IMG/VR virus record: IMGVR_UViG_3300013233_000167
Location: 10,461-74,460 of that record
Source: a virus
DNA length: 64,000 nt
Reading direction: 5' to 3' (one strand)
Shown: piece after piece, positions 1 through 64,000 of the stretch
How the letters are laid out: each line of letters begins with the position of its first letter
How positions within the stretch are numbered: the stretch's first letter is position 1
Notes under the pieces: model-generated
What the model was told of the DNA's origin: nothing
Database searches by the model: none
The model's input: only the letters and a program-made list of their open reading frames with translations
Program-made: the position numbers and the translations under genes

Positions 1-1208
1 CGATCCATAACTTCACTGCGCTCATCGTCCGACAGCCGCACCTTACCTCGTTTGAGCACATTCATCGCTGGCACGCGGACCTTCTCGTCCACGAACCTCA
101 CCGGACCGAGGCCCGGGGTCGCGTCTAAGTAACGGTGCAGGGCGCGAGGGTATTCGAGCAAGGGCTCGACCTCCACTTCCGTGACGGTCGCGCGCACCGT
201 GGGGTTGTGTCCCCACGTACGCAGCGCGATTAGCTTTCGAGACGCGCATCCCGTCTCGTCGATCAACGGCGCGTTGTTACGGCGCGTCCGTTCGATGAAC
301 GTCACGACCTTCCGACAACGCTCCCACGTTTCGTCCGTCCACTCTCGGAGTGGAGTCGCCTTCATGCTAAGCACGTATCGCGCGGCCTTCTTGCCTTCGA
401 GCAACGGACCGCGCTTGGAACGTCGCGTCGTGGCGATCGCTTCGCGCAGTGCGGACGACCGCAGATGTGCTCGCAACTCACCGGCTCGCATGTTCACAAG
501 CCGTTGGAACTTCTCGTATAGCTGCGCACGGTCACGACTCAGATCCGCCTCGGATCCGCTGCGGTTCCGCTGCGGTAAGTGCGCGGGACGCCAGTGCTCT
601 TCAAGATCCGGTGCCTCCCAGATGTCGAACGTCTCGAACAACTCAAACGCATCGTCGCCTTCCAAAAAATCGAGCCACGCTTCGTCGATCGACTCCTGAG
701 CGCCACCACCAGCATCCGCTCCCTGCGGGTCCTCAGCGCCCGTCTGCGATCCGGGTCTCTCGTCATCGGCGGGCTCTTCGGGCGGAGGCTCTTCGCCTCC
801 CGGGGCAGCCGGAACCGTAGGCTGGTCAGGGTCGTCCACAATACCGGGAGAACGTACCTCGCCGGTCGGCGTCACGATCAGGGTCTTGACCTTGAACTGA
901 CGCTTGGTCTTCGACATCGCGGTCGGCGATTCGTCACCCACCGAGATGCGCATGTCGTAGTACGCCTGGAGGTCGTCGCGGTAGAAGGGCGGATCGTCCA
1001 TGCGATCGTCCGTCTCCGGCTCCTGCGGGGGCGGTCCCTCACCGTCCGGCGGACCGTCCTCTCCGTCTCCGGGCTTCGGCTTCTCCTCGTCGTCTGCCTT
1101 GGGCTTCTCGTCCTTGCTCTTGTCGTCCTTAGGCTTCGGCTTCTCCTCGCCGTCCTTTTCGGGCGGCCCCGTCTCCTTCTTCTTGGAGGCGGGGCTTACG
1201 CCTTTTTT
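1..1208 (-). CDS. C-terminal frame (partial, runs off window) of a probable -1 frameshift fusion protein; acidic/Pro-rich linker plus DUF3140-like domain
   Basis: Frame is open from 1208 to base 1: KKGVSPASKKKETGPPEKDGEEK...LYEKFQRLVNMRAGELRAHL...WERCRKVVTFIERT...LIALRTWGHNP. The VNM...WGH(N/D)P pattern resembles DUF3140 as recalled. First in-frame ATG is only at 1001. Absent from the ORF track because it lacks a stop inside the window. Confidence 0.75.
1166..1208 (-). promoter_or_regulatory. programmed -1 ribosomal frameshift signal
   Basis: In-frame A AAA AAG (1208-1202), 6-nt spacer GCGTAA containing the 0-frame stop, then hairpin GCCCCGCCTCC-AAGAAGAA-GGAGACGGGGC (1195-1166; 10 of 11 bp pair). 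Confidence 0.75.
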
Positions 1209-3289
1209 CCGTCGCCTTCTTCGTCAGCGGCCTCGTACGCACGACGCGACGCCGCGCCAGGGTGATCGGATTCCGTGGTGAAGTACCGCTTGAAAATCTG
1301 GAGCGCCATCTGCTCGCCGCTCAAGCGCGAAAGGACCAAGAAAAACATGAGCGAAGCGTTGCTCGGGACTTCTTGAAGGTAGCTGTGGAGCTTCGGGTAC
1401 ACGCGCGCGAGGTTACGCAGGAAGATCTGGAACGCTCTCTTCGGCTGCCGCGACACCACGTCTTGTGCGTCCGGGATCGCGGAGGCGTCGTCGGCGTTGA
1501 GGCCGAAGAACTTGGGCAGCGCCTCTCTCGGGATCGACGCGATGGCCTTCCGAGTACGCTTGAACACCGCGTCCTGCGGACCCTTGAAGTCGGGCATCTC
1601 CCTCTTGAACATCCGCAGCGCCTTGCCCGAGACCTTGAACGCGCCCTTGCGTGCGGGCTTCTCCTCTCTGTCGAATCCGAGCGTTGGCGTCTCCTTCTGC
1701 CGCTCGATCAGCTCACGCGACAACGAGCCGAAGACTCCCATGCGGAGCTGGTGCCAATGCTCGCTGCCCTGCTCCACGTCGGGGTACTGCTCGTCCACCA
1801 TCTCGCCCGCGCGCTCCAACAGGGCGTCGCGTTCGTCTCGTTCATCAAGCGCCTCCAAACGCTCGCTGTTGTTCTCCTCGATGAGCGTATCGCGCTCGTC
1901 CGTGTGCTCGGTCTCTCCCTCAATGAGCGTCGGGCGCGCGCACGGGACTCCACACTCAGCCGCGTAGTCACGCAGGTACGACTCGACCATGAGGTCGCGT
2001 TCGGCGGGAAGCTCCTCGTACATCTCGCCGAGTGCCGCGATCCCTTCCAGAACTTCATCGTACGGATGGGGCACCACCCATGCGGCATCGCGCACCGACA
2101 CGACCGTCTGGCCGTCCTCGTGCACCACGCCCCACGCGCCGTAGTCCGAGCTGACCGCTTGGGCCTCTTCGTCCACGGCGTCTTCCACTCCTTCCGACAG
2201 ACCTTCCTGACGCGCCTCCCACGAGTCACACGTCATCTCCGGTCCGACACCGTATGCGTACAGCGTGCAGTAGTAGTCATCGCCATGCTTGGCGCGGTAG
2301 TAGCGACACATCGCGCACGCACCGTGCGCAGTCTCACCATCACCGACGATGCGATAGTTGCGCGGGCGCTGCGGAGCTTTGTCGTACTCGACGTACGCCT
2401 CATCGAGCGACTCGACCTCGGGCATCCACGTCCGTTCGTCTTCCGATACCCAGGTTATGCCGTTCGGGTCTTTGACGCACGCGCCATCGTCAACGCTCAC
2501 CAACGTCTCGAAGATGTCGTCACCTGCGACCACGCAAAGCGCCGCGCGGCTGAGTCCGCCTTGTTCGCACACCGCGTCGTACTCATCGCGCGAGTCCGGT
2601 AGCAGTGACTCCATGCTCTGCTTCACGCCCGGCAACTTCACATCACCGCTATTCTCTCCGCTCGGCTTGTCGGTCTGCAATTCCGGATCCTTCTGCTCCT
2701 TCGCGGATCCGGTCGCCGTGCAGTCGAGGATCGTGAACTCGAACGTCTCTTCTCCGTTGTGCTCGCCCGCTTCGATCAGCTTCTCGAACGTCGTGAACCC
2801 CGCGATGCCCGCGCGCATCTTGCGCACCTCTTCGGAGTTGATCTTTCCCTCGAAGATAGCGAGGTACTTGTTGCCCTTCTCCAACACCGTCTCGACGAAC
2901 CGCTCGAAGAGATGTCCGCTCGACTTGATGATCCAACCTTCCATCTGCGTCGCGGCGACGCCGTTCTTAGAACGTGAGTATTCGGGACGCTTATTGATGA
3001 AGTGCGTGGCGAACGCGCGCACATCCTTACGATCAACCTCTTTCGCGTCGTCCGGGTTTCCGCTTCCATCGGTCGCGTGTGTGTGTTGTGCAGCGAACTC
3101 CAAGATCGCGCCGACGTATCCCGGGTGGTGCTTGTTCTCGTCCTCGGGGATCGCGTCGGGATCGAGCTGGAAGAGCTTCTCTTCGAGACCCTCGCGTCCA
3201 CGGAGCGCCTTGGTGGCCTTGCGGAATGACTCGCCAATCTTACGAGCGGCGAACAGGGTGCGTTGATACGTTTTCTTGAGCGAAGACAT
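1196..3289 (-). CDS. large acidic hypothetical protein with a Cys cluster (possibly virion/head associated)
   Basis: Long ORF; start MSSLKK at 3289 has SD GAGGAG; contains CAMCRYY...YCTLY...TCDSW. Virion role inferred only from position near head genes. Confidence 0.8.
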   Translation of the reverse strand: MSSLKKTYQRTLFAARKIGESFRKATKALRGREGLEEKLFQLDPDAIPEDENKHHPGYVGAILEFAAQHTHATDGSGNPDDAKEVDRKDVRAFATHFINKRPEYSRSKNGVAATQMEGWIIKSSGHLFERFVETVLEKGNKYLAIFEGKINSEEVRKMRAGIAGFTTFEKLIEAGEHNGEETFEFTILDCTATGSAKEQKDPELQTDKPSGENSGDVKLPGVKQSMESLLPDSRDEYDAVCEQGGLSRAALCVVAGDDIFETLVSVDDGACVKDPNGITWVSEDERTWMPEVESLDEAYVEYDKAPQRPRNYRIVGDGETAHGACAMCRYYRAKHGDDYYCTLYAYGVGPEMTCDSWEARQEGLSEGVEDAVDEEAQAVSSDYGAWGVVHEDGQTVVSVRDAAWVVPHPYDEVLEGIAALGEMYEELPAERDLMVESYLRDYAAECGVPCARPTLIEGETEHTDERDTLIEENNSERLEALDERDERDALLERAGEMVDEQYPDVEQGSEHWHQLRMGVFGSLSRELIERQKETPTLGFDREEKPARKGAFKVSGKALRMFKREMPDFKGPQDAVFKRTRKAIASIPREALPKFFGLNADDASAIPDAQDVVSRQPKRAFQIFLRNLARVYPKLHSYLQEVPSNASLMFFLVLSRLSGEQMALQIFKRYFTTESDHPGAASRRAYEAADEEGDGKKA

Positions 3290-3389
3290 CGCGTCTCCTC
3301 GTCGCGGGGTTGCGGGCAGAGGCGAAGGGGGAATCCCAACAGCCATAGAATGCCACGCGACGAGGTGCACGTCTACAGGGCAGGTCCGT

Positions 3390-3406
3390 CTGGACCCAGC
3401 GTCCAG
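3390..3406. promoter_or_regulatory. 17-bp imperfect palindrome CTGGAC-CCAGC-GTCCAG, copy 1
   Basis: Identical copies at 25816 and (reverse-complemented) 38238; one-mismatch copy at 41082. Confidence 0.7.
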
Positions 3407-3408
3407 GA

Positions 3409-3927
3409 TCAGCCCCCGAGGGGTCTCCCGGCGTGGTCGATGAGCTGCTGAGCCGCGCCCGGACCGACGACAGCGAGGCGACTCTGTTGCGCTTGGCTCC
3501 ACTGCGCGAACTCACGGCGGAAGCTCTCCTCCGCCTGCGCGGCACCGCGCTTGTTGAACTCCTCGAACTTCTCCCACGCCTCCGCGACCGTCTCCACGTA
3601 GATGTTGAATCGGTACTCGCGGCGAACCTGACCCATGCCTTGCGGCGGCGGGGGCGTGTTGGCAGTCAGCATCCCGAGCCCCTGGAACTTGCTCCACTTC
3701 TCCGGCGGAGAACCTTCCGTGATGTCGAACTCGATCATGCTGAGGCGGCCCAGCTCGCGGCCCGTCTCGGGGTGGCAGTCGTAGCGATGATGAACAGTCT
3801 CGCGCACGCAGAAGCGCAATGGCTGGTTCACCGCCACGTCAGCGGAACCGGCCTGAGAGGACACGCTGCCTTCGATCTGTTTGCTAGGGCCTTTGGGTGC
3901 TTCGTCGGTTTCTTGGTCGTCGGTCAT
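3409..3927 (-). CDS. hypothetical protein
   Basis: SD AGGAG before ATG; fits the minus-strand gene string. Confidence 0.75.
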   Translation of the reverse strand: MTDDQETDEAPKGPSKQIEGSVSSQAGSADVAVNQPLRFCVRETVHHRYDCHPETGRELGRLSMIEFDITEGSPPEKWSKFQGLGMLTANTPPPPQGMGQVRREYRFNIYVETVAEAWEKFEEFNKRGAAQAEESFRREFAQWSQAQQSRLAVVGPGAAQQLIDHAGRPLGG

Positions 3928-3940
3928 GTGGTTCTCCTAG

Positions 3941-4414
3941 TCATTTCTTCCAGTTGGTTTGGACCACGAGGCCCAGATGTTCTTGTTCCCACTCTAAGCG
4001 CTTCTCGATCGCAAGACGACGTGCACCCCGCACTCCATTCGCTGCCACCGAGTAGCTAGTATGCAAAACTCGACCATTCGCACGCAAGTAAACGTGGAAG
4101 TCGTCGTAGTCCACGGCCCGCCCATGACGGTTCACCGTCTTCCTACGGGTCACGCCCGATGGCAAGTTGCCCTTGGTGCGCTTCCGACCCACCGGCCACC
4201 GAAAACATTGCGCCGGTCCTAACTTCTCCCGCGTCTCTTCGACCCACTCCCTAGCGCACGCTTTTCCCTTACAAATACTACGGTTACTCGCATCGCCGAA
4301 CCACTTCGAGTAACGCTTTCCGCTTCGCATCACACGCGCGTACCACCCATGCTGTGATCGCCAACGGCCATTTGACTGTCGGTACTCTTGGTCTATCCGC
4401 AAGACGCCGTTCAC
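3941..4414 (-). CDS. AP2-domain DNA-binding protein
   Basis: Two AP2-like segments: WYARVMRSGKRYSKWFGD and YSVAANGVRGARRLAIEKRLEWE. Confidence 0.6.
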   Translation of the reverse strand: MNGVLRIDQEYRQSNGRWRSQHGWYARVMRSGKRYSKWFGDASNRSICKGKACAREWVEETREKLGPAQCFRWPVGRKRTKGNLPSGVTRRKTVNRHGRAVDYDDFHVYLRANGRVLHTSYSVAANGVRGARRLAIEKRLEWEQEHLGLVVQTNWKK

Positions 4415-4818
4415 GATGCAATAACCGGATCGAACGCAGACATGTGCGCAGCCGCGATGTCATACAAGCGCTCCACCACACGCTGAAAAATCAGCGCGCT
4501 GTTCCGGCCGCAGAAGTGAAGCTGATAATCGTCACCCTGCCCAACCGTAAGATCCATGCAGCCGTCCCACTTCAACGACCCATACATGAACACTTGCGCG
4601 TCGTCCAACCCGGTCGAGAAGGTCAACGGAGAGTCGGCCCCCTGTTGCGTGAACTGCACCGGACCCTTCCCGTTGACGGGACCTGCGACGATCTCCAATA
4701 TCACGTAATTCATCCAGCGCGTGCCGATGCAGCAGAACACGACGAACTCATCCTTCAAAGTCGCTTCATCCAACGGAGGAAACGCTCGCGGCATCTGGCT
4801 AGGCGTAAGATCTAACAT
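4411..4818 (-). CDS. hypothetical protein
   Basis: Start MLDLTP overlaps the thyX stop; protein-like composition. Confidence 0.65.
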   Translation of the reverse strand: MLDLTPSQMPRAFPPLDEATLKDEFVVFCCIGTRWMNYVILEIVAGPVNGKGPVQFTQQGADSPLTFSTGLDDAQVFMYGSLKWDGCMDLTVGQGDDYQLHFCGRNSALIFQRVVERLYDIAAAHMSAFDPVIAS

Positions 4819-5981
4819 CCCGCGACGACCTCCCCTATCCCATCGGTCGAGGGCACGAGATTGAATTCCGCGAAGTCCTCGACCCACTTCGTCGTCTTGA
4901 GGGCTCGAAGAACGTAGCCGTACAGCACGCGGATCTCAGCGTCGGCGTAAGGAGAGCAACGCATGGCGATCATGCGCTTCCACTGCGCCACGGACGCGGA
5001 AAAGATCAGCTCGGTGTGGAGCGCGTTGCCGAGGTAGCCGCGAGCTGCGCCGCGCGCTTGTTTGCGCGCGGTGTGCTTGTCGATGCCCTGCGCCTCGCAG
5101 GCCGCTTGCAGTTTGTATGCCGCGTCCCGATAGACCCAGCGCGCGTAACCCTCCGCCGCATGGGGTTCCTCCGAACCGTAGAAACCCACCTTACGCGGTC
5201 TCGGATCCTCTGAGCTGTCCGTACGCAAACGCTCAACGTCGTCGTTGTATCGCGTGGTCAACGGATGCTCCACCCACGGGCTGTCGCTCTCGTCCACATA
5301 CCGAGTGCTGCGTTGACTGACAGCCGTGCGAAACTTGTGACGCACTTGCTCGTGGCTCATGCCACGCGATCCTCCGAGCAACAGCGACACCCACGCCTGC
5401 TCCTGACTGACCGGGATTACATTCTCCCAGTACAGATTGGCCTGCGGTCCTACATCCAGATTCTCTGGCGCATCCACGATTTGCGGAGCGAGTATGTGGG
5501 CTTCTTTTCTAAGAATCCAAGGGAGCCACTTTTCGATGCGCGCATCGACTCCAATCTGCGGCGTCCAGTCATCCCACTCCACCACGGCACGCAAGTTACT
5601 CGTGATGTACACCTCGTCGATCTCAGGCAGATAATTCTCAATCCACACACCCGGACGATTCGCAAGAGCCACCACGAAATCCGACGAGCGAAGAAAATCA
5701 CCCTCGTCCACAACGTCGCAGTCATAGTTGAGATGTAGACAGATAGTAAAATTCGCGTGCTCCCACACGGAGCCGTGACCGACCTCCGCGATGTGCTTGT
5801 GATACGCGGCCGAGCTACGCCCCTTGCCGAGCGAGTCATAACAGACGCGCCCAGCAAGCTCGACGAGCCGCTCCAGCGTCGTGCCTTGAAGCTGGTCGTC
5901 CTTGGGGGTTCCCATGCGCGCGGGCGCGTGAGTCTCGTCGCCGTCGAAGACGACCTCTGCATAGATATTCTCGTCATACAT
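4812..5981 (-). CDS. thyX: flavin-dependent thymidylate synthase
   Basis: AGRVCYDS, GHGSVWEH, SHEQVRH...SQRSTRY, AARGYL and RCSPYADAEIR motifs. Confidence 0.92.
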   Translation of the reverse strand: MYDENIYAEVVFDGDETHAPARMGTPKDDQLQGTTLERLVELAGRVCYDSLGKGRSSAAYHKHIAEVGHGSVWEHANFTICLHLNYDCDVVDEGDFLRSSDFVVALANRPGVWIENYLPEIDEVYITSNLRAVVEWDDWTPQIGVDARIEKWLPWILRKEAHILAPQIVDAPENLDVGPQANLYWENVIPVSQEQAWVSLLLGGSRGMSHEQVRHKFRTAVSQRSTRYVDESDSPWVEHPLTTRYNDDVERLRTDSSEDPRPRKVGFYGSEEPHAAEGYARWVYRDAAYKLQAACEAQGIDKHTARKQARGAARGYLGNALHTELIFSASVAQWKRMIAMRCSPYADAEIRVLYGYVLRALKTTKWVEDFAEFNLVPSTDGIGEVVAGC

Positions 5982-6026
5982 TAGAATGACCTCCTCGATG
6001 AGAAGGGAATGGGGAGCGGTCTAGTC

Positions 6027-6740
6027 TTATTCGACGCGGGGTCCGAACTCCAGGAAAGCATCGTGGACGCGGACGGCGAAGTCGCCTTGCGGATCGCTAC
6101 CCAGCTCTTCGGCCAGGTATCCCACGACCTCTTCGTCCACGATGCCGATCGCCATCTTCGGATCCATGCAGCGCGCCACGAACGGGCACGGTCCCGCAAA
6201 GTCCTCCACCTGAGAAGCGTGCTGCACGTACATGATGAAAACGGTGTCGCCGTCCTCGTCCATGTCCGGGTTGATGCGCATCCCCACGAGCGTCAGCAAC
6301 GCACTCGTCGGTCCCGCATCCTCCTCGGGCAGCGGCGTCGTGATCCACTGACGGAGCTGGTCCATCACGGTCGCGCGGTTGAACGCTGCGATCTGCATCT
6401 GCGTACCCTGCACCGCCTTGTGATAGGTGAGCATGAAGCCGCCTTGCTGAATCAGCTTGCCCTCCTTGACGCGCAGCACCTTCGAGATGTTGAAGATGCT
6501 GCCCTGAATGACCGTCGCCTCCGGCCACGCATAGTCAACTCCCCGCTTTATCTGGGGAGCACTTGACAGGTCGGACGGTTCGGGTTGTCCGAGGAACATG
6601 TGCACGGCCGTCGCCACCTCGCTGCTCTCGCGCGCGACGAGCGGCGTGCCAGGAGGGACGACGCACACAAATCCTCCTTCGATGCGCTGAACGTGCATCG
6701 AGCTGAACGGAGGTGTACTTGAGACGATTTCGATATTCAC
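6027..6740 (-). CDS. hypothetical protein
   Basis: Coupled ORF in the minus-strand string. Confidence 0.7.
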   Translation of the reverse strand: MNIEIVSSTPPFSSMHVQRIEGGFVCVVPPGTPLVARESSEVATAVHMFLGQPEPSDLSSAPQIKRGVDYAWPEATVIQGSIFNISKVLRVKEGKLIQQGGFMLTYHKAVQGTQMQIAAFNRATVMDQLRQWITTPLPEEDAGPTSALLTLVGMRINPDMDEDGDTVFIMYVQHASQVEDFAGPCPFVARCMDPKMAIGIVDEEVVGYLAEELGSDPQGDFAVRVHDAFLEFGPRVE

Positions 6741-7132
6741 GTCCGAGTCTCCTTCGCGCGGTCGAGAGGTCCGATCGGTACGGGCTGTCCGGCAGCAGCA
6801 GCCGCCACGTCTTCGGGCGGAAGCGGGGCCTGCGACAGTAGGATCATATAGCGAAACGGATCAGGCTGCATCTTGCGAGCGTACAGACAGTAGGCCGCCA
6901 ACGTGAGCCCCACGAGCCCGAGCGCCACGCCCTTGCCGGGCCGCTCCAAGAGACTGAGCGCCACACCGCCTCCGATGAGCGACAGGTACGCCCACATCGG
7001 ACAGCGCCACGTCAGCCACGCGAGCGCGCGACCCCACAGCGGGAAGGTGTCGGCGGCGCGCACCGGCATCTCCTCGTCGGGGTCGAAGCCTGCGTCGTCG
7101 TACAGTTGACTGAATCTCGGGTCAGTCGCCAT
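6737..7132 (-). CDS. small membrane protein
   Basis: Two hydrophobic stretches (WAYLSLIGGGVALSLL; VALGLVGLTLAAYCLY). Confidence 0.65.
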   Translation of the reverse strand: MATDPRFSQLYDDAGFDPDEEMPVRAADTFPLWGRALAWLTWRCPMWAYLSLIGGGVALSLLERPGKGVALGLVGLTLAAYCLYARKMQPDPFRYMILLSQAPLPPEDVAAAAAGQPVPIGPLDRAKETRT

Positions 7133-7448
7133 CGGGGTCCTCTTGGATCAAGCGGATGCAGTGATGCACGCCGTCGAGTCGCTGAATCGTTCGGTCCAGC
7201 TCCTCTTGATGATCTTGCAGCCACAAGCATCCGCACTCGTGACAGTAGATCGAGATCGAGGCGCTACGACCACTCCCTGCTGTGAGCTTGAGCCTGCGGC
7301 CCTCTGGCAGCTCCTCACAGCCCGCGCACGGCTTCTTGTGCCGCGTCGTCACGTCCTCGACCTCGATCCTCAAAGGTCCGTGGAAGAGGCCGTAGTGCTT
7401 CGGCTGAATGCGCTTGTTGCGGGGCTTCACGACACGAAGACTCCGCAC
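7122..7448 (-). CDS. hypothetical protein with CxxC pairs
   Basis: CAGC and CHEC pairs; GTG start is uncertain. Confidence 0.55.
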   Translation of the reverse strand: MRSLRVVKPRNKRIQPKHYGLFHGPLRIEVEDVTTRHKKPCAGCEELPEGRRLKLTAGSGRSASISIYCHECGCLWLQDHQEELDRTIQRLDGVHHCIRLIQEDPDGD

Positions 7449-7512
7449 GGGGGGTTGATCCTCGTAAGGAGTCTGTGAATGGGGTGGGGACTCGTTCGCG
7501 CCATAGGGCCGA

Positions 7513-8046
7513 TCAGTTCGCCTCGCGGATCATCGCCTTGTACTTGTCGTCCTTCGGCGTCGTATTCTGCAACACGGCGTCGGCGAACTGGTCGGCATTG
7601 AACTTCTCCCCGCGCTCTTCGGCGAGCTTCCTCGCCTGCTCGATGGCCTCGTCCTTCCACGCAGGCGTGCGCTTGCCCTTCTGCAAGTCGTAGTCCACGC
7701 GCAGCGGTCCTTCCTCGAACGAACCCCGAGCACGCATCCTCAGCGCGTTGGCGGCGAAGATCTTCTCCATGTCGCCCATCGCGCCCTTGGCGAACGCGGC
7801 GAACCGCGCGACCTCCATGTGCGTCTGCAATACCTCGCCGTCCTCTGGCAGTCCCGACAGCTCCTCGCGGAACGTATCGACCGCCTCCATGAGCGTCTCG
7901 GCTGCCGCTTGGATCGCGGACGGGTCGAGCAAGCTCCTGTTGGATTCTACGCGGATCACTTCCGCCGCTGCGGCCTTCGTCTTAGTCGCGGTCTTGCGCT
8001 TCGCTATCTTCTTCCGCGTCGCCGTCTTTTTCTTCGCCTGTGCCAT
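7513..8046 (-). CDS. hypothetical protein with Lys-rich N-terminus
   Basis: MAQAKKKTATRKK... start with SD GGAG; preceded by the conserved leader. Confidence 0.8.
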   Translation of the reverse strand: MAQAKKKTATRKKIAKRKTATKTKAAAAEVIRVESNRSLLDPSAIQAAAETLMEAVDTFREELSGLPEDGEVLQTHMEVARFAAFAKGAMGDMEKIFAANALRMRARGSFEEGPLRVDYDLQKGKRTPAWKDEAIEQARKLAEERGEKFNADQFADAVLQNTTPKDDKYKAMIREAN

Positions 8047-8056
8047 GCCTAGTCTC

Positions 8057-8157
8057 CGTTGTCTCACCCACGAGGGTATCTGGGTCCGGTCGTCAATCCC
8101 ACCGACAGAGTGCTGGTGGTTAGAAGTTGTATCGACTGTCGATCAGTCGTTTCTTTA
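8057..8157 (-). promoter_or_regulatory. sigma28-like promoter plus conserved 32-nt hairpin leader, copy 1
   Basis: TAAAG(8157-8153)-N16-GTCGATAC(8136-8129); CGGACCCAGA T ACCC TCGT GGGT GA GACAACG (8088-8057). Confidence 0.75.
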
Positions 8158-8352
8158 GGGGTTTTCGCGCTTGTCCGTGGCTTCGCCTTCCGTGACCTTG
8201 CCGCCGGGGTCCTTGGGCGCGACTCCTCCCGAGGTGAGTCCCCCGAGAGAGCTGTCCTCGACGAGTGCGCCGGGCTTGTTGACCTTGCCTTCGGTCACGT
8301 CCGCCTTGGCGTTCACGTCGCCGCCGATCACGTTGCGTTTCTCGTCTGTCAC
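8155..8352 (-). CDS. small hypothetical protein
   Basis: GTG start with SD AGGAG. Confidence 0.6.
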   Translation of the reverse strand: MTDEKRNVIGGDVNAKADVTEGKVNKPGALVEDSSLGGLTSGGVAPKDPGGKVTEGEATDKRENP

Positions 8353-8695
8353 GTTGCTCTCCTGTTGTCGTCTGCGTGCGCGCGACTCCGGACCGTCTCC
8401 CGACCGCCAACCGGCGGGGCGCGAGTTGATGGGTAGTCGCTGGCTCATCGTAGTGGAAGGGGTAAGAGAACCCCCGATGCTTTTGGGCCTCCCGGCTCGC
8501 TCTATGCACTGAGTTCACCGACCGATTCCCACGCCCTTCGGAGGCTCTCCGTAAGGATACCCCATTTCGAGGAAAGATGAGGGGCCGAGTTGAAGAATCA
8601 TCGACCCACGGACTACCACCGACCGCTGGGGGATTGGGGAGGGCCAGTACGGCCAGTAGAGGGGGGTATGTGTCGTCTCCGCGCCCGAGCGAATA

Positions 8696-9580
8696 CTACC
8701 GCCCTTTTCGCTTCGGGGCGTTGTTTCGGCGCTTGATCGACAGCAATTTTTTCAGGTGTTGCTCGCGCGTCGGACCCTCTGCGAGCACACGCAGCGCCTC
8801 GTCCGACCCCACCACCCTGACGAGCAGTCGATGGCGGCAATTCGTCAGACAGACCGTGAGGCCGCTGCGAGGCGTCGTCGGCAGATTCTTCTTGTGGTAT
8901 GGATTATTGTCCACGAGGTACTGACACGACTCACACACGCGCTTGTCCTTCTTGCCCACCCATCTGAACACCGAGGTTGCAGGCAAACCCATGACGCGCG
9001 CGGAATCGTAGAAGCTCTCCAGCGCGTCGATGTACATTCCGGTCCGACGGTCGAGCGGCATCTTATAGTCCTGCTCCGTCACCGCCTTGACGAACTTGTT
9101 GAGGAAGCGCATCTCGTGCTTGATCGCGCTCTTGAGCCACTTCTCATCTCCAGCCGAGAACTCAATGGGGTCGTGCGGGTTGCGCCCCCGTATTCCCGCT
9201 GACCTCACTCCCGCCACGAATACATCACGCCATGCACGCTTCATCACGCGCGACGAGTCTTGCTGAAAGTCCGTGTTCCAGGTCTCGCCGCGATCGTGCG
9301 CCATCACGAGCGGAAGCATCTCGGCGAACGCACGCTTCTTGATGCGCTTGAGCGCCCGCTTCCCAACCGTCACGCCCTTCTTGCGCGCGTTGGCGAACTC
9401 CTGCGGGCGGAGAAAGGAGTCCATCGTCTTGTCCTTGTCGAAAAAAACGAGATCGACCTCCTTGGCCGCGCCGACGTACTTGCCCTCATCGAGCGGCCAC
9501 CCCGCTTCCTCCGCAATCGTGAACGACGGTAGAAAGATGAACAGGTCGTCGTACTGAACGAGATCTCGAACGTCGGTCAT
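8696..9580 (-). CDS. phage head morphogenesis (MuF/gp7-like) protein
   Basis: C-terminal W...DKRVCESC...PRSG..CLTNCRHRL Cys motif; two genes downstream of the portal; start MTDVRD at 9580. Confidence 0.6.
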   Translation of the reverse strand: MTDVRDLVQYDDLFIFLPSFTIAEEAGWPLDEGKYVGAAKEVDLVFFDKDKTMDSFLRPQEFANARKKGVTVGKRALKRIKKRAFAEMLPLVMAHDRGETWNTDFQQDSSRVMKRAWRDVFVAGVRSAGIRGRNPHDPIEFSAGDEKWLKSAIKHEMRFLNKFVKAVTEQDYKMPLDRRTGMYIDALESFYDSARVMGLPATSVFRWVGKKDKRVCESCQYLVDNNPYHKKNLPTTPRSGLTVCLTNCRHRLLVRVVGSDEALRVLAEGPTREQHLKKLLSIKRRNNAPKRKGR

Positions 9581-10023
9581 TCCACGTCGCCGAGCTGGCG
9601 GGCGGCTGCCTCCCGGATCTGCCTCGTGGTCGTACGCACGAGTGACTTGCCGTTGGGGTTCGACTTGTTCCTCCGTGCCGTCTGCAAGCTCCGCTTCCCC
9701 TTCGTATTGCACGGGGCCATGATCTTCACTTGATGGCGGAAGCCACGCGACGGCACGAACACAGGGATGCTGTACGGGAAGCCATCGTTGTAGCGGTTGC
9801 ACTTCTCCGCGCGCTGCTCCAGCCACGGTCCAATCTTCCCGAGACCTGGGATCAGGACCGGCTTCCCGACGCACACCTCGTCGGCGACGTTCTCGATCCA
9901 ATACGTCAGGAACTTGAGTCCCTGTTCGCTAGAGATGCACGCCGAGCCCGCCGCGTCGTCAATCGTGCGGACCAGCGTTTCACGTTCCTCGCCGCGTTTC
10001 AAGTAAGGTAAGCTAACTTTCAT
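9577..10023 (-). CDS. HU/IHF-like DNA-binding protein
   Basis: GKPVLIPGLGKI...PVFVPSRGFR resembles the HU core and arm. Confidence 0.6.
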   Translation of the reverse strand: MKVSLPYLKRGEERETLVRTIDDAAGSACISSEQGLKFLTYWIENVADEVCVGKPVLIPGLGKIGPWLEQRAEKCNRYNDGFPYSIPVFVPSRGFRHQVKIMAPCNTKGKRSLQTARRNKSNPNGKSLVRTTTRQIREAAARQLGDVE

Positions 10024-12104
10024 CTGCGTCCGGGCAGTTCTCCAGTGGTCCGAGCCTCGTAGGGTTTGCTGCTCTCAACAGCCGCTCCCGCGAGTGCAGC
10101 TCCCGCGCTCTTCTGCTCGGTCACCTTACCTGCCCGCTCCTTGTTGATTTTTTTTCGTTCGTCGAGGATCTTCTGCGCGCGGTTGCGCGCGTCGATGAAC
10201 GCCTCGGCGATCTGTTCGTCCGTGGGCTCGTCCTGACCCTCATTGAGTTCAATCGTGATCGTGAGCGCCTCCTGTGAGGCATCGCGCAGGACCGTCACAT
10301 CCTCCCACAGCGCCTTGATTTCAGGATCTTCATCGAAGTCGTCCTCGAAGAGCTGCGTCGCACTACCCACGACCTCAACCGGCAAGAGCGACGGGTCGAT
10401 CTGCTGACGCGCACGTTCCGCTGCCTCGTCGGCCGCTAGGTCAGAGAAGTTGCGGACGTGCCCCTGCAAGCGCGGCGACGCCTCCAGGCATTGCTTCACC
10501 CACGACAGTTGCTCCTCTTCCGTGAGCAGCGTCTTGTACAGCTCTGCCGACTTGTGCTCATCGTCGAGCACCTGAGCCCGCTGCGTAGGCGTCATGGCCG
10601 CGAGACCCGCCTTGGTCTTGTCGTCCTTGGCCTCGATGGGCTTCTCTGAGGTCTGCTGCACGAGACGCAACACCATCTCCTCGGGGAGCTTGGCAAAGTT
10701 GATGAGGATATAGATGGCCCACATACGCGCATCGAGCTGCAAGTCGTTCTTGAGACCGCTCATCGTCTGCACGATCTCATAGCGCATACGCACCAACTCC
10801 AGACGCTCGAACTCGTCGAGGTAAGAAATGGGCGACATCTGAACGAGATACTCGTTGTCGCGCTTCGTCGGATCGTAGCGGTCCTTGTTCTCCGGCGACG
10901 CGAGCAACGTAAAGTGCACGTCGAGCAGTTGGCGCGCTCCGTACACAATCGCACGCTGGATGCGCTTGGCCGAGCGCGCGAAGCGAATGTCCTGTTGTTG
11001 GAGCGTCGCCTTCGCGTCGATCTCGCCCTCGAATCCGAAGTACGCCTTCGGAGCGGACGCGGCACCGAAGAAGGCGTCGCGGAAGTGTTCGAGGTCGTAG
11101 ATGTCGCCGACGTTGCCGCCGCCTTGCAGGGTCTCGATGCGCGTGCTTGAGTCGGCGCGGATCGGGTAGAAGATGTCCTCCAGCGGAGTCAGCGGGTTCC
11201 ACTGCTTCTTGTACGTCGCGCTCGCGGGGTCGATCAGCTCCGTCTTCTTGAGACGCTTGCGCCACTGGTTGACGTACCGCATGGCCTCGTGATCTTCGAG
11301 GCTCCCTACGTCCACGAGGATCACGTTGCGATCCGGGATGCGGCGCAAGCGGTACATGAGGAGCGAGTCCTCAATAAGCGTCATGGTCCGCCACTCACGA
11401 AAGAACTGCTCGCACAGCCCCGTGCCGTAGCCATCCTCCTCGTTCTTTCCGAGCAAGCGAAAATGAATGTAGTCCCACGGGAAGCTCGTGTCCGCGCCGT
11501 CCGGGTGAAGAGCCTTGCGGAACTTCGCACCCTGCTCCTTGAAGCCGACGAGGCGGCCGTACTTGTCCTCCACGCGGGTCATGTTGTGCTGACTCGCGTA
11601 GCGCCAGCCAAGCACGCCCTTCTCGGAAGCGTAGAGCAGTCGCTGGAACGAGTCGCCGTACTTACACATGCGGCGCGTGACGGCAAAGATCGTGTCCTCG
11701 ATCTTGCAGTTCTGGAGGCAGGCGTTCCCGGCCTCGATCATGTGCCGAGCCTTCGACTCGATCCAGACCCGCACTCCCCTGTCGTAGTCTGGCTGCGTGG
11801 ACTCCTCGCTGTAGACGGACAGCACGGCGGCCACGAGACCGAAGGCGTCCATCTCGTCGAAGATGTCGTACCTGCGTCGGCGATCCGAAGCCAAGCTGGA
11901 AAGCCGGTCAAGCTCCCGGAACGACGCGAATTCGTCCCCGCGCTCGTCGAACCCGAAGTCGTAGCTGACCGGCCGTGTCTGTCGTCCGAAAAGTCCGTAG
12001 AGCTTCCAGAAAGCAGGGAGACGGTGGGGCTGGGTCGGGCGCTGAGTCCTCCGGGGGGTGCCCCCCGGCTGCGTCCTTACGTTTCTGGTTTCGTTCTCCG
12101 GCAC
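10020..12104 (-). CDS. portal protein (T4 gp20-like)
   Basis: IHFRL...YG...LIEDSLLMYRLRRIPDRNVILVDVG, DIFYP, IETLQGG and QQDIRFAR motifs; adjacent to terminase. Confidence 0.9.
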   Translation of the reverse strand: MPENETRNVRTQPGGTPRRTQRPTQPHRLPAFWKLYGLFGRQTRPVSYDFGFDERGDEFASFRELDRLSSLASDRRRRYDIFDEMDAFGLVAAVLSVYSEESTQPDYDRGVRVWIESKARHMIEAGNACLQNCKIEDTIFAVTRRMCKYGDSFQRLLYASEKGVLGWRYASQHNMTRVEDKYGRLVGFKEQGAKFRKALHPDGADTSFPWDYIHFRLLGKNEEDGYGTGLCEQFFREWRTMTLIEDSLLMYRLRRIPDRNVILVDVGSLEDHEAMRYVNQWRKRLKKTELIDPASATYKKQWNPLTPLEDIFYPIRADSSTRIETLQGGGNVGDIYDLEHFRDAFFGAASAPKAYFGFEGEIDAKATLQQQDIRFARSAKRIQRAIVYGARQLLDVHFTLLASPENKDRYDPTKRDNEYLVQMSPISYLDEFERLELVRMRYEIVQTMSGLKNDLQLDARMWAIYILINFAKLPEEMVLRLVQQTSEKPIEAKDDKTKAGLAAMTPTQRAQVLDDEHKSAELYKTLLTEEEQLSWVKQCLEASPRLQGHVRNFSDLAADEAAERARQQIDPSLLPVEVVGSATQLFEDDFDEDPEIKALWEDVTVLRDASQEALTITIELNEGQDEPTDEQIAEAFIDARNRAQKILDERKKINKERAGKVTEQKSAGAALAGAAVESSKPYEARTTGELPGRR

Positions 12105-12136
12105 TATTCGTCCTCCGTTATGCGGTGGCGGGCAGT

Positions 12137-15100
12137 CTACACGTTGGACCGTAGGTCATCCCAGGTCTTCCTAGCCGCACCGATGGGCTCCCGATCCGTG
12201 TCGGGAGGCCGGGTGTCATTGGCGGCGCGCGCCGTCTGTCCGACCCGCGTGCGGGGCTCGAACTCCAGATCCGCCACCGACTCGTGCATGGCGCGCTCAT
12301 CGTTCAGGCAGAGCCACACGACGCCCGCCACCGCGTCACTCACGTCCTTAGAATTGTGAACGAACACCCCTGCGGTGAGCGCGAAGTTCTCGGTTCCCGG
12401 GACCGAGAGGTCATACACGTCTCTCAGGGATCCTTGACGAACCTCCACTACGCGATGGTTGCGCCGACGAAGCGCCGCCAACCGGCGTTCGACGAGACTC
12501 ACGCTGCACTGAAACCTGGCAGCGGCCTCTCGTTGCGTGCAGCCCGTCTCAGCAATATGTGCGACGATATCTTCGGCCACCACGTCGCCTCGACGCCGAG
12601 CCGCGATCGCAAACGCGACGGTCCGTTTGCCAATCTCCGACGCCACTCTTCGATGCTTGGCCGATTTGTTGTACTTCGTGATATTAGCGGTTCCGGTGCG
12701 CCGACCCAAAACCGTCGCACGCGCGTCCCTCGCCGAAGCAAACTCAGGGTCGAGATTCAGCTCCGTCATGTTCTTCCGCGAAAAGGCGCGGCCTTCGGGC
12801 GACCGCGCATAAGCAACGGCGCGCTCCCTACGCTTTGCCTCGAACACCGGATCCGCTCTCCGTGCGCACAGCTCCAGCGCGTGCATCCGCGAATGCTCTT
12901 CCGCAGGCATCAAGCACAGCGCACGAGGATCATTGTTCGGCTTCCCCTTCTCGTGGTGCATCACGCCATCTCCGAACTGATTGCCCGTATATCGACCCGG
13001 GTACTTCCACCTACCGACCATCCGATGCGTGAAGTGCCACTTCTCCGAAGCAGGACACCAATACAATTCATACCCACGCATCCCATCACGATTCGACACC
13101 TTGCGATACAAAGGCATCAACGAATCTTCGGGTCGCAAGTCACCAGCTTCCCTATACGTTCCGTCCCGCAGCATCCAGCGGTGATCGGGTGTGCAGCACA
13201 CTTCCTGTCCGTTGTCGAGAACCACGGTCACGGTCCGAGCACGACGACACGTCAAACGCGGACGCACGGCACGACCCGCCGAGACCTTCCCTTTCGCCAT
13301 CGTGTACACGTAGATATCCTCGTGCGCGTAATCGCGCGCGAGTTCCCGAAGCGTAACTTCGCATCCGTTCAACAACGACACCTTCGTATCACCGTCAAAA
13401 CAGCCCTTTCCTCCCTGCGTGGACTTCTGCGGGTGGTCCACCTTGTTCTTGCCCTTGAGATTGATAATGCGCTTCAAATCCAGCACTTCGTCGATGTAGG
13501 GCTTGTACTCGTACATTGAGATCCGGCGATCGAAGTGCGCGCTCCGAAGCGACAGGTAGGCGTCCTCCTTGCGGTCAACGGACTGGTGCCCCGCGTCTAT
13601 GTGGTGCTTCTTGAGGATCTGAATCGAGTCGCTCGACTGAAACTGGTCGTACGTGACCTTGGCGATCGAGAAGATGCGGTTGAGAAACAAGATGAATGCC
13701 CGCACCTTCGAGAGATCGACCTCGCCTCCGTTGGGAGCCCTGACCCGCAGCATGAGGTCGATGATGATAAATGGGTTCGAGACGGTCGAGACCAACCCCT
13801 CGGCGTCGATCCTCTCCACCTTCACCGATCCGGCGACGTGCCCCATAGCGATCCCGAGCGCGTCGTCCGTGAGCCCGATATCAACATGAATGAAACGCGG
13901 GCACTTCGGATTCAGGCGCGGGACGTGCTTCGACCCCACCACGCGCACGACGCGCTTGGCGATGAAGCTCTCTTCGATCAGCGAGTCGTCGTCGATGTCG
14001 CAGATGATCTCGGTACGCGAGAACGGATGCCGCATATTCTCCGACACAGCCTCGTGTACTGACGCTCGGTCTCGAATCAGCGGCGAGACGTTGAACGTGG
14101 CGACGCCCGCCATGTCGCGCAGAGCTTGGTCCAGGTCTTCGTCGAACGACTTCCGCAGCTCCAACGGCACGTCGATGACTCGTGCGCCCTTACGAGGCTC
14201 CTCGCCGGGTTCCAGAATCCGCGACGAGGATCGACGATCACCAACCTCGACGTTGAAGCCCGGAAACGTATAGCGGCTCTTCGGCTTACATTCCCACAGC
14301 GCGTAGTCCGAGACGAACGTATGCTGCGCGTGGTCACCGCCCATCACCGTCCGCAAGTGCTCTTCCAGGAACGAAGTCTGCGCGTTGCGCGAGCTGATGA
14401 GAAACAGCATCCCGGGAAGCACCCCGCCGGGTCGGCCAAAGCGCGACTGGAGGCGTGTGTACGTCGCGTTGTAGAGATCGTACGCCTGCCCGATCGTCTT
14501 GCCCGTCTCCTTGTCCTCCTTCTCCATCATAAAGTTCGCCTCGTCCATGAGGAAGGCGAACAGGTCGAGACCGAGAGCGTGTCCCGCGCGAGAACCAGCC
14601 ATGACCTGAATCTTCTTGCGAGCAACCGGCTCGAAGTCGATCGGCGCATCTTTCCTCGGATCGCGCGGACAGTGTTCGGAGAAGTAATCGCTGTTGTCGA
14701 TGTAGCCACGCAGTTTGTAGAAGCCAGCGCCCGTCGCTTGCGTGAGCGTCTTCGAGTAGACACCGAACACGATCTTCTCGTCGGGCAGCAACCCGTAGTA
14801 CCTAGAAGCGTCGCGCAAGCACGACAGCACGCAGAGCTTGTAGCCCATCGCCACGTCCGACACCGTGGTCTTGCCAGTTCCGATTGCACCTGTGAGCACC
14901 CACTCGAAGACGGGCGATCCAGGACGGAAGACCTCGTACAGATCTTCCTTCCAACGTGGGTGCAGGAACGACGCGGCACGGCCGAAGTAGTAATCGTCCT
15001 CGATGAACTCCTCGATCGTTGGTGGCTGTCGCAGGTAGTCCACCTCCCACAACAGGCTGTGCAACGACGTGTCCGCCTGACCGTCCACAATCGCTTCCGC

Positions 15101-15286
15101 GAGCCACTCCACTACGAGCGCGCGTTCAGGTTTGGACAGCCCGTTGAACAGATCGCGGTCTCCGTACAACGTCTCCTCGGCAACGCGGTTGAAAAGCTGT
15201 ACGTGCTCGTCGCGCAGCACGCGGGTCGCTTGAATAGAGCCCTTTCCTGCGCGGATGACCTTCGGCTTGGGTCTACGATGCACCAC
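12137..15286 (-). CDS. terL: terminase large subunit (intein-containing)
   Basis: Walker A GAIGTGKT, Walker B FLMDE; nuclease motifs IHVDIG, YDQFQS, DHP...SKDVSDA. Confidence 0.9.
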   Translation of the reverse strand: MVHRRPKPKVIRAGKGSIQATRVLRDEHVQLFNRVAEETLYGDRDLFNGLSKPERALVVEWLAEAIVDGQADTSLHSLLWEVDYLRQPPTIEEFIEDDYYFGRAASFLHPRWKEDLYEVFRPGSPVFEWVLTGAIGTGKTTVSDVAMGYKLCVLSCLRDASRYYGLLPDEKIVFGVYSKTLTQATGAGFYKLRGYIDNSDYFSEHCPRDPRKDAPIDFEPVARKKIQVMAGSRAGHALGLDLFAFLMDEANFMMEKEDKETGKTIGQAYDLYNATYTRLQSRFGRPGGVLPGMLFLISSRNAQTSFLEEHLRTVMGGDHAQHTFVSDYALWECKPKSRYTFPGFNVEVGDRRSSSRILEPGEEPRKGARVIDVPLELRKSFDEDLDQALRDMAGVATFNVSPLIRDRASVHEAVSENMRHPFSRTEIICDIDDDSLIEESFIAKRVVRVVGSKHVPRLNPKCPRFIHVDIGLTDDALGIAMGHVAGSVKVERIDAEGLVSTVSNPFIIIDLMLRVRAPNGGEVDLSKVRAFILFLNRIFSIAKVTYDQFQSSDSIQILKKHHIDAGHQSVDRKEDAYLSLRSAHFDRRISMYEYKPYIDEVLDLKRIINLKGKNKVDHPQKSTQGGKGCFDGDTKVSLLNGCEVTLRELARDYAHEDIYVYTMAKGKVSAGRAVRPRLTCRRARTVTVVLDNGQEVCCTPDHRWMLRDGTYREAGDLRPEDSLMPLYRKVSNRDGMRGYELYWCPASEKWHFTHRMVGRWKYPGRYTGNQFGDGVMHHEKGKPNNDPRALCLMPAEEHSRMHALELCARRADPVFEAKRRERAVAYARSPEGRAFSRKNMTELNLDPEFASARDARATVLGRRTGTANITKYNKSAKHRRVASEIGKRTVAFAIAARRRGDVVAEDIVAHIAETGCTQREAAARFQCSVSLVERRLAALRRRNHRVVEVRQGSLRDVYDLSVPGTENFALTAGVFVHNSKDVSDAVAGVVWLCLNDERAMHESVADLEFEPRTRVGQTARAANDTRPPDTDREPIGAARKTWDDLRSNV
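12353..13402 (-). mobile_element. intein with HNH-type homing endonuclease in terminase
   Basis: GGKG|CFDGDTKV...CTPDHRW...FALTAGVFVHN|SKD; internal HRMV...HHEKGKPNNDP; 350 aa. Confidence 0.92.
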
Positions 15287-16079
15287 GGTCCGACCTCTTT
15301 CGGGCAGGCTTGCGGCTCACACCCTTCTTCTTGGTCTTCTTCTTGGTCTTCTTCTTGGTCTTCTTCTTGGTCTTCTTCTTGGTCTTCTTCTTGGTCTTCT
15401 TCTTGGTCTTCTTCTTGGTCTTCTTCTTGGTCTTCCGCTTCGCCTTCTTCTTGAACCCTCCGCCGTTCGCCAACGTCTCGCGGAACTGTGCGCGGAACTC
15501 CTCGCGCGCAGCAGGCAAGCGGGGGGCGAGCTTGGAGATCGCGGTGCGGATACGCTCACGCGCCAAGATCTGCTCGGCCTCCGTCTGTCCGAGTTCCTCG
15601 TAGTCCACAGAACGCGCGGATTCCTCATCCCGAAAGAGCGTTTCGAGCTGGTTATCCATGCCTCGATGAGACGCAATCCGAAAGTCGTTTAGGCCCACGC
15701 CGGACATCACCGTCTTGGCAGCATCTACTTGCACCTTCGTCGGTTCCGGCTGCTTCACCATGAAGTTGCCGCGACTGTCGCGCTGTGCGTTGCCCGCCTT
15801 GTCGCGGTGGTATTCCGGTCCTGCGAGCGCGAGCGTCAACACCGCAGTCGCGGGGTCAATGAGCCGGTGAAGACTTCGGCGGATGAAGAACTTAGCGCGT
15901 ACCTTGAGCGCATCGTGATGATCGAACTCATCCTTGAGCAGACGCAGCTCGACTTGAATGTCTTCGCGCTCGAAGAACGTACCGACAGCCTCCAGGGGGA
16001 TTCCGGCCTCCAACAACGCCGCCGGACCCTCGAAGAAGGCTAGGTTGACGAGCGAGAGTTCATCTTCCGTCAGCGCCAC
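15273..16079 (-). CDS. hypothetical protein, candidate terminase small subunit, with (KKKT)n tail
   Basis: Directly upstream of and overlapping terL; function inferred from position only. Confidence 0.55.
   Translation of the reverse strand: MALTEDELSLVNLAFFEGPAALLEAGIPLEAVGTFFEREDIQVELRLLKDEFDHHDALKVRAKFFIRRSLHRLIDPATAVLTLALAGPEYHRDKAGNAQRDSRGNFMVKQPEPTKVQVDAAKTVMSGVGLNDFRIASHRGMDNQLETLFRDEESARSVDYEELGQTEAEQILARERIRTAISKLAPRLPAAREEFRAQFRETLANGGGFKKKAKRKTKKKTKKKTKKKTKKKTKKKTKKKTKKKTKKKTKKKGVSRKPARKRSDRGAS
15325..15432. repeat. 12-bp tandem repeat x9 (TTCTTCTTGGTC) encoding KKKT
   Basis: Nine perfect copies read directly. Confidence 0.95.
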
Positions 16080-16082
16080 GAC

Positions 16083-16568
16083 TTAGCTTTGCCCGGGACC
16101 CTTGAACTCGTTGCCGTCGCTCGTGGCGGCGTTGCCGTCGGGGAACAGCGGTTGCTGACCCGGAAGGTCTTCCTTGACGGGCGCTCCGTCGGCATCCGTA
16201 GTCAGAGGAGCCCGCGCAGCATCGCGCTCCGCCACGGCTGCCACGAGTCGCATATTGAGATTCTCACACGACGCCTCCAGATCGTTGATCCGCTGGAGCA
16301 TATCAGCCTTCTCTTGTGCGTGCTCACCGATTGCCTCGCGGCGACCTTCTTCCTTGGCGTGCTCCAACATCGCGGGAACGGTGTCGCCCTCGGGAGCGGC
16401 TTCCTGCGGGGCCTCGTCGTGCGTCTGCATAAGACGCTCGACCAGTAACGCGACGTTGGCGCAGACCTTCGGATCCACCTCCATCGTCGGGAACTCGTTG
16501 CCGATGGCTTGGCGCGCAAGCACCCCCATGTTCGCGGCGTCTTGGATGAGCTGAGTGTCGTTTGGCAT
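16083..16568 (-). CDS. hypothetical coiled-coil protein
   Basis: SD AGGAG; heptad-like middle segment. Confidence 0.7.
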   Translation of the reverse strand: MPNDTQLIQDAANMGVLARQAIGNEFPTMEVDPKVCANVALLVERLMQTHDEAPQEAAPEGDTVPAMLEHAKEEGRREAIGEHAQEKADMLQRINDLEASCENLNMRLVAAVAERDAARAPLTTDADGAPVKEDLPGQQPLFPDGNAATSDGNEFKGPGQS

Positions 16569-16578
16569 AGCATTGCTC

Positions 16579-16965
16579 CTAGTAGTCTTTCTCCCACAGA
16601 TTATGAGAGGTTTGAAAACGGACAGCGAAGTCTGTACGCGCCGGGTGCATCTCGCCCGTCGTTGGGCTGCGATACTCCCGAGGGTTCCGCTCGTAAGTGG
16701 TGAGGGTGCCGACGTTGCAGAAGACGACCGAGCCCCCCGGTGATCCGAGGGCGAGGCGCATCCGAGCGAGCAAAAAGTCCCAGATCGCCTCCGTCTCCGC
16801 GTACGTCAGTCCGAACTCCTCCGCGATTGCCCGCGTGATGGGCGTCTTGGAGATTTTCGCAGCATCGTCTGCACTAGGTCGTCGAGCAAGAGCATTCCTA
16901 ACACCTCGCCGCTTGGGCGAGTCATCGTCAGGATTGGTCCCTTTTGTGGTTTTGGTTGAAGCCAT
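16579..16965 (-). CDS. HU-like DNA-binding protein
   Basis: RAIAEEFGLT..E...GSVVFCNVGTL....R.PREYRSPTTGE...VRFQTS is an HU signature; start uncertain because it overlaps the resolvase 3' end. Confidence 0.7.
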   Translation of the reverse strand: MASTKTTKGTNPDDDSPKRRGVRNALARRPSADDAAKISKTPITRAIAEEFGLTYAETEAIWDFLLARMRLALGSPGGSVVFCNVGTLTTYERNPREYRSPTTGEMHPARTDFAVRFQTSHNLWEKDY

Positions 16966-18473
16966 TCGAGAGTCTTGGCGCGTATCAGCACGTACGTTTT
17001 CCGTCGGTTGCGTGAGAAAATCAAGAGTGGGTGGGCATTTTCCCAGGTCTCGGCCTGCGCGACGCACTGATCCCACCACGCCCACAGCGGGTACTTCGGC
17101 TGCTCGAACATGCGCTCCATCTCGCGACAGCCCTTGTCGCCCTCGATCTTCTTGCAGTTGTGGACAACGATCCCGCCCTCGATCACGTAGGTCTCGTCCT
17201 CTTCCACACTCAGATTCCAAACCTCTCTCCTCCCTTCCGTCAGAGACCACGGACTACGCAGGCGCGTGAAAATTCGACTGCGGCGCAGATCATACACAGG
17301 CTCAGTGCGCTCGTCAGACAAACACGACGCAGCTCGATGGTCAGCGAACCCTCCGTTACCCCACACCGCTGAACGGAAGCGATCCAAACTGCTACGTGCG
17401 ACCTGTACCGAATACAACGGACGCGGCCTCTTCCGCTCACCACTCGCAATCAGCGACACACCAACCCTAGAGAATACGCCAAGCCGTAGCAACGCAAACT
17501 GTACTTCCAACGCTAAGCGACGGCTCACAGTCTCACTGCGCGCAAACCCCGGCCCACGGCAACCATTGCCCTCGAAGTATCCGCGAAGCAACGCTGCGAC
17601 CAAAGACTTCGACCGCCACACATGTAGGCCCAGCCGCTTCTGTGCACTCCCCGAACCCATCCACGATTTGAAACAGTGAGCCAGCGCCGTCGAGGAGACG
17701 CTCACTGTCACTGCTTTCGTCTCCTCGTATGCGTAAACGACCGACGCCTCTCCGAACACCTGCTCCAGCATCCTCCTAACGAACTCGATGTACTCCGTCT
17801 CCGCCTCGTGAAACGTCCACGTCACACTACCCACCTCGGCCCGGCCCTCCGCCGCATACAGACCCAACAGGCGCATGAGGTCTTCGTCAACACGAACGCG
17901 CGAAACTGCAACGGGCCGGGCCTTCGGCCCGCGACTCTTCGCAGGATACGTCGGCACACGTAGCCACTTTGCCTGACTGTCGGCTCTATTCGATAGCAAG
18001 CTCATGTGCGATAGCGAACGCGCTTCCCTCGCAGGCCGCCACCCACCATCGAAGTCTTCCACAGGATGCGAAGCGGTGACAACGATCGGCTCCGTCATCG
18101 CCTCACACAGCAGCTCACCCGACGTAGAAGTCTTCTTGCTGAAAACATCGGTAACTTTCCTAAACCGCCCGCGATGTGTCAGAACACGATCCCCCACCGA
18201 CAACGACTCGATAGGTCGGAACCCCTCACGAGTCATTACCAACGTACCGCGACCGAAACACTCGACCGCGAACGGCCAATCGCCCGAGTGGCGCGGATTC
18301 ACGTCGAGGTCACCCTTCCGGTCCCACCCCTCCATCGGTGCAACGATGGTGCTCTTCGGACGCATCGGCAGCGTCGTGTAATGCGCGTCGAGCGGCGTAG
18401 CGAACCACCAATGCGAGAGCACTCGGCAGCACTCCAGCATGAACCTCTGACCTTTGCCGCGCCCCTCAGCCAC
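16806..18473 (-). CDS. Holliday junction resolvase-like PD-(D/E)xK nuclease (intein-containing)
   Basis: GRGKGQRF..E, KGDL, FAVE|CKK (after splicing), WWDQC..QA and PLLIFSRNR motifs. Confidence 0.8.
   Translation of the reverse strand: MAEGRGKGQRFMLECCRVLSHWWFATPLDAHYTTLPMRPKSTIVAPMEGWDRKGDLDVNPRHSGDWPFAVECFGRGTLVMTREGFRPIESLSVGDRVLTHRGRFRKVTDVFSKKTSTSGELLCEAMTEPIVVTASHPVEDFDGGWRPAREARSLSHMSLLSNRADSQAKWLRVPTYPAKSRGPKARPVAVSRVRVDEDLMRLLGLYAAEGRAEVGSVTWTFHEAETEYIEFVRRMLEQVFGEASVVYAYEETKAVTVSVSSTALAHCFKSWMGSGSAQKRLGLHVWRSKSLVAALLRGYFEGNGCRGPGFARSETVSRRLALEVQFALLRLGVFSRVGVSLIASGERKRPRPLYSVQVARSSLDRFRSAVWGNGGFADHRAASCLSDERTEPVYDLRRSRIFTRLRSPWSLTEGRREVWNLSVEEDETYVIEGGIVVHNCKKIEGDKGCREMERMFEQPKYPLWAWWDQCVAQAETWENAHPLLIFSRNRRKTYVLIRAKTLEWLQPKPQKGPILTMTRPSGEVLGMLLLDDLVQTMLRKSPRRPSRGQSRRSSD
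17157..18260 (-). mobile_element. intein with LAGLIDADG homing endonuclease in the resolvase
   Basis: AVE|CFGRGTLV...VTASHP...LLGLYAAEG...LLRGYFEGNG...GIVVHN|CKK; 368 aa. Confidence 0.92.
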
Positions 18474-18581
18474 CGGAAGCCTCCGTCTTGAGGCCCATCG
18501 GCACGATCGCGCGCGGGTCCAACGTCAGCTTGGAGAGCGCCAGCATGATCGCCTGGCGGTCGGCCGCTTCAATCTCGTGCT

Positions 18582-18818
18582 TCATTCCGCCTCCGTCACT
18601 TCGAGCCAAGCCCCGTCAGGGTCGTTGTTGGACGAGATCCGAAACGAGCGACCGTCGCGGAGCGTCACAGTCAACGCCTCCGACTTGCGCCCCGACATGA
18701 ACGTCGCCTTCCCAATCTCAGGCGCGACGACCAAATTCAACGCCTGCACCAATTTCAACGCCCGTGCGCGCTGACCGTCGCTCGGGGTGTCACCTACAAA
18801 CTCCACGGTCACGCTCAT
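18582..18818 (-). CDS. small hypothetical protein
   Basis: Coupled start/stop overlaps; SD GGAGG. Confidence 0.6.
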   Translation of the reverse strand: MSVTVEFVGDTPSDGQRARALKLVQALNLVVAPEIGKATFMSGRKSEALTVTLRDGRSFRISSNNDPDGAWLEVTEAE

Positions 18819-20737
18819 AATTCCTCCAACGTAGCGACGCCCTTCTCATGGTGCACGACTAGCAGACGATCCGTCGCTGCCTTGAGAACGTCCGAATGAG
18901 TCACGAGCGTCACAGGACAGGTAGCGGAGATCTCGTGCAGTAGCTCCACCACCGACTCCTCCCCCGCCTCGTCGAGCCCGTCAAACAGCTCGTCGGCGAA
19001 GAGCTGATCGAAGCTCTTAGCGAACCGACGGCCCACGATCTCACGGAACGCAAGCAGAATAGCGAGGTCGAGACGCTTTCGCTGACCCTTCGACGCGCCC
19101 GCATAAGTGATGGTGCATCCCGGGATTACGGCCACGACGCTCAGCTCCTCGCGCTCGCCTCCGCCCTTGAGCTGCCGAGTAGCTGACAGCCTCACCGACG
19201 CCCCCGAGCCCAAGAGCCGCTGCGCGAAGCGCGTGGCGACCCGATTGATCTCCGGGATCTCGTTCTCGATCAGGAAGCTCCTGAGCCCACCGGGGCCGAA
19301 GCCCTCGACCCAGAACTCCAGCCAGTCAGCGGTTAGCTGCATATCCGCGTCCTCCAGGACGCTCACCTCCAGAGCTTCCCGGAGCCCCAGGATGCGGTCC
19401 TGGACGGCCTCACGTCGCCCCTGTGCGCGTTCGTGCTCTCGCAGGGCTGCCGCGACCGCCTTGGCCCGGCCCTCCACGACGCGCAGCCACGCCCGCAGGT
19501 CGGCCTCCCACTCCCGCAGCTCTCCCTTGGCTGCCGCAAGCTCGGGCAGACTCGGCGGAGCAGGCTCGCGGAGAGCCGTCAGCGAGTCTCTCAGGGCCGC
19601 CTCCTCGCTCCTGAGCGCCTCCACGTCGTCCCGGGCAGAATCACGCAGTACGAGAGCCGCACGCTCTGACCGCAGCTTGAGCGCCTTGGGGACCGCCTGC
19701 TCGCAGGTGGGACACTTGCCGCTGAGCTTCCCCCACCGCTTGATCGCCTCTTGAGCCGCGCTCGCGTCCGCACTACGCGCTCCCCGCTCCTCAGCCTTGG
19801 ACCGGCGCTTCCCCTCCAAGCTCCGGCGCTCCATCCGGTAGGCGTCCTGCGCCTCCTGATGCGCGTCTCTCACGCCCTGCGCCGCCTCTTCCTCGGCCGC
19901 CACGCCCTCTTGAGCCACCTCGACCGAGCCCTCGATCCTCTCCTGCTGGATGGCCGACAACTGATGCAGCATCCTGGATCTCTTCCACCGGAACTCCGTG
20001 TCGTCCTCGTCCTCATCCACGAGCCCCGCCAGAGCCGTTTCCTGTTCTTCGATCCGGCTCATCAGGGTGGCGCGCTTCCGATCCCCGACCGCCAGCTCTT
20101 CCGACAGGTCCCGCAGTCGGCTACGCGCGCGCACCTGCGCAGCCGCGTACATCTCCATCCCGAGCAGCTTGTCCAAGATGGCCTTGCGCTCCGTGTCGGT
20201 CGCGGAGAAGAAACTCTTCACGTCCTCGCGCGCCCCAAACGCGATCGACGAGATGAACGCTCGGTAGTCCATGCCGAGGATGTCCTTGATCGCGGCGTTC
20301 GTCATAGAGTCCCGCCCGCGCGTCACGTCCTCGCCGTCCACAATGAGCCGCGCCTTGTTGCCCTCGATCGGGTGGCCCCGATACCGCTCGATCCGCACCG
20401 GCACCGTGCCGCCCACGATGTTGACAACGCCGTAGCTTCCGTCCGTAGGTCTGGCGGGCCTTCCCTTCGTGTCGGTAATCAACTCGACCTCGCCGCTGCC
20501 CTTGGGTCGAAACAGCAGCCGGATCAGATCGTCCTTGCCGTAGCGGTCGCGCAACGGTCGATCGAAACACACCCACGACAGGCCGTCCAAGATGTACGAC
20601 TTGCCCGCGCCGTTTGACGCGCAGCCCGGGTGGTCGTGCATCACACCTTCGATGCCCGTAAGTCCAGGCTTCGATAAGTCGAACTCGACGTGCTCGAACG
20701 GGCCGAGATTGTGAAGGATCGTGGGGCCGAACTTCAT
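18815..20737 (-). CDS. sbcC: SbcC/Rad50 (T4 gp46-like) recombination ATPase
   Basis: Walker A SNGAGKS, coiled coil, CPTC zinc hook, SKGQ signature, LFADE Walker B, VTH. Confidence 0.9.
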   Translation of the reverse strand: MKFGPTILHNLGPFEHVEFDLSKPGLTGIEGVMHDHPGCASNGAGKSYILDGLSWVCFDRPLRDRYGKDDLIRLLFRPKGSGEVELITDTKGRPARPTDGSYGVVNIVGGTVPVRIERYRGHPIEGNKARLIVDGEDVTRGRDSMTNAAIKDILGMDYRAFISSIAFGAREDVKSFFSATDTERKAILDKLLGMEMYAAAQVRARSRLRDLSEELAVGDRKRATLMSRIEEQETALAGLVDEDEDDTEFRWKRSRMLHQLSAIQQERIEGSVEVAQEGVAAEEEAAQGVRDAHQEAQDAYRMERRSLEGKRRSKAEERGARSADASAAQEAIKRWGKLSGKCPTCEQAVPKALKLRSERAALVLRDSARDDVEALRSEEAALRDSLTALREPAPPSLPELAAAKGELREWEADLRAWLRVVEGRAKAVAAALREHERAQGRREAVQDRILGLREALEVSVLEDADMQLTADWLEFWVEGFGPGGLRSFLIENEIPEINRVATRFAQRLLGSGASVRLSATRQLKGGGEREELSVVAVIPGCTITYAGASKGQRKRLDLAILLAFREIVGRRFAKSFDQLFADELFDGLDEAGEESVVELLHEISATCPVTLVTHSDVLKAATDRLLVVHHEKGVATLEEL

Positions 20738-21414
20738 GGCGTCCAGAGAACTTCCGTCGTTTTCCTATGCGTCGCGCCCACTACCGTCGTCACCGGCTGG
20801 AACGGCAGCCAAGAAGCTCCGGCGCTCTCACATACCATCACTTGACCCTCACGAGCGCGGCACCAACACGCCAATCGTCGGTAGTCTGCTATTCGATGTG
20901 GATACTGCTTTCCTTGATCGACATACGGAGGGTCGATAAACCATGTTGCCGTCACGTTCGGTGCCTGCGCGTAGTCTCCGTGAATCACCTTCCAGTGTCG
21001 GATGTACTCCACCTGCTGCGCCAAGCGATCACGAGCGGGCTCTCCCCATGTTCCGAACCTTCGATTGGACGCGCGACCCCCCATCGTGCGCTTCGGCACC
21101 GAACTGCCTTGATTGATCCAGAACCCAATCAACCACTTGGCCTCGTCGCACACGTTCAGATCATGCACGTCGTCGCCGATTTCCAACAAGGGCAGTGCCG
21201 CGATCTCGTCCGCAGGCGTCCGAATGAGATATGACCAGATTCCCGCCACGTATGGGCTCGAATCTACCAAGACCACCTTCCGCTCAAAGTGACGGATTGC
21301 GTACCCGGCGGCCCCTGCAAAGGGCTCGACGATCATGTCATACTCCGGATTTGGGTAATGCGTCGCGCGCATGAACTTTGCACCGAAGTATAGAATGAAC
21401 ACGCGCAGTTTCAC
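20734..21414 (-). CDS. DNA adenine methyltransferase (Dam/D12-like)
   Basis: YFGAK, EPFAGAAG, IDPPY and TEVLW motifs; GTG start overlapping the upstream stop. Confidence 0.85.
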   Translation of the reverse strand: MKLRVFILYFGAKFMRATHYPNPEYDMIVEPFAGAAGYAIRHFERKVVLVDSSPYVAGIWSYLIRTPADEIAALPLLEIGDDVHDLNVCDEAKWLIGFWINQGSSVPKRTMGGRASNRRFGTWGEPARDRLAQQVEYIRHWKVIHGDYAQAPNVTATWFIDPPYVDQGKQYPHRIADYRRLACWCRAREGQVMVCESAGASWLPFQPVTTVVGATHRKTTEVLWTP

Positions 21415-21686
21415 CACGAGTGACCCTCCAGCTCGGCGCGTTCGAGACCAAGCTCCCCGGAGTCGGTGAGGCACGCCTTGTGGTACGTGACGCCCTTCTG
21501 ACCGATAAGCTCCGAGAAGACCGACCCCTGCTCGCTGTCGAACGGATAACACAGCTTCAACGCACCCTCTTCGTCCTCGATCCAAAACGCAGGTGGATAT
21601 CCTTTAGGGCGCGTGACTTTGACGACGAACTCTTCCCTCGTGTAGACCTCATCAACCAATCTCGCCTTCGGCACCTTCACCATCAC
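21411..21686 (-). CDS. small hypothetical protein
   Basis: SD GGAGG; coupled. Confidence 0.6.
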   Translation of the reverse strand: MMVKVPKARLVDEVYTREEFVVKVTRPKGYPPAFWIEDEEGALKLCYPFDSEQGSVFSELIGQKGVTYHKACLTDSGELGLERAELEGHSW

Positions 21687-21925
21687 GAAACCTCCCCAAC
21701 AAGAGCGTTCGTATAACCTACTGCGTCACCATTGATACAAACGATATACGTATTCCAACCGATCCTCCAATCGAACTTGTACGGCTTGACCTCCACAGTT
21801 GCATGCGCAGCCTCCGGCCAACTCTCCACGAGATGCGCGCGCAACGCCTCGAAGTCGGACAACTCAACGACCTCCTTCATCGACGCTACTAAACCACCCC
21901 GATGCGGCCGATATTTGAACATCAC
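21683..21925 (-). CDS. small hypothetical protein
   Basis: YRPHRGGL...D.RIGWNTYIV; flanked by duplicated junctions. Confidence 0.65.
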   Translation of the reverse strand: MMFKYRPHRGGLVASMKEVVELSDFEALRAHLVESWPEAAHATVEVKPYKFDWRIGWNTYIVCINGDAVGYTNALVGEVS

Positions 21926-22920
21926 AAAACCTCCTGTAGCAGTTCGAGCCCGAGCGTCACCAGCTCTTCCGACCCCTCGGCCTCCGTGTGCGCAACATAG
22001 CGACGCAGCAACTCCTCACTCGTCTCCGCCGTCGAGACCTCCAGACGCGGCGGTTCCTCATCGTCGAACGTGATGGCCTCGCACTCCACCCACGCGGTCT
22101 TCTGCTTCGCATGAGCGGTGAGCGTCTCTGCGAGTCCCGGATCGCTGCACACGCGCACGAAGTCGCCCGCTTGAATGGCCTCGATGTCGGACATGTCCTC
22201 GACCTTGTGGAATCGCGGCGACATCTCGTTCTCGATGAACTCGATCTCGTTCGTCTCCGTGTCGAGAATCCAAAATCCGCGCACACCATCGGCGTCGCCG
22301 AAGTGATGCTGCATCGGCGCACCCGCGTACTGAATATTAGGGCTGAACTCCATCTGCTCGTGAATGTCGCCGAGGAAGATCCGGTCCCACCGCTGCGGTC
22401 GTAGATCCTTCTTCGCTTTGCCCACATCGGCCGGTACTGCGCCCTCGATCATCGTGTGGCTGAACAGATAACGCGCCTCCTTGGTACGTGATACCTCACC
22501 GATCGCCTTCCGGTAGGCGTCCGGGTCGTCGATCCACGGCACGTACGCGAACGGTCCATCGGTGCCGGGCTCGTCCCACACCTGCACGTTGCCAAGGAGC
22601 GCCTGGAGGGAATTGATCGACGCCTCGCGTCCGTAGATGTCGTGGTTGCCCGCGAGCGCCGCCACCCAATTTAGCTGTTCGGCCGCGTACGCGAACGCGC
22701 GGCACGTCCGGTCGAGTACCGGAACCGGGATGGACCGGCGCGGGTCGAAGATGTCGCCGAGCGCCAACAGCCCTTCGCACTCCCGCTCTACAGCGGTGTC
22801 GATGATCCACAGGAAACACCGCACCTGATCAGAGAGCCTGGACGTGATGCCCTCTTCGGTCATGTGCGAGAGCTTCGACTGCTCGGCGAACTGCTGGTCG
22901 CCCGTGATCGCTACCTTCAT
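21922..22920 (-). CDS. sbcD: SbcD/Mre11 (T4 gp47-like) metallophosphoesterase nuclease
   Basis: TGDQQF, LGDIFD, AGNHD, FSH and LGDIH motifs; start MKVAI at 22920. Confidence 0.88.
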   Translation of the reverse strand: MKVAITGDQQFAEQSKLSHMTEEGITSRLSDQVRCFLWIIDTAVERECEGLLALGDIFDPRRSIPVPVLDRTCRAFAYAAEQLNWVAALAGNHDIYGREASINSLQALLGNVQVWDEPGTDGPFAYVPWIDDPDAYRKAIGEVSRTKEARYLFSHTMIEGAVPADVGKAKKDLRPQRWDRIFLGDIHEQMEFSPNIQYAGAPMQHHFGDADGVRGFWILDTETNEIEFIENEMSPRFHKVEDMSDIEAIQAGDFVRVCSDPGLAETLTAHAKQKTAWVECEAITFDDEEPPRLEVSTAETSEELLRRYVAHTEAEGSEELVTLGLELLQEVL

Positions 22921-23348
22921 GCTTCTTCGTTTACGGTTCCCACGACCGGCAGCTTGCTCAGTCGATCGAAGTCCTTGTCTTCGCGTCGTACCCACTTGCC
23001 CGTGATCGGCTGGGCAGCCTTCATGCCGGACGCTGAGATCAGCACCCACTCGGGCGTGTGGACAATCCGCTTCATCGCCTTGTGGTCGTTCGCCGACATC
23101 GTGGGCCAATCCGAGAAGTCGAACTGCTTGACCTCCTGGTACGCGACGCTCGTGTCCCAGCCGCGAATCACACCGGGGCGTCCGTACTTGAAGATCAGCT
23201 TCTTGAACTCTTCACCGAGTTCCACGCGTGCACCCGCGAGCGATGTGAGGTCCATCGTGCAGACGTTGCCGTCGATGCGCGTGTGGTTGTGATGCCGAAC
23301 GGTCTGCCACCCGGAGAAGATGTCTGCGTCACTTAGAGATCCAAGCAT
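22917..23348 (-). CDS. hypothetical protein
   Basis: SD GAGG before MLGSLS; coupled. Confidence 0.6.
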   Translation of the reverse strand: MLGSLSDADIFSGWQTVRHHNHTRIDGNVCTMDLTSLAGARVELGEEFKKLIFKYGRPGVIRGWDTSVAYQEVKQFDFSDWPTMSANDHKAMKRIVHTPEWVLISASGMKAAQPITGKWVRREDKDFDRLSKLPVVGTVNEEA

Positions 23349-24316
23349 ACCTCGTACCTCCTTCCGTCGCATTCGCCTTCCGTGGGTCCAACCCACGTCG
23401 CGGGCACGATGACGCGCTTTCCATCCGGGTACTTCTCGCGGTCGAACTTGTACTTCTCCGATCGCAGAATACGAAAATGACGGCGGCGCGAATGCGGCAC
23501 AGGCGACTTGTGGCTCGACTCCGGCATCCCGAGCTTCTCACGTATCTCGTGCGGCTGTAACAGCACGTACTGGTCGCGCTCGTGGCTGCGCAGGAACTCC
23601 GGCCCCTTGGCCTTCTTCTTCCTCGGACGCTCGGCGCTACGCTTCACGACGAATCTATTCGGCGTGTTGAAATACGCGACCTCTTCGAGCGCGGTCTTCG
23701 CATTGATGGCGGCGCTGTGCGACATGCGCGGCCAATCACCCGACTTGACGCATAGCTGTCTCCACTGCGACGGCGACAAGTACATCTGCTTCTTGTCCGC
23801 AACGAACGCGAGCCCGAGTTCGGACTCGTAGCAGATTGACGGAGCGCCCGTCTCTTCATTCGTGCCCATCCACGCCCGCTTGATGCGCGACACCGTGACC
23901 ATGCTCGCCGTCCGAGGGAGACTGTCCGCGTTCTTCTTCGCCAGCTCCGCAACCTCCGCCCCGTCGTATCCATACTCCTCGGACGACGTGCCCATGAGGA
24001 AGCTCTCGATGAAGACGCGCTCGCAGTTGAGCCCTGTCTGTCCCGGCTCCGCGTCGATGATAAGCAAGACAGATGCGGTGTCCTCCACGGCCACTATGGG
24101 GAACGGCAAGAAGAAGTTGTTCATCACGAACTCCACGCCGCCCACCATCCCGTAGTCATCCATGCCGCCCTTCGCCTTCGCGTCCTCGGCCGCCGTGGTC
24201 TCATGCCACCGCTGCGGGAAGTCGAAGAGCGCCGCTTTCTTGAGGTAGCCGCGCAGTTCCGCGCTCGGGAACTGACGCTCCACCACGGAGCACAGACGAT
24301 CGAAAAACCTACCCAC
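23333..24316 (-). CDS. hypothetical phage protein
   Basis: C-terminal SPVPHSRRRHFR...VPATWVG motif of a type seen in phage hypotheticals. Confidence 0.7.
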   Translation of the reverse strand: MGRFFDRLCSVVERQFPSAELRGYLKKAALFDFPQRWHETTAAEDAKAKGGMDDYGMVGGVEFVMNNFFLPFPIVAVEDTASVLLIIDAEPGQTGLNCERVFIESFLMGTSSEEYGYDGAEVAELAKKNADSLPRTASMVTVSRIKRAWMGTNEETGAPSICYESELGLAFVADKKQMYLSPSQWRQLCVKSGDWPRMSHSAAINAKTALEEVAYFNTPNRFVVKRSAERPRKKKAKGPEFLRSHERDQYVLLQPHEIREKLGMPESSHKSPVPHSRRRHFRILRSEKYKFDREKYPDGKRVIVPATWVGPTEGECDGRRYEVCLDL

Positions 24317-24785
24317 GGGTCGTCTCCGGGAGCAGGAGTCTCGGCGTCTTGTTGCCCTCGATCGCTTGGACGATCTTCGGGATGAGATTCTCGGCGACGG
24401 TCGATCCGTCCGGCAGAACGAGGTGCGCAAGGAATGCTTCCTCGAACGTCTCGATCTCACACTCGATCGCTTCCATCTTCGCCTTGACGACGAGGTTGAG
24501 CGCGCGCCACCGCTGACGCTGTTCTTGCTCCCACGCCTTGAGTGACTGCGCGGTAGAGCGCATACGGCCGGTCTCCGTCAGCATGAACTTGTCGTCCGAC
24601 TGATCCGGGACATCGACGAAGAAGCGAACGTGGCGACCATCGAACTCGAACGCGACCATCGCCTTGCCCTGGCCCTTGTGCCATCCAGTCTGGAAGCCGT
24701 CCGCTCCGTAGCGCGTCAGCGTCCGTTCGATCTCCGCCTTCGACCTCTCGACGGAGACGCTGGTATCCTGTGCGTAGCGACCCAT
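24309..24785 (-). CDS. conserved phage hypothetical protein
   Basis: YAQDTSVSVERSKAEIE..L.RYGA...WRAL.LVVKAKMEAIE..IETFEEAFL.H pattern. Confidence 0.75.
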   Translation of the reverse strand: MGRYAQDTSVSVERSKAEIERTLTRYGADGFQTGWHKGQGKAMVAFEFDGRHVRFFVDVPDQSDDKFMLTETGRMRSTAQSLKAWEQEQRQRWRALNLVVKAKMEAIECEIETFEEAFLAHLVLPDGSTVAENLIPKIVQAIEGNKTPRLLLPETTRG

Positions 24786-24795
24786 AAGCGAAATA

Positions 24796-25800
24796 CTACC
24801 GTGACGCCGGGACTTTTCCCCTCTTCGGACGGGCATTTTTTGACGCACGAGAGAACGGGCGTGTGTACTTCGTGTGCGATCCGATTTGCAAACCAAGCCC
24901 TGCGGCCTTTAGAACGCGGCAAAACGCCTTCCAATCGACCGCCGGGGGCTCCTCGTCCACCCGGGAAATCAAGGAGTCGGTGGGGCCGAACGAAGTCCGC
25001 AGGTCTATCCCCTGGATGACGCGCTCGATGCGTTTCCGGTCTCGAATCAGATGCGCCTCAGCCTTCGACCGACGGGTCCGCGTCCCCAGGAACGCACACA
25101 GAGACGCGAGCTGATCGTGAGGCTCGCGGCAGATACGGATGTCCCAATGAACGCGCTCGAACAGCTTGGGAAGCGTCTTCTTCCCCATGCCGTGCACGCC
25201 CTTGATCTTGTCGGACGGGTCGCCGAGCAACGCCTTGTACAGCAGGAACGTGTCGGTCGAGACGCCCGTGCGCGCATAGAAATTGCCCGCGTCGATCATC
25301 TCCTTATTCGTAAGATCCCAGACACGAGCGCCCCATCCAATCGTCTGCCACATGTCCTTATCGGACGTGACGATGATCGGGCGCTCGCCTCGGTCGATGT
25401 AGATGCGCGCCAACGCACCCAGCACGTCGTCAGCCTCTCGCTGTCTATAGCATAGGCACATCACGCCGAGCGTCTGGAGGGCTGCCTTGACTGTGCGAAT
25501 CTGCTCGAACGCCTCGATCTTCTGATCTTCCGTCTCGAACGGGTACGCCACCTCGTCCGTCTCCGGCTTCTCTTTGTAGCCGGGGATCAGTCGGTAGCGT
25601 CGCGGCGGCGGCGAGTGGTCAAAACACGCGACGATCCGTCCGGCCTGCACGGCACGCTCGCCCAACAGACTGCTCAGCAGATTGAGCGATCCGTGAACAC
25701 CTCCCGTGAAGGGCAGGTCGTTCGCAACCTCATCAACTGCCGCCGCCATGATGCAGCGCACGATGATCGAGTTGCTGTCCAAAAGAAGAGGGTCCGACAT
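24796..25800 (-). CDS. 5'-3' exonuclease / flap endonuclease (T5 D15 / T4 RNase H-like)
   Basis: LLLDSNS, CFD, EADDVL, TSDKDM and LLGDPSDKIKGVHGMGKKT motifs. Confidence 0.9.
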   Translation of the reverse strand: MSDPLLLDSNSIIVRCIMAAAVDEVANDLPFTGGVHGSLNLLSSLLGERAVQAGRIVACFDHSPPPRRYRLIPGYKEKPETDEVAYPFETEDQKIEAFEQIRTVKAALQTLGVMCLCYRQREADDVLGALARIYIDRGERPIIVTSDKDMWQTIGWGARVWDLTNKEMIDAGNFYARTGVSTDTFLLYKALLGDPSDKIKGVHGMGKKTLPKLFERVHWDIRICREPHDQLASLCAFLGTRTRRSKAEAHLIRDRKRIERVIQGIDLRTSFGPTDSLISRVDEEPPAVDWKAFCRVLKAAGLGLQIGSHTKYTRPFSRASKNARPKRGKVPASR

Positions 25801-25815
25801 AACAAGCCTCGATCT

Positions 25816-25832
25816 CTGGACCCAGCGTCCAG
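25816..25832. promoter_or_regulatory. 17-bp imperfect palindrome, copy 2 (between parB and the exonuclease)
   Basis: TCTGGACCCAGCGTCCAGG, identical to 3389-3407. Confidence 0.7.
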
Positions 25833-25888
25833 GCGTAGATGCCGGGGGGCCGAAACCCCCCAACTCACGCTACGACCGAGAGGCGTCC

Positions 25889-27133
25889 CTACTCTTCGGT
25901 GCTGCGTGCTTCGTGGCGCGCAGCTTCGTTGGCGACGATAGTGTTGAAGATCTCGTTGATCTTCTTGTCACGTACCGGATCCTCCATCTCCTCCTCGTGG
26001 ATCGAGGGGAGCAGCAGCTCCTCAAGGTCTCCACGGCACCACAGTAGAGCGCCAAGCGCACCACGAACTTCATGGTAGTCGATGCTTCCGATCTCGTCAC
26101 CCTCGGCACTATTGAGCGAATAAGCGAGCGATCCGATCTGGAGCTTCTTCTCTGTCGGAGGACGCCACGCAACCGCAGCGCGCTCCGCAGGCTTGCCGCC
26201 CTTCGTCTTGGTCGCGTCCTTGCCGGTCGTATCCTTCGTGACCGCTTCACGCTCCAAACGCTTACGCTCGCGGCGGATATCAGCGGCCGACGTGTGCGGA
26301 CCGACCTCGTTCTCCATCGCCTTCTGGATCTTCGGCGGGAGGCGATGCAACTCCAACGCGGCCTTAGCGGAGAACTCGCCCGTAGCGACCTTCTCCTGAA
26401 TCGTCGTGCTCGTGTCCTGGAGGTCGATCGAGCGCTGCACCTTCTTCGGGTGCAGACCCATCTCCTTCGCCACGCGCTCCGGCGTCCAGCCCTTCTTCTG
26501 GAGACGCACCACCTGACGCCCGATGTCGATGATGTTTAGGTTCGAGCGTCCGTCCGGCGAATTCTCCGCGACCGCAACCGCGATCGCCTTGTCGTCGTCA
26601 CCTTCGAGGTCTGAACGGATGATGATCGGGACATGAGCCCACGCGCGCGTGCCCACCGCCTTCGCGGCCTTGAGACGACGCTCACCAGCGACCAGCTCGA
26701 AGTTCTTACCGTCACCAGCGGGGCGCACAACCAGCGGCTCGATGATGCCGTCGGAACGGATGCTGCGCGTCAGCTCCGTAACGTCACCGACGCCCGCACT
26801 CCTCACGTTCTGTAAGAGCTTCACCAGCTTGATGCGCGAGCCCTCGACGAACCCAGATGCAGCGCGCTTGCTCGGCTTGCGTCCGTCGGCGGTGATGACG
26901 TTGACGCCGTTGATCTGATAGCCGTCGGTCGGCATCCCCTTCGGCATAGACGCGGGCGCTGCCTTGCGCGCCGTCTTCTTCTTGGCGACCTTCTTGCGCG
27001 CAGTCTTCTTCTTGGCGACCTTCTTGCGCGCAGTCTTCTTCTTGGCGACCTTCTTGCGCGCAGTCTTCTTCTTGGTGGCGGCTTTGCGGACGGACGCCTT
27101 CTTGGCGACCTTCTTCTTCGCAGTCGTAGTCAT
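25889..27133 (-). CDS. parB: ParB-family protein with histone-like N-terminal repeats
   Basis: SIRSDGIIEPLVVR, LVAGERRLKA, AVAEN..R.NL and HTH TPERVAKEMG motifs. Confidence 0.88.
   Translation of the reverse strand: MTTTAKKKVAKKASVRKAATKKKTARKKVAKKKTARKKVAKKKTARKKVAKKKTARKAAPASMPKGMPTDGYQINGVNVITADGRKPSKRAASGFVEGSRIKLVKLLQNVRSAGVGDVTELTRSIRSDGIIEPLVVRPAGDGKNFELVAGERRLKAAKAVGTRAWAHVPIIIRSDLEGDDDKAIAVAVAENSPDGRSNLNIIDIGRQVVRLQKKGWTPERVAKEMGLHPKKVQRSIDLQDTSTTIQEKVATGEFSAKAALELHRLPPKIQKAMENEVGPHTSAADIRRERKRLEREAVTKDTTGKDATKTKGGKPAERAAVAWRPPTEKKLQIGSLAYSLNSAEGDEIGSIDYHEVRGALGALLWCRGDLEELLLPSIHEEEMEDPVRDKKINEIFNTIVANEAARHEARSTEE
26963..27075. repeat. 30-bp tandem repeat (~3.7 copies) encoding KKKTARKKVA
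   Basis: Read directly. Confidence 0.9.
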
Positions 27134-27218
27134 AGTTGGTTCTCCTCAGCGTTGTCCGAGGGCAGAGTTAGGAATTCGGTCTTAGCGGTAGGTAGGATCG
27201 GGCGAAGGGCCTCGGGTG

Positions 27219-29276
27219 TCAACTGTCGTCCTCATCCTCCAGGTCCGCCGACACGCCTTTCTTGTCGAGCAGGTACTTCTCCACACCCCCGGCCAACGAC
27301 ACCGCCTTGAGGGCAGCGTTCGCGCCGGAGCAGAAGCCCGGGTCACCCATGCGGTCGAACCAGTCGCCCCGCTTGAAGGCCCCGTCGGACCACGGGACGA
27401 GGATTCTCCCCGGTCCCTTGGCCTTCTTGATGATCCCGGCTTCGGTCAGCAGGTGTTGAGCGGTCAGCTCCACGCTCGGCCCGTGCGTGAAGTCCAGCAC
27501 CCACTCCGTCCGCCGGTGAGGCGGCGCGAGTCGGCACTTGTCCGTGATGGTGGAGATCTTGTAGCCGGTGGGCGCGATGCCCTTCGCACGCTTCGCGGGC
27601 AGCCTGCCGATCACCCGATTCGCCACCCGCTGAGACGCCGCGAACTTCACGGCCCGGCCTCCAGTCGTGTCGGTCTGCGGGCCACCCCAGCTAGAGAAGC
27701 CTCCGATCTTCGAGCGGTTCTGGTTGATCCACATGACGTGGGCGCGGACCTTGGCGATCTCCCGAAACATCTTGCGGCAGCCCTTCGACATGATTCGCGC
27801 GTGGAGGCCAACGAACGAGTCTGTCATCTTCCCCTCCAACTCGTCCTTCGGCACAGCCGCCGCGATCGAGTCCCACACGATAAGCGTCGGTGCGCCGGGG
27901 TCGCGGGTCTTGAGGTCGTTTAGGATCGCCCACGTCGCCTCCCAGCCCTCTTCCGCGTGCGCGGGCGCGAGGTAGATGAGACGCTCCGGGTCGATGCCGA
28001 CGTTAGCCATCTTCGCAGCGTCGAGCGCGACCTCGTAGTCGAGAAGCACCGGGATACCGCCCGTCCGCTGACACTGACGAATCGCCATGTGCGCAAGCGC
28101 CGACTTGCCGCAGTTGTGGATCACAAGACCCTCAGCGATGTAGTTGCGGTACGGGTCCTCCATCTTGATGTCGTAGGTAGGCTTGATACCGACCGGAGTG
28201 ATCGACACCACGCGGTCCTCCACGACCACGTACCTAAGATTGCTGTCAGTCTCTAACGCATGTTCGCGGTTGTGCGCATCACCATCCACGACGACGAGGT
28301 TGTCTCTGTCGTCGTTCGACCAGTCCTCGTCGATATGGTGGACGTGCTGATCGGGGCGTAGGAACTTCATGTCGAAGAAGTCATCCGCGTCGAGACGGGC
28401 CTTGTACTCGTCGAGCGTCAGGCCGTTCATCTCGGCCTCGATGATGGCGCGAGACATCGACGGCTGTGCAGCCCTCGCTCTCGCGTGGTTCGGATGAAAT
28501 CTGACCGACAAATGCTTTCGGAAGTTTGATCTGGAAGCGGGGTCGTCGGACTGCCAATGCGTCTGGTTGTGCAAGTACAGCACGTCACCAACCGACACCT
28601 CCTCCAACGAACGGTAGCGACCCCCTACGTACATCTTGTGATCGAGCGTCGCTGTTAGCTGCGCACCTGACTCGGTAACGACTTCCAAGCACTCGCGCTC
28701 TCCGGTCTTCACCACGTCAATGATCCGCGATTGCACGATGCGATGATCGTCGTTCATCGCAGGCGCGTGGAACGTCGCACCTTCGGGTGCAAAGCGATTC
28801 TTGCCCTTGCCCGGCACCGCGATTCGATGGAAGCGTTCGTACAGACGCTCGATCGTTCCGCCCTTGCAGTTGATGAGTTTCCCGTCCGCTTGACGCACCT
28901 GATAGCCGATGAACGTCTCGGCCCAAGAGCATCCTTCGTCTCCGTACACCTCACTCGCACGCCCAACTGCCCAGCCGCCACCAAGCACGCGGTCAAGATC
29001 TGGGAAGCCTGACGGGATCCACTCCTTCACTTCGGAGAGCGAGTCTGCTTGTCCCAACACCGTCACCACGCTGTCGGTCTTCGTGCCGAGACGCTTCTTG
29101 ATGGCCTTGACCATCGAGTCGGTATCGGACGGCTTCGCCTTGCGCGAGGTCTTCTTCTTCTTACTCGCGGCTGCGCCGGACTTTGCGGGCGACCTTCTTG
29201 CGTCCTTTTTTCTTGACGGTCTTTTTGCGGCCGTCTTTGCGGCGTGGGAAGTCTTCGCTTTGTCCTTGAGGCCCAT
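27219..29276 (-). CDS. recA: RecA/UvsX recombinase (intein-containing)
   Basis: IPSGFPDLD..LGGG, GDEG|CGKS, IVWDSIAA, INQ.R and TTGGRAVKF motifs. Confidence 0.92.
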   Translation of the reverse strand: MGLKDKAKTSHAAKTAAKRPSRKKDARRSPAKSGAAASKKKKTSRKAKPSDTDSMVKAIKKRLGTKTDSVVTVLGQADSLSEVKEWIPSGFPDLDRVLGGGWAVGRASEVYGDEGCSWAETFIGYQVRQADGKLINCKGGTIERLYERFHRIAVPGKGKNRFAPEGATFHAPAMNDDHRIVQSRIIDVVKTGERECLEVVTESGAQLTATLDHKMYVGGRYRSLEEVSVGDVLYLHNQTHWQSDDPASRSNFRKHLSVRFHPNHARARAAQPSMSRAIIEAEMNGLTLDEYKARLDADDFFDMKFLRPDQHVHHIDEDWSNDDRDNLVVVDGDAHNREHALETDSNLRYVVVEDRVVSITPVGIKPTYDIKMEDPYRNYIAEGLVIHNCGKSALAHMAIRQCQRTGGIPVLLDYEVALDAAKMANVGIDPERLIYLAPAHAEEGWEATWAILNDLKTRDPGAPTLIVWDSIAAAVPKDELEGKMTDSFVGLHARIMSKGCRKMFREIAKVRAHVMWINQNRSKIGGFSSWGGPQTDTTGGRAVKFAASQRVANRVIGRLPAKRAKGIAPTGYKISTITDKCRLAPPHRRTEWVLDFTHGPSVELTAQHLLTEAGIIKKAKGPGRILVPWSDGAFKRGDWFDRMGDPGFCSGANAALKAVSLAGGVEKYLLDKKGVSADLEDEDDS
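28113..28931 (-). mobile_element. intein with HNH-type endonuclease in the RecA P-loop
   Basis: GDEG|CSWAET...ATLDHK...HVHHIDEDWSND.RDNL...HNREH...GLVIHN|CGKS; 273 aa. Confidence 0.9.
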
Positions 29277-29541
29277 GCTCTATCACCTTCTCGCAGTGCT
29301 TGATGAGTCGCGTCGTGCTCACGTCGAGCAATGGTTGCAACTCAGCTCGGTCTTGAATCTCACAGAGAACAGCGCGGCGCAGCTCAACGTACAGAATGCG
29401 GTCGATCTCGTCGCGCTCCACTTCCGGCTCGTCCCCAAGCGTGCGCGTCAGCGATACCGACGGCTTGAAGGAGTCGTACTGCGAGATCCAGATCACCGCG
29501 CCTCGGCGCACCGTGATCGTGTCGCCTGCTCGTAGTGCCAT
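29161..29541 (-). CDS. hypothetical protein (overlaps the recA 5' end by 116 nt)
   Basis: ORF between ssb and recA. Confidence 0.6.
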   Translation of the reverse strand: MALRAGDTITVRRGAVIWISQYDSFKPSVSLTRTLGDEPEVERDEIDRILYVELRRAVLCEIQDRAELQPLLDVSTTRLIKHCEKVIEHGPQGQSEDFPRRKDGRKKTVKKKGRKKVARKVRRSRE

Positions 29542-29570
29542 GCCGTTCTTGAAGGGTAGTGGGTGACCCC

Positions 29571-29603
29571 GCTCTACCGATGGTTCAGCAGTTCGAGGTC
29601 ACC
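29571..29603. other. intergenic stem-loop (GGGTGACC...GGTCACCC) downstream of ssb
   Basis: Inverted repeat with arms at about 29561-29568 and 29596-29603; no U-tract, function unknown. Confidence 0.35.
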
Positions 29604-29623
29604 CGGGGAGGGGAGGGTCAGTC

Positions 29624-30982
29624 TCACTTACCTCGACGAGTCGTCTTCTTTGACGCCTTATTCTTCGTAGCGGCCTTCTTCTTGGTCGCGGCCTTCGACT
29701 TGGCCGGAGACTTTTTCTTGGTCGCGGCCTTCGACTTGGCCGGAGACTTCTTGCGGATCTGAGTCGCGGCCTTCGGGCGACGCGGCATCGACTTCTTAGC
29801 GGCGGCCTTCTTCTTGGAAGCCTTCTTATTGGAAGCCTTCTTATTGGAAGCCTTCTTCTTGCCGCGACGCACAGCCGGTTCGGCCTCTTCGGGTTCATCT
29901 TCCTCTTCCGGCTCCGGCTCCTCTTCTTCCTCGACGATCTCCACGTCGTCCACGTCCATCATCCACGGATCGTCGGGATCGTCATCTTCGCCGAGGATCA
30001 CCAATAGGTACTCGCCTTCGTTGTCCGGGTCTTCGCCCCAGGACTGAACAACGCCTTGCGCCTCTTCCTCTTCGCCGTCCTCATCCTCGACCGTGAAGCT
30101 CACGACGGTCGAACCGAACTCGATCCCCTCGGGCGGGTCTTCGAGCATGTCCTCTTCGCCTTCGTCGGCCTCTTCTTCTTCGGCCTCTTCTTCTTCGTCC
30201 TCTTCTTCTTCGTCCTCTTCTTCTTCGTCCTCTTCTTCTTCGGCGTCGGCGTCGTCAGTCTCGCCGCCTTCCGCGAGGGCTTCGAGGTCAGCCATGAACT
30301 CCTCGGGGATCTCCTCGTTGGTGAGCCCCTCGTACGCGGCGATATAGTCCTCCAGGTCGAACGGGAAGAAATGGGTCGCCTGATCGAACGTGTGCGACAG
30401 CTCGACTAGACGCTCGTACAAGTCCTCGTCATCGACGATGGGCTCGGGATCCATCTTGTCCGGCTTCCATTCAGTATTGACGCCCTTGCCCTCTTTCTTG
30501 AGCAGGATATCGCGGCCGGAGTCAGCGTCCGTGATATCTTCGCCGTAGTCGTCATCGACGATCAGATCGACGATGTACTGATACACCTTGTAGGGCAGGC
30601 GGAAAATGCGCAAGTTCGGATTCGAGGCCGTACCCTCGTCACCGCGCACGATGCAAGGAGTCCAATACTCCGACGAGCGGTTGCAGTATTCCTTCGCTTG
30701 ATCCTTCTCCGACTTCTCACCCGTCTGATAGATCTCGTCGAGGCGATCCCAAAGCGGGTCTTTGACACCGAACGTGCACGGAGCAGTGACGCTCTTCTTC
30801 ATCTCCTTGATGTAGAACGACTTGAATTCCTTCGCCGGGTCTTCTCCGTGGCAAGGCAAGAGACGTAGCCGTCCCTTCGTCCAGTCTTTTTTGTCGATCA
30901 CCACACCCTTACGGGTCAGTGCTTTTTTTCGGCCTAGCATCTTCTCGCGGAATGCCGCGCTGCTCTTCTTCGCTTTCACCAT
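29624..30982 (-). CDS. single-stranded DNA-binding protein (T4 gp32-like) with acidic tract and basic tail
   Basis: RLRLLP, DITD...GRDILLKKEGKG..TEW; poly-Glu/Asp segment; located next to recA and uvsY. Confidence 0.7.
   Translation of the reverse strand: MVKAKKSSAAFREKMLGRKKALTRKGVVIDKKDWTKGRLRLLPCHGEDPAKEFKSFYIKEMKKSVTAPCTFGVKDPLWDRLDEIYQTGEKSEKDQAKEYCNRSSEYWTPCIVRGDEGTASNPNLRIFRLPYKVYQYIVDLIVDDDYGEDITDADSGRDILLKKEGKGVNTEWKPDKMDPEPIVDDEDLYERLVELSHTFDQATHFFPFDLEDYIAAYEGLTNEEIPEEFMADLEALAEGGETDDADAEEEEDEEEEDEEEEDEEEEAEEEEADEGEEDMLEDPPEGIEFGSTVVSFTVEDEDGEEEEAQGVVQSWGEDPDNEGEYLLVILGEDDDPDDPWMMDVDDVEIVEEEEEPEPEEEDEPEEAEPAVRRGKKKASNKKASNKKASKKKAAAKKSMPRRPKAATQIRKKSPAKSKAATKKKSPAKSKAATKKKAATKNKASKKTTRRGK
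30164..30242. repeat. 15-bp tandem repeats encoding EEEED
   Basis: TCTTCTTCTTCGTCC-type units. Confidence 0.85.
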
Positions 30983-31054
30983 GTCTCGTTGTCCTCGCTT
31001 CGTGTTGTAGAATCGCGCTGTGCCCTGTCGAACGCCGAGGCGCTACTTGTCGGG

Positions 31055-31555
31055 CTAGGTTGATTCGCTTTTTCCGATGAGCGTCCGAACCATTGAGACC
31101 CGGTGGTTGACCGCATCCCGCACAGCTCGAACCGCACCATATTCCTTCTTCCTAGCACGAAGCGCAATCCTAAAGGACCTAATTTTTGAGTCCTGATTCA
31201 GCCTCGCCCGGATCATCGCTTCGGTGGGCTCCACACACTCGTCGTGCTCGTACCAGTGCCGATACACGAGGTACTGCCGCCCCTCCTCCCGGTCATAACG
31301 CTCCTCGGCCTTTCGCAGCCGTTCGAGCGCACGCTCTGTCTGGTAGCCCCAAAACGCACACTGCGCCGGGGCCTTCCGTCCCGCCTCCCACAGATCCTCG
31401 GGATCGGTCGGGATGCCCAGCACCTCCTGCATGTCAAAGGTGACGGTCTCGCCGTTCTCCAGCCGCACCTGGAGGGACTCCACGTCGCTCAGCGTGTCGG
31501 CCGCGTTGCGCAGCACCACCGCTTTCGTGCGCTGACTCTTCCTACGTGCAGGCAT
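31055..31555 (-). CDS. UvsY-like recombination mediator
   Basis: Helical ~165 aa protein with TEAMIRARLNQD motif; next to ssb and recA. Confidence 0.5.
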   Translation of the reverse strand: MPARRKSQRTKAVVLRNAADTLSDVESLQVRLENGETVTFDMQEVLGIPTDPEDLWEAGRKAPAQCAFWGYQTERALERLRKAEERYDREEGRQYLVYRHWYEHDECVEPTEAMIRARLNQDSKIRSFRIALRARKKEYGAVRAVRDAVNHRVSMVRTLIGKSEST

Positions 31556-31958
31556 CGGCGTCCGTGAGGGCGAGCAGTTCATCCGCCGTGTACTGCGCGT
31601 ACTGCGCCAACCAGCCGTTCGTGAACACCGTCTCGATGTCGTCGTCGGCAGGCAGCCTCTCGATCAACGAGGGGATACGTTCGGGGTGTTCCGAGTGTCG
31701 GAACACGAGCGCGAGCCAATCACACACAGGCGCGCGCGAACTCGAAGTCAGTCGGTCCGCGAACCCTTCCAACACGCCCACGTCGAGACCTTGGTACAGA
31801 AAGACGCTGCTCGTGATCGTCGTACGAAGCGCCATGACCTCCGCGAACTTCCCGCACGTCATGTTGTCGCGCAGCAACAGGTACACGAACGCAACGAGTC
31901 GTCGGCGGTCTGCGACGGTGCCAGACGCTTGCGCGAGCGCAGCCCTGCGTTCCGGCAT
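31542..31958 (-). CDS. hypothetical protein
   Basis: LVAFVYLLLRD...FTNGWLAQYA; start uncertain. Confidence 0.55.
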   Translation of the reverse strand: MPERRAALAQASGTVADRRRLVAFVYLLLRDNMTCGKFAEVMALRTTITSSVFLYQGLDVGVLEGFADRLTSSSRAPVCDWLALVFRHSEHPERIPSLIERLPADDDIETVFTNGWLAQYAQYTADELLALTDADACT

Positions 31959-31981
31959 CCGCGACACAACGCCCTCTCGAC

Positions 31982-34918
31982 CTATGCGTCCAGCTTGGCT
32001 TCCATCTTCTTCCACAGCTCCTCCTCGTCGAAGTCGTCGGGATCGAACCCAACGAGAGTCTTCCAGTTCACGCCGATCTCGCAATCGGAGACGATCGGCA
32101 CCTTGAGCCACGACCAGTCGAGGCCGGGCAGAACTTCCGCTGACAGCTCGACGACGTGCTCCATGACGTACTTGGCGAGCGCCATCACCTCGTACGCCTC
32201 ATCGACATATAGGTCGAATATGATGGAATCGTGCACGGTCAGGATCATCTTCGAGAGGTAGCCCTTCTCCTGCATCTCGTTCCAGATCAGCACGAGCGAC
32301 ATGAGCGTCATCTCGGACGCGCCGTTCTGCACCGGGAAGTTGACGGACTGTCGGAGCGCACGCGAGACGATCTGATCGTCCTCGCTGAACACCTCGGGGA
32401 TGCGGCGGCGTCGGCCCGTGAAGCTCTCCAGATAGCCGGACGCGCACACTTCGGCCTCCAGGGCCTCGATGCCCGCCTTGAGCTTCGGACGCACCTCGAA
32501 GTACCGCTCGACCAACGCCTCGCACTCGTCCAGGCTAAGGAAATCGCCTTCCTTGCGCAGCGCGGCCTGGAGGGCCGGGGGTCCTCCTCCGTACAGGATT
32601 CCGAAGTTGATCCGCTTGGCCTGCGTGCGGCGTCGTTTCTGCTCGTGTGAGTCGAGAGCCTCGTACTGCTCCTTCGTCATGCTGAACAGGTCGAGCGCCG
32701 TGTTGAGGTGCATATCCTCTCCACGGATGTACGTGTCGATCATCGCCGTCTCGTTGAAGAGACTCGCGGCGACGCGCAGCTCGACCTGCGAATAATCAGC
32801 CTGACCGATCAGCCCCTCGTCACCGAAGCGCGACACGTACGCTGACTTGATGAGCGCGCCGCCCTTGTTCGGGATGTTCTGTAGGTTGGGATCGTCCGAC
32901 GACAGGCGGCCCGTCACCGTTCCGTGGATGTTGAAGTTGCCGTGGATGCGTCCGAACGGATCGAGGTTGTACTTGAGCGGCTTGACGAACGTGCCGAACA
33001 GCGTCTCGGCCTCACGGTATTGAAGGATGAGAGGGCACAGCTCGTTGCCGTTGCGCTCAAGCTCGTGCAGCACCTCCGCATCCGTGGAGAACAGGTTCCA
33101 CTCTTCCGCCTTTACGGACGCGCGCACTGACGACTGAAAGCGCGGCTTCGATCCTTTGCGCTTCGCGCGCCACTTCGCCACGGCGTTGTTGTAGCGGAGC
33201 GCCACGCGCTCGCGTCCGCCTTTCGTCAGGTGGATGGGCGTCTCTCCCATGATCCCGAACAGCACTTGCTGTAGCTGTGGTCCCGAGCCCGGGTTGAATA
33301 CACCCGCGTCGCCGATCTTGTTCGGGTCGCTCGCGTAGTCCTTGACCTCCGGGAACTCCGCGACCTCCTGCCGCTTCACCGCCATCTCCGTCGTGTACTT
33401 CTCGTCGAGCAGCTCCACAACGTCGGGGTCGATCTGCGCGCCCTCGAACTCCATGTCGGCCAACGCAGCCGACAGCGCAGGCAGGAACGTCTCGGCAAGC
33501 ATCTGTAGCTGCGGGTTCGACGTGTAGTCGGGATGCTCAAGGAGCGCATCGTCCACGCGAAGCGTCACGTCGGCGTCCATCGCCGCATACGGGAACAGGA
33601 TGTCGCCCGGGATGTTGGCGAAGCTGCCTCCGCGTTTCGGGTTGGCCTCGGGGTGAGTGGCCCGGTACTGCCCCATCGGCTCGTCGTAGCCGCCCATGCC
33701 CGTGAAGCCGTACGCGAGCTGCTTCAAGCCGTGCGTACCCTTGCGCTCATCGAGGACGAGGTGCGTGAGCATCGTGTCTCGGTAGTTGACGAGCGCATAG
33801 CCGGTCGCCTCCAGCATGTGCTTGTGATCGAACTTGCCGTTCTGGAGCACCTTCTCAATCTCGGGGTCTTCGAGCAGCCCTCCGATCAGCTCGAACAACT
33901 CCTCGCGCTCGTGCTCCATCGGTCCGCCGATGCGCCACGGACTGTCCTGGTGATCGAGCGGAATCACGTATGCCTCGCCGACGCGGTTGGTGAGCGAGAA
34001 GCACAGGAGCGCCGGGAACTCAGTTTGGAACCAGTAGAGCGAGCCCGTCTCGGTATCTACCGCGACCTTGGTGCCGTCCTCGCGGTAGAAGTCGATCAGC
34101 TCGCGCACGCCGTCAAGCGTGTCGAGCACGAAGTATTCACCCTCGCCCGGCAGCGACTCGTAGTCACCGAGAGCCACGTCGCGCACCATCTCGAACGCCT
34201 CGATGAAGCGCGGCATCTCGTGGTCCATCCGACACACGTACGCAGGGTGAATGCACGCCACTACCTTGATGTCCTCGAACCCCTCGATCGAGCAGTCGAG
34301 TACACGGCCGTTGAACGTCGTGATGCCTGTCTGTCCCGTCAGGTACTCAAGCGCCACGCCGCCGAGCGCGACCAACACCTTTGGCTTGCGCGCCTTGATC
34401 TCTCGATAGAGATGCGGAAGGCAGCTCTGCGCAATCGTCTTGCCCGGCTTCTTGTTGCGAGGCGGGCGACAGCGCGCGATGTTCGTGAAGCCAAACTGAC
34501 TCTTGCTCAGCAGAGCATCGCCCTTGTCGTCAACCGTAGTGTCGCACAGCGCCTCGATGGCTCCTCGCAGCAACGTGCCCGACTGACCCACGAACGGCGT
34601 CGCGGTCTTGTCCTCGTTCGCGCCCGGAGCTTCGCCGACGCATAGGACATCCACTGGCGACCAACCGTCTTCCTGCACGCAGCGGTTGCGTACTGCGTGG
34701 CCCTCGGGCTCTTTGGCAAGGATCTTCTCCGCGTCGCGGTTGTAATCGCCGCCGCACGGAAAGTCCGGGCTCCACGGGAACAGCGGACACCACCGACACC
34801 CAGACTTCGGCTCATCGCCCGGCAAGACCAACGGTCGTGTCGCCGATATGACCTTCGTGCGAGCCTTCGTCTTGAGACCTACACGCCGGACTTTTCGCTT
34901 CCGGCGAGTGGTCGTCAC
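31982..34918 (-). CDS. polA: family A DNA polymerase with N-terminal family-4 uracil-DNA glycosylase domain and 3'-5' exonuclease
   Basis: UDG: VGEAPGANED...PFVGQSG, CRPP, HPAY. Exo: AVDTET, NGKFD, YAAMDAD. Pol: TGRLSS, ADYSQVELR, AKRINFGILYG, TVHDS. Confidence 0.95.
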   Translation of the reverse strand: MTTTRRKRKVRRVGLKTKARTKVISATRPLVLPGDEPKSGCRWCPLFPWSPDFPCGGDYNRDAEKILAKEPEGHAVRNRCVQEDGWSPVDVLCVGEAPGANEDKTATPFVGQSGTLLRGAIEALCDTTVDDKGDALLSKSQFGFTNIARCRPPRNKKPGKTIAQSCLPHLYREIKARKPKVLVALGGVALEYLTGQTGITTFNGRVLDCSIEGFEDIKVVACIHPAYVCRMDHEMPRFIEAFEMVRDVALGDYESLPGEGEYFVLDTLDGVRELIDFYREDGTKVAVDTETGSLYWFQTEFPALLCFSLTNRVGEAYVIPLDHQDSPWRIGGPMEHEREELFELIGGLLEDPEIEKVLQNGKFDHKHMLEATGYALVNYRDTMLTHLVLDERKGTHGLKQLAYGFTGMGGYDEPMGQYRATHPEANPKRGGSFANIPGDILFPYAAMDADVTLRVDDALLEHPDYTSNPQLQMLAETFLPALSAALADMEFEGAQIDPDVVELLDEKYTTEMAVKRQEVAEFPEVKDYASDPNKIGDAGVFNPGSGPQLQQVLFGIMGETPIHLTKGGRERVALRYNNAVAKWRAKRKGSKPRFQSSVRASVKAEEWNLFSTDAEVLHELERNGNELCPLILQYREAETLFGTFVKPLKYNLDPFGRIHGNFNIHGTVTGRLSSDDPNLQNIPNKGGALIKSAYVSRFGDEGLIGQADYSQVELRVAASLFNETAMIDTYIRGEDMHLNTALDLFSMTKEQYEALDSHEQKRRRTQAKRINFGILYGGGPPALQAALRKEGDFLSLDECEALVERYFEVRPKLKAGIEALEAEVCASGYLESFTGRRRRIPEVFSEDDQIVSRALRQSVNFPVQNGASEMTLMSLVLIWNEMQEKGYLSKMILTVHDSIIFDLYVDEAYEVMALAKYVMEHVVELSAEVLPGLDWSWLKVPIVSDCEIGVNWKTLVGFDPDDFDEEELWKKMEAKLDA

Positions 34919-35133
34919 TTCGGAAACCTCGGTCGCGGCAGCAAGTGAACCGCCGCGCGTTCAGCATGACGCTCGTAGCACAAGAGTCTCAGCCCACAGT
35001 CTCGACACGCAGCGCACCGTTCCGGTCTGGAGAAGCACTGCGGGGCGATGACGGGCGTGTCGAGCATCACTTTCAACGTCGTCCCTCCAACGTCTGCGGT
35101 GTCCTCATCGAACGGTCGCTGGCGCTTGGACAT
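34915..35133 (-). CDS. small Cys-rich protein
   Basis: SD GAGGAG; CF....CAACRDC....C. Confidence 0.55.
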   Translation of the reverse strand: MSKRQRPFDEDTADVGGTTLKVMLDTPVIAPQCFSRPERCAACRDCGLRLLCYERHAERAAVHLLPRPRFPK

Positions 35134-35441
35134 TTCTGATACTCCTCCTCTCCCGTAGCCGCGCGCTTGACGATGAACGCCCCCGTCGCCATGACCTTCG
35201 ACTTCAAGCGCACAAGGCTCCACGCAGAGTCGGCACGCGAGATCACGGCCGTCTCCGTCACGGTGAGCGCCGTCGCACCCTGCTCGTCCCGACTGAGCAT
35301 CCGCACCGCGAACACGCAGCCTTGGTCGAGCTTGAAGACCTGGAAGCGTCTTGGTCTCGGATTCGGCTCTTCCGTCGTGGCCGGTGGTAGGTGGTCGAGG
35401 AGATCACCAGCTTCAATCAGGTCCCATTCGTCGTCTCGCAT
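35073..35441 (-). CDS. hypothetical protein
   Basis: ATG just downstream of a sigma70-like promoter. Confidence 0.55.
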   Translation of the reverse strand: MRDDEWDLIEAGDLLDHLPPATTEEPNPRPRRFQVFKLDQGCVFAVRMLSRDEQGATALTVTETAVISRADSAWSLVRLKSKVMATGAFIVKRAATGEEEYQKCPSASDRSMRTPQTLEGRR

Positions 35442-35451
35442 TGGATCGTGG

Positions 35452-35480
35452 ATGTTAGCGGTCTATAGGTGTTTTTGCCA
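35452..35480 (-). promoter_or_regulatory. sigma70-like promoter
   Basis: TGGCAA-N17-TAACAT upstream of the polymerase unit. Confidence 0.4.
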
Positions 35481-35521
35481 GCAGCGCGGGGAGAAACCCC
35501 AATACCCACTAGATGTGGTGG

Positions 35522-36541
35522 TCAGTCGTGCGTGAGGCGCGCTCGGATGCGGTCACTCAGCGTCGGGGCAGCCTTGCGGGTGTGCATGAGCGCAGGCAGT
35601 TCGTCCCTGCGGGAGCACGGATCGCCGTGGTCGAAGTACAGCACCGTGATCTTCGGCACCCGGTCGCGCAGCAGCGCCGCGATCTCATCGACCTTCGCGC
35701 CTGTACCCGGGTCGAGGTTGATGACCAGTTCTTCGAGCCCGTGCTCTACCAGCCGCTCGATGAGCGCCGCCTGCGCATGACTCATCTCCTTGCCCATGAG
35801 CGCGAGCGCGTGCTTGTGCGCCGCGCAGTCCGTCGGACCCTCGACGAGAGCCACGACCTTCGCGCCCTTCACGCCGTCGTAGTTGAGCAGGCAGTGCTCG
35901 CGGCTGTAGTAACCTTCGCGCTTCGGCGGGTTCTTGCTCTTGACGCTGTGCTTGCCGCAGTAGCGCGTCGTCCAGTACACACGCAGCCCGTCCACCATGA
36001 CGGGGAAGAGCAGGTAGCCCGAGTAGTCAAGGTCGCTGTACTGCGCACCGCTCGGGCAGTAGTGCACGTCCATGCGCTCCGCGTCGTCCATGTCGAATCC
36101 GCGCTTCTCCCAATAGGAGAGCGCACGCTTCCACGGATACTTCGTGACATCGACCTTCGACAGCGCGCGCGTACCGCGAGGCAGTCGGTGACGACGCAGA
36201 TGCGAGGTAGCTTCGTCGCGGCGCTTCGTCAGCAACCCCTTCACGGTCTTCTTCACCGACTCGATTACGAGCGGCGGCTCTTTGCGAAGAATGACGCGCT
36301 CCATCGGCTTGATGAAGCCGCCGTTGATGTAGCGAAAGAGCTGCTCCAGGTTGCGGAACTTGAAGTCGCATCGGAAGCAACGGCCCTTCTGCCGCACGAG
36401 GTTGACGGCGAACTTCCTCTTGTCGCTGTCGGTGCCGATGCGGTCGATGCACGCCGGGCAGTGAAACGTGTACTCGGGGCCATTGCCGGAGTGTCGTCCG
36501 AGTCGCAGGTCGAGATACGAGAGGATCGTGTATCGCTTCAT
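35522..36541 (-). CDS. DNA primase (zinc-binding plus TOPRIM)
   Basis: CPAC...CFRC, LLFP, LVEGPTD and NLDP motifs. Confidence 0.88.
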   Translation of the reverse strand: MKRYTILSYLDLRLGRHSGNGPEYTFHCPACIDRIGTDSDKRKFAVNLVRQKGRCFRCDFKFRNLEQLFRYINGGFIKPMERVILRKEPPLVIESVKKTVKGLLTKRRDEATSHLRRHRLPRGTRALSKVDVTKYPWKRALSYWEKRGFDMDDAERMDVHYCPSGAQYSDLDYSGYLLFPVMVDGLRVYWTTRYCGKHSVKSKNPPKREGYYSREHCLLNYDGVKGAKVVALVEGPTDCAAHKHALALMGKEMSHAQAALIERLVEHGLEELVINLDPGTGAKVDEIAALLRDRVPKITVLYFDHGDPCSRRDELPALMHTRKAAPTLSDRIRARLTHD

Positions 36542-36687
36542 CCCTCTTGTGATATCCCAGCATCCACCAACTCCAACGCTAACTTCCGCGATATTGAAAT
36601 CGAAAATGTGTCACCACCGACAGTCACAAACAGTTTCCAACAACCAAACGTACGCGCAGTACCTACCGACAATCTACATTCCATAAG

Positions 36688-38205
36688 TTACTCCTCGTCT
36701 AGCAAAACCTTGTTAGTAATACGGTCAGATCTCCGACGCGCAACCTTCTTGCCAGCCTTCTTCTTCTTGAACCGCTTGCGCGCGCCCTTGCGCGTGATCC
36801 CCGCCTTGTCCTTGAGCCTCTTCGCGGTCTTCTTCCGCACCGACGCAGCATCGACGGGCTTCGCGTAGTCGGCGCGCTTGTCGTCGATGCCGTCGAGCAC
36901 CATCTTGGTTCCGGCCACGTCGTAGAGGCCAAGCGAACGCAGGCGGCACTGGTCGCGTTGGATCGCGCACTCAACGGTGCGGCCGTCCTCCTGGTTCCGC
37001 AGCGCAGCTCCGAACAACCGGCACTTGCGCTCGATGCGTTCGTCGTTCGACTGGCAGAACGCAATCGCAGCATCTACGATCGCCGCCTTCTCGAACGCCT
37101 CCGCGAAATCCTCGATGGTGATGATGTCCTTCTCCAACGCACCACGGCTCGCCTGCGAACCAGTCCACAGCGCAGCGTTGTACTCACCGGCGAGCTGGCG
37201 GAGGTCTTCGTAGATGCCCGCTTGCTCGTGCCGCATCTCTCCGAGCCGTCGCTCGGGCTTCATAATGTCCGCGTAGTCCACGAGGATCAGGTCCGGGTGG
37301 AAGCCGCGTGCCGCGAGCAACGACAGGTGACTACGAATCTTCGACACCGATGCGCCGCGAGTCGGATAGTCCTTGACGAACAGTTGCCCGCGCACCGCGC
37401 GCCTCATGCGCTGTTCGAGACCGACGACGTAGCGTTCCATGTCGGTCTTCTTGAACGCCACGCGGTCGCCCATGAGGCGGTCGTCGTAGCGGGCCGACAC
37501 CTTGTCCTGACTCATCTCCAAGCTGTAGTGCGCGACCTTGTAGCGATGAACGGAGGTCAGCGCGCCGAACCCGAAGTTGATGAGCGTCGTGGACTTGCCG
37601 CGCTTGGGTGGCGCGAGCACCACGCCCATCTCGCCACGTCCGAGTCCTCCGTCCAGCATCGCGTCGAGATGCGGGATTCCGGTGCGGACCAGATCGGCCT
37701 CTTGAAGTTCCGGGTCACGGTAGCGCGCGAGGCGAGACGCCAACTCACCTCGGTAGTCCACGCCGATGTCGAGCAAGTCTTCCCCGACGAGCGCCGCCTC
37801 GTCGAACAGCGCTCGCAGGTCCCGGTCTCCCCGGTCAAGTTTGTCCGCTGCCTTGAGGGTCGCGTTGACGAGCGCCTGTTGCTTGCCGAACTCAATCAGC
37901 TTGAGCAGCACAGCCTGTGCATCGCTAACGTCCTCCTTGTAGAGCCGATCGAGCGTGCGCCGAACGCTCGGGAAGTCGTCCTCCGAGACCTGATCCTTGA
38001 CCTCCTCGATCAACGTCGGCTGCTGGGGGAGCTTCGCGTGCTCATCGACGTGAACGAACAGCACCTCCGCGATCGTGCGCAGAGCGTCCGAGCTGTAGAA
38101 CGTGTGGTCAAGCGCACTGCGATAGCGCAGCACCCCGCCGGGGATGCGCGTCAGGACCGCGAGCGAGTGTCTCTGGAAGGCATCTCCGAATTCGTAGCTA
38201 CCCAT
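36688..38205 (-). CDS. dnaB: replicative DNA helicase (DnaB/T4 gp41-like)
   Basis: TG..HLD....GG...GE, APPKRGKS, YSLEM, LVDYADIM and WTGSQ motifs. Confidence 0.92.
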   Translation of the reverse strand: MGSYEFGDAFQRHSLAVLTRIPGGVLRYRSALDHTFYSSDALRTIAEVLFVHVDEHAKLPQQPTLIEEVKDQVSEDDFPSVRRTLDRLYKEDVSDAQAVLLKLIEFGKQQALVNATLKAADKLDRGDRDLRALFDEAALVGEDLLDIGVDYRGELASRLARYRDPELQEADLVRTGIPHLDAMLDGGLGRGEMGVVLAPPKRGKSTTLINFGFGALTSVHRYKVAHYSLEMSQDKVSARYDDRLMGDRVAFKKTDMERYVVGLEQRMRRAVRGQLFVKDYPTRGASVSKIRSHLSLLAARGFHPDLILVDYADIMKPERRLGEMRHEQAGIYEDLRQLAGEYNAALWTGSQASRGALEKDIITIEDFAEAFEKAAIVDAAIAFCQSNDERIERKCRLFGAALRNQEDGRTVECAIQRDQCRLRSLGLYDVAGTKMVLDGIDDKRADYAKPVDAASVRKKTAKRLKDKAGITRKGARKRFKKKKAGKKVARRRSDRITNKVLLDEE

Positions 38206-39127
38206 GCCAACGCACCCCCTCGACCCCTCTCAAGTCGCTGGACGCTGGGTCCAGGATCGACAGCGGGAAGAGTCTGGCGAGCAGTTGCGCGAGGCTATCC
38301 CAGGTGAACGGGCGGGCTCCGATGCGAAACGCTAGGTCATGTTCGTACGACTCCGCGACCGCACACGCGGCCTTCATGCGCACGAGGTTCTTTTCGGTGC
38401 GCAATCGCAGCGACCCAAACTGTGCACTCAGCTCAGCGAAGAGTTTCGCGCGTCTCCCCTGTCCCTGCGCTTCGACGGCCAGCCACTCCATGCACGGCTT
38501 CGCCTCCGCGATCGCCTCCTGCCAGTCGGCCGCACCGTCGGCCACGTACGCGCGCACGTACGCGAGTCCAACCTCGAACTCAGCGAGGTAGAGATTCTGC
38601 CGCAAGTCCGCGAGCAACGTGCCGCTCGTCTGTCCGGTGTGTCGCTGTTGACGGAAGCGCCGCGACTGTTTGCCCTGGTAGGCGTAGTAGCGACGCAGTG
38701 CGTTTTCACCTTGCAGGTGAAGCGGTTGGAAGCCGATCTCTCGATTCTTCTCGACCCACGGTTTCATCGCCCACATGTTACCGGCGATGTAGGTCGCAAC
38801 GTCAATGTCGTGTGCGAGCAAGTAAGACTCGACGGCGACGAACGAGTCGGAGTTGCGAGCTGATCGAGTGCGACGCGAACGTGTTCCAAGGATCTCTCGG
38901 TGCAGTCGGTCGTAGATCTCTTGGATCGTTTCGTCGCGGGGCGCGGCGATGGTCTCTTCGAGTTCCGCGATCTGCTCAGGCAGAGACCGGCGCGTACCCC
39001 AACGCACTGCAACGGGCTCGCATTGAACCCGGACTTCGCACCGCTTGCACCCGAGGTCTTTGGAATCGTACTCCACGCCGAAACAGCGAGGCACTCCGTC
39101 GGGCGACGGTACGGGGGTTTTCTTCAC
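38198..39127 (-). CDS. hypothetical protein with N-terminal Cys motif
   Basis: CFG..Y....CKRC....C; coupled to dnaB. Confidence 0.7.
   Translation of the reverse strand: MKKTPVPSPDGVPRCFGVEYDSKDLGCKRCEVRVQCEPVAVRWGTRRSLPEQIAELEETIAAPRDETIQEIYDRLHREILGTRSRRTRSARNSDSFVAVESYLLAHDIDVATYIAGNMWAMKPWVEKNREIGFQPLHLQGENALRRYYAYQGKQSRRFRQQRHTGQTSGTLLADLRQNLYLAEFEVGLAYVRAYVADGAADWQEAIAEAKPCMEWLAVEAQGQGRRAKLFAELSAQFGSLRLRTEKNLVRMKAACAVAESYEHDLAFRIGARPFTWDSLAQLLARLFPLSILDPASSDLRGVEGVRWHG
38238..38254. promoter_or_regulatory. 17-bp imperfect palindrome, copy 3 (inverted), 33 nt upstream of the dnaB start
   Basis: CTGGACGCTGGGTCCAG is the exact reverse complement of copies 1 and 2. Confidence 0.65.
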
Positions 39128-39220
39128 ACGCGCTCATCGTTGTGGAGGTCAATTCGATCATCACGCCCCGAGGTGTATCTACAGCCGGGGGGGCGCGTCA
39201 AGAGCATGTGAAGTTTTTCT

Positions 39221-40816
39221 TCACGCAACTTCTTCGTCCCACCGCTCGAACGGCAAGTCCAACGGCGCGTCCTTGTGCGCAGGCCAGTCCGTCCAGACCA
39301 GCACCTCGTAGCCCTCACCCTCCCAAGCATCAGCGCGCTTGGCCGCGTGCTCGCGCAGCGTGTCGTCGCACGTAGGCACGAAGTCAATCACCCACACGTC
39401 CTTGGTGTCGGCGCGCATTCCACGACCGATGCGCTGGCGGGAGTTCGTGTTGGCCGCCACACCTTCAGCGAGCACGATACCGTTGATGCCCGGGATGTCT
39501 TCACCCTCGTCCCAGATTCCAGTTGCGAGCACGAGCTTCACGGTGCCGTTGCTCAGCGACTCCTTGGCGTGCGCACGGTCTGAGTTGTCACTCGCACCCC
39601 ACACGCCGATGAACTCCGTGCCAGACTCTTCAAGCAGTGCGGCCAAGATGTCGAAGTGCTCTTTGTATCGACACATGAGCAGCGTCTTACGTCCGTGGTA
39701 AATCATCCACTGCGCCGCGCGCACCACGGCTGCGTTGTGCTGCTCGTTCTGCATGATGCCGAGCCTGTACGCGATGCGATACTTGTTCGGCTCTGGTGCT
39801 TTCTTCGACGTGCGCTTGAGCTTGCGCTTCTTATCGTCGCGCTCACGCATCTGCTCGGCTTCGTGCTCCACCTCGTCTTCGATATCTGGACCACTCACCG
39901 CGTCGCTCATCACCATGATAATCTTCGGCTTCGCGGCCAGCCCTGCTTCGATGAGTCCATCGGCCGCAACGTCAAACAAGATCGGACCCGTCGCACCGAT
40001 CAACTTCATGTCTTCGATCTCGATGTCCTTCAACGGCGTGCCGCTGAATCCGTAACGACGTTGCGCGCCGGAGTTCATGGCGATGTCGTACCACATCGTT
40101 GAGGACGAGTGATGCGACTCGTCGAGGAACATCACCTCGTACGTCTTGACGAGTTCGCGCAACCACGGATCAGCGGGAACCATGCCGCGCTTCTTCGTGC
40201 GCGTTGACTTCCAACGCTGCAACGTCTGTCCAGTAGCGACGACGATGTTGCCTTCGATGCGTTTGCCATCGCCCGCCATCCCGACGGTGATCCAATCGTC
40301 GAAGTATTCACACGCACGCTCGTACATCTGGTTCAGCAGACCCTTCTTCGGCACGAGGATGAGTGAACGCCACTGCTTCGTCTCCCACAAAAAACTCGCG
40401 GCCGTAAAGATCATCTCCGACTTGCCCGATCCAGTTGGAGATTTTATGACGCCACGCTTATGCGCGAGCATCGCGTGCACGGCGTCCCATTGATGATCCC
40501 ACAACCCGATGCCGGGTAACCAGCCGCGTTCGAGCGACGAGAGGTCAAATGACTTCTTGTCGTCGAATCCGCTGACAAAGACTTCGCGGTCGAGATCGTG
40601 CAGGTGGTCCACGACGCGCTGCGTGAGTCCGGCTGGGAAGCGGTTGGTGCCTCGCTCGAACAGCCGCACCATGCCGTCCCAACGCTTCTCCCGGTACGCC
40701 TTTGAGTACCACGGCTTCGGGTGCTTGAAGGCGAGACACGACTCCAGCGTGTTCTCCGGCGCGTTGTGGAGTTCAGCCCACGCGCCTCTGACGTAGATGG
40801 CTGCTCTGCGCTTCAT
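39221..40816 (-). CDS. superfamily 2 helicase (UvsW-like)
   Basis: WDGMVRL, SPTGSGKS, LDESHH, GFSGTP, EGEDIP and QRIGRGMR motifs. Confidence 0.9.
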   Translation of the reverse strand: MKRRAAIYVRGAWAELHNAPENTLESCLAFKHPKPWYSKAYREKRWDGMVRLFERGTNRFPAGLTQRVVDHLHDLDREVFVSGFDDKKSFDLSSLERGWLPGIGLWDHQWDAVHAMLAHKRGVIKSPTGSGKSEMIFTAASFLWETKQWRSLILVPKKGLLNQMYERACEYFDDWITVGMAGDGKRIEGNIVVATGQTLQRWKSTRTKKRGMVPADPWLRELVKTYEVMFLDESHHSSSTMWYDIAMNSGAQRRYGFSGTPLKDIEIEDMKLIGATGPILFDVAADGLIEAGLAAKPKIIMVMSDAVSGPDIEDEVEHEAEQMRERDDKKRKLKRTSKKAPEPNKYRIAYRLGIMQNEQHNAAVVRAAQWMIYHGRKTLLMCRYKEHFDILAALLEESGTEFIGVWGASDNSDRAHAKESLSNGTVKLVLATGIWDEGEDIPGINGIVLAEGVAANTNSRQRIGRGMRADTKDVWVIDFVPTCDDTLREHAAKRADAWEGEGYEVLVWTDWPAHKDAPLDLPFERWDEEVA

Positions 40817-40969
40817 AGTCTCCCGTTCGACCGCTGGCCGAGGTGCCGGATGAGGAACCGCCCTCGACCCCCAAGGGCTCGTGAGTCCCGGAGGCCAAGG
40901 GCAGCGGGTCCCGCTCGGGTGTGATGACCTGCGAACCTTGGCGCGCGTAGATCCCCAAGCGAGGTGACC

Positions 40970-40996
40970 ATCTTAGCACACCGGATCCCCGGTCAA
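40970..40996 (-). promoter_or_regulatory. sigma70-like promoter (extended -10)
   Basis: TTGACC-N15 followed by TGcTAAGAT upstream of uvsW; short spacer lowers confidence. Confidence 0.35.
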
Positions 40997-41081
40997 CCCC
41001 TGCCGACTCGGGAAAACAAGCCTGCCGTTCTCGAACCGAGCGCACAACCCGGGGCGTGGGGGGTTTGGGGGGTTGGCCTCT

Positions 41082-41098
41082 CTGGACGCTGGGTCCAC
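41082..41098. promoter_or_regulatory. 17-bp imperfect palindrome, copy 4 (inverted, 1 mismatch)
   Basis: CTGGACGCTGGGTCCAC. Confidence 0.65.
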
Positions 41099-41283
41099 GA
41101 AGCGGCGAAGCCGTCTTCGGCGAGGAGGCTTCCCTCCAGGGAAGCCGAACTCCGGAGATTTCGGACCGTCTCGGCCGGGATATTTCATAAGCGTACCTCA
41201 ATCTATAGCATCGTCCATTCGTCCTTTGGTCCAGAGGACGACAGTAGGTAACGATAAGAAGGGGCCGCTTAGACGAAGGGCGC

Positions 41284-41328
41284 GCTATGCTCCCTATGCT
41301 CGCTATGCTCGCTATGCTCGCTATGCTC
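41284..41328. repeat. 9-bp tandem repeat x5 (GCTATGCTC)
   Basis: Four perfect copies plus one CCTATGCTC, in apparently non-coding DNA. Confidence 0.9.
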
Positions 41329-41441
41329 GGAACGCGCGCGCGTGCCAAGTCATCTGAGTCCCGTCAACCCCAAGATGTAGTGGGGTTGGTTCACGCGAGC
41401 CACAAGAGCGCCGAATGCCCAAGACGCTGCTTCGAGGACGT

Positions 41442-42110
41442 TCATGTTGCAGTATTCGCCCTCATCCGCGCGGCCTCAAAGCAACGCCCCACGTCCGCGA
41501 ATGATAGCAGTTGACCATGCACGTCCCACCCAACATCGAGTGCATTCGGCCGTTCCTTATGCTTCCCATGCGAGTGTCCGTGCAGTAGCAGCGTTCCGCT
41601 CGACTGACCCGGCCACTCCTCGTTAGAGACTTCCGGGAAATGACGCATGAAGACTTGCTTGCCGTCGATGCGCAGATCCAGCCCGACGTATTCGTTCATC
41701 GTCTGAGGTACAAAGCTGACATGATCGGGGAGCTTACCCTGACGCGCAAGCTTGCGGAGAACCGTATCGTCATGGTTGCCTCCTATCAGGATAACCTGAA
41801 AACCTGACAGTCTACGCAGGGTTTCGATAGCCTTCGTGACGCCGACATGAAAAAGTAGATCTCCGATAGAGTACACGATGTCTCGTCGGCCCACAGTGTC
41901 GCACCACTGCTCCAACAGTGCGGAGTTCATCTGATCGACAGTCTCCCAACAGTCAGCTCGTGACGAACCGTGGTCGGGATGCAGAATGCCCTCATGGCAA
42001 AAGTGATGATCCGCCGTGAACCACACGTTGTCGGGTTGGAAGTCAAGAGCAAGCACGGTGTTCGTCGGGGTAAGGCTCGCGCCGCCATCGAATCGGATTC
42101 CGAACCCCAT
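41442..42110 (-). CDS. calcineurin-like metallophosphoesterase
   Basis: TADHHF.H, IGDL, GGNHD, HFP, LHGHSH and DVGWD motifs. Confidence 0.88.
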   Translation of the reverse strand: MGFGIRFDGGASLTPTNTVLALDFQPDNVWFTADHHFCHEGILHPDHGSSRADCWETVDQMNSALLEQWCDTVGRRDIVYSIGDLLFHVGVTKAIETLRRLSGFQVILIGGNHDDTVLRKLARQGKLPDHVSFVPQTMNEYVGLDLRIDGKQVFMRHFPEVSNEEWPGQSSGTLLLHGHSHGKHKERPNALDVGWDVHGQLLSFADVGRCFEAARMRANTAT

Positions 42111-42172
42111 CCCAAGGGTAAGCGGTCCCTGGTTATGACGACGACGCGAGTACGGTACGAGTACGGTCGATT

Positions 42173-44497
42173 CTACTTATCTTCGGTGCGAAGAAAATAA
42201 TCACGGAGCGCCTGCTTTCGTGCGTCCTCAGTACGCAGGCGCGCGTACGCGAGGAGCCGGTTGAACCGGGCGAAGTCACGGTCGCGCTTCTCCGCGATCC
42301 GATCCACCGGCATCTCTGCGGCCAGATCAGCGCGCCACTTGATGATTTTTACCGAGAGCCCCGCGACTGCCTTCCCGATGTTCAGTACGGCCTTACGATT
42401 GCCCTGGAGCGACTCAAGCGCGCGCGTCACGTAGTAGGTGGTGAGTCCCGACTGCTCCTTGAGTGCCGTCTTGTTGATCCACACTTCGAGCACGTTGGTC
42501 TTCTCGGTCGCATACGCGGGCTCGACGCAGCTCTCCGAGAACGTGCGCCAGACGTGCACTATCTGCGGCTTCGCTTTACCGGGCTCCTCGATGGCTTGGC
42601 GGAGCGCCTCACGATCGACGGTGATCGGCACGCCTTCCTTGATGGAGCGGCGTTCGAGCAGACCCGCCGAGTGTAGTCGGTTCAGGATGACGCCCACTTG
42701 ATCGGGGCTCAGTGCCGAGACCTTCTTGGCCGTGATCTCCTGCGAGAGTGCGTTGCGGTTCGTACGCATCGACTGACCGGGTTGCAGCATGGCGTGCAAG
42801 TGCTCCCACACGAGTTGGTAATGCTGCCACGGAGGGTTCTCGTTCTCGATCAGACGCATCTGCCACTCAGCCGAGCCTTGGTCGCCAAGCAGAATCGTCT
42901 CCGACACCTGACCGTCACGACCCGCGCGACCGATCTGCTGCGTGTAGTCCTCCAACGACCCAGGGAAGCCAAACAGCACGACGGTACGGATGTCTGGCAC
43001 GTCGATGCCCATGCCGAACGCCGTGGTGGCGCACACGATGCGCGCACGCCCATTCTCGTCCGCGAAGTCGTCCTGAACTTCAATGCGCCTCTTGTCCGGC
43101 AGGCCCGCGTGGTACGCGACCGCGATGCCGTCGCCGTGGATGTCCTCGCAGATCTCCGCCAGTTTGTGCGATCCGTTGCGCGACGAGCAGTAGACGAGGT
43201 GACGACCACCGCGCACGTCCATGTCGCGCGCTAGGCGGCGGAAAGTGCTCCACGAGTTGTTGTAGCCGCCGTCAATACCGCCGTCCTCGATCAAGTAGCG
43301 GAGGTTGTGACGAATCGGATCATCGACGAGGATCGTGACCTCTTCGCGGTCGAGCCCTAGCGACTGCACGATGTCTTCGACAACGATAGGAGTCGCGGTA
43401 GCCGTCATGGCGAGCACCTGGGGCCGCTCCTTTCCGTCGCTCAGCGAACGGATCAGTCGGTGGATGTGCATGTAGTCGGGACGGAACTGGTGCCCCCACT
43501 GTGAGCAGTTCGCTACGAGGATGCCTTCCGCGAAGTAGTTGTGATCGCCTTCGACCGTGAGCGAATACACGCGCGGACCGTCTTCGCCACCTCCGCCGCG
43601 TCTTCTAGGATCGCTTGCGATGAGAGTCTCAACACCAACCACCCGAGACGCTTCAACTTGCGATCGCGCTTCCGGTCGAGTCGCGCCAGTGTCTCGGCTC
43701 GTTGAGCATCCGCGTAGCAAGTCTTGTCGCAGTAGCGCGCCTTCTCCCGAGCCCTTCTTGACGAGAGCTTCTTTCGGCAGTGCTCGCAACGCTTCATCAC
43801 CGACCTCAACGTCTTTCGCTTCAACATAGCCTCGATGCTCCAACCAGATCTTATGGTCGCCCGTCACGTCCAAGACTCTCCCGTCAGCGAACCGCAAGCG
43901 AAAGAGTCCTCGACCTCCGACGCGAACAACTGCGTCGTTCAAAACACAACGTTTGACTTGCCTGCCGTCGCGGTCGCAAGCCACTACGAGGTCACCAACG
44001 TGCAACGTCTCGATCGCAACCTCGCCGTTCGGTGTACGCACGCGAGTACCTGCCGGATGGCAACAATGCGCTTCATCGACTGCCACGATCGAAACGTCGG
44101 CTCGTTGGATGGTCGTAAGAAAGCTCCGCGCACCGATGCGCTCTGGTGAGATGTAAAGCAGCTTCGTCGAGCCGTTCACGAATCCCTCGACCGCATCCCA
44201 CTGCTCGTCGTCGTCCATGATGGAGTTGATGCACGCGGCCGGGATGCCGCGCGACACCGCGTCGTCCACCTGATCCTTCATAAGCGCGATCAGCGGCGAT
44301 ACCACGATCGTCCCGCCTTCCTCCAGGAGTGCGGGAAGTTGGTACAGCAGAGACTTGCCGGTGCCGGTCGGCAGTACAGCGAGCACGTCGTCTCCTTCGC
44401 CGATACACGTCATCGCAGCGCGTTGGCTCTTGCGGAAGGATTGGTAGCCCCACCGCGCGCGCAGCACTTCTCGCGCTTCGTCGAGTGTAAACATCAC
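42173..44497 (-). CDS. recQ: RecQ-family helicase (intein-containing)
   Basis: LPTGTGKSLLYQLP, VSPLIALMKDQV, DEAHC|CSQWGHQFRP, ATTAFGMGID and QQIGRAGRDG motifs. Confidence 0.93.
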   Translation of the reverse strand: MMFTLDEAREVLRARWGYQSFRKSQRAAMTCIGEGDDVLAVLPTGTGKSLLYQLPALLEEGGTIVVSPLIALMKDQVDDAVSRGIPAACINSIMDDDEQWDAVEGFVNGSTKLLYISPERIGARSFLTTIQRADVSIVAVDEAHCCHPAGTRVRTPNGEVAIETLHVGDLVVACDRDGRQVKRCVLNDAVVRVGGRGLFRLRFADGRVLDVTGDHKIWLEHRGYVEAKDVEVGDEALRALPKEALVKKGSGEGALLRQDLLRGCSTSRDTGATRPEARSQVEASRVVGVETLIASDPRRRGGGGEDGPRVYSLTVEGDHNYFAEGILVANCSQWGHQFRPDYMHIHRLIRSLSDGKERPQVLAMTATATPIVVEDIVQSLGLDREEVTILVDDPIRHNLRYLIEDGGIDGGYNNSWSTFRRLARDMDVRGGRHLVYCSSRNGSHKLAEICEDIHGDGIAVAYHAGLPDKRRIEVQDDFADENGRARIVCATTAFGMGIDVPDIRTVVLFGFPGSLEDYTQQIGRAGRDGQVSETILLGDQGSAEWQMRLIENENPPWQHYQLVWEHLHAMLQPGQSMRTNRNALSQEITAKKVSALSPDQVGVILNRLHSAGLLERRSIKEGVPITVDREALRQAIEEPGKAKPQIVHVWRTFSESCVEPAYATEKTNVLEVWINKTALKEQSGLTTYYVTRALESLQGNRKAVLNIGKAVAGLSVKIIKWRADLAAEMPVDRIAEKRDRDFARFNRLLAYARLRTEDARKQALRDYFLRTEDK
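43508..44062 (-). mobile_element. mini-intein in the RecQ DEAH box
   Basis: DEAHC|CHPAGTRV...VTGDHKI...VYSLTVEGDHNYFAEGILVAN|CSQW; 185 aa; ends in AN rather than HN. Confidence 0.88.
43513..43797 (-). CDS. nested +1-frame ORF inside the intein: zinc finger plus Vsr/DUF559-like C-terminus (probably a deleted endonuclease)
   Basis: GAGG SD then MKRCEHC...YCDKTC...DRKRDRKLKRLGWLVLRLSSQAIL. Confidence 0.6.
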   Translation of the reverse strand: MKRCEHCRKKLSSRRAREKARYCDKTCYADAQRAETLARLDRKRDRKLKRLGWLVLRLSSQAILEDAAEVAKTVRACIRSRSKAITTTSRKASS

Positions 44498-44865
44498 GCC
44501 CCCGTCTCTTTCGGAATCTCTTCTTCGACTCCATCACGAACGCACACAATCTTCACGCCGCCCATCTGTACGTTGCGAAGGAGTTTGGCACCCTCTGCAA
44601 GCGTCAACGGATCAGCGTCGTAATCGAGGCTCGTGTACGGCGTGCTCGCGGTCATCACACCCAAGCAGTCGAGCCACGCCCACGCCTCGTCCACGTCCTC
44701 GCAAGGCTGCGCCTTCTGCGCTGACTTGACTAGCGGAATGACCACCTGCGCTGCGCCGTCTTCCCGAGAACTAAACACACCTTCCGCCAGCGTCGGCAAA
44801 CCCGCCAAGTAGAACCAAAGGCCGTTGAAATTCAGCTTCACATAGTAATTGTTGGTTTTCATCAT
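44494..44865 (-). CDS. hypothetical protein
   Basis: Coupled ORF. Confidence 0.6.
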   Translation of the reverse strand: MMKTNNYYVKLNFNGLWFYLAGLPTLAEGVFSSREDGAAQVVIPLVKSAQKAQPCEDVDEAWAWLDCLGVMTASTPYTSLDYDADPLTLAEGAKLLRNVQMGGVKIVCVRDGVEEEIPKETGA

Positions 44866-45545
44866 TTTTCATACCTCTTCGCTACGTTGTCGCGCCCCAT
44901 CTGGCGGAGGCGTTCATAATCCTTCGTGAGTTTCAATGTATGTGCCTTCGAGACCACACTCTTGACCGACCGCCTAACCTGTTGCGCGATCTCATAGTTC
45001 GACGCCAACGGATACATCTCGATCAACACGGACACCGAGCGCAGATCCCAACGCGGCATTTCGGTGTGCGCATCGCCGCGCTTACGAAGGAACGCCTTGT
45101 CCTTCGCTAGATACAGCCGCTTTGCGGTATCGACGATGAACTCAAGCGTTCTCCCAAAAATAGCAGTCATGTCAGCATCCGTTCGCGCACCGTACACTCT
45201 CTTGAATTCTACAAGCTCTGCGTTCGACAACGGCGTCGATGTCTTCGTTCGGTTGCGTAGCCTACCGATAGCGGCCGTCACATCTTTCTGGGTACGTCGC
45301 AGGATCACCGCGATCTGCTCCGTGGTCGCCACGCCGAGAAAGCTCTGGAGCTGCACCCTCTCCTGTTTTGACCAGCGCCCTTTGACGCGCGCACCTTGAA
45401 ATAAAAACTGCACCCGTTTTTCAAGCGCGGGTCTCGTTCGCTGCATCTGACGCGCCAGTTGCGCTAACGGAAGTCGTGCGTACTTGCGCCGAATCATCTG
45501 GTCTTCCACGACAGAAAACCTACCCCTCTTTTTAGACATGCTCAT
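44862..45545 (-). CDS. protein of repeated Myb/HTH-like units
   Basis: Four repeats of (W/F)...E...L...Y.......A....R. Confidence 0.65.
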   Translation of the reverse strand: MSMSKKRGRFSVVEDQMIRRKYARLPLAQLARQMQRTRPALEKRVQFLFQGARVKGRWSKQERVQLQSFLGVATTEQIAVILRRTQKDVTAAIGRLRNRTKTSTPLSNAELVEFKRVYGARTDADMTAIFGRTLEFIVDTAKRLYLAKDKAFLRKRGDAHTEMPRWDLRSVSVLIEMYPLASNYEIAQQVRRSVKSVVSKAHTLKLTKDYERLRQMGRDNVAKRYEK

Positions 45546-45636
45546 AGCAAACAGCCGGTAGAAAAACACTCGAATCGGCCCATCAGCCAACCGATTCGAG
45601 TACGTATGGGTCAACGGCGAAGCGTCAGGGCTCGCG

Positions 45637-46023
45637 TCACAGTTGGTCAATGACCGCGTTGTTATGATGCTTCTTCTTGTGCCACTTCTTGCCGATCGTG
45701 ATCCAATCCCCGTTGGGATTTTGCCACTGGACGACCGACTTGCTGCCCAAGTCCACGATTCGATAACCCTCGTTCCCGACAGTTGTTACCGGACAGTCGG
45801 CACATCCTCCCGAGAAGTCTGGCGTGCCTTGCGTCGTTACTCCGCTATTCGTGCCCTCGGTAAACGTCACTTTCAGGTTTCCGGTCGTCTGCGCCTCCAA
45901 CGTCACGGTAACGGTGTGCGTTCCCGTGGCATTACTCCACGTAGAGTTGTTCATCACGCCTGCCGCAAGGGCGGCCAAAGAAAGCGCAACGAAGGCTGCT
46001 AATCTAAGGATCCAATTTTTCAT
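45637..46023 (-). CDS. small secreted protein
   Basis: Signal-peptide-like MKNWILRLAAFVALSLAALAA; Thr-rich beta-type body. Confidence 0.65.
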   Translation of the reverse strand: MKNWILRLAAFVALSLAALAAGVMNNSTWSNATGTHTVTVTLEAQTTGNLKVTFTEGTNSGVTTQGTPDFSGGCADCPVTTVGNEGYRIVDLGSKSVVQWQNPNGDWITIGKKWHKKKHHNNAVIDQL

Positions 46024-46766
46024 TCTCGCAAGTCCTCTAGGGTTTGATCCACGAACGCCGTGTCGCCAGCCGCCTGCTTGGTCAGCTCTCGAAAGATCGA
46101 CCACTTAGCAAGCATGTCGTCTTGCTTAGGCAACTGCTCTCCGGAGTCGTAAATCGCGGTGAGGACGCTCGTGGAATAGGCGTCGATCGCCAACCACGCC
46201 GCGCCCGGATCAGTGAGTGTCGAGATAAAGCTCACGACGGGCTGTAACTCTGTCTCCAACGCGACCGACGCTTCGCCAGCATACCAACGATCGTATTCAC
46301 GTCGTTGGTAGCCGACGATGAAGACACGCAGAGCCAACTGTTCTCGATTTCGCGTCCACGCCTCTTGAAAGCCAGAGGTCTCCCACGCCCGACGCAACTG
46401 TTCGTCCGTGAACGCTGCATAAACGGGGACGTTCAAAATTTGCGTCGCCATATTATCGAACGTAGGCCGATACAGATCGCTATCTCGCGCCTCCTCATCT
46501 AACAGCACGAATGGAGATCCTTTGACGGGTATCCACGTCTCTGACGACTCTTCAACGGACTCTTGCTCTTGCTTGACGGGTATCTCGACCGTCATAGAGG
46601 TGCGCTCCGTAGCGGGCAGAACCTCCGAAGTGACCACCGCTACCCTATCTACGGGATCTCCCTCCACGGGGTTCTGTGACTCCTGTGACCATCGGAGCAG
46701 TGAGCACACGGTAACGAATCCGAGGACAAATACCAAAAGACCTGCGACTACAGAAAATGCCTTCAT
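46020..46766 (-). CDS. membrane-anchored hypothetical protein
   Basis: N-terminal hydrophobic helix. Confidence 0.6.
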   Translation of the reverse strand: MKAFSVVAGLLVFVLGFVTVCSLLRWSQESQNPVEGDPVDRVAVVTSEVLPATERTSMTVEIPVKQEQESVEESSETWIPVKGSPFVLLDEEARDSDLYRPTFDNMATQILNVPVYAAFTDEQLRRAWETSGFQEAWTRNREQLALRVFIVGYQRREYDRWYAGEASVALETELQPVVSFISTLTDPGAAWLAIDAYSTSVLTAIYDSGEQLPKQDDMLAKWSIFRELTKQAAGDTAFVDQTLEDLRE

Positions 46767-47081
46767 AGTTTGCACCACGCTCACAGAGCTTCGATGACGA
46801 GAAAAGGTTCCTCTACGAAGAGGAGCCGGACACGCTCAACTGTACCACCAGGCTCAGAGCCAGCAACCCATTTTGCAATTTCCATGTTTTGAGTCCCTCG
46901 ACAACGCCCGCCAGGACACTTTTCCAAGAAAAAAGCGGCCTCCGGAGAACACTCCCCAAAGGCCGCTCGTCACCTGCATCACCTTTCAGATGACGCCTTC
47001 CGAACGCATTTCCCAAGTTCAAGTGCGGTCGCTTCATCCCGCACCAACCGCGTTCGGTCGGTCAATGTTCAGGGTCTAGTG

Positions 47082-47639
47082 TTAGAACCACGATGGGAGA
47101 TCAGCCGTCTCCAATTCATGTTGGATAACGCGCGCCTCGGCTTGGACAGCATCCATGTAGCTGCCGTCTACGAGTGTCTGGAGGATGTCGTTCGCAACCT
47201 GCCGGGCCGCTTCCCGCCCGTCAACCACCACACAACCCTCAGGAGGACTCTCACGACGCGCCTTGCCCAAACCCGACACCACGTCGTCGAGTGCCTTCGC
47301 CAAAGTTGGCGCTTCGTTCCTGATCGTCTGAGCAGACACCGCGAACTTGTTTTCGTCACGGCTAGGATGGTTCGACAGCGTGCGTACGGTATTCCAGCCG
47401 TGGCCGTCGAACACCAGTACCTCCACAAAATACGGCTGTGGAAGTGCTTCCACGTACTCCGCTGGAGAGAGCTGGTCACTAAGTATCCGAGCTTGGAAAG
47501 TTCCTCGATGGAGCCCGATGCGCACGTCCACGAAGTAACTCGCGTCGTACGTGTAGTCTTCTGTGTTCTTCATACTCATAATTTCGACCAGCCGACTCCG
47601 GCGACTTGAGAGCCCTCGTGTATTTTTCAAGATGCTCAT
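47082..47639 (-). CDS. hypothetical protein
   Basis: SD GGAGG; coupled. Confidence 0.6.
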   Translation of the reverse strand: MSILKNTRGLSSRRSRLVEIMSMKNTEDYTYDASYFVDVRIGLHRGTFQARILSDQLSPAEYVEALPQPYFVEVLVFDGHGWNTVRTLSNHPSRDENKFAVSAQTIRNEAPTLAKALDDVVSGLGKARRESPPEGCVVVDGREAARQVANDILQTLVDGSYMDAVQAEARVIQHELETADLPSWF

Positions 47640-47911
47640 AGCTCCACCTCCCCTCTGAGGTCCCAACACTCGTCACAGATCGGATCGCCCTGCGGCGAGG
47701 CCGCGACGCTCACCAGAGCCTCGTATTCTCCGCGCGATAGGAGGCCCCGCGCCAGTAGCTCATCAACGGCCGTCACCGCGTCAGGGTCCTCGGTGTAATA
47801 GCCCCACGCCTCGCACTCGTCGCACTTGCAGAGATAGCGCGACGACTCGCCCGTCGGCAGGTGCGTTGAGCCGCACCCGTCGCGGCCAACAATCCAGTTG
47901 CGCAGGCTCAC
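47636..47911 (-). CDS. small Cys-rich hypothetical protein
   Basis: CKCDEC and ICDEC; GTG start overlapping the upstream stop. Confidence 0.55.
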   Translation of the reverse strand: MSLRNWIVGRDGCGSTHLPTGESSRYLCKCDECEAWGYYTEDPDAVTAVDELLARGLLSRGEYEALVSVAASPQGDPICDECWDLRGEVEL

Positions 47912-48195
47912 AGTTCCACCCCCGCAGCACTCTCCCAGGCCGACCACAGTTCGTCGATCAGGACGTTACGCGCGTCCCCATCGGACACCGCGATTGCGTG
48001 GATTCTAACTTCGAGTACAGAGGTTGCTGTATCAACGTCGAGCGTCCCTCTCGCCGGAAATCCGTTGCAGTCCAGCAGCAACACTCTGTCACCGCTCATT
48101 GACAGACCGACAAACCCGTAGGCCGCCCACCAGCGAGGCTCGCAGCCGCCCTCGGAATTGAAGCTAGGGAACTCGATTCTATTGCGCAGGCTCAT
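47908..48195 (-). CDS. small hypothetical protein
   Basis: ATGA coupling. Confidence 0.55.
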   Translation of the reverse strand: MSLRNRIEFPSFNSEGGCEPRWWAAYGFVGLSMSGDRVLLLDCNGFPARGTLDVDTATSVLEVRIHAIAVSDGDARNVLIDELWSAWESAAGVEL

Positions 48196-49715
48196 GCGGA
48201 CTTATCCAGAATGACCATGACGGTCTCGACGTTGGTGCCGGACTCCGTGAACGAGCCCGAGGTGATCGGTCGGATCTCCGCGCCAGCCCCTTCGAGGAAC
48301 TGCGCAAACACTCCGTAGCGTCCTTTGTCACGGTAGGTAATGGCCTTCGACATCACGGAGACCAGACGGCCGCCGGGCTTGAGGAACGTAAAGGCGTGCA
48401 GGACGTGTTCGACCTCTTGGCCGTTGCTGAACGGCGGGTTCATCACCACGGCGTCGAAGCCCTCGTCGTCGGGCGACACGTCGAAGAAGTCGCCGTAGCG
48501 AACGACCATGCGGCCCTCGTCGTACTTGTTGACGCGATCGGCGAGGTAGCCGAGCAGCTCGACGGACTGCGGGTCGTTCTCGATCGCCGTCACGCGGCTG
48601 CTGTTCGCACGAATCGCGGCGCGGACGATCGAGCCCCCACCGGCCGACGGCTCCAGGACGCGATAGCCACGATCGAGCCCCGCAGCCTCAACCAGCTCGA
48701 CCGCCAGATCCTCGGGCGTGTAGAACGCCTGTCGTGCGGCCTTATCAGTCTTCACCAGTGCGGTCGAGGTCTTGGGCCTCTCCGCTTGCGCGGCTCCCCA
48801 CTGTGAGCGACGTGTTCCATGCGGCTCCGCGATCGCGCCCGGGTAGCGATGCGCCATGATGCGATTCATATCGTCGCGGTGCGCGGCGTTCAAGATCTTG
48901 ATATGCGCCGTCCCCTTACGGTAGCAGATGATCGACATGAGCGGGTCGCCGCCGTCCGGGTTCGGCACGTCGTACCACTTGCCGTACTTCAACTCGCCGA
49001 TGGTCCGCAGACCCGGTGACTCATGCGTCGGCGGAGCTTGTCCGCTCAAGATGCACAGCACACGTTCGAGGTCGTGGATATGTTCGTGGTGTCCGAGCCG
49101 CGTCCCGTCGCCCTGCATCGAGCGCGCCCACGGGTAGAAAGCGTTGGTCGTGATGATCTTCTTGCCAATGCGGCCGGGCTCGTTCGTCTTGTGGTCCCAG
49201 CTCAGCGCCTTGTAGACGGCCTCGACGCACCGCTCGAAGTATTCGAGCTGGTTGTCATGCACGCCCTGGAAGACCGACTCGATGTTCTCGGCCGTCAGGT
49301 CCGGCAGCTCCTCTACCGAGCCTTTGGTCATGCCTTTGGTCATGCGCTCGTTACGACGGTAGGACTGCGATTGGCCGAGCTGCTCGAAGAGCTTGCGGCG
49401 CGTCTCGTGGTCCATGATCGTGTCGATGTTGGTAAGCTGAAAGAGCTGCACCCACACGAAGCGGTCGATCTCACGGTTGATGGCATCGACGTTGCGCTCG
49501 TCGTCGATCGCAAGGTACTCGCTCCCTGGGAACTGGACGGACACGCCCGGCAGCGACACGTCGAAGCGGCTGAGCTGCGCCTTCGCCTTGCGCAGTTGCT
49601 CCGCCGTCTCCCGATAGATCCGCTGCGCGTTGTCACGCGCGGCCAGCAGGGCCTCGATGCTGATCGAGGGAATGAGTGCGTTGGTCTCGGCGTGCGGGAT
49701 TTCGTTGGCGCTCAT
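48192..49715 (-). CDS. N6-adenine DNA methyltransferase with N-terminal DUF4942-like domain
   Basis: FYTP, VLEPSAGGG, GDF, VMNPPF and FTESGTNV motifs; N-terminal LSWDHKTN...DLERV...YRKGTAH. Confidence 0.85.
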   Translation of the reverse strand: MSANEIPHAETNALIPSISIEALLAARDNAQRIYRETAEQLRKAKAQLSRFDVSLPGVSVQFPGSEYLAIDDERNVDAINREIDRFVWVQLFQLTNIDTIMDHETRRKLFEQLGQSQSYRRNERMTKGMTKGSVEELPDLTAENIESVFQGVHDNQLEYFERCVEAVYKALSWDHKTNEPGRIGKKIITTNAFYPWARSMQGDGTRLGHHEHIHDLERVLCILSGQAPPTHESPGLRTIGELKYGKWYDVPNPDGGDPLMSIICYRKGTAHIKILNAAHRDDMNRIMAHRYPGAIAEPHGTRRSQWGAAQAERPKTSTALVKTDKAARQAFYTPEDLAVELVEAAGLDRGYRVLEPSAGGGSIVRAAIRANSSRVTAIENDPQSVELLGYLADRVNKYDEGRMVVRYGDFFDVSPDDEGFDAVVMNPPFSNGQEVEHVLHAFTFLKPGGRLVSVMSKAITYRDKGRYGVFAQFLEGAGAEIRPITSGSFTESGTNVETVMVILDKSA

Positions 49716-50071
49716 CTTAGACTCCTGGGTTCGGACACCCACAAACGAAGATCCACACTCCGCGTCAATTCCCTCCAGAACTCCGGAGGTTCTCCTACGA
49801 GCATCTTCACGTCTCGCCCTTTTTTGGAGTGACCAAAGAATGCGATCGCGTTGTATAGCGTCAGATGGTCAATAGGATGCCCATCCCTATCCGTCGGATC
49901 GCATAGAATTTCAATTTGCTCCCACGTCACTCCGAGAGCTTGCTGTGCAACAGCAACGGCATGTGTGTCACAGCTCGATGAGTTCAACCGGAAACGAATT
50001 CGGTTTCCAATGCTGCGGCAGATCGCTGAGAATGCTTTTTGAAACGCATCCATTTGTGATTGATTCTTCAT
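49712..50071 (-). CDS. hypothetical protein (lower GC)
   Basis: ORF coupled to the MTase start; weak support. Confidence 0.4.
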   Translation of the reverse strand: MKNQSQMDAFQKAFSAICRSIGNRIRFRLNSSSCDTHAVAVAQQALGVTWEQIEILCDPTDRDGHPIDHLTLYNAIAFFGHSKKGRDVKMLVGEPPEFWRELTRSVDLRLWVSEPRSLR

Positions 50072-50221
50072 ATTATCTCTCATCGACCGAAAACGAGACA
50101 CATCTGAACCCTATCGCAAAAAAACCGACGGGGAGAAAATCAAGCGTCTAGCATCCCCTTGCTGTGATCGCATTGGCAGAGCGCCGTGCAGTCGAGCGGA
50201 TAGTTGACCGCGCCCGGGATC

Positions 50222-50578
50222 TCAATCCAGCCGTGACGCCTGACACTTATCGCAGAGCATCGAGGGCAGATTGACGGGCTCGCTCCCGCAGGCGCACTTC
50301 TCCCAGATCTGTCCCCGGCTCACCAGAGCAGGTTGTTGCGGCTCGGGCCGTTTGGACTGCTCTGATTGCTCGGTCACCAAGGACTTCCGGCGCTCGCGGT
50401 GGAGGGCCATTTCTGCGCGGATCTCGTCGCTATACTGGGTACCCCAGAAATCGCCGAATTGCACCGAATAGTCGGTCAGCAATTCCGTGTCGGTCATCGG
50501 ATCGAACCCCGCTGCTGAGCAGCGGCCTTCATAGGCGGATCGTGAGAGTGACGCCTGAAACCTGGCGTTGTTTTGCAT
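50222..50578 (-). CDS. hypothetical protein with C-terminal zinc ribbon
   Basis: CACG.EPV.....CDKC; preceded by CTCAG-N16-GTCGATAA, a promoter-like sequence. Confidence 0.6.
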   Translation of the reverse strand: MQNNARFQASLSRSAYEGRCSAAGFDPMTDTELLTDYSVQFGDFWGTQYSDEIRAEMALHRERRKSLVTEQSEQSKRPEPQQPALVSRGQIWEKCACGSEPVNLPSMLCDKCQASRLD

Positions 50579-50868
50579 GGTTCTCGATTGGTTGAATGGG
50601 ACTCAGACCCGCGACACAGGTATTATCGACGCCAGAGCGTTCACGACTGAGCAAATCCCCGAAATTCGAAGACCTCCAGAAAGGGCTCAGCGCATCCCGC
50701 CGCTACCTATCTGGGCATTCGGCCCAAAGCGGCTCACCGCGCCCTTGGCTGCGTCCAAAAGGATCCCGCACCTAAAACGTATCCTAAGAATCGTGTCGGG
50801 GCGGAAAAAAGGGCCTCAGCCGTCGCCGGGCGCGATTCCTCGGAACGAGCTGATTGTAAGATTGACGA

Positions 50869-51465
50869 TCACAAGACTAATTCTCCCATCACGAGCATAT
50901 AGTTGTCGATCGGGATCCTCGCGCGCAGTCCGCAGTCCACGAGCGCAAGGTAAACAGGACGCGCGTGCGGCCCGAGTCGTTGCAGCGGCAGGTTGGCGAG
51001 CCAATACGCCATCGGAGCAGTGATGCCCGGCGCACCCTCGAAGATCTCCTGCATGACGAAGCGATGCGCGTTCGCATCGAACTTCCAAACCGCGAGCGTC
51101 GTTCGTTCTTCGTTCGGATCGTAATCAGGACAAGGCCCTAACATCGCCTCGCGGAACTGGTTGCCGCCCGCGTCGTAGTAGTCGTTCGGCCCCTCGTAGA
51201 CGTAGGGCTCGACGCCCTCGAACACCCAACGGGTCGGATCCACGATGGAGCCGTCGTCGAGTTCGAGCCAGCCGTGTCGCTGGAAAGGTGCTCCGCTCTT
51301 GAAGCCCTCGACCGGACAGCCATCGCTCACCGGCCCGAGCCAGTGACCGTAGCGCAGCTCACCGCCGAAGACCTCCTGCACTGCACCTGCGATGCCGTAG
51401 CAGGCTCCGGGCCACTGCTCGATCGGGATGCCGATCCTCTCGGCCAGTGTGTGTACGTTCTTCAT
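50869..51465 (-). CDS. hypothetical protein
   Basis: C....A...H.W......VDPTRW pattern. Confidence 0.7.
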   Translation of the reverse strand: MKNVHTLAERIGIPIEQWPGACYGIAGAVQEVFGGELRYGHWLGPVSDGCPVEGFKSGAPFQRHGWLELDDGSIVDPTRWVFEGVEPYVYEGPNDYYDAGGNQFREAMLGPCPDYDPNEERTTLAVWKFDANAHRFVMQEIFEGAPGITAPMAYWLANLPLQRLGPHARPVYLALVDCGLRARIPIDNYMLVMGELVL

Positions 51466-51698
51466 GCGTCGTCTCGATCCTCAGTCATCTCAGGCGGTGC
51501 GCCACCGAGCAATCCAGGCGCACGGTTGCCAGTCCTGCCACGCTGTCCCGAACCGAACCCTCTCGGCGCGCTCGACTCGAACGGTACCTCTTCTCGTATT
51601 CGCTTGCGTAGACAGCTCTTGCAGAACCTACCGTCGTTCGTGACCGCCTTGTTCTTGATGCAGTCCGCACAGAGACCATCTTCGCGCGCCTCGATCAT
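51462..51698 (-). CDS. small zinc-finger protein
   Basis: CADC...FCKSC. Confidence 0.55.
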   Translation of the reverse strand: MIEAREDGLCADCIKNKAVTNDGRFCKSCLRKRIREEVPFESSAPRGFGSGQRGRTGNRAPGLLGGAPPEMTEDRDDA

Positions 51699-51907
51699 CC
51701 TCTCCGGGCCTCCTTCGACCTTGGCGTCTGCGGAAGATTGAGGAGCTTGTTGAGCACGCGCTCCGCCTCCCACCCGAGCTTCTGCGACGCCTCGTTGACA
51801 GCTCGTGCAGTCCCGTGCAGTCCCGCCTCGTGCAGTCGTCGCTGCATACTCACCAACTCAGCCGTCTCCGCCCGAACCGTCTCCCGTACCCGTCGTTCAG
51901 TCTCCAT
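51695..51907 (-). CDS. small hypothetical protein
   Basis: Coupled ORF. Confidence 0.55.
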   Translation of the reverse strand: METERRVRETVRAETAELVSMQRRLHEAGLHGTARAVNEASQKLGWEAERVLNKLLNLPQTPRSKEARRG

Positions 51908-52403
51908 CGAGAATCTCCGGTGCGTCGAAGTCGGGGTGTTGGATGTCGGCGTCTTCCGTGAACGTGCTCGGCAACGGAGGTCCGCCGGTCAGGAACGGTG
52001 CGTTGACCGCGAAGCGGAAGATCCAGTGTGCGATGCCCGCGCGCGTCAGGCCCTTCGGCCGGACCTTGCGGTACACCTGCGCGGTGCGCTCTTGGTGCTC
52101 GGCGTGCAGACCTTCCGCGACCTTCAACTCGCGCACCACGAGCAGCACGGAGCCGTAGCACTCCTTCGTCTGCGCGTCCTCGGGTGCCTGCGCGCCCGCG
52201 TCGGACGGCGGGTTGTCGGGATCGGTCGGGTGGCACGTCATGCCGGGAGCCTCGCCGGTACGGAGCCCTGCCCATAGCCGACGCAGGTTGCGCTTCGTGT
52301 ACCAGCCACCGCTCGTGCGTTTTCCCTGGTTGGACTTGCGCCACGGGCAGGCGTCGCACGCGCGACTCTGATCGGCGACGATCGACTTGCGCTTCGTACT
52401 CAC
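51897..52403 (-). CDS. Cys-rich hypothetical protein (DUF6283-like as recalled)
   Basis: CDACPWR...MTCH...ECYG. Confidence 0.6.
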   Translation of the reverse strand: MSTKRKSIVADQSRACDACPWRKSNQGKRTSGGWYTKRNLRRLWAGLRTGEAPGMTCHPTDPDNPPSDAGAQAPEDAQTKECYGSVLLVVRELKVAEGLHAEHQERTAQVYRKVRPKGLTRAGIAHWIFRFAVNAPFLTGGPPLPSTFTEDADIQHPDFDAPEILDGD

Positions 52404-52831
52404 AGGACCGTCGAGGGGTTGCGTTCGTCGGCGTCTCTCACGACCTGGATCACGGCGCTGACGAGCAGTTCGAGCTTCTTCTCCCACACGTCGTCGAGCC
52501 CGTAGTTGCGCGCGCTGCCCTCGGACCTCGACCAGTTGATCGGCTTGTCGAGCATGTCCCTCGTCCCCGGCCATCCGAGTTCGTCGAGCTTCGCGGCCTG
52601 CGCGTCGATCTCGTCCTTCCAGTCGCGGATCGTGTAGAGCGCGAGCTGAAAGCGTGGGAGTCCGTAGTTGCAGCCGCCGTTGTTGAACCAGTCGTAGTAG
52701 ACGCGGCCCATCGCGCTCAGCAGCTCGCCGTGCACCGTTGGTGCGCGACCCTCCTCGGGTACGAGCTTCGTGCTCAGCTCTTCGTACAGCGCCGTGTAGC
52801 GCCCGTTGTTGTTCCAGTAGGTATTCTTCAT
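52400..52831 (-). CDS. hypothetical protein
   Basis: YWNNNG.Y...LVP..G...T..GELL....RVYYD.FNNG pattern. Confidence 0.7.
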   Translation of the reverse strand: MKNTYWNNNGRYTALYEELSTKLVPEEGRAPTVHGELLSAMGRVYYDWFNNGGCNYGLPRFQLALYTIRDWKDEIDAQAAKLDELGWPGTRDMLDKPINWSRSEGSARNYGLDDVWEKKLELLVSAVIQVVRDADERNPSTVL

Positions 52832-53178
52832 GGCTTCTCCACTACGAGCGTCTGCCCGAGCTTGATGTCGTTGATCCTCAACATCGGCAGGTCCATCGCC
52901 TCCCGTATCGTCTCCATGTGTTCGTCGATGCGCGCGAGCGTCAGCCGCCCGCCCTTGAAGATGTCGTGCCACGGCAAGGACGAGCCCGCCTTCGGGTTCA
53001 GCACTTGCAGGTGCGCCGGGTAGTAGACACGGGTTCCGCGACCCTTCCGTCCGGTGTGACCCTCGCGCCAGACCAGCGACGTGCTTCCGTGCACGATCAA
53101 GACGCGCCCGTCTGCACCGTAGTCAACTCCGTGCCCTCCGCGCCGAGCGACGTGCTCCTCTTCGTACTTGAAGTCCAT
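52828..53178 (-). CDS. hypothetical protein
   Basis: SD GGAGG; coupled. Confidence 0.6.
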   Translation of the reverse strand: MDFKYEEEHVARRGGHGVDYGADGRVLIVHGSTSLVWREGHTGRKGRGTRVYYPAHLQVLNPKAGSSLPWHDIFKGGRLTLARIDEHMETIREAMDLPMLRINDIKLGQTLVVEKP

Positions 53179-53555
53179 CACAGCACCTCCGTTGGATCGA
53201 GCGCGATGCGCTTGCACTTGCGGCACAGTTTGGCGTCAGGTGAGATCTCCGGGTCGGGTGCGCCGCACGCCGACGTTGACTGGATCTCGGCCTTGCACAA
53301 CGGCTGCGCGAAGCCCTCGCAGCTCCCGTAGTGGTACACCTGCCCGCCCCCGCGCAGGTGCACGAACTCACCGGGCGGAGCGGAGTAGACGGTCACGCGC
53401 GCATCGAGCACGTCGCGGGCCACGCCCTCGACCGGACGGTCGAACAGGTCCGCAAGGAGCAGCACGGAGATCAACCCCGAGACCACGCTCAGGTCCGTGC
53501 TCGCGTCTTCGTCGTTGAGCGCGATCCACTCGATTCCTTTTCGGTAACTCGCCAT
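53178..53555 (-). CDS. hypothetical protein with C-terminal Cys motif
   Basis: IEWIALNDE...LCRKC. Confidence 0.6.
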   Translation of the reverse strand: MASYRKGIEWIALNDEDASTDLSVVSGLISVLLLADLFDRPVEGVARDVLDARVTVYSAPPGEFVHLRGGGQVYHYGSCEGFAQPLCKAEIQSTSACGAPDPEISPDAKLCRKCKRIALDPTEVL

Positions 53556-53557
53556 GT

Positions 53558-53830
53558 TCAGCTCCAGTAGCCTCGCCTCTCGGCTTTCAGTTGCTCGTAC
53601 TCCCGCGCGTCAGACGGGCATCCCAGCTCCGTCCACTCGCGCACCATGTCTTCGGTCCCTTGGAACAGACTCGTCGCACCACGCACGACCTCGACGTAAT
53701 CGCCGAAGCCCAGAACCACCGACGCACCCTGCGTCTCGTAGAGAAAGCACGGCACGCAGACCCGGACCTTCCGGTCGTCGCTGAGGGCGTCGATCACGCC
53801 CTCGGCCTTCTTGCAGATGTGGCAGCTCAC
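53558..53830 (-). CDS. small zinc-finger protein
   Basis: CHIC...CVPC. Confidence 0.55.
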   Translation of the reverse strand: MSCHICKKAEGVIDALSDDRKVRVCVPCFLYETQGASVVLGFGDYVEVVRGATSLFQGTEDMVREWTELGCPSDAREYEQLKAERRGYWS

Positions 53831-54615
53831 GCGACCCTCTCGAACTCGTAGGAGCCGTCGGGCTGCCGGTGGCACTCGATAACCTCTTCGGCGGCAGCCT
53901 CGATTGCCTCGGCCGAGATCACGACCGAACCCTCAGCCGCGCGGGCGGCTGCGGCGGCGCGCTTGCCGTGCTTGAGCCCCAGGTACTTCGCGCACGTCGG
54001 GCCGTAGCCGAGCGCCTTGCTCACGTCCTTGGTCAGCTCCGCGTTGCAGCGGCAGCACACACCAGACACGCGGCCCTCGCGGGCGAGCGTCTCTTCGGTC
54101 GGGCTCGCGCTCAGCTCGCGCAGCGCGGCGACGACCTCAGCGGCGACGGGCTGGTAGCGGCGGCCTTGCATTTCGCCGGAGGCGAGGATGCGGCCGTGCC
54201 ACGTCCGATCCTCGTAGGCGCGGTCGTCACTCGTGACGGTGATCGAGCCGGGGTTCTTGGCTCCGTCGCCTGCGATCGAGAGGCGCAGTCCGCGCCAGTA
54301 GATCACGACGCGCGAGACCTGCTTGGCCTTGCCCGCGACGGCCATGCGCGTCAACAGGTCGTGGATGCCGGGGAAGGTGTGGGTCTCAGGCGCAGGTTGC
54401 GCGTCGCGCTTCTGCTGCTCGATCGCCATGTAGTGCATCCACCCGATCTGCTTGCCGGACAGACGCGCCATCGCGGTGTACTTGCGAGCGAGGTCTTGCG
54501 GGAACGAGCTGCGAAGACCGGCGCAGACCTTGGCGGCCCCGTCGTTGTCGAGCGTACTCGTGAAGGTAATGTCTTCACCCTTGCGGGTGATCGTGAAGGT
54601 GCGTTCTTGAGTCAT
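53827..54615 (-). CDS. DUF6011-like zinc-ribbon protein
   Basis: CCRC...LT...S...GYGPTCAK motif; headed by the conserved leader. Confidence 0.7.
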   Translation of the reverse strand: MTQERTFTITRKGEDITFTSTLDNDGAAKVCAGLRSSFPQDLARKYTAMARLSGKQIGWMHYMAIEQQKRDAQPAPETHTFPGIHDLLTRMAVAGKAKQVSRVVIYWRGLRLSIAGDGAKNPGSITVTSDDRAYEDRTWHGRILASGEMQGRRYQPVAAEVVAALRELSASPTEETLAREGRVSGVCCRCNAELTKDVSKALGYGPTCAKYLGLKHGKRAAAAARAAEGSVVISAEAIEAAAEEVIECHRQPDGSYEFERVA

Positions 54616-54618
54616 GGT

Positions 54619-54702
54619 CGTTGTCCGGGCCTTGCGGCCGTCTGGGTCCGAGGAAGAGAGGCTTACAACAACCCCTTCGTCTGAACACTACCCCGATCTT
54701 GA
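54619..54702 (-). promoter_or_regulatory. sigma28-like promoter plus conserved hairpin leader, copy 2
   Basis: TCAAG(54702-54698)-N16-GACGAAG; CGGACCCAGA C GGCC GCAA GGCC CG GACAACG (54650-54619). Confidence 0.75.
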
Positions 54703-55257
54703 GGGTGCAGTCGAATTTCTCTCCACTTCGTCCCGTGAGACCCGGACGCCCTTCGGGATGCGGGGGCCGTACAACGTGATCCACTGAGCGCCCTCCTGGT
54801 CACGCTCCTGGACCATCACGGCGCTCCCCCGGTGCATCCAGTCTCGTAGTGCCTCGGCGAAGCGCGACTCCTGGAGGGCTCCCTGTCGCGTCTCACGAAC
54901 GATGATGATGTTGCCGCTCTTTGAGCCACCCCCGGCCGCCACGTTGAACTCCGGGTAGCGGTCCACGTACGCGAGCCACCCGAGCCGGTCCGGCCGGTCG
55001 TCGCCCTTCGCACCCCACCCGTCGAGCCACGCGCAGCGGAAGCCCCGGCACCTGGAGGGGCGCGTCTCGTAGATCGCGCAGCCTGTCGCGCACTCGTGCT
55101 CGCAGGGCTCGCCAGCGAGCGTCGGGATCTCGGGGATCGCCAACGCGGTGCAGCACGCGGTACATCCGCCGCACGCGCGGGGCTTCGCCTTCTTGGCAGC
55201 CTCGCGCTCCTTGCGCTTCGCGCGCCGCAGCTCCTTTCGCCTACGTTCGTTTCCCAC
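54688..55257 (-). CDS. YkgJ-like cysteine-cluster protein
   Basis: CGGCTACC...C.H....C.IYETRP..C..F.C.W. Confidence 0.75.
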   Translation of the reverse strand: MGNERRRKELRRAKRKEREAAKKAKPRACGGCTACCTALAIPEIPTLAGEPCEHECATGCAIYETRPSRCRGFRCAWLDGWGAKGDDRPDRLGWLAYVDRYPEFNVAAGGGSKSGNIIIVRETRQGALQESRFAEALRDWMHRGSAVMVQERDQEGAQWITLYGPRIPKGVRVSRDEVERNSTAPSRSG

Positions 55258-55453
55258 TCAGGATCTCCTCGCGCTTGCGCTCCAGACCCGGAATCTTCGC
55301 GCGCATCCGCGCCGCGTTCGTCGCGTCGCCGTTGGCCTCGGCTCGACTGGCCTGCGCTTCGATCTCGTCCAGCACGTCATTCACGCGACCAGCCATTTCG
55401 CGGCGGTGCGCCATGATGAGTTCGCGCTCCTCGTCCGTCAGTTCTTCGGTCAT
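55241..55453 (-). CDS. small coiled-coil protein
   Basis: SD AGGAG. Confidence 0.6.
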   Translation of the reverse strand: MTEELTDEERELIMAHRREMAGRVNDVLDEIEAQASRAEANGDATNAARMRAKIPGLERKREEILSGKRT

Positions 55454-55503
55454 AGGTGTCTCCTGATTGGGGCAGAGTGTACTCGTTCCTGATTCTACGG
55501 CCG

Positions 55504-55548
55504 CTTCACTTCACTTCACTTCACTTCACTTCACTTCACTTCACTTCA
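55504..55548. repeat. pentanucleotide microsatellite (CTTCA)x9
   Basis: Nine perfect copies. Confidence 0.95.
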
Positions 55549-55863
55549 CTCGATCTTCCCTAGCAGTCGTTGTGCGACGGCCTCTACGTAAAGCCTTTCG
55601 AGAAACTCGTCTGCCGCAGCGGTGAACTCGCTTGGGTGCGCCTTGATGTTCACTCGCATCTTCGCCACGACGCGCGCCACCTCGCGGAGTGTGCGTCCGC
55701 GCAGCGTAGCGATATCGAGAATGAACTCCTCGCGGACATCGCGGAATGTCCGGTCCCCAGCGGGCGTAAGCAACAACAGATGCTCATCGTCGCACACGCT
55801 CACCATCGGTAAGTCCGGGAGCCTCACGATGGTCGAGCTGAATATCCGTTCGCCGCGCTTCAT
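55546..55863 (-). CDS. hypothetical protein
   Basis: ATG lies inside the 22-bp direct repeat. Confidence 0.55.
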   Translation of the reverse strand: MKRGERIFSSTIVRLPDLPMVSVCDDEHLLLLTPAGDRTFRDVREEFILDIATLRGRTLREVARVVAKMRVNIKAHPSEFTAAADEFLERLYVEAVAQRLLGKIE

Positions 55864-56228
55864 AGTGCTTCGAGCTTCTGGTTGTCGCGGAGTGTATCGA
55901 CTCAAAGTCTCTACCGAATAGATTCACGCAGGTCTCACGATTTTCCGCACCCAACCTCTATCACTACGATGGCGGTAGTAAGTCTCCCACACGCCGGGCT
56001 CGATCTCCCGCGAGCTTCGCACGTCCCACGTCTCGTCTGAGTGCATCGGCCCGGGCGATTGAGTCAGGGGCATGTTCTTGAGACCTTCGGAACCGTCCGC
56101 GTTCCAGATAGTTGCGTAGGCGCGGATACGACTCATATCAATGCCGGCAAGCACCTGCTCGGGCGTCTCCAGTCGAAAATCAATCTCGCCATGCTTGATG
56201 TTTCTGTTCATAGTGCTTCGAGCTTCTG
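55859..56228. repeat. 22-bp perfect direct repeats TTCATAGTGCTTCGAGCTTCTG (55859-55880 and 56207-56228)
   Basis: Read directly; they flank one gene. Confidence 0.9.
55924..56211 (-). CDS. hypothetical protein
   Basis: MNRNIKHG start inside the direct repeat. Confidence 0.55.
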   Translation of the reverse strand: MNRNIKHGEIDFRLETPEQVLAGIDMSRIRAYATIWNADGSEGLKNMPLTQSPGPMHSDETWDVRSSREIEPGVWETYYRHRSDRGWVRKIVRPA

Positions 56229-56942
56229 ACGCACGGCGTCGGTCACGATGGTCTGGTTGCGGCGGCACCCTTCTAGGTACAGCTCCAGGTCGAACGGGTA
56301 TCCCAGGTGCTCAATCACGTTGAAATGCGGTAAGCCAGTGTCTTGAAGGGGCTTCAACTTCTTGCGGACTCCCGACTCCACGACCGAGGGCTCGTCGAAC
56401 ATCAGCTCCCACTCCGTCTCGATGCCCCTGCCACGCTTGCGGATGATGAGGTCACAGCCTTCGTCCAGGTCAGTCACGTCGAGCGGCTCCTCCAGCCACT
56501 CCGTCTCCGGCGGCGGGTTCGCGCGAGCGAGTGCTTCCGCGAGCGTGATGTCTCCCGGCATCTCGTCTAGGCGTTCTACGATCAGCTCGGGGCGCGTTAT
56601 CGGATGTGTCGTGCCCAGCATCCGCTGGACGATCGGCCCGTAGGCCCGCTTCGGCAGATGCACGAGCTTGACCTCATCCTCCTGCGGTTCGTAGCACGGC
56701 GCGACGAACCATTCCCACGAGAGCACCGAATGCTCGCTCGGTCGGCGCATGTCCCAAAGGGGGTCGGGCGCACCGTACGTGCCGGGGCTCAGCGCCACCG
56801 GGTTGTCTCGGTCGAACTTGACGACGCCGCTCGCCTTCCTCCCGCGCAGCATGAACTGCCTCACGAGGAAGCCAGGTTCGCCGTAGTGCCACGGCAAAAG
56901 ACGGATGCGCTTGGACCCTTCGATTCTCATTATCTTCATCAC
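56208..56942 (-). CDS. second gp32-like SSB paralogue (no tails)
   Basis: RIRLLPWH, LPKRAY..IV and DVTDLDEGCDLIIRKRGRGIETEW align by eye with 29624..30982. Confidence 0.6.
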   Translation of the reverse strand: MMKIMRIEGSKRIRLLPWHYGEPGFLVRQFMLRGRKASGVVKFDRDNPVALSPGTYGAPDPLWDMRRPSEHSVLSWEWFVAPCYEPQEDEVKLVHLPKRAYGPIVQRMLGTTHPITRPELIVERLDEMPGDITLAEALARANPPPETEWLEEPLDVTDLDEGCDLIIRKRGRGIETEWELMFDEPSVVESGVRKKLKPLQDTGLPHFNVIEHLGYPFDLELYLEGCRRNQTIVTDAVRQKLEAL

Positions 56943-58468
56943 TTCACCACCTGAAAAGATGCCTTGCCTTCGTCGATGACCATATATGCCAACGCAACGC
57001 CGAGTTCTGTCTGCGACTCGTGGAACCTCTCATTGAGGTGGCTGCCGCTGTACTCGTGGCCTAGCTCGTGCACGAGCAGCTTGAGGTGCTTCGGCATGAG
57101 CACTGTCGCGTCGAGCGCGTCCTGGAACCACCGCTGCGTGAGCGAGCGCAGGTTTAGCAGGATCGTACGGTCCTCGTAGCACGCAGCAGGCGCGCGCCCG
57201 TGACTCGACTTCAACTGCTTGACGATGCGAACCTCGACGTGCGCGCCGATCAGCTTGGAGCCGAGGAACTCGAAGGCGTCGCACACCTCGATGCCACCGG
57301 GCGGGTACTGCTCGCGCGGGATCGTCACGTCTTCGCCGGTGTCACTGAACACCGCCGCGCTCGACGGCGTGACCTTCCCGGCGGGCCGGATCGTCTCGTG
57401 CTCACGCACGTTCTTCCAGACATCGGCCGGGAGCGAGCCGCCGTGCACGACCGCGTAGCCCTTGCTCATGGCGATCTGCGAGCCCTCCTTGTCGCTCGGG
57501 TCGTAGGCCACCCGCTTCTTGCCGAAGCGCAGGTCCATGATGTGCGTGAGCACCTCGGGTAGCGGCGCGGGGTTCGTGTGGCCGAGCGCCTCCGTGACCC
57601 ACGGCTCCTTCACGGCAGCCTCGTCTGTGATGCGCTCGTACCCGTGGTTCAGGACATGCGCGCGCAGGCGTCTCAGGAAGGCGGGCGTCACGTTGTCGCG
57701 GTCCACGTTGAGCGGGACCTTCTGGTGCACGTCGATGTCGAACGGTCCGCCGATCTCGACGACCGGGATCCCCAGCTCGAAGAGCCACCCGACGCACTCG
57801 GTCGCGTCCCACACCTCGACCTTGCCGATGCGCTGCGTCGGCCGAATTGTACCCTCGTCGTCGGACAGCTCGGTCTGGAGACGCGCCTCAAACGTGAGCC
57901 CGCACGGGATGATGCGCCGGAAGTGGTGCTCCATCGGATCGCCGCCGAAGCCGATGAACTCGATCGTCGTCGTGACGCCCTCGGGCACGTAGAGACTGTC
58001 GAGTCCGTAGTACGCAAGCTCCGCGTCTTCGCGCGTCATGTTCATCGTCGCAGAGATCGACGTGCCTCGTGCGCGTGACGCGCTCGAACGTCGCGTCGTC
58101 CCGTCGGATCGGAAGTTCAGAGTGCCGCCCGTGGAGCAGATCGACGCCTTAGTGCACAACGAAAGGAACAATTTTTCGCCGACGTTGAATCGTCCGCGCT
58201 GCCTTGCGTCGCTCTTCTTCTTCGAGGCCGCGAAAAGCACGCGCGCCTCTTCGAGATCGACGAAGCCGAGCGTCGAGTTGTCGTCACACCGCACCTCGAC
58301 CTTCGGTGAGTTCGGAACCGCCGTGACGGTCAACGTCACCTCGGTCACACCCTCCTCGTCCCATGCGTTCGAGATCAGCTCGAAGAATGGAGCAGCCGGG
58401 CCACGTCGCGCATACACCTGCGCGAGCCCCTCCTTGTCTACGCGAAACCAGTCGTTCGTTCTTGTCAT
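56939..58468 (-). CDS. GHKL (HATPase) ATPase with C-terminal HExxH motif
   Basis: ELISNAWDE, DDN..G, GRFNVGEK, GT; C-terminal LLVHELGHE. Confidence 0.8.
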   Translation of the reverse strand: MTRTNDWFRVDKEGLAQVYARRGPAAPFFELISNAWDEEGVTEVTLTVTAVPNSPKVEVRCDDNSTLGFVDLEEARVLFAASKKKSDARQRGRFNVGEKLFLSLCTKASICSTGGTLNFRSDGTTRRSSASRARGTSISATMNMTREDAELAYYGLDSLYVPEGVTTTIEFIGFGGDPMEHHFRRIIPCGLTFEARLQTELSDDEGTIRPTQRIGKVEVWDATECVGWLFELGIPVVEIGGPFDIDVHQKVPLNVDRDNVTPAFLRRLRAHVLNHGYERITDEAAVKEPWVTEALGHTNPAPLPEVLTHIMDLRFGKKRVAYDPSDKEGSQIAMSKGYAVVHGGSLPADVWKNVREHETIRPAGKVTPSSAAVFSDTGEDVTIPREQYPPGGIEVCDAFEFLGSKLIGAHVEVRIVKQLKSSHGRAPAACYEDRTILLNLRSLTQRWFQDALDATVLMPKHLKLLVHELGHEYSGSHLNERFHESQTELGVALAYMVIDEGKASFQVVK

Positions 58469-58477
58469 GTGTCTTTC

Positions 58478-58555
58478 CGTTGTCTTGCGCTTGCGCGCGT
58501 CTGGATCCGAATGCGGTCCACAGTCAGTATCGACAGTTCGCCCCCTTGGACTTGA
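58478..58555 (-). promoter_or_regulatory. sigma28-like promoter plus conserved hairpin leader, copy 3
   Basis: TCAAG(58555-58551)-N16-GTCGATAC; CGGATCCAGA C GCGC GCAA GCGC AA GACAACG (58509-58478). Confidence 0.75.
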
Positions 58556-58666
58556 GCCGGTCTGCCGCTTGTGCTCCGAAGCCTACCCCGAGAAAAGCCC
58601 ACAGGCACGCCTCACGGGCGTTTTTCTCCGTCACGCGGACCTTTTTGGTGAAATCAAGGTCCGCGC

Positions 58667-58756
58667 TCAAGTTCTCGGGGTAGGCTGCCGATACAGGAAG
58701 AGCGCGGGGAGGTCATCCCCGGCACGGACCCAGAAGCCCTCAAGGGCGGGACAACG
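58667..58756 (+). promoter_or_regulatory. sigma28-like promoter plus conserved hairpin leader, copy 4
   Basis: TCAAG-N15-GCCGATAC(58687-58694); CGGACCCAGA A GCCC TCAA GGGC GG GACAACG (58725-58756). Confidence 0.75.
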
Positions 58757-58770
58757 GAAAGACAAAGACC

Positions 58771-59817
58771 ATGACTTCAACGCTTCAACTCCGACCGACT
58801 CAGCTCGCCGAACTTCTCTCAGCCGCGATCCCTGCGAAACTTCCCGTTCTCGTGACCGGCGCACCCGGCATCGGCAAGTCCGATGTCGTTGCCCAAGCTG
58901 CCGCCGCCGCCGGTGCCGACATGATCTTGTCGCACCCCGTCGTCGCCGACCCGACCGATGCGAAGGGTCTCCCGTGGGCAACCGAGGGCGCGGAGGAAGC
59001 GACCTTCCTCCCCTTCGGTGAAATGGCGCAGGCGCTCAAGGCAACGAAGCCTGCCGTCTGGTTCCTCGATGACCTCGGCCAAGCAAGTAAGGCTGTGCAA
59101 GCATCGTTCATGCAGCTCTTGCTCGCTCGTCGCGTCAACGGACACAAGCTGCCCGACTGCGTGACGTTCATGGCGGCCACCAACCGCCGCACTGATCGCG
59201 CCGGTGTCTCCGGGATCCTGGAGCCGGTCAAGAGTCGCTTCACCACGATCGTCGAGCTGGAGCCGAACCTCGACGACTGGTCGCAGTGGGCGCTCGACAA
59301 CGACGTGCCGGTCGAGTTGATCGCCTTCCTGCGCTTCCGCGCTGACCTGCTGAACGACTTCAAGCCGTCGGCTGACCTGACCAACAGCCCGAGCCCCCGT
59401 ACGTGGGCGAACGTCGGCAAGCTCCTCAAGCTCGGCCTCAGCTCCGACCTGGAGTACACGGCGATCGCCGGTGCGGTCGGCGAAGGCGCTGCCGCCGAAC
59501 TCATGGGCTTCCTTCGCCTGTACCGCGAGCTGCCCAACATCGACGGGATCCTGCTCGACCCGGACAGCGAGCCGCTGCCCGATCAGCCCGCCGCGATGTA
59601 CGCGACCGTGACGGGCCTCGGCGCTCGGGTCACCGAAGAGAACGGCTCGCGCGTCCTGCGCTACGCCGAGAGGCTCATGGAGAGCGGTCAGGGCGAGTTC
59701 GCCGTCGTCCTGGTACGAGACGCCATCCGCAAGGTCCCGGCCGTCAAGGAGACCCGGGAGTTCGTCCGGTTCGCCTCTGGCGAGTTCTCGACCCTCCTGA
59801 CCGGGGGCGCGGCCTGA
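58771..59817 (+). CDS. MoxR-like AAA+ ATPase
   Basis: GAPGIGKS, FLDDLGQA, AATNR, V.SRF and PSPRTW motifs. Confidence 0.88.
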   Translation: MTSTLQLRPTQLAELLSAAIPAKLPVLVTGAPGIGKSDVVAQAAAAAGADMILSHPVVADPTDAKGLPWATEGAEEATFLPFGEMAQALKATKPAVWFLDDLGQASKAVQASFMQLLLARRVNGHKLPDCVTFMAATNRRTDRAGVSGILEPVKSRFTTIVELEPNLDDWSQWALDNDVPVELIAFLRFRADLLNDFKPSADLTNSPSPRTWANVGKLLKLGLSSDLEYTAIAGAVGEGAAAELMGFLRLYRELPNIDGILLDPDSEPLPDQPAAMYATVTGLGARVTEENGSRVLRYAERLMESGQGEFAVVLVRDAIRKVPAVKETREFVRFASGEFSTLLTGGAA

Positions 59818-59839
59818 TCTGAGATTTCTCCGGGAGCCC

Positions 59840-59918
59840 TCAAGGTTCCCGGCCCACCTGGACGAAGAAGACCCTGTAAACGACACCGGACCCAGACGCC
59901 CGCGAGGGCTCGACAACG
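59840..59918 (+). promoter_or_regulatory. sigma28-like promoter plus conserved hairpin leader, copy 5
   Basis: TCAAG-N16-GACGAAG(59861-59867); CGGACCCAGA C GCCC GCGA GGGC TC GACAACG (59887-59918). Confidence 0.75.
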
Positions 59919-59927
59919 GAGACCAGA

Positions 59928-60857
59928 ATGAACGCACTGAACATGACCGCCACCCCGCCCGCCGATCAAGGCATCCACTCCCGCGCCATGCTGGTGCGCC
60001 TCGTGGTCACCGGCTGGAACGGCCGACGCTTCGACCGCAAAGTCACCGACGAGACCAACGCGCAGCACGCCGCGTCCAAGGACGCCGGACGCTACAACAA
60101 GGCTCTGCTCGGCGGCAAGAAGAACGCGCCCTCGCACGCCGATGCGATCGCCGCTGGTGGAGCCGCTCGTCGTACCTTCTACAAGCAGACGCTCGCTTGG
60201 TCCGACGAGGGCTGGCGACTGCTCCCGACCGCCAACTACGAGAAGTTCGTCGATGCGATGCGCAAGTCGCGCGGTGCGTTCGAGGAATCGGTCGAGCAGT
60301 TCCTCGCCGACTACCCGACCTACCGCGAGCAGGCCCGCGCTCTGCTGAACGGCATGTACCGCGAAGACGACTACCCGAGCGTTGACGCCCTTCGCAGCAA
60401 GTTCAGCTACTCGATCGAGTTCAGCCCGGTTCCGAGCGCGGGCGACTTCCGCCTCGACCTGCCGAGCGATCAGCTCACCGAGATCGAGCGCAACACTTCG
60501 GCGCGCGTCGAGCAGGCCACCAAGGACGCGATGCGCGACGCTTGGTCGCGTCTGCAAGAGTCGGTCGAGAAGGTGCGCGAGCGGTTGACCGGCGTGGACG
60601 CCGAAGGCAAGCGCAAGGGAAAGCCCAAGACCTTCCACGACAGCCTAATCGACAACGCGGCGAATCTGGCCGACGCGCTGACCCGCCTGAACATCACGAA
60701 CGACCCCGACCTCGAAGCGATGCGCCAGCGAGTCGCCGACGAGCTGGCCGATCTGGAGCCCAAGACGCTCCGCGAGGATCCCAAGGCACGCGCCAAGGCC
60801 GCCAAGAGCGCGACCGACATCCTGTCCGCCATGAAGGGCCTGTACGGTGGGGAGTAA
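59928..60857 (+). CDS. helical phage protein (DUF3150-like as recalled), partner of the AAA ATPase
   Basis: AMLVRL...W...FD, TL.WSD.G.RLLP, DYP...L..KF and LN.TNDP.L patterns. Confidence 0.65.
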   Translation: MNALNMTATPPADQGIHSRAMLVRLVVTGWNGRRFDRKVTDETNAQHAASKDAGRYNKALLGGKKNAPSHADAIAAGGAARRTFYKQTLAWSDEGWRLLPTANYEKFVDAMRKSRGAFEESVEQFLADYPTYREQARALLNGMYREDDYPSVDALRSKFSYSIEFSPVPSAGDFRLDLPSDQLTEIERNTSARVEQATKDAMRDAWSRLQESVEKVRERLTGVDAEGKRKGKPKTFHDSLIDNAANLADALTRLNITNDPDLEAMRQRVADELADLEPKTLREDPKARAKAAKSATDILSAMKGLYGGE

Positions 60858-61041
60858 CGGCGACCTACGGATGGCCGTGCTGCTTGCGCTGATCGAGCAG
60901 CACGGTCCTTTGCCGTGCATCCACGTTGCGCGGGTGCTGCGGCACATCGAAGCGCACGCAGGGGGTGTCACGGTCCTTCCGAGGAGCGCTGTTGATATCT
61001 CAGCAAGAACTTTCCCGGAATCCGAGAAGGGCTCCAGTTAG
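60847..61041 (+). CDS. small hypothetical protein
   Basis: Fills the gap in the operon; weak support. Confidence 0.35.
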   Translation: MGSNGDLRMAVLLALIEQHGPLPCIHVARVLRHIEAHAGGVTVLPRSAVDISARTFPESEKGSS

Positions 61042-61068
61042 AAGGCCCTCGGGGTCGAGGAGTATGGT

Positions 61069-62325
61069 ATGGAAGCTCACATCAAGAAGATAATGGCCGC
61101 CCGCATGGCTCTCGTTTTGGACCAGCCCTTCTTTGGGGTGCTGGCGCTTCGCCTGCGCATCCAGCCGGACCCGAGCTGCAAGACCGCGTGGGTTGACGGC
61201 CGCACGATGGGCTACAACCCGAGCTTCGTCGAGGGCCTGTCCCATCCGCAGCTCGTCGGTCTCGTCGCTCACGAGGTCATGCACTGCGCGGCCGGTCACC
61301 CGTGGCGACGCGACGCCCGCGACCAAAAGAAATGGAACGTCGCGGCCGACCACGCGATCAACCCGATCCTGATCGACTCCGGCTTCAAGCTCCCCGAGGG
61401 CGCGCTGCTCGCCGACGAGAACCGGGGCAAGTCAGCCGAGTGGATCTACGATCGCCTGCCCCAGCCGCAAGAGCCCGAGCAGGGTGAGCCCGAGCAAGGC
61501 GACGGCGAGCAAGGCTCCAGCGAGTCGAGCGACCAACCGGACGACGACACGCAAGACGACGCCGACGAGAACGCCGAAGACGACGAAGGCGACGAGACCC
61601 AAGGCGCGGGCCAGGACGACGATGACGACGCCGAGCCCGATCAGCCCGGCGAAGTGCGTGACGCGCCTCCCGACACGACCGAAGACGGCACGACCGAAAG
61701 CGATTGGAAAGCCGCCGTTCAGCAAGCCGCGAACGCCGCCGCCGCGCAAGGCAAACTCCCCGGCGCGTTGAAGAGGTTCGCCGACGACGCCGCCGAGACG
61801 AAGGTAGACTGGCGCTCGGCGCTGCTCCGCTTCGTCCAGGAGACGAAGGCCAGCGACTACACCTGGAAGCAGCCGAATCGCCGCTACGCTGCTCGCGGGC
61901 TGTATCTGCCCTCGTTGCACAGCGAAGAGATGGGACCGATGGTCATCGCCATCGACACGAGCGGCTCGCTCGACGCCGTGATGCTCAGCCAGTTCAACGC
62001 CGAGGTCAGCGCGATCGTTGACCAGATGAACCCCACCCGGGTCCACGTCATGTACTGCGACTCGGAAGTCCGCCGGACCGACACGTTCGAGCGAGACGAC
62101 GAGATCGAGTTCGACGCGGTTGGCGGTGGCGGCACCAAGTTCGGCCCGGTCTTCGATGCGATCGACGAGCTGGACGAGGTTCCGGCGTGCGTCGTGTACT
62201 TGACCGACCTGGAGCCCTGGGGCGAGAACGGCTGGCCCGCGCAAGAGCCCGAAGTTCCGACCTTGTGGGCCGCGACGAAGCGCCACGAAGTTCCGTTCGG
62301 CGAAGTCCTCCTGGTGAACGAATGA
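61069..62325 (+). CDS. HExxH metallopeptidase-like domain plus vWA domain protein (DUF2201-like)
   Basis: PFFG, AHEVMH, WN.A.D..IN, acidic linker, MIDAS IDTSGS, GGGGT.F and YLTD motifs. Confidence 0.88.
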   Translation: MEAHIKKIMAARMALVLDQPFFGVLALRLRIQPDPSCKTAWVDGRTMGYNPSFVEGLSHPQLVGLVAHEVMHCAAGHPWRRDARDQKKWNVAADHAINPILIDSGFKLPEGALLADENRGKSAEWIYDRLPQPQEPEQGEPEQGDGEQGSSESSDQPDDDTQDDADENAEDDEGDETQGAGQDDDDDAEPDQPGEVRDAPPDTTEDGTTESDWKAAVQQAANAAAAQGKLPGALKRFADDAAETKVDWRSALLRFVQETKASDYTWKQPNRRYAARGLYLPSLHSEEMGPMVIAIDTSGSLDAVMLSQFNAEVSAIVDQMNPTRVHVMYCDSEVRRTDTFERDDEIEFDAVGGGGTKFGPVFDAIDELDEVPACVVYLTDLEPWGENGWPAQEPEVPTLWAATKRHEVPFGEVLLVNE

Positions 62326-63263
62326 AGCCCAAGAAACCGATGTCCGCGTCCGCCCGCGTCATGCAGGCCGGACGCGGCTTGTCTGTAAGTCAATTCTCCC
62401 GCATGGCGAACGATATGCACGGCGGGATCAGCTACACGGGCTGCTCAAAGGGCAGCATCGTGAAGGCGCTGCTGAACGGCGAGCTAGGTCAGAAGCCGTA
62501 CACGGCCAACGAGGTCATCGCAGAGATCAAGCGCGTGAAGGACGAGAGCAACGCCGCGCAGGTCGAGCAAGCGACGCTCACGCGCGCCCGTCGTCGCAGG
62601 TGCGACTACGAAGACCTGCCGCGCCACGAATCGCACGGGCTCATCGGGATCAGTCGCGTACAAGGCATCGCCAATCTGCACGGCAGTCCGATCAAGTCGC
62701 ACGGTTTTATCGAGCTGCACATCCACGAAGGTCATCGCAAGGCAGGGCTCGGCGGAGAGCACTACCACGACGGCAAGATCATCGCGTGCGTGCGCCTTAG
62801 CGAGACGCAGTTCGCGCAGATGATTACGACGCCCAACATGGGGTGCGGGGTGCCGTGCACGCTCACCCACTACCGCGACGGCGACCGACTCAAGCAGTGT
62901 GAGGACCCGCCCGCCGAAGAGAGCGTCAGCTCGATCACGCGCCGCCAGTTCAAGGAGGACGTGCAAGACTCGATGGCGACCATGAAGGCCACGCGCCGCA
63001 GGATCGAAAAGAAGCTCAGCGAAGGCAAGCTCTCGAAGAAGCTGCAAGACGAGTTGCGCAGCGAGATCTTCGAGCTGTTGCGAATATTCGAGGACAGCGC
63101 GCCGTTCGTGATGGAGAGGTTCGAGGAGAACGTGCAGGCCACCGTCGCCACGGCCAAAACCGAGTTGGCGAGTTACGTGTCGCTCGTCGCTCAGAAGAGA
63201 GGACTCGAAGCGTTGCGCGAAGACACAGAGTTTCAACTGCTAATCGAAGAAGACGATGGATAA
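62322..63263 (+). CDS. hypothetical protein
   Basis: ATGA-coupled; H.S.G.I..SR..G...L.GS...V.LS..QFA.......G.GVPCTL pattern. Confidence 0.7.
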   Translation: MKPKKPMSASARVMQAGRGLSVSQFSRMANDMHGGISYTGCSKGSIVKALLNGELGQKPYTANEVIAEIKRVKDESNAAQVEQATLTRARRRRCDYEDLPRHESHGLIGISRVQGIANLHGSPIKSHGFIELHIHEGHRKAGLGGEHYHDGKIIACVRLSETQFAQMITTPNMGCGVPCTLTHYRDGDRLKQCEDPPAEESVSSITRRQFKEDVQDSMATMKATRRRIEKKLSEGKLSKKLQDELRSEIFELLRIFEDSAPFVMERFEENVQATVATAKTELASYVSLVAQKRGLEALREDTEFQLLIEEDDG

Positions 63264-63453
63264 CACACACACACCAAAGAAACTCTCGGAAGAACTACCT
63301 CTGAGCCTTCAAGCGTACGAGCGCGCGTGCGTCGAGCGCGCCATACGTGAGCATCCAAAGAGTACCGATGCCGCGCGCGCACTCTGCATCGGAAAGAGCA
63401 CGCTGTATCGAATGCTAAAGAGACACGCGATCAAAAGAGACCATCAGAAATGA
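63256..63453 (+). CDS. Fis-family helix-turn-helix protein
   Basis: YER..V.RA.......AARAL.IGKSTLYR.LK. Confidence 0.75.
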   Translation: MDNTHTPKKLSEELPLSLQAYERACVERAIREHPKSTDAARALCIGKSTLYRMLKRHAIKRDHQK

Positions 63454-63854
63454 AACAGCCTTGCAACAAATACTGGATTTTGGTTGGCCGCGAGGTCGTT
63501 CCCGCAACATTCCTCAAGTGGACGGAGTGGACCGAAACCGGCACGCGACACGTCGCGTGCGACTACTTACAGTCCGAACGGTACGGAACGATCCGCGTCT
63601 CTACCGTCTGCCTCGGGATCGACCACAGCTTCGGATGCGGCGAGCCCATCCTTTTCGAGACGATGGTGTTCCGCGAGAAAGGCACGGACAAGTACGGGAT
63701 GCCTCCGCCCGACGATCTCGTATGCAGTGGCTTTTGGGGCGAGATGCATCGCTACCACACCTACGATGAAGCCGAAGCCGGGCACACCGACATCCTGACG
63801 AAGCTCTCCGACAGCGGGTGTACGCCGGTACGCGGACCGCTGCGCAAAGATTAG
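63450..63854 (+). CDS. hypothetical phage protein
   Basis: VSTV.LGIDH.F....P.LFETMVF...Y.T..EA..GH pattern. Confidence 0.7.
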   Translation: MKQPCNKYWILVGREVVPATFLKWTEWTETGTRHVACDYLQSERYGTIRVSTVCLGIDHSFGCGEPILFETMVFREKGTDKYGMPPPDDLVCSGFWGEMHRYHTYDEAEAGHTDILTKLSDSGCTPVRGPLRKD

Positions 63855-64000
63855 ACTGCTCGGATGGACGTAGCAGCAGCGCAGGCGATCGTGTCGAAGA
63901 TGACGTACAAGCCCGGGTGGGAGCTGCTCTGCTATCCGCAAGGCGAGCCCGCCGGTGGAGGGAGCCTGCGCTTCGGCAAGGACGAGATCGACTGCGAGCT

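Follow-up and report, generated by a model that had tools for sequence, protein, structure and literature searches.

A conserved A AAA AAG slip site and hairpin at the end of a large modular phage gene point to programmed −1 ribosomal frameshifting

Does a gene for a 697-aa phage protein (P0001) always end at its stop codon, or do some ribosomes leave the frame a few nucleotides earlier and make a much longer protein? The question is raised by the last codons of the gene, GGA (1210-1208) AAA AAG GCG TAA. The window, i.e. the whole 64,000-nt stretch of DNA that was analysed, covers bases 10461-74460 of a 74,460-base IMG/VR record with an estimated completeness of ~53%; the source phage is uncultured, with a genome of ~140 kb. 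The gene lies in a late-looking gene string, with an intein-bearing terminase, a T4-like portal and thyX upstream of it. Adjacent to it are thyX and small unassigned ORFs; the portal and terminase genes are 7-11 kb upstream. Its start codon is preceded by a good Shine-Dalgarno sequence (AGGAG, spacing 5 nt). The elements at the 3′-end of the gene are the following:

1196..3289, minus strand: zero-frame gene of P0001, from ATG 3289 to TAA 1198..1196, 697 aa.
1224..1226, minus strand: −1-frame stop TGA, 15 nt 5′ of the heptamer, five codons ahead of the two Lys codons.
1202..1208, minus strand: slippery heptamer A AAA AAG, phased X XXY YYZ, codons GGA AAA AAG.
1196..1201, minus strand: 6-nt spacer GCGUAA, made of one sense codon (GCG) and the zero-frame stop TAA.
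1166..1195, minus strand: 3′ hairpin, a putative stimulator, with an 11-position stem, one C-A mismatch and an 8-nt loop.
1195..1185, minus strand: hairpin 5′ arm, GCCCCGCCUCC, with 10 pairs and one C-A mismatch with the 3′ arm.
1184..1177, minus strand: hairpin loop, AAGAAGAA.
1176..1166, minus strand: hairpin 3′ arm, GGAGACGGGGC.
1202-1199 / 1165-1162, minus strand: lower stem extension GGCG/CGCC, a helix beneath the main hairpin.

The sequence-only reading of this DNA had described the heptamer as lying in the correct frame within GGA AAA AAG GCG TAA, with a hairpin of 11 positions and one mismatch 6 nt further on; both descriptions were confirmed, the heptamer at 1208..1202 and the stem as 10 pairs plus the C-A mismatch. 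The predicted fold of the hairpin has an energy of −25.9 kcal/mol (z −3.4), and none of 200 shuffled sequences was as stable. The hairpin is not followed by a U-tract and for this reason was not taken for a terminator; on the minus (coding) strand we found no terminator-like or promoter-like sites. A search of Rfam gave no family match, including any known frameshift element. The TGA that had been noted five codons upstream of the slip site is at 1224..1226, which leaves an overlap of 28 nt between the zero and −1 frames. As this TGA closes the −1 frame upstream, a productive shift must fall within the 28-nt stretch.

AAAAAAG occurs seven times in the window against an expectation of 2.3, hence the heptamer by itself is unremarkable. 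What is remarkable is its position 3 nt before the stop, within the 28-nt frame overlap and with a hairpin 6 nt on; the conservation in relatives described below indicates that this layout is not due to chance. A purine-rich GAAGG ends 6-7 nt 5′ of the heptamer, with spacing unlike that in dnaX, and the same bases encode an acidic/Gly tail; equivalent stretches at 6-7 nt are present in two relatives, GGAGGGGG in L003 and AGAGGG in L005. By analogy, this upstream element might act as a Shine-Dalgarno stimulator of the dnaX kind.

On the other side of the slip site the −1 frame was said to be open to the window edge. It has 457 open codons and ends 171 nt past that edge (L001:1329). The predicted transframe product is thus 696 + 457 = 1,153 aa in length, in line with the earlier figure of >1,090 aa; the junction peptide proposed for proteomics, EGDGKKGVSPASK, is correct as well. 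The reading frame divides as follows:

Junction peptide of the predicted transframe product: EGDGKKGVSPASK, GDGKKGVSPASK.
1002..1202, minus strand: linker of 67 codons in the −1 frame, Lys/Glu/Asp/Pro-rich, with no ATG, GTG or TTG.
1..1001, minus strand: remaining −1-frame ORF from the conserved MDDPPFYRDD motif on, ~390 residues.

The first ATG, GTG or TTG of the −1 frame is codon 68, the ATG at 1001, as expected from the earlier statement that ~68 codons lack a start. Two separate genes could also be read here, the 697-aa gene ending at TAA and a second one starting from ATG 1001 beyond a 195-nt untranslated spacer, with the hairpin acting in mRNA stability or processing. Gene callers do place a protein start at ATG 1001, this ATG is invariant in 19 close homologues and weak Shine-Dalgarno-like sequences are ahead of it (GGAG at 12 nt, GGA at 7 nt). 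Nevertheless, their spacing is poor in comparison with other genes of this phage, and the minus strand lacks promoter-like and terminator-like sites.

The stretch itself also argues against an untranslated spacer. GC content by codon position in the linker is 0.73/0.45/0.85, compared with 0.66/0.42/0.80 in the flanking genes, i.e. with the periodicity of coding sequence. Linker length among the four loci compared is 67, 61, 55 and 49 codons, and all indels between them are in frame; in all four the −1 frame is free of stops, and each other frame has at least one. The difference between the L005 and L006 linkers is an in-frame 18-nt duplication. All homologues with a gene call extending that far share the peptide (Q)EPETDDR directly ahead of the Met, and in fused relatives (see below) it lies inside the ORF. 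Two homologous gene calls begin with VSPGS..., which is the −1 frame at the stop codon, where a TGA stop creates a GTG. Four lines of evidence of this sort indicate that the sequence between the zero-frame stop and ATG 1001 is translated. The linker is predicted to be disordered (AlphaFold, pLDDT ~40), and the parts downstream of it are modelled as folded.

The observations at ATG 1001 bear also on a variant of the frameshift reading in which both routes are used, with frameshifting giving the 1,153-aa fusion and initiation at ATG 1001 giving a free 390-aa protein, three products in all. The downstream part may indeed be produced separately in this way. The Met is found in 19 of 19 homologues of the clade with A AAA AAG, with T, K, S or I in its place in fused proteins and in proteins encoded with a second slip site, A AAC CCT; the weak Shine-Dalgarno sequence would serve such a start. 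Still, the spacing of 12 nt is unfavourable, and Met is also frequent at this position in fused proteins where it is not a start. We regard the use of both routes as possible, though on the doubtful side.

If the frameshift is genuine, its signal should be visible in related genes, and the earlier suggestion was to look in homologous genomes for the heptamer, the stop and the hairpin. All three were retained in the three lineages for which DNA was available. A search with P0001 against 5.8 billion proteins gave nine homologues of 46-85% identity and 545-763 aa in length; no form of ~1,150 aa was found among these close homologues. All ten aligned sequences end with (G/A)-K-K-X-stop, K695 and K696 being invariant, while the 20-60 residues ahead of KK vary in length and sequence. 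Two homologues are without the last ~150 residues, yet retain KK-X-stop. An invariant KK-X-stop is difficult to explain for a gene that simply ends before a separate neighbour. Most of the homologues are known as proteins only, and for these the slip sites were deduced from the C-terminal peptides.

DNA was compared for the window, L003 (a 156-kb IMG/VR contig, 53% aa identity) and L005/L006 (JGI contigs, 68%). The three lineages have (GGA or GCA) AAA AAG NNN TAA GCCCCG..., with the hairpin unchanged in its position at 6 nt; the heptamer is identical, and in identical phase, in L003, L005 and L006. In L003 the hairpin is a perfect 11 bp, the C-A mismatch being replaced by A-U with a change in both partners (z −4.5); in L005 the loop has 3 additional nt (z −2.8). 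This covariation concerns three distinct sequences only. The −1-frame stop is found 15-21 nt upstream of the heptamer across loci, with a frame overlap of 28-34 nt. In contigs of relatives from three sediment or marine studies the segment 1162-1211 was matched with few changes and its flanks were replaced by stretches that differ in length by 18 nt and 123 nt, each divisible by 3. We also scanned IMG/VR with the pattern AAAAAAG-N3-TRA-GCCCCG and obtained 24 loci; apart from the known relative and L044, these have short ORFs and look like chance matches.

These comparisons allow one to consider an artefact or decay, with a true A7 miscalled by sequencing or assembly so that a fused gene was split, or with a recent frameshift in a pseudogene. 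Homopolymer indels are common errors and distant relatives are fused, both of which would agree with such an origin. KK-X-stop, however, recurs in ten independent assemblies at 46-85% identity, the A6 run, the stop and the hairpin are common to three DNA lineages, and a simple indel would create neither the conserved hairpin nor the −1-frame stop 15-21 nt upstream. An artefact or decayed gene is in our estimate extremely improbable; that the run in the window contig is indeed A6 is supported by its conservation in relatives.

Fused homologues had been named beforehand as an observation that would count against frameshifting. Such proteins do exist among distant relatives. As an objection they failed: the fused proteins join the two halves, every close relative keeps the recoding signal, and together this speaks for the frameshift reading. 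Two IMG/VR contigs, L009 and L010, have a single ORF of ~975 aa each that spans both halves: residues up to 430 correspond to P0001 (E 2e-41) and those after them to P0003, the downstream part, from its residue 60-66 to the end. In L009 thyX is immediately upstream, placed as in the window, so that we consider this locus a positional orthologue. A HMMER search with the P0001 profile against 1.84 billion representatives gave 188 family members, of which 146 were examined further. Both parts, the N-part of P0001 and the whole P0003-like part, are in one ORF in 17 of the 146 (820-1,413 aa), and nine further proteins have at least the small DDPxFYRDD domain in the same ORF. In the fused proteins a charged, Pro-rich linker is followed by ...TDR-x-(D/E)xPxFYRDD, where x is M, T, K or S; Met is common at x there too, where a role as a start is impossible. 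As distant relatives are fused, the two halves therefore seem to belong in one polypeptide. One polypeptide appears to be the common architecture of the family, which the clade of the window would reach only by a change of frame.

A sister clade provides a second case. Five other proteins with the N-module end with N-P-X-stop, and the member of this clade with DNA, L045 (IMG/VR), has CCA AAC CCT CGG TAG, i.e. a heptamer A AAC CCT phased X XXY YYZ. The order is again heptamer, one codon, stop and hairpin (GGCCCUCC...GGAGGGCC; −29.9 kcal/mol, z −2.7), and the layout of heptamer, one codon and stop is present in five of five DNA loci. The −1 frame of L045 has 388 open codons with 43% identity to P0003 (E 5e-98). 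At the position of the Met it has ATC (Ile), and the first ATG, GTG or TTG is 15 residues inside the conserved domain, so that the whole domain should be translatable only by a frameshift. Two heptamers in one layout argue strongly for selection on recoding. For the reading as two separate genes L045 is particularly difficult, given an Ile codon for Met, no other start, and a slip site and hairpin that are retained; we consider that reading very unlikely.

The best explanation of these data is, with high probability, a programmed −1 ribosomal frameshift of the bacterial dnaX/IS3 type. The majority of ribosomes would read GGA AAA AAG GCG and terminate at TAA, giving the 697-aa protein. A minority would pause when AAA is in the P site and AAG in the A site, with the GC-rich hairpin, 6 nt on, at the mRNA entrance; the two Lys-tRNAs would then move back by one base onto A AAA AA, with GGC as the next codon. 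Ribosomes shifted in this way would make the 67-residue disordered linker and then the 390-residue region, comprising a small conserved domain, DUF3140 and an 80-aa C-terminal module, to give a long form of 1,153 aa that would restore the single-ORF architecture encoded directly by distant relatives. That slippage takes place, and that the ratio of short to long forms matters, we infer from the comparison of sequences. A fixed ratio is plausible by analogy. If the product is a virion-carried protein of the polyvalent type (see below), the frameshift would set the share of copies that end in the DUF3140 and docking-like modules.

Of the heptamers tested in E. coli, A_AAA_AAG shifts most readily, and it is the one that occurs naturally in dnaX; in about half of bacteria one tRNA-Lys decodes both AAA and AAG (PMC5009743). 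No tRNA genes were found in the 64-kb window. AAG would be less slippery if the host has tRNA-Lys(CUU). A search for relatives in 185,579 prokaryote genomes gave none, nor were any found in GenBank phages. Among the sequencing runs searched none contained this phage, and no RNA run was listed among the matches; relatives only were seen, in small shares of 0.04-0.05.

The same fusion would be encoded if RNA polymerase inserted one A in the A6 run. Slippage of this kind at homopolymers is known in bacteria (PMC5009743, PMC4256274), and one added A gives the same amino acids as a −1 shift of the ribosome. Yet A6 is short for efficient slippage. Known cases of transcriptional slippage have runs of at least ~9. 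A hairpin conserved at 6 nt and a heptamer phased exactly X XXY YYZ are typical of shifts by the ribosome, and A AAC CCT of the sister clade has no long homopolymer. Transcriptional slippage is thus highly improbable, and programmed ribosomal frameshifting is the reading that we keep in what follows.

What the two products could do may be judged from their modules:

P0001 residues 1-300: N-module, also found at the head of proteins as long as 3,246 aa.
P0001 residues 303-364: HiPIP-like Cys4 motif, followed by a middle domain.
P0001 residues 525-692: helical C-module, found in ~100 proteins, at any position.
P0003 residues 68-123: small domain.
P0003 residues 231-312 (window 267-512, minus strand): DUF3140 (PF11338), Pfam 29.1-29.3 bits with a cut-off of 25, E 1e-6.
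From window position 71 onward and past the edge, minus strand: 80-aa C-terminal module, ending ...IK(Q/S)TA.

The AF2 model of P0001 has pLDDT 83 and five folded parts. C325, C328, C341, C354 and W357 are invariant in the P0001 alignment; the resemblance to HiPIP is weak both for the profile match (1hlq, E 0.3) and for the VIA structure match (3h31_A, Z 5.0, rmsd 2.9 over 57 residues). P0001 had no match in Pfam and no informative match in PHROGs, PDB sequence profiles gave no match below E 0.25 and the ESM Atlas no usable one. Foldseek searches of PDB and BFVD and wide VIA searches with both AF2 models returned only common helical arrangements. Best placed in BFVD was the prohead protease of a haloarchaeal virus, with E 0.013 over 114 columns. 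Two giant proteins with the N-module add AAA, SAM lyase and HTH domains, and among the 50 family members and 9 giant relatives searched with Pfam, only these two had matches, to these domains alone. A literature search for DUF3140 found nothing. The 80-aa module is at the C-termini of ~45 other phage proteins, whose heads include a Zeta-toxin-like kinase, RyR, ParB_N, HD and DnaJ. Three unannotated and widely shuffled modules (the N-module, the C-module and the 80-aa C-terminal module) would thus be joined in one polypeptide, which narrows the functional hypotheses.

One could speculate that the frameshift is an evolved dosage device: an ancestral single ORF would have been broken in two, either on two or more occasions or with one slip site being exchanged for another, so that a set minority of copies bear DUF3140 and the 80-aa module. 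We put this forward tentatively, as a conjecture with somewhat less than an even chance. If true, it would define a recurrent class of phage recoding, different from those in tail chaperones, capsids and IS elements, and would provide a way into the function of a C-terminal module that is widespread but unannotated.

Comparison of sequences indicates that the signal is a real, conserved and canonical −1 frameshift signal, and its mechanism would be an ordinary one. What is new is the phage gene family, the gene context and the evolutionary series of fused genes, genes with A AAA AAG and genes with A AAC CCT, which offers a way to ask why a phage gives up a fusion for a frameshift. The list of recoded phage genes is also extended, by a −1 site, conserved and canonical, in a modular protein of ~700 aa from uncultured large phages. 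Public gene calls split the P0001/P0003 family into two 'hypothetical proteins', an annotation that the frameshift reading corrects.

Among known systems the closest in its signal is E. coli dnaX, where the gamma and tau products are made from one gene with the same heptamer A AAA AAG and a stem-loop a few nucleotides downstream (PMC5009743). In dnaX the shifted frame ends almost at once and the shift gives the shorter product, whereas in the window it is the zero frame that stops and the shift would add 457 residues. The dnaX Shine-Dalgarno-like stimulator at 10 nt is also not clearly present in the window, L003 or L005, which have only GAAGG, GGAGG or AGAGG at 6-7 nt. In the IS3 family (IS911, IS150) the OrfA-OrfAB arrangement has A AAA AAG near the end of the upstream ORF, a stop just after it and a 3′ structure, and the transframe fusion carries the downstream domains, as predicted for the window gene. 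The latter, however, is not a transposase and has no IS features; the region added by the shift would belong to a structural or accessory protein of the phage.

Lambda G/GT and other tail chaperones are the example of a conserved phage −1 shift in which the major product is short and the minor one is extended at its C-terminus, and in lambda the ratio, 30:1, matters (PMC5009743). In the SEA-PHAGES collection 2,397 of 2,476 annotated frameshifts are in tail assembly chaperones (PMC10885494). The sequence-only reading had doubted that the window gene is one of these, and rightly so: P0001 has 697 aa as compared with ~140 aa for a tail chaperone, its gene is downstream of thyX, ~7 kb from the portal gene and not between the tail tube and tape-measure genes, and P0001/P0003 have no PHROG or Pfam chaperone match.

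Polyvalent proteins (Iyer et al. 2017, PMC5512222) share with the P0001/P0003 family a modular architecture and domain swapping; packaging and delivery together with the phage DNA have been proposed for them, and the word 'frameshift' is absent from that paper. No Pfam polyvalent-protein domain and no MuF or portal domain was found in P0001/P0003. The product is possibly, as deduced from its architecture, a modular virion-carried protein of the polyvalent type.

Finally, T7 gene 10A/10B and the capsid gene of Lactobacillus phage A2 have a −1 shift in the last part of a large late gene, from which an extended isoform results (PMC5009743), as would be the case here. For the window gene, relatives encode the extension as a direct fusion. 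The extensions in T7 10B and the A2 capsid are short, a few tens of residues, while the one encoded at this locus has 457 residues and is modelled as three folded modules.

A different slippery sequence was observed in the sister clade: at its locus L045 the heptamer A AAC CCT, which differs from the A AAA AAG of the window clade, is followed by CGG TAG and a GC hairpin, and in the downstream part the Met is replaced by Ile. Four further proteins (P0080, P0081, P0083 and P0085) have N-P-X-stop endings; judged from these protein ends, they probably have the A AAC CCT site in common. At L044, an unrelated open frame is followed in the −1 frame by 928 codons without a stop, passing through a Pro-rich linker. 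The L044 stop codon is overlapped by GTG; the locus could be a second case of frameshifting or else ordinary GTGA start-stop coupling. In the window itself AAAAAAG occurs seven times against 2.3 expected; judged by position alone, those of the six copies other than the slip site that lie on the coding strand are close to ORF starts, not ORF ends.

L045:5635-5690 (IMGVR_UViG_3300001199_000115): A AAC CCT, then CGG TAG and an 8-bp GC hairpin
L044:6121-6139 (IMGVR_UViG_3300045988_117362): end of a 933-codon open frame, AAA AAG CGG TGA GCCCCG...
Window 29205, 30886, 30922, 49819, minus strand: other AAAAAAG heptamers
Window 46929, 50805, plus strand: other AAAAAAG heptamers

Between two near-identical JGI contigs, the length of the linker, which joins the slip site to the conserved Met, changes by 18 nt through a tandem duplication that preserves the frame (GATGGCGAGGAGAAGCCG; L005:2590-2625 compared with L006), showing that the linker grows and shrinks by whole codons. 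The extension ends in an 80-residue module with the pattern …PAVWK…W(F/Y)VTNTHRA…IK(Q/S)TA-stop, for which no Pfam family was found. The module is mobile: ∼45 other phage proteins carry it, always at the extreme C-terminus, behind heads that include Zeta toxin/AAA_33 kinase, RyR, ParB_N, HD and DnaJ domains.

Window 1-71 and beyond the edge, minus strand; L001:1332-1571; loci L011-L021: 80-residue C-terminal module, last residues of the extension

Other features of the window include ThyX and a large terminase, after which comes a T4-type portal (Portal_T4, E 5e-42). The terminase contains an intein, identified by Intein_splicing (E 3.5e-15) and an HNH PHROG match. In P0001, the 697-aa zero-frame product, a Cys4 motif is invariant in 10 of 10 homologues and absent from the fused relative L009. 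This region gave a weak profile match to HiPIP 1hlq (E 0.3) and a VIA match to Rhodothermus HiPIP 3h31_A (Z 5.0); the phage protein may hold an iron-sulfur site there.

Window 12137-15286, minus strand: large terminase with intein
Window 10020-12104, minus strand: T4-type portal
Window 4812-5981: ThyX
Window 2198-2383, minus strand: HiPIP-like Cys4 motif, C-x2-C...C...C-x2-W (P0001 residues 303-364)
Window 1214-1717, minus strand: helical C-module (P0001 residues 525-692)

The helical C-module, also without a Pfam family, recurs in ∼100 representative proteins, which range from 130 to 2,118 aa, in N-terminal, internal or C-terminal placement; it is lacking in P0011 and P0012, both short homologues, and in the fused relatives. 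The N-module (residues 1-300) is shared with two giant relatives, P0160 (2,578 aa) and P0180 (2,833 aa), which also carry an AAA ATPase and an S-adenosylmethionine (SAM) lyase, with an HTH domain in one of the two. As anti-restriction is a known activity of SAM lyase, its presence in these relatives hints at a counter-defence role for the P0001 family.

Follow-up and report, generated by a model that had tools for sequence, protein, structure and literature searches.

A phage gene for a RecQ-like helicase carries a mini-intein that is very likely one of a family of inteins located in helicase motif II, the nuclease of which is encoded by a separate gene in the +1 frame; in the DNA analyzed here this gene would survive only as an inert stump, and the intein itself probably splices. 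The window (the whole stretch of DNA that was analyzed, 64,000 nucleotides) corresponds to positions 10,461 to 74,460 of a 74-kb IMG/VR phage record (IMGVR_UViG_3300013233_000167) which is approximately 53% complete, and all positions are indicated with respect to the window. The host gene and the intein comprise the following features:

42173 to 44497, minus strand: RecQ-like SF2 helicase gene, a 774-aa open reading frame (ORF) representing the precursor including the intein (ORF list, Pfam, orthologues).
44063 to 44497, minus strand: N-extein, with the end of motif II (...AVDEAHC), read from the sequence and the intein-less orthologues P0018-P0023.
43508 to 44062, minus strand: class-1 mini-intein (Cys1 ... 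Ala-Asn185, +1 Cys) of 555 nt and 185 aa (Pfam, family alignment, AF2).
43775 to 44062, minus strand: N-terminal splicing domain, approximately intein aa 1-96, with blocks A and B and VTGDH (pLDDT 83-96; strands through residue 94).
43664 to 43765, minus strand: intein-frame linker, aa 100-133, being the frame-0 reading of the nuclease-gene stump and a filler peptide (pLDDT below 50).
43508 to 43657, minus strand: C-terminal splicing domain, aa 136-185, with the RVVGVETL strand and blocks F and G (AF2 strands).
42173 to 43507, minus strand: C-extein, first residues CSQWGHQFRPDY (ORF list, orthologue comparison).

The helicase ORF is matched by the Pfam families DEAD (76 bits) and Helicase_C (77 bits), and shares 64-78% identity with orthologues named RecQ by JGI. 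The insertion point is DEAHC^CSQWGH, the junctions of the precursor encoded by the minus-strand ORF 42173-44497 being ...VDEAHC / CHPAGT...ILVAN / CSQWGH, and the orthologues P0018-P0023 and P0025-P0027 contain an uninterrupted DEAHCCSQWGH; in orthologues with 59-78% identity, exactly the 185 aa of the intein are missing. The insertion is thus exact, in frame and within a conserved host motif. With regard to natural RecQ inteins, only papers employing inteins as tags were met in the limited literature library that was searched, and natural ones may be known.

The remaining hallmarks of a class-1 intein are also present, namely C1, the block B residues T67-x-x-H70, the C-terminal N185 and a +1 Cys, and all 13 columns that are invariant in an alignment of 17 family members (C1, T6, T67, H70, Y79, L111, L147, V165, Y166, H174, L182, V183 and N185) are retained. 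Pfam assigns the intein to Hint_2 (33 bits, cut-off 28.4) and to the C-terminal end of Intein_splicing. The AF2 model (mean pLDDT 77) matches solved intein splicing domains, including those of Mtu RecA, DnaB and gp41-1, with a target-normalised TM score of 0.8-0.87 and E-values of 3e-9 to 1e-6; in this model the HINT fold of the window intein is complete and its linker disordered, the C-terminal domain contributing strands at residues 136-148, 164-170, 175-178 and 181-184. In P0004, an orthologous intein, the part matching the N-terminal splicing domain is 60% identical, and residues 407-466 are 63% identical to the C-terminal one. The linker had been described as motif-less in a preliminary description of this sequence, which agrees with the absence of any Pfam match to aa 100-133 and with its low pLDDT. 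Searches of viral and metagenome contigs retrieved no locus close to the window intein, only the unrelated mini-HINT loci L004 and L005, and none close to P0004.

A penultimate His is usual in inteins, though not defining, and inteins that are devoid of it can splice. This residue is Ala in both the window and P0004, Ser in most SNF2 members of the family, and His in L023 and P0009, and the efficiency of splicing is uncertain because of this Ala. Considering the intact motifs and the otherwise intact helicase gene, the window intein probably still splices.

Within the intein, a second reading frame was found to contain the following features:

43513 to 43797, minus strand: nested +1-frame ORF, 94 codons plus TAG, the stump of a zinc-ribbon and DUF559/Vsr-like homing endonuclease gene (homology).
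43804 to 43807, minus strand: GAGG, a possible Shine-Dalgarno site with a 6-nt spacer to the ATG at 43797 (read from the sequence).
43717 to 43788, minus strand: first zinc knuckle, CxxC-x15-CxxxC, in the nested frame (17-sequence alignment).
43675 to 43680, minus strand: approximate deletion junction, nested codons L40/D41 (protein alignment, abutting tblastn matches).
43570 to 43698, minus strand: C-terminal DUF559 signature, DRKRD...LGWLVLRL... (Pfam), overlapping the intein RVVGVETL strand.

The nested frame is +1 with respect to the intein (44062-43797 = 265). Its ATG (43797-43795) is located in Gly-Asp-Glu codons of the intein, at the same place as the ATG of the full-length gene in a related locus, L039, where GAGGG is present 5 nt upstream, and its TAG (43515-43513) is located within GTA GCG. 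The intein boundaries, nested frame, ATG, GAGG, TAG and penultimate Ala as originally read all hold on re-reading. A second in-frame ATG, at 43827, which had not been reported, extends the ORF to 104 aa. The proposal that the penultimate Ala is tied to the nested stop codon was rejected, since relatives with Ser, His or Val at this position have nested ORFs which end elsewhere, either 50 nt upstream or inside other codons.

The nested peptide (P0002) consists of the CxxC-x15-CxxxC knuckle followed by DRKRDRKLKRLGWLVLRL. The four Cys of the knuckle, noted in the preliminary description as CEHC-type, are invariant or near-invariant in the 17-sequence alignment, and the knuckle weakly matches the zinc-ribbon array of phrog_1271. 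The C-terminal motif D-x-x-(R/K)-(D/K/T)...LGW-x-VLRF, previously recognized as a DUF559 signature, is likewise confirmed, with G52, W53, V55, L56 and R57 occupying invariant columns. When a library of 1.8 billion proteins was searched by phmmer, P0002 retrieved P0012, a 266-aa zinc-ribbon and DUF559 protein encoded by L039, with an E-value of 5e-12, so that the suspected DUF559/Vsr similarity is substantiated by homology. P0002 has lost the columns of the catalytic core, namely those of the Y-x-x-D strand and of E-x-DG-x-x-H, all of which are retained in P0012, P0015 and every full-length locus. On this sequence comparison, the nested ORF of the window appears to be a fragment of a DUF559 family member rather than a working member. 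No homologue in a length range near that of the 94-aa ORF was found by protein search, and the stump was the only match when the 74-kb record was searched for a second DUF559 or P0012-like copy that could act in trans; as this record represents approximately half a genome, an intact copy may be located elsewhere in the phage.

The loss of the catalytic segment by internal deletion, as first proposed, is borne out by two comparisons. A tblastn search of this genome with P0012 generates two abutting matches, corresponding to P0012 residues 5-52 and 210-262, and approximately 157 codons encompassing zinc ribbons 2-3 and the E-x-DG-x-x-H core are missing with respect to P0012. Approximately 137 codons are missing with respect to P0004, whose intein is 137 aa longer than that of the window. 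Degenerate back-translation of P0004 (that is, from the protein only) suggests that a protein resembling P0012 is compatible with its +1 frame, the alignment score being 810 as compared to 522 +/- 15 for the null and 499 for the +2 frame, with E-x-DG-x-x-H possible 25 codons before LGW-VLR. An independent parallel is provided by L037/L038, which corresponds to L018 (98% nucleotide identity) minus 552 nt located between imperfect CAAAGGnATT repeats, and which retains the same two pieces, knuckle and tail, as the window.

The maintenance of both frames by the deletion, pointed out previously, needs no special explanation since any deletion of 3n nucleotides that introduces no stop has this effect; only such deletions leave the helicase translatable, and the +1 frame therefore also remains in register. 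Similarly, the persistence of the LGWxVLR signature is explained by its bases also encoding the C-terminal strand of the intein, and is not evidence of repurposing. Of the two fates proposed earlier, decayed or repurposed, decay is consequently favoured, the stump being most likely inert and the window intein most likely no longer able to home by itself.

It is rather improbable that the stump has instead been kept or repurposed in the form of a small zinc-ribbon protein that is translated and might, for instance, bind DNA of helicase motif II or of the element itself, regulating it or protecting against related nucleases. No stop interrupts the stump between its ATG, which follows an SD-like site, and its TAG, and all four zinc ligands are retained, which counts against inertness; its openness is somewhat unlikely by chance (approximately 0.04-0.05 for both frames over the 312-nt overlap, as estimated by synonymous shuffles), its AF2 model has a high local confidence (mean pLDDT 85), and L037/L038 independently retained knuckle and tail. 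Against this, the overlapping intein strand accounts for the tail and the necessity of keeping frame 0 open accounts for the +1 register, the model has a pTM of only 0.54 and displays the knuckle with loose helices, and only two relics are known, that of L037 being young considering its 98% identity to an intact relative. Moreover, the window and L039 differ at 32/33/41 sites for nested positions 1/2/3, with no clear frame bias, a distribution which appears to support neither selection nor decay. A yet more specific version, according to which the 94-aa stump is a domesticated zinc-ribbon protein which two or more lineages (the window and L037/L038) have kept independently, and which still recognizes helicase motif-II DNA and serves as regulator or shield against related homing endonucleases, is judged slightly less probable again. 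Some residual role might persist, given that two independent deletions kept the same pieces.

Considering that the shuffle value obtained for the window is modest on its own, the case for a nuclease gene overlapping the intein rests on its relatives. In L039, P0012 is encoded at positions 4001-4801 of that locus, in the +1 frame within a 349-aa intein of a continuous 978-aa RecQ-like ORF, both frames being open. The same layout, a continuous intein frame with a +1 ORF, was recovered from 58 loci (24 from IMG/VR and 34 from metagenomes) which form 41 clusters at 90% identity and whose hosts are SNF2, ResIII and RecQ helicase inteins. The search for +1 ORFs in homologous inteins, as advocated in the preliminary description, thereby returned full-length, stop-free DUF559 ORFs (50-60 bits; nested ORFs of relatives overall score 40-60 bits in Pfam), and intact members, with an overlap of 750-950 nt, would specify a nested protein of 250-310 aa. 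A profile of the family matches the solved structures of the DUF559 protein 3hrl (E 1.7e-12) and of I-Bth0305I, 3r3p (E 1.4e-3).

This layout resembles that of fractured genes, in which a free-standing Vsr-like (EDxHD) endonuclease gene is located between the halves of a split intein, the host frame being broken by a stop, a spacer of 27-51 nt and a new start, and the halves splicing in trans (Dassa et al. 2009, PMC2677866). In both cases a Vsr-related family is situated between the two parts of inteins that reside in phage genes of DNA metabolism, the nuclease gene extending with its 3' end into the C-terminal part, and the L039 helicase was indeed fragmented by one gene caller (P0012 and P0038). 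That the elements described here are fractured genes and not contiguous inteins is nevertheless very unlikely: no frame-0 stop is present between the intein halves in the window (774 aa), L039 (978 aa) or the other loci, the non-coding spacer is absent, and intact members show 750-950 nt of overlap within a continuous frame 0. A split intein was rejected on the grounds that the N-terminal half is not followed by a stop, nor the C-terminal half preceded by a new start, both being covered by a single ORF.

The openness of both frames and the frame under selection were examined by synonymous shuffling and substitution counts, respectively. When the nested protein was held fixed, the intein frame was open in 0/500 shuffles for all 23 full-length IMG/VR loci, and the reverse test of these loci gave 0-3/500 open; corresponding values for L039 are 0.001 and 0.0095. 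Substitutions in the non-overlapping N-terminal domain are distributed as 69/65/207 over intein codon positions 1/2/3, as compared to 866/408/383 in the overlap, where the excess moves to nested position 3, and amino acid identity across the overlap is 75% in the nested frame versus 58% in the intein frame. In the overlap of intact relatives, purifying selection thus follows the nested frame.

These data also bear on the notion of an ordinary in-frame endonuclease domain whose change of frame results from faulty assembly or from two recent frameshifts. Indel errors may occur in single metagenome assemblies, and the window alone is not decisive; yet the nuclease occupies the +1 frame in every one of the 58 loci, which stem from unrelated samples and have a GC content of 26 to 66%, the intein frame is stop-free and identical before and after the overlap in each of these loci, and the selection pattern changes frame exactly within the overlap. 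This notion fails on the comparative data and was rejected as highly implausible.

Pfam similarity of the window ORF is only marginal, its 104-aa form scoring 21.1 bits for DUF559 PF04480 (cut-off 20.6; only profile positions 64-106/109) and 21.9 bits for PF18741, and DUF559 scoring 19.8 bits, slightly below cut-off, in a six-frame family search of the genome. That the GC-rich sequence of this region (58-61% GC) leaves the +1 ORF open by chance, its DUF559 match being noise, is hardly credible in spite of these threshold scores, being refuted by the phmmer and tblastn matches to P0012, both ends of which align in order, and by an out-of-frame tail (...SRSK..TTTS...) common to the window stump, P0012 and P0015.

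The preferred reading, a helicase mini-intein with a separate nuclease gene, implies the following sequence of events. The homing endonuclease would not form part of the intein protein as a domain but would have its own gene, superimposed in the +1 frame on the middle of the intein. Frame 0 would be read through the whole helicase precursor, the middle of the intein serving as filler peptide, and the filler-bearing intein would be spliced out upon folding of its two HINT halves. Starting internally, at an ATG located where the N-terminal splicing domain ends, ribosomes would read the +1 frame to generate a protein with two or three zinc ribbons for DNA recognition and a DUF559/Vsr-like nuclease core, which may cut intein-less helicase alleles of co-infecting phages such that repair copies the element in. 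In the window, one internal in-frame deletion of approximately 157 codons has removed zinc ribbons 2-3 together with the entire catalytic core, leaving the start codon, the first zinc knuckle (now frame-0 linker) and the C-terminal LGWxVLR helix region, the latter being undeletable as its bases are shared with the C-terminal beta-strand of the intein.

The presumed class of inteins with a mobility gene in an overlapping frame is not wholly new, since two preprints describe inteins whose nuclease gene lies in a different frame or on the opposite strand (10.1101/2025.01.02.630785; 10.64898/2026.09.14.751524). The first reports non-canonical inteins of actinobacteriophages with antisense LAGLIDADG, antisense VSR-like and same-strand 'frame 3' endonuclease VII-like genes in polymerase, minor capsid, terminase and thymidylate synthase genes, states that VSR-like genes are otherwise known only with split inteins, and predicts decayed and mini relics (Gosselin, Arsenault & Gogarten, 10.1101/2025.01.02.630785). 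As in our work, these inteins are contiguous and presumably splice, with a separate endonuclease ORF over an unstructured in-frame linker; they differ from the present same-strand +1 VSR-like gene with its zinc-ribbon array, inserted at SF2 helicase motif II in uncultured environmental phages whose relatives range from 26 to 66% GC. The second concerns a cyanobacterial dnaX intein with an out-of-frame LAGLIDADG endonuclease, for which synonymous change decreases in the extein frame and full, mini and empty alleles coexist (Phillips, DeSimone & Gogarten, 10.64898/2026.09.14.751524); it shares the same-strand overlapping ORF and purifying selection on the endonuclease frame, but its LAGLIDADG gene is a +2 ORF in another gene of a cellular host. 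I-Bth0305I, a proven homing endonuclease (PDB 3R3P; Taylor et al. 2011, PMC3239194), and the DUF559 structure 3HRL match the nuclease core of the nested family by profile, although I-Bth0305I is encoded in a group I intron rather than an intein and the window copy is devoid of the part matching the catalytic core. Finally, an in-frame, stop-free insertion in the DNA methylase gene of phage ShiLan also hides an endonuclease gene in another frame, this being an HNH nuclease within an insert that, as far as the available part of that account extends, is not identified as an intein (PMC11855218). The same-strand +1 Vsr-like form in helicases is absent from both preprints.

The window adds to this helicase-intein family a stage of decay and a RecQ-like host, and explains how part of a nuclease signature can outlive its gene, namely through bases shared with an indispensable intein strand. 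Inteins are textbook single-frame elements. At least approximately 40 distinct phage inteins maintain 750-950 nt of double coding in which the nuclease frame is the selected one, which supports the view that mini-inteins were invaded by free-standing endonuclease genes and thereby acquired mobility. Gene callers and intein surveys restricted to in-frame domains would overlook the nuclease gene and record such elements as 'mini-inteins', and the host gene may also be split, as was the case for P0012 and P0038.

The window corresponds to bases 10461-74460 of an IMG/VR virus record of 74,460 bases with an estimated completeness of 53%, and contains the following features.

42173-44497, minus strand: SF2 helicase ORF of 774 aa, with Pfam DEAD and Helicase_C matches
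44062-43508, minus strand: intein insert of 185 aa, CHPAGT...ILVAN, located between ...AVDEAHC and CSQWGHQFRPDY
ATG at 43827 or 43797 to TAG at 43515-43513, minus strand: nested ORF, open in the +1 frame relative to the intein

The nearest relatives of the helicase are RecQ by JGI naming. Since nine orthologues (586-601 aa; 48-78% identity to the window helicase) read straight through DEAHCCSQWGH, the insert can be placed with single-residue precision at DEAHC^C, where the second Cys serves as +1 nucleophile. All 13 positions that are invariant in the family alignment are conserved in the insert, among them C1, T67, H70 and N185, and its penultimate residue is Ala. Modelled by AlphaFold together with 16 relatives, the insert has a pLDDT >83 at residues 1-95, <50 at residues 100-133, and mostly >70 from residue 134 onwards with a dip around 150-160, and the model is matched by solved intein splicing domains (E down to 3e-9). 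The conserved positions, the model and these matches together identify the insert as a full class-1 mini-intein whose linker, approximately 35 residues long, is disordered.

The preliminary description had reported a nested +1 ORF with its own Shine-Dalgarno sequence and ATG, ending within the last codons of the intein, and these elements read as described: GAGG precedes ATG 43797 with a 6 nt spacer, and the TAG falls within the GTA GCG codons of the intein frame. The claimed DUF559/Vsr-like resemblance also holds, the decisive evidence being phmmer matches, as the Pfam DUF559 match is marginal (at threshold, and confined to the final 43 positions of a 109-position profile). An exhaustive phmmer search with the window ORF retrieved P0012, a 266-aa protein (E 5e-12), and P0015, a protein of 252 aa, both of which combine a complete DUF559 core (I-E-C/V-D-G-x-x-H) with two or three zinc ribbons of the form CxxC...CxxxC; their tail (...SRSK..TTTS...) represents intein block F (..E.DHNYF..) read out of frame. 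When the window ORF is compared with P0012, both ends align and the middle does not: P0012 residues 5-52 and 210-262 match two adjoining stretches of the phage genome, and approximately 157 codons are absent, and with them the second and third zinc ribbons, the RGGxG...Q segment and the entire catalytic core. The loss of the catalytic segment through an internal deletion, as originally proposed, is thereby corroborated; the observation is confirmed and its interpretation is supported overall.

Using P0012 as query, 33 IMG/VR loci and 80 metagenome loci were retrieved. The metagenome locus encoding P0012 itself (L039) carries an unbroken 978-aa RecQ-like ORF with a 349-aa intein at DEAH^CAS, and P0012 (4001-4801) occupies the +1 frame of this intein, its stop lying 8 nt short of the intein end. 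Both intein halves are present in a single unbroken frame at 58 loci (41 clusters at 90% identity, 32 at 70%), together with a +1 ORF of 227-357 codons, except at L037 and L038, which are counted among the 58 and contain an 83-codon relic instead. Nine further loci, truncated at contig ends, agree with this layout, and the frame offset is +1 without exception. Full-length +1 DUF559 ORFs are thus found in homologous inteins, and +1 frames scattered with stops are not the pattern. SNF2-type helicases constitute the majority of hosts, with the intein at DE^CH-x-x-KN; the remaining hosts include ResIII-type helicases, and some insertion sites lie a few residues downstream (DEFHY^CK, DESHR^CK). For nine loci (L033-L036, L109, L111, L112, L115 and L116) encoding zinc-ribbon and DUF559 relatives of approximately 299 aa, intein halves were not detected nearby by tblastn, and therefore, as far as these queries tell, the nuclease gene also occurs free-standing.

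Several further observations were made at these loci. The public gene call of the L039 contig split the continuous 978-aa ORF into the nested nuclease ORF and a 480-aa C-terminal piece (P0038) starting within intein block F, so that automated annotation can make such elements resemble broken genes. The SNF2 host ORFs of L011, L007, L020 and L029 each contain two inteins, the upstream one with an in-frame LAGLIDADG and the second, at motif II, with an overprinted Vsr-like gene. The family member in the L050:788-1603 region has junctions (..GITGVP|CFPSGT...LIVHN|CLIGGDF) unlike helicase motif II, and may represent a host switch.

Many of the relative loci have a GC content of 26-36%, at which stop-free alternative frames are rare. 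Synonymous codons were permuted with the protein of one frame fixed and the other frame scored for stops (500 trials at each IMG/VR locus). With the nested protein fixed, the intein frame was open in 0/500 shuffles at each of 23 full-length IMG/VR loci (mean 10-20 stops), and with the frame-0 (intein) peptide fixed, the nested frame was open in 0-3/500; the corresponding figures for the GC-rich L039 were 0.001 and 0.0095. In five 365-aa inteins, substitutions at intein codon positions 1/2/3 numbered 69/65/207 in the non-overlapping N-terminal domain and 866/408/383 in the overlap, where intein position 1 is nested position 3, and overlap identity was 75% in the nested frame versus 58% in the intein frame; a wider set of 20 pairs followed the same substitution pattern. 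In the relatives, purifying selection thus acts on the nuclease frame, frame 0 being only kept stop-free. Between the window ORF and L039 no clear frame bias was seen (32/33/41 differences at nested positions 1/2/3; identity 53% vs 42%).

The nested ORFs of relatives score 40-60 bits against DUF559, and their profile matches both a DUF559 protein of known structure, 3HRL (E 1.7e-12), and I-Bth0305I, a homing endonuclease, in its catalytic domain (3R3P, E 1.4e-3). For the zinc-ribbon array, a match was obtained to the central part of phrog_1271, which carries an HNH endonuclease annotation; this suggests a DNA-binding module common to phage homing genes.

The orthologous helicase P0004 has an identical insertion site and an intein 137 aa longer than that of the window (extein identity 71%, aligned intein segments 60-63%). 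Its +1 frame was assessed from the protein alone, by aligning the set of amino acids that this frame could encode to P0012; the score was 810, against 522 +/- 15 for shuffled queries and 499 for the +2 frame, and a possible E-x-DG-x-x-H lies 25 codons upstream of a possible LGW-VLR. On the basis of this score and motif, P0004, the nearest intein relative, very probably carries the nuclease gene whole.

Frame 0 accounts for the pieces of the nested gene that survive in the window. Where the intein frame encodes the C-terminal HINT strand RVVGVETL, the +1 frame gives LGWLVLRL (in SNF2 members, VRVESIEIL and LGWKVLRFW are paired in this way), the nested start codon lies within the Gly-Asp-Glu codons closing the N-terminal domain in the window and L039 alike, and the first zinc knuckle coincides with the disordered intein linker. 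The remnant is modelled as a knuckle plus helices (pTM 0.54), and no further DUF559 copy was found in the available half of the phage genome. L037:4607-5149 and L038 (IMG/VR, SNF2 helicase) are 98% identical to the intact L018:4724-5818 minus 552 nt, the deletion lying between imperfect CAAAGGnATT direct repeats, and their 83-codon ORF comprises the same two pieces as the window ORF, indicating a second, independent relic. Of the proposal that a separately translated mobility gene occupies an overlapping frame, here decayed or repurposed, two parts stand, namely the overlapping-frame gene in relatives and, judged by sequence comparison, decay in the window.

Three other inteins, all on the minus strand, were noted in the window. 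That at 12353-13402 (350 aa, CFDGDT...VFVHN|S), inside ORF 12137-15286 encoding a 1049-aa protein otherwise without Pfam match, reads an HNH-like stretch (HHEKGKPNND...HSRMH) and looks canonical and in-frame; an antisense ORF over it (411 aa, 12284-13519, plus strand) looks like GC-rich noise. The intein at 16806-18473 (CFGRGT...IVVHN|C) carries an in-frame LAGLIDADG_3, the C-terminal part of its host matching the phage PDDEXK_15 endonuclease family. The intein at 28113-28931 (273 aa, CSWAETF...LVIHN|C), inside the recA-like ORF 27219-29276, interrupts the RecA P-loop (..YGDEG^CGKS..) and contains an in-frame HNH-like motif (HVHHIDEDWSNDD..NL...H..H). These 64 kb of one phage thus contain four inteins with three endonuclease types. 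In addition, 31982-34918 (minus strand) encodes a DNA polymerase of family A in which the 3'-5' exonuclease is preceded by a fused domain of the uracil-DNA-glycosylase superfamily at the N-terminus. Two orthologues of the window helicase, P0024 (914 aa) and P0031 (763 aa), contain a different intein one codon upstream (DEAH^CCSQWGH), starting with Ala (AHRADS / AHRPDS) and ending THN / NHN. Given its filler-like middle and the lack of a Pfam endonuclease on record, the P0024 insert (approximately 326 aa) may hide a further out-of-frame or antisense gene, and the P0031 intein looks like its mini form.

Vsr-like homing genes have been described between split intein halves (Dassa et al. 2009, PMC2677866), where the host frame is broken, whereas frame 0 is continuous in the present family. 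Gosselin et al. (2025 preprint, 10.1101/2025.01.02.630785) reported actinophage inteins that are contiguous and contain LAGLIDADG or VSR-like genes in antisense, or endonuclease VII-like genes on the same strand in frame 3, and they state that VSR-like genes are otherwise known with split inteins only; their VSR-like gene is antisense, while that of the present family is same-strand and +1. The cyanobacterial dnaX intein of Phillips et al. (2026 preprint, 10.64898/2026.09.14.751524) shares the selection signature, although its nuclease is a LAGLIDADG in the +2 frame. In the literature searched, no report was found of a same-strand +1 Vsr-like form in inteins, of such a form residing at helicase motif II, or of RecQ inteins that occur naturally. 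Inteins with out-of-frame nucleases have recently been described, and the same-strand +1 Vsr-like helicase family is a new variety of them. The window copy appears to be a decayed stage of this family, and the empty, mini and full alleles scattered among close orthologues fit the cycle of gain, fixation and decay that homing elements are expected to follow.

Follow-up and report, generated by a model that had tools for sequence, protein, structure and literature searches.

Within the window, that is, the whole 64,000-nt stretch of viral DNA that was analyzed, a pattern scan with the consensus CGGAYCCAGA-N-stem4-loop4-stem4-NN-GACAACG found exactly five copies of a short motif, each close to the start of a gene. 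Copy 3 (58478..58509, minus strand; stem GCGC/GCGC, loop GCAA, T at box position 5) forms the leftward arm of a divergent region and precedes the ATG at 58468 of a gene whose 509-aa product has no assigned function. On the plus strand, copy 4 (58725..58756; stem GCCC/GGGC, loop TCAA) stands before the ATG at 58771 of a MoxR-like AAA ATPase gene and copy 5 (59887..59918; stem GCCC/GGGC, loop GCGA) before the ATG at 59928 of a gene for a 309-aa product, which is followed by a DUF2201 metallopeptidase/vWA gene. The other two copies are on the minus strand: copy 1 (8057..8088; stem ACCC/GGGT, loop TCGT) leads a gene for a 177-aa Lys-rich protein (7513-8046, ATG at 8046), and copy 2 (54619..54650; stem GGCC/GGCC, loop GCAA) leads a gene for a 262-aa DUF6011 protein (ATG at 54615). 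Positions, stems and loops had all been given by an earlier, sequence-only reading and were found as described, including the three GNRA loops (GCAA, GCAA and GCGA), the orientation of the motif with its gene (5/5 copies) and its end 3–14 nt before the ATG, the measured gaps being 10, 3 (acc), 9, 14 and 9 nt for copies 1 to 5.

Besides the five exact matches, the scan of the window returned one unrelated match with three mismatches; shuffles predict 0.56 matches when up to three mismatches are allowed. No sixth copy was detected by pattern scan across the entire 74,460-bp record. A covariance model run with filters off scored copies 1 to 5 at 44.6, 53.9, 50.8, 50.3 and 54.6 bits respectively, and everything else at 13.8 bits or less. 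The whole window was then compared with Rfam 15, with 0 matches at gathering thresholds; at E≤10, the 58400-60000 region gave four far-sub-threshold matches, none of them on a motif copy, which agrees with the initial impression that no described family was involved. The motif is a real, structured and uncatalogued leader element.

Thirteen further copies were identified on five related metagenome contigs (L011, L012, L014, L018 and L021). Together with those of the window they make a set of 18 copies from six closely related contigs, many of them orthologous. The flanks CGGANCCAGA and GACAACG are present in 18/18 copies and both boxes are invariant save for box position 5; when the relatives are compared, the boxes are unchanged while the surrounding intergenic regions have diverged, indels included. 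The stems, by contrast with the boxes, vary in a paired manner. In the L011 orthologue of copy 1 the stem is GCCC/GGGC, an A-T pair having been replaced in compensatory fashion by G-C, and the counterparts of copy 2 ahead of homologous genes carry GCCC/GGGC in L012 and GGGC/GCCC in L018. Over the whole set, 68/68 stem cells are Watson-Crick and 10 cells are changed on both sides; the covariation score was reached by 0/500 shuffles, and pairing falls to 50–54% when the partner is slid by one column. The perfect pairing and conserved flanks first noted in five copies are thus borne out in 18.

The hairpin has a stem of only 4 bp. Its loop measures 3–5 nt (GCAA, GCGA, GTGA, TCAA, TCGT, TCAC, GAG, CAA, TAC and ACGAA across the set, GNRA in 3/5 window copies), its distances to the two boxes are constant at 1 nt and 2 nt in the 18 copies, and its predicted energy is -6 to -10 kcal/mol. 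No larger conserved fold of the whole leader was found, the 4-bp hairpin alone being recurrent, and units with a longer promoter-to-motif distance contain an extra upstream hairpin. No trans RNA complementary to both boxes was found in the 74 kb. Compensatory changes and fixed junctions despite loops of 3–5 nt would fit a folded single strand, most simply a leader RNA. Since neither G-U pairs nor one-sided stem changes occur among the 18 copies, an RNA hairpin and a single-stranded DNA hairpin look alike in these data.

Each of the five copies is preceded by a promoter-like element, T[CA]AAG-N17-18-CGA[AT][AG], of which the record contains 10 occurrences against 1.1 expected; the suggestion that every copy lies downstream of the same promoter type is therefore confirmed. 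On the minus strand this element is TAAAG-N18-CGATA for copy 1 (8130..8157), TCAAG-N18-CGAAG for copy 2 (54675..54702) and TCAAG-N18-CGATA for copy 3 (58528..58555), ending 41, 24 and 18 nt upstream of the motif; on the plus strand it is TCAAG-N17-CGATA for copy 4 (58667..58693) and TCAAG-N18-CGAAG for copy 5 (59840..59867), ending 31 and 19 nt upstream. A TGTAA is seen between copy 5 and its promoter, at the expected transcript start. In the 18-copy set, a sigma28-like promoter match ends 18–41 nt upstream of the motif in 17 cases. The sigma28 (FliA/WhiG) consensus has the geometry TAAA-N15-GCCGATAA; the spacer found here is 1–2 nt longer than in this consensus, and the -10 element is often CGAAGA. 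A family search for sigma70 region 2 revealed no sigma gene in the record (~53% complete), and a sigma70 consensus scan of 53500-61200 gave one promoter-like site, at no motif. The same promoter type is also found without the motif, at 47582-47609 (minus strand) in the window, at three sites in L021 and at two sites in the relative L029, whose AAA ATPase gene keeps this promoter type and has no motif. Of the structured cis-acting RNA proposed earlier, what stands is a real, structured, gene-oriented element with no Rfam match; its transcription we infer from the promoter-like sequences.

In 18/18 copies, the next ATG in the orientation of the motif lies 2–14 nt downstream (merely 2 nt in the L014 orthologue of copy 4), and the distance to the promoter ranges over 18–41 nt. 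All 18 motif-led genes start with ATG, compared with about half of the starts in a crude background. The motif-to-ATG spacing is bimodal, 2–4 nt or 8–14 nt, and the two classes differ in their ribosome-binding core. Long-form copies use the final G of the 3' box as the first letter of a GGAG or GGAA, with the AUG 8–14 nt past the box. Short-form copies have an NGGA core to which the base preceding the 3' box contributes, an AUG 2–4 nt past the box and a start region that is G-poor and C/A-rich. Copy 2, a short form, had been said to have no Shine-Dalgarno sequence: GGAG is indeed missing, but a CGGA core is found 8 nt before the AUG, by way of the base preceding the 3' box.

A G immediately precedes the 3' box in 8/8 short-form and 2/10 long-form copies (Fisher p = 0.001), the second codon is ACN in 12/18 motif-led genes (background 10%) and these genes are G-poor at +4 to +33 (0.20 vs 0.285, p = 0.0007), statistics that overstate the number of independent events as they come from six closely related contigs with many orthologous copies. 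Conservation extends into the first codons, ACCATGACTCAR being found before four unrelated proteins. The GACAAC hexamer alone precedes the starts at 8352 (GTG), 27133 (parB), 30982 (ssb) and 55863, as already reported, and also the one at 44865. As read from the sequences, this geometry favours a role at translation initiation.

Searching 185,579 species genomes gave no true copy (6 pattern matches, all without the hairpin and attributable to chance), so the motif is probably not a host signal. It is absent from 80 more distant IMG/VR relatives, reached by way of their AAA ATPase (45–74% identity; the closest relatives, P0002-P0008, are at 75–84%), and from L006 (62% identity). Pattern scans of IMG/VR brought up L005 as the sole true relative; a looser scan returned 76 stretches, none above 29 bits besides L005, and, as a control, the stem was present in 0/61 distinct chance two-box matches elsewhere in IMG/VR. 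Megablast of 54000-62000 against GenBank phages gave no match, and tblastn of the 509-aa protein gave one uncultured phage at 35% identity. The motif occurs in a narrow clade only. "Phage-wide", the term used at first, was too strong for an element with five copies in 74 kb, with a promoter type that also occurs motif-free and with such a distribution. Within the clade, the DUF6011 gene with its promoter and motif is at a different place and on a different strand in the window and L018 compared with L012; at the position corresponding to DUF6011 in the window, L012 has another gene behind the cassette, and elsewhere in L012 a motif and the 509-aa gene are separated by an additional gene of 58 aa.

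The reading that we hold to be the best, at somewhat less than an even chance, is that of a transcribed leader RNA, abutting or containing the ribosome-binding site, on which a trans-acting factor would dock to control translation initiation. The module would be a clade-specific leader segment of ~32 nt, in which two single-stranded boxes, CGGANCCAGA and GACAACG, flank a G+C-rich hairpin of 4 bp at fixed distances of 1 nt and 2 nt, the stem sequence and the 3–5 nt loop being free to vary. Judging from the promoter-like sequences, transcription would probably proceed from the sigma28-like promoter ending 18–41 nt upstream, and the module would abut or contain the ribosome-binding site of the first gene. 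A factor, probably phage-encoded, would bind the module and set translation initiation on these mRNAs. The module would then be a translational operator or enhancer, according to the direction of the effect, common to one set of transcription units.

As for the factor, family searches of the ~53% complete 74-kb record found neither NusG (PF02357), nor CsrA, nor cold-shock domains, and only a weak HTH within a 1049-aa protein. Just upstream of copy 2, 54688-55257 (minus strand) is a real gene encoding a 189-aa protein with an Arg/Lys-rich N-terminal helix and no homology to N. CsrA-type GGA sites were considered and rejected, as the short-form copies carry no further GGA downstream and such sites would not account for the remaining invariant bases. 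We know of no convincing complementarity between the boxes and conserved stretches of 16S rRNA. The stem-loop of copy 2 presumably shares ~12–13 nt with the helix 27 hairpin of 16S rRNA, a likeness taken as a coincidence given that the other copies do not share these nucleotides.

Instead of the ribosome, the target could be RNA polymerase. The motif would then act in the nascent leader, as a site for processive antitermination or for the control of elongation (nut, put or LoaP-like) on which a factor loads to carry the polymerase past terminators. We consider this unlikely, in spite of the promoter-proximal position of the motif, which heads transcription units and invariably follows one promoter type, and of the 189-aa protein with its Arg-rich N-terminal helix encoded beside copy 2. 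The lambdoid nut sites, to which N binds together with the Nus factors, consist of a boxA (CGCUCUU(U)A-type) and a boxB hairpin whose loop adopts a GNRA-type fold, is of constant size and is specific in sequence. The motif resembles them as a linear box combined with a short hairpin, about half of the loops being GNRA, in promoter-proximal phage leaders. It differs from them by the lack of a boxA-like sequence, by two boxes instead of one, by a loop of 3–5 nt of any sequence and by its position 2–14 nt from the AUG. The analogy with nut drawn by the sequence-only reading therefore fails on membership: going by its sequence features the motif is not a nut site, having no boxA, a loop conserved neither in sequence nor in length, and an anchor at start codons (18/18) rather than merely at operon heads, with a promoter distance that varies. 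In L021, moreover, three promoter+motif+gene units follow one another in tandem, the promoter of the third overlapping the end of the gene before it. That each of these short units has its own copy argues against antitermination and suits a function exercised gene by gene rather than operon by operon. With regard to the RfaH ops and LoaP type, no PF02357 match, and hence no NusG-like gene, was present in the 74-kb record, itself incomplete.

A site acting at the DNA level is likewise improbable in our view. It could be a hairpin promoter, read by a phage polymerase or factor that has escaped recognition and giving leaderless or short-leader mRNAs, an ops-like hairpin of the non-template strand, or an operator. 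The spacing of 2–4 or 8–14 nt is what one would expect of a fixed start that gives leaderless transcripts and transcripts with a short Shine-Dalgarno leader, and the conservation into the first codons and the strictly Watson-Crick stem, without G-U, also suit this explanation. The promoters of the N4 virion RNA polymerase are likewise small hairpins with conserved flanks, at a fixed short distance upstream of the would-be RNA start; they are clustered at one genome end, unlike the motif copies, which are scattered across the genome and follow a promoter of another type. Neither the record nor five complete relatives (121–164 kb) contained a single-subunit polymerase (PF00940), in a search whose control was also matchless and which very divergent members could escape; nor was a giant virion polymerase, a T7-type RNA polymerase or a sigma70 region 2 detected in the same sequences. 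A polymerase gene could be missing from the record, only 53% complete. The separate promoter-like element beside 17/18 copies, kept before the L029 AAA ATPase gene that has no motif, speaks against the motif being itself a promoter, and a double-stranded DNA operator requires neither a covarying palindrome nor tolerance of a 14–16 bp box spacing.

The box-hairpin-box might also recruit the ribosome by itself or with the help of a factor, replacing the normal Shine-Dalgarno sequence and enabling efficient use of an AUG just 2–4 nt downstream in a G-poor region, and it would perhaps be read by the Arg-rich 54688-55257 product. This would be a new dedicated translation-initiation signal for phage mRNAs of one promoter type, and we regard it as quite unlikely. 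Equally doubtful is an mRNA processing or stability signal, one that would either be recognised by an endoribonuclease, of host or phage origin, that trims the leader, or act as a protective fold governing mRNA half-life. The location in the leader, the invariant single-stranded boxes around a small clamp hairpin and the extra upstream hairpin of the units with a longer promoter-to-motif distance are compatible with it; on the other side, a hairpin of this size falls well short of an RNase III substrate, a stabiliser should sit at the extreme 5' end and could do without 17 invariant bases on its flanks, and the tie between spacing class and ribosome-binding core points to the ribosome. Lastly, a PeSL-type recombination cassette with little regulatory role, its repeated promoter and leader providing homology for gene shuffling, would explain the relocated and strand-switched DUF6011 unit and the gene differences of L012 and can be compatible with a translational leader, but as the main function it is very improbable, since homology alone would preserve neither compensatory stem changes nor fixed boxes amid a drifting stem and loop, and the conserved unit is only 32 nt.

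Whatever its mode of action, the motif is a small and unusually clean case of start-linked phage signals, with 17 fixed bases and a 4-bp compensatory clamp; its two natural spacing classes each assemble the ribosome-binding core in a different way. It offers clear predictions and could help to show how a phage marks chosen mRNAs for common translational control. It might provide a portable regulatory part for high-G+C hosts, with a relevance limited by its narrow distribution.

Among known systems, phage translational operators include the T4 RegA sites, the T4 gene 32 and gene 43 operators and the coat-protein hairpins of RNA phages. RegA sites are AU-rich, unstructured, overlap the AUG and are common to several phage mRNAs, whose translation is set by the binding of a single protein; coat-protein hairpins are recognised through specific loop and bulge bases. 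The motif would share with these operators a cis site at or beside the ribosome-binding site, if it acts as RNA, and differs from RegA and coat-protein sites in that its specific bases sit in the flanks. In the PeSL of T4-type phages, the hairpin is a transcription terminator associated with a sigma70-like promoter (PMC2839356, PMC4122927). PeSL and the motif both form repeated promoter and hairpin cassettes before many small genes of no known function and mark gene-content differences among relatives. Unlike in PeSL, the hairpin of the motif has no U-tract, is downstream of the promoter, is flanked by boxes and abuts a start codon; no T-run follows the 4-bp stem and no sigma70-like site is found at the motif.

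The closest described class is that of the SAS/ESAS of Cluster K mycobacteriophages, described in 2011 (PMC3203893). The SAS is a 13-mer, GGGATAGGAGCCC, which includes the Shine-Dalgarno core and is located 3–7 nt before start codons, in 11–19 copies per genome spread within operons; the ESAS repeats of 17 bp show no covariation, and their authors favour DNA binding (PMC3203893). According to a 2025 survey of 188 genomes, a role of these elements in transcription or translation needs experimental verification (PMC12699233). The motif is not a SAS by sequence: allowing up to two mismatches, the 13-mer has only two matches in the 74 kb, both with two mismatches and neither corresponding to the motif. 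It also differs from ESAS by a 4-bp stem that covaries perfectly, and from SAS by its five copies, solely behind one promoter type. As in this class, the motif copies are co-oriented with their genes (18/18) and lie 2–14 nt before an ATG. Both are clade-specific asymmetric repeats placed a few nucleotides before starts, with a preference for ATG, and both are absent from hosts. Both are also two-tiered, in that a short box is found either alone (the lone GACAAC at ≥5 starts) or together with an inverted repeat upstream of it, and translation initiation is the process in which each has been proposed to act.

The five copies of the leader motif (5' box CGGAYCCAGA, one variable base, a hairpin with a 4-bp stem, two further bases and 3' box GACAACG) lie at 8057-8088(-), 54619-54650(-), 58478-58509(-), 58725-58756(+) and 59887-59918(+). 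They head genes for a 177-aa Lys-rich protein, a DUF6011 protein, a 509-aa protein, a MoxR-like AAA ATPase and a 309-aa protein, respectively. Re-reading of region 58300-60100 and of three other sites reproduced exactly the five copies described in the sequence-only reading. The pattern CGGAYCCAGA-N15-GACAACG matched the window exactly five times, and one unrelated site matched it with three mismatches (0.56 in shuffles). A covariance model and genome scan had been proposed as a check; the model, built from 14 copies and run without filters, scored the five sites at 44.6-54.6 bits and detected no degenerate copies, the next score being at most 13.8 bits. The record (74,460 bp, with the window at 10461-74460; CheckV completeness ~53%, G+C 57-66%) encodes a portal, a DNA polymerase, helicases, a UvsX/RecA-like protein and a methyltransferase, and no further copy was found in its first 10 kb.

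By pattern scanning, true copies turned up solely on a single IMG/VR contig and a few metagenome contigs. After the covariance model the set comprised 18 copies on six contigs, namely five in the window and, on related metagenome contigs, one in L011, five in L012, three in L014, one in L018 and three in L021. True copies scored at least 38.5 bits, whereas the 61 distinct chance matches from a relaxed IMG/VR scan (two boxes 13-18 nt apart) never exceeded 29 bits and never had the 4-bp stem in the proper position. In a collection of 185,579 species genomes, six box matches were obtained, none of them with the hairpin. Because it was not found outside these few related contigs, the motif is an innovation of a narrow clade. 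Homologues of the AAA ATPase behind copy 4 number thousands (one lies on a 2.7-kb contig binned as Thermoleophilia), and the motif was absent from 80 IMG/VR loci encoding this protein at 45-74% identity. L029, the nearest relative lacking the motif (74% identity), has the same promoter type before its AAA ATPase gene and a different leader. Sigma28-like promoters are retained at 9932-10003 and 12338-12430 of L029, where each leader has an ordinary Shine-Dalgarno sequence along with a different hairpin rich in G+C.

Both boxes are invariant in all 18 copies save box position 5 (C, T or A). The stem takes the forms ACCC/GGGT, GGCC/GGCC, GCGC/GCGC, GCCC/GGGC and GGGC/GCCC, with Watson-Crick pairing in 68/68 stem cells. 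Two-sided changes occur at three of the four stem pairs (10 cells) and one-sided changes at none; the observed pairing score was reached in 0 of 500 shuffles, and sliding the partner by one column lowered pairing to 50-54%. Compensatory differences also separate copies at homologous genes (copy 1 versus L011, copy 2 versus L012 and L018). Hairpin energies are predicted at -6 to -10 kcal/mol; beyond the 4-bp hairpin, the leader showed no larger conserved fold. The loop measures 3, 4 or 5 nt without sequence conservation, yet 1 nt always separates the 5' box from the stem and 2 nt always separate the stem from the 3' box. These fixed junctions despite loop-length variation are the strongest argument that the motif would act as a folded single strand. 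Duplex DNA is disfavoured, because the boxes would then stand 14-16 bp apart and the palindrome would serve no purpose.

An element T[CA]AAG (or TTCAGG)-N17-18-CGA[AT][AG] ends 18-41 nt upstream of the motif in 17 of the 18 copies; the L011 copy is the exception, its closest site of this kind lying at a distance of 163 nt. Its strict form occurs 10 times in the record (1.1 expected), and its spacer is 1-2 nt longer than in the sigma28 consensus. Where the promoter-to-motif distance is shortest, TGTAA stands at the expected transcript start. Some promoters of this type have no motif behind them (window 47582-47609(-), three L021 sites and two L029 sites); the motif is therefore optional, a module that only part of these units carry. 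At 47582-47609(-), the sixth sigma28-like match, the ATG follows the -10-like element by a few nt, and the leader of this unit may be very short or missing. Neither sigma70 region 2 nor a T7-type polymerase was found in the record or in five complete relatives (121-164 kb), so the promoters are likely read by the host polymerase.

A second recurring element, TCTCGGGGTAGG(C/T), was observed near sigma28-like promoters at ~58580-58593(-), 58673-58686(+) and 54687-54695(-), and also in L012, L014, L018 and L021. It lies within the spacer or 0-27 nt upstream, and its GGGTAG resembles a sigmaB/F-type -10; the element may represent another class of promoter or a site where a protein binds. At the centre of the divergent region, between the back-to-back promoters of copies 3 and 4, window 58600-58660 holds the block CGCGGACCTTTTTGG, most of which is conserved in L014 and part of it in L012, together with a terminator-like hairpin and T-run at 58607-58621(+).

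All 18 copies are followed, in the motif's direction, by an ATG start codon 2-14 nt downstream. The phage's other genes have ordinary GGAG/GAGG sites; the motif-led genes fall into two spacing classes. In the long form (n=10) the last G of the 3' box opens GGAG or GGAA, with the AUG 8-14 nt beyond the box. In the short form (n=8) the AUG follows the box by 2-4 nt and GGAG is lacking; the variable base before the box is always G, placing an NGGA core 8-9 nt before the AUG (8/8 versus 2/10 in the long form, Fisher p = 0.001, with copies partly orthologous). Conservation extends past the start codon, ACCATGACTCAR being common to the genes of four unrelated motif-led proteins. Among the partly orthologous copies, which inflates these statistics, the second codon is ACN in 12 of 18 genes (10% in a crude background) and positions +4 to +33 are G-poor (0.20 versus 0.285, p = 0.0007). 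Thr-rich N-termini (MTQ, MTN, MTS and the like) were seen in the window, L012, L014, L018 and L021. Even allowing for orthology, the start-context features all point to the initiation region. The claim that GACAAC alone precedes other starts held at no fewer than five probable ones (8352, 27133, 30982, 44865 and 55863): an ATG-only scan placed 4 of 39 non-motif occurrences before starts (~0.5 expected by estimate), and the GTG at 8352 was read directly, outside that scan.

In phage translational operators, a factor bound at the ribosome-binding site governs 30S entry. By analogy, we tentatively propose that the motif may be a transcribed leader module whose two fixed single-stranded boxes would be held by a small clamp hairpin against the ribosome-binding site; with a factor bound there, 30S entry would be either blocked in both spacing classes or assisted. 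In L021, three promoter-motif-gene units stand in tandem, the third promoter overlapping the end of the second gene, an arrangement more in keeping with a signal for each gene than with one for each operon. Antitermination through the motif and a hairpin promoter or other signal at the DNA level are both unlikely, to a like degree, and a role in RNA processing or stability is slightly more so. Promoter-motif cassettes move with genes: the DUF6011 gene, its promoter and motif occupy 53827-54702(-) in the window and 8620-9533(+), another place and the other strand, in L012, where different or extra genes follow two cassettes. The cassettes mark points of differing gene content, and a purely recombinational role is on its own very unlikely. 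At 3946-4162(-) in L012, moreover, an additional gene for a 58-aa zinc-ribbon protein separates a motif copy from the homologue of the 509-aa gene.

Since cellular genomes lack the motif, a factor setting ribosome entry would more likely be encoded by the phage than by its host. A 189-aa protein is encoded at 54688-55257(-), directly upstream of the copy 2 promoter. It opens with a helix rich in Arg and Lys (RRRKELRRAKRKEREAAK), after which comes a Cys cluster (PF03692 matched weakly, E = 2.1), and its L018 homologue shares 78% identity. Leaving aside the basic tail at the N-terminus of the DNA polymerase, no other real gene of the record encodes an Arg-rich segment of this kind. As a candidate reader of the hairpin, the 189-aa protein is only a lead. 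Elsewhere, 63256-63453(+), in the rightward operon, encodes a 65-aa protein with weak HTH matches including Fis-type HTH_8, which may be a small regulator that binds DNA. A 389-aa protein encoded in the operon behind copy 1 (4812-5981(-)) matches phage thymidylate synthase families (phrog_85, E = 2e-23), so the stretch after the portal gene is not purely a structural module.

Nut sites, PeSL cassettes and N4-type promoters were compared with the motif, which by its features belongs to none of the three; for the N4 type this rests on the polymerase searches of the ~53% complete record and the five complete relatives. No Rfam family matches it either, and the novelty supposed in the sequence-only reading stands. 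The closest described class is the SAS/ESAS of Cluster K mycobacteriophages (PMC3203893; surveyed in PMC12699233). Like these, the motif is start-linked, has one orientation, prefers ATG, is absent from hosts and is two-tiered. Unlike them it has a different sequence and, in contrast to ESAS, a stem that covaries; the motif itself is new.
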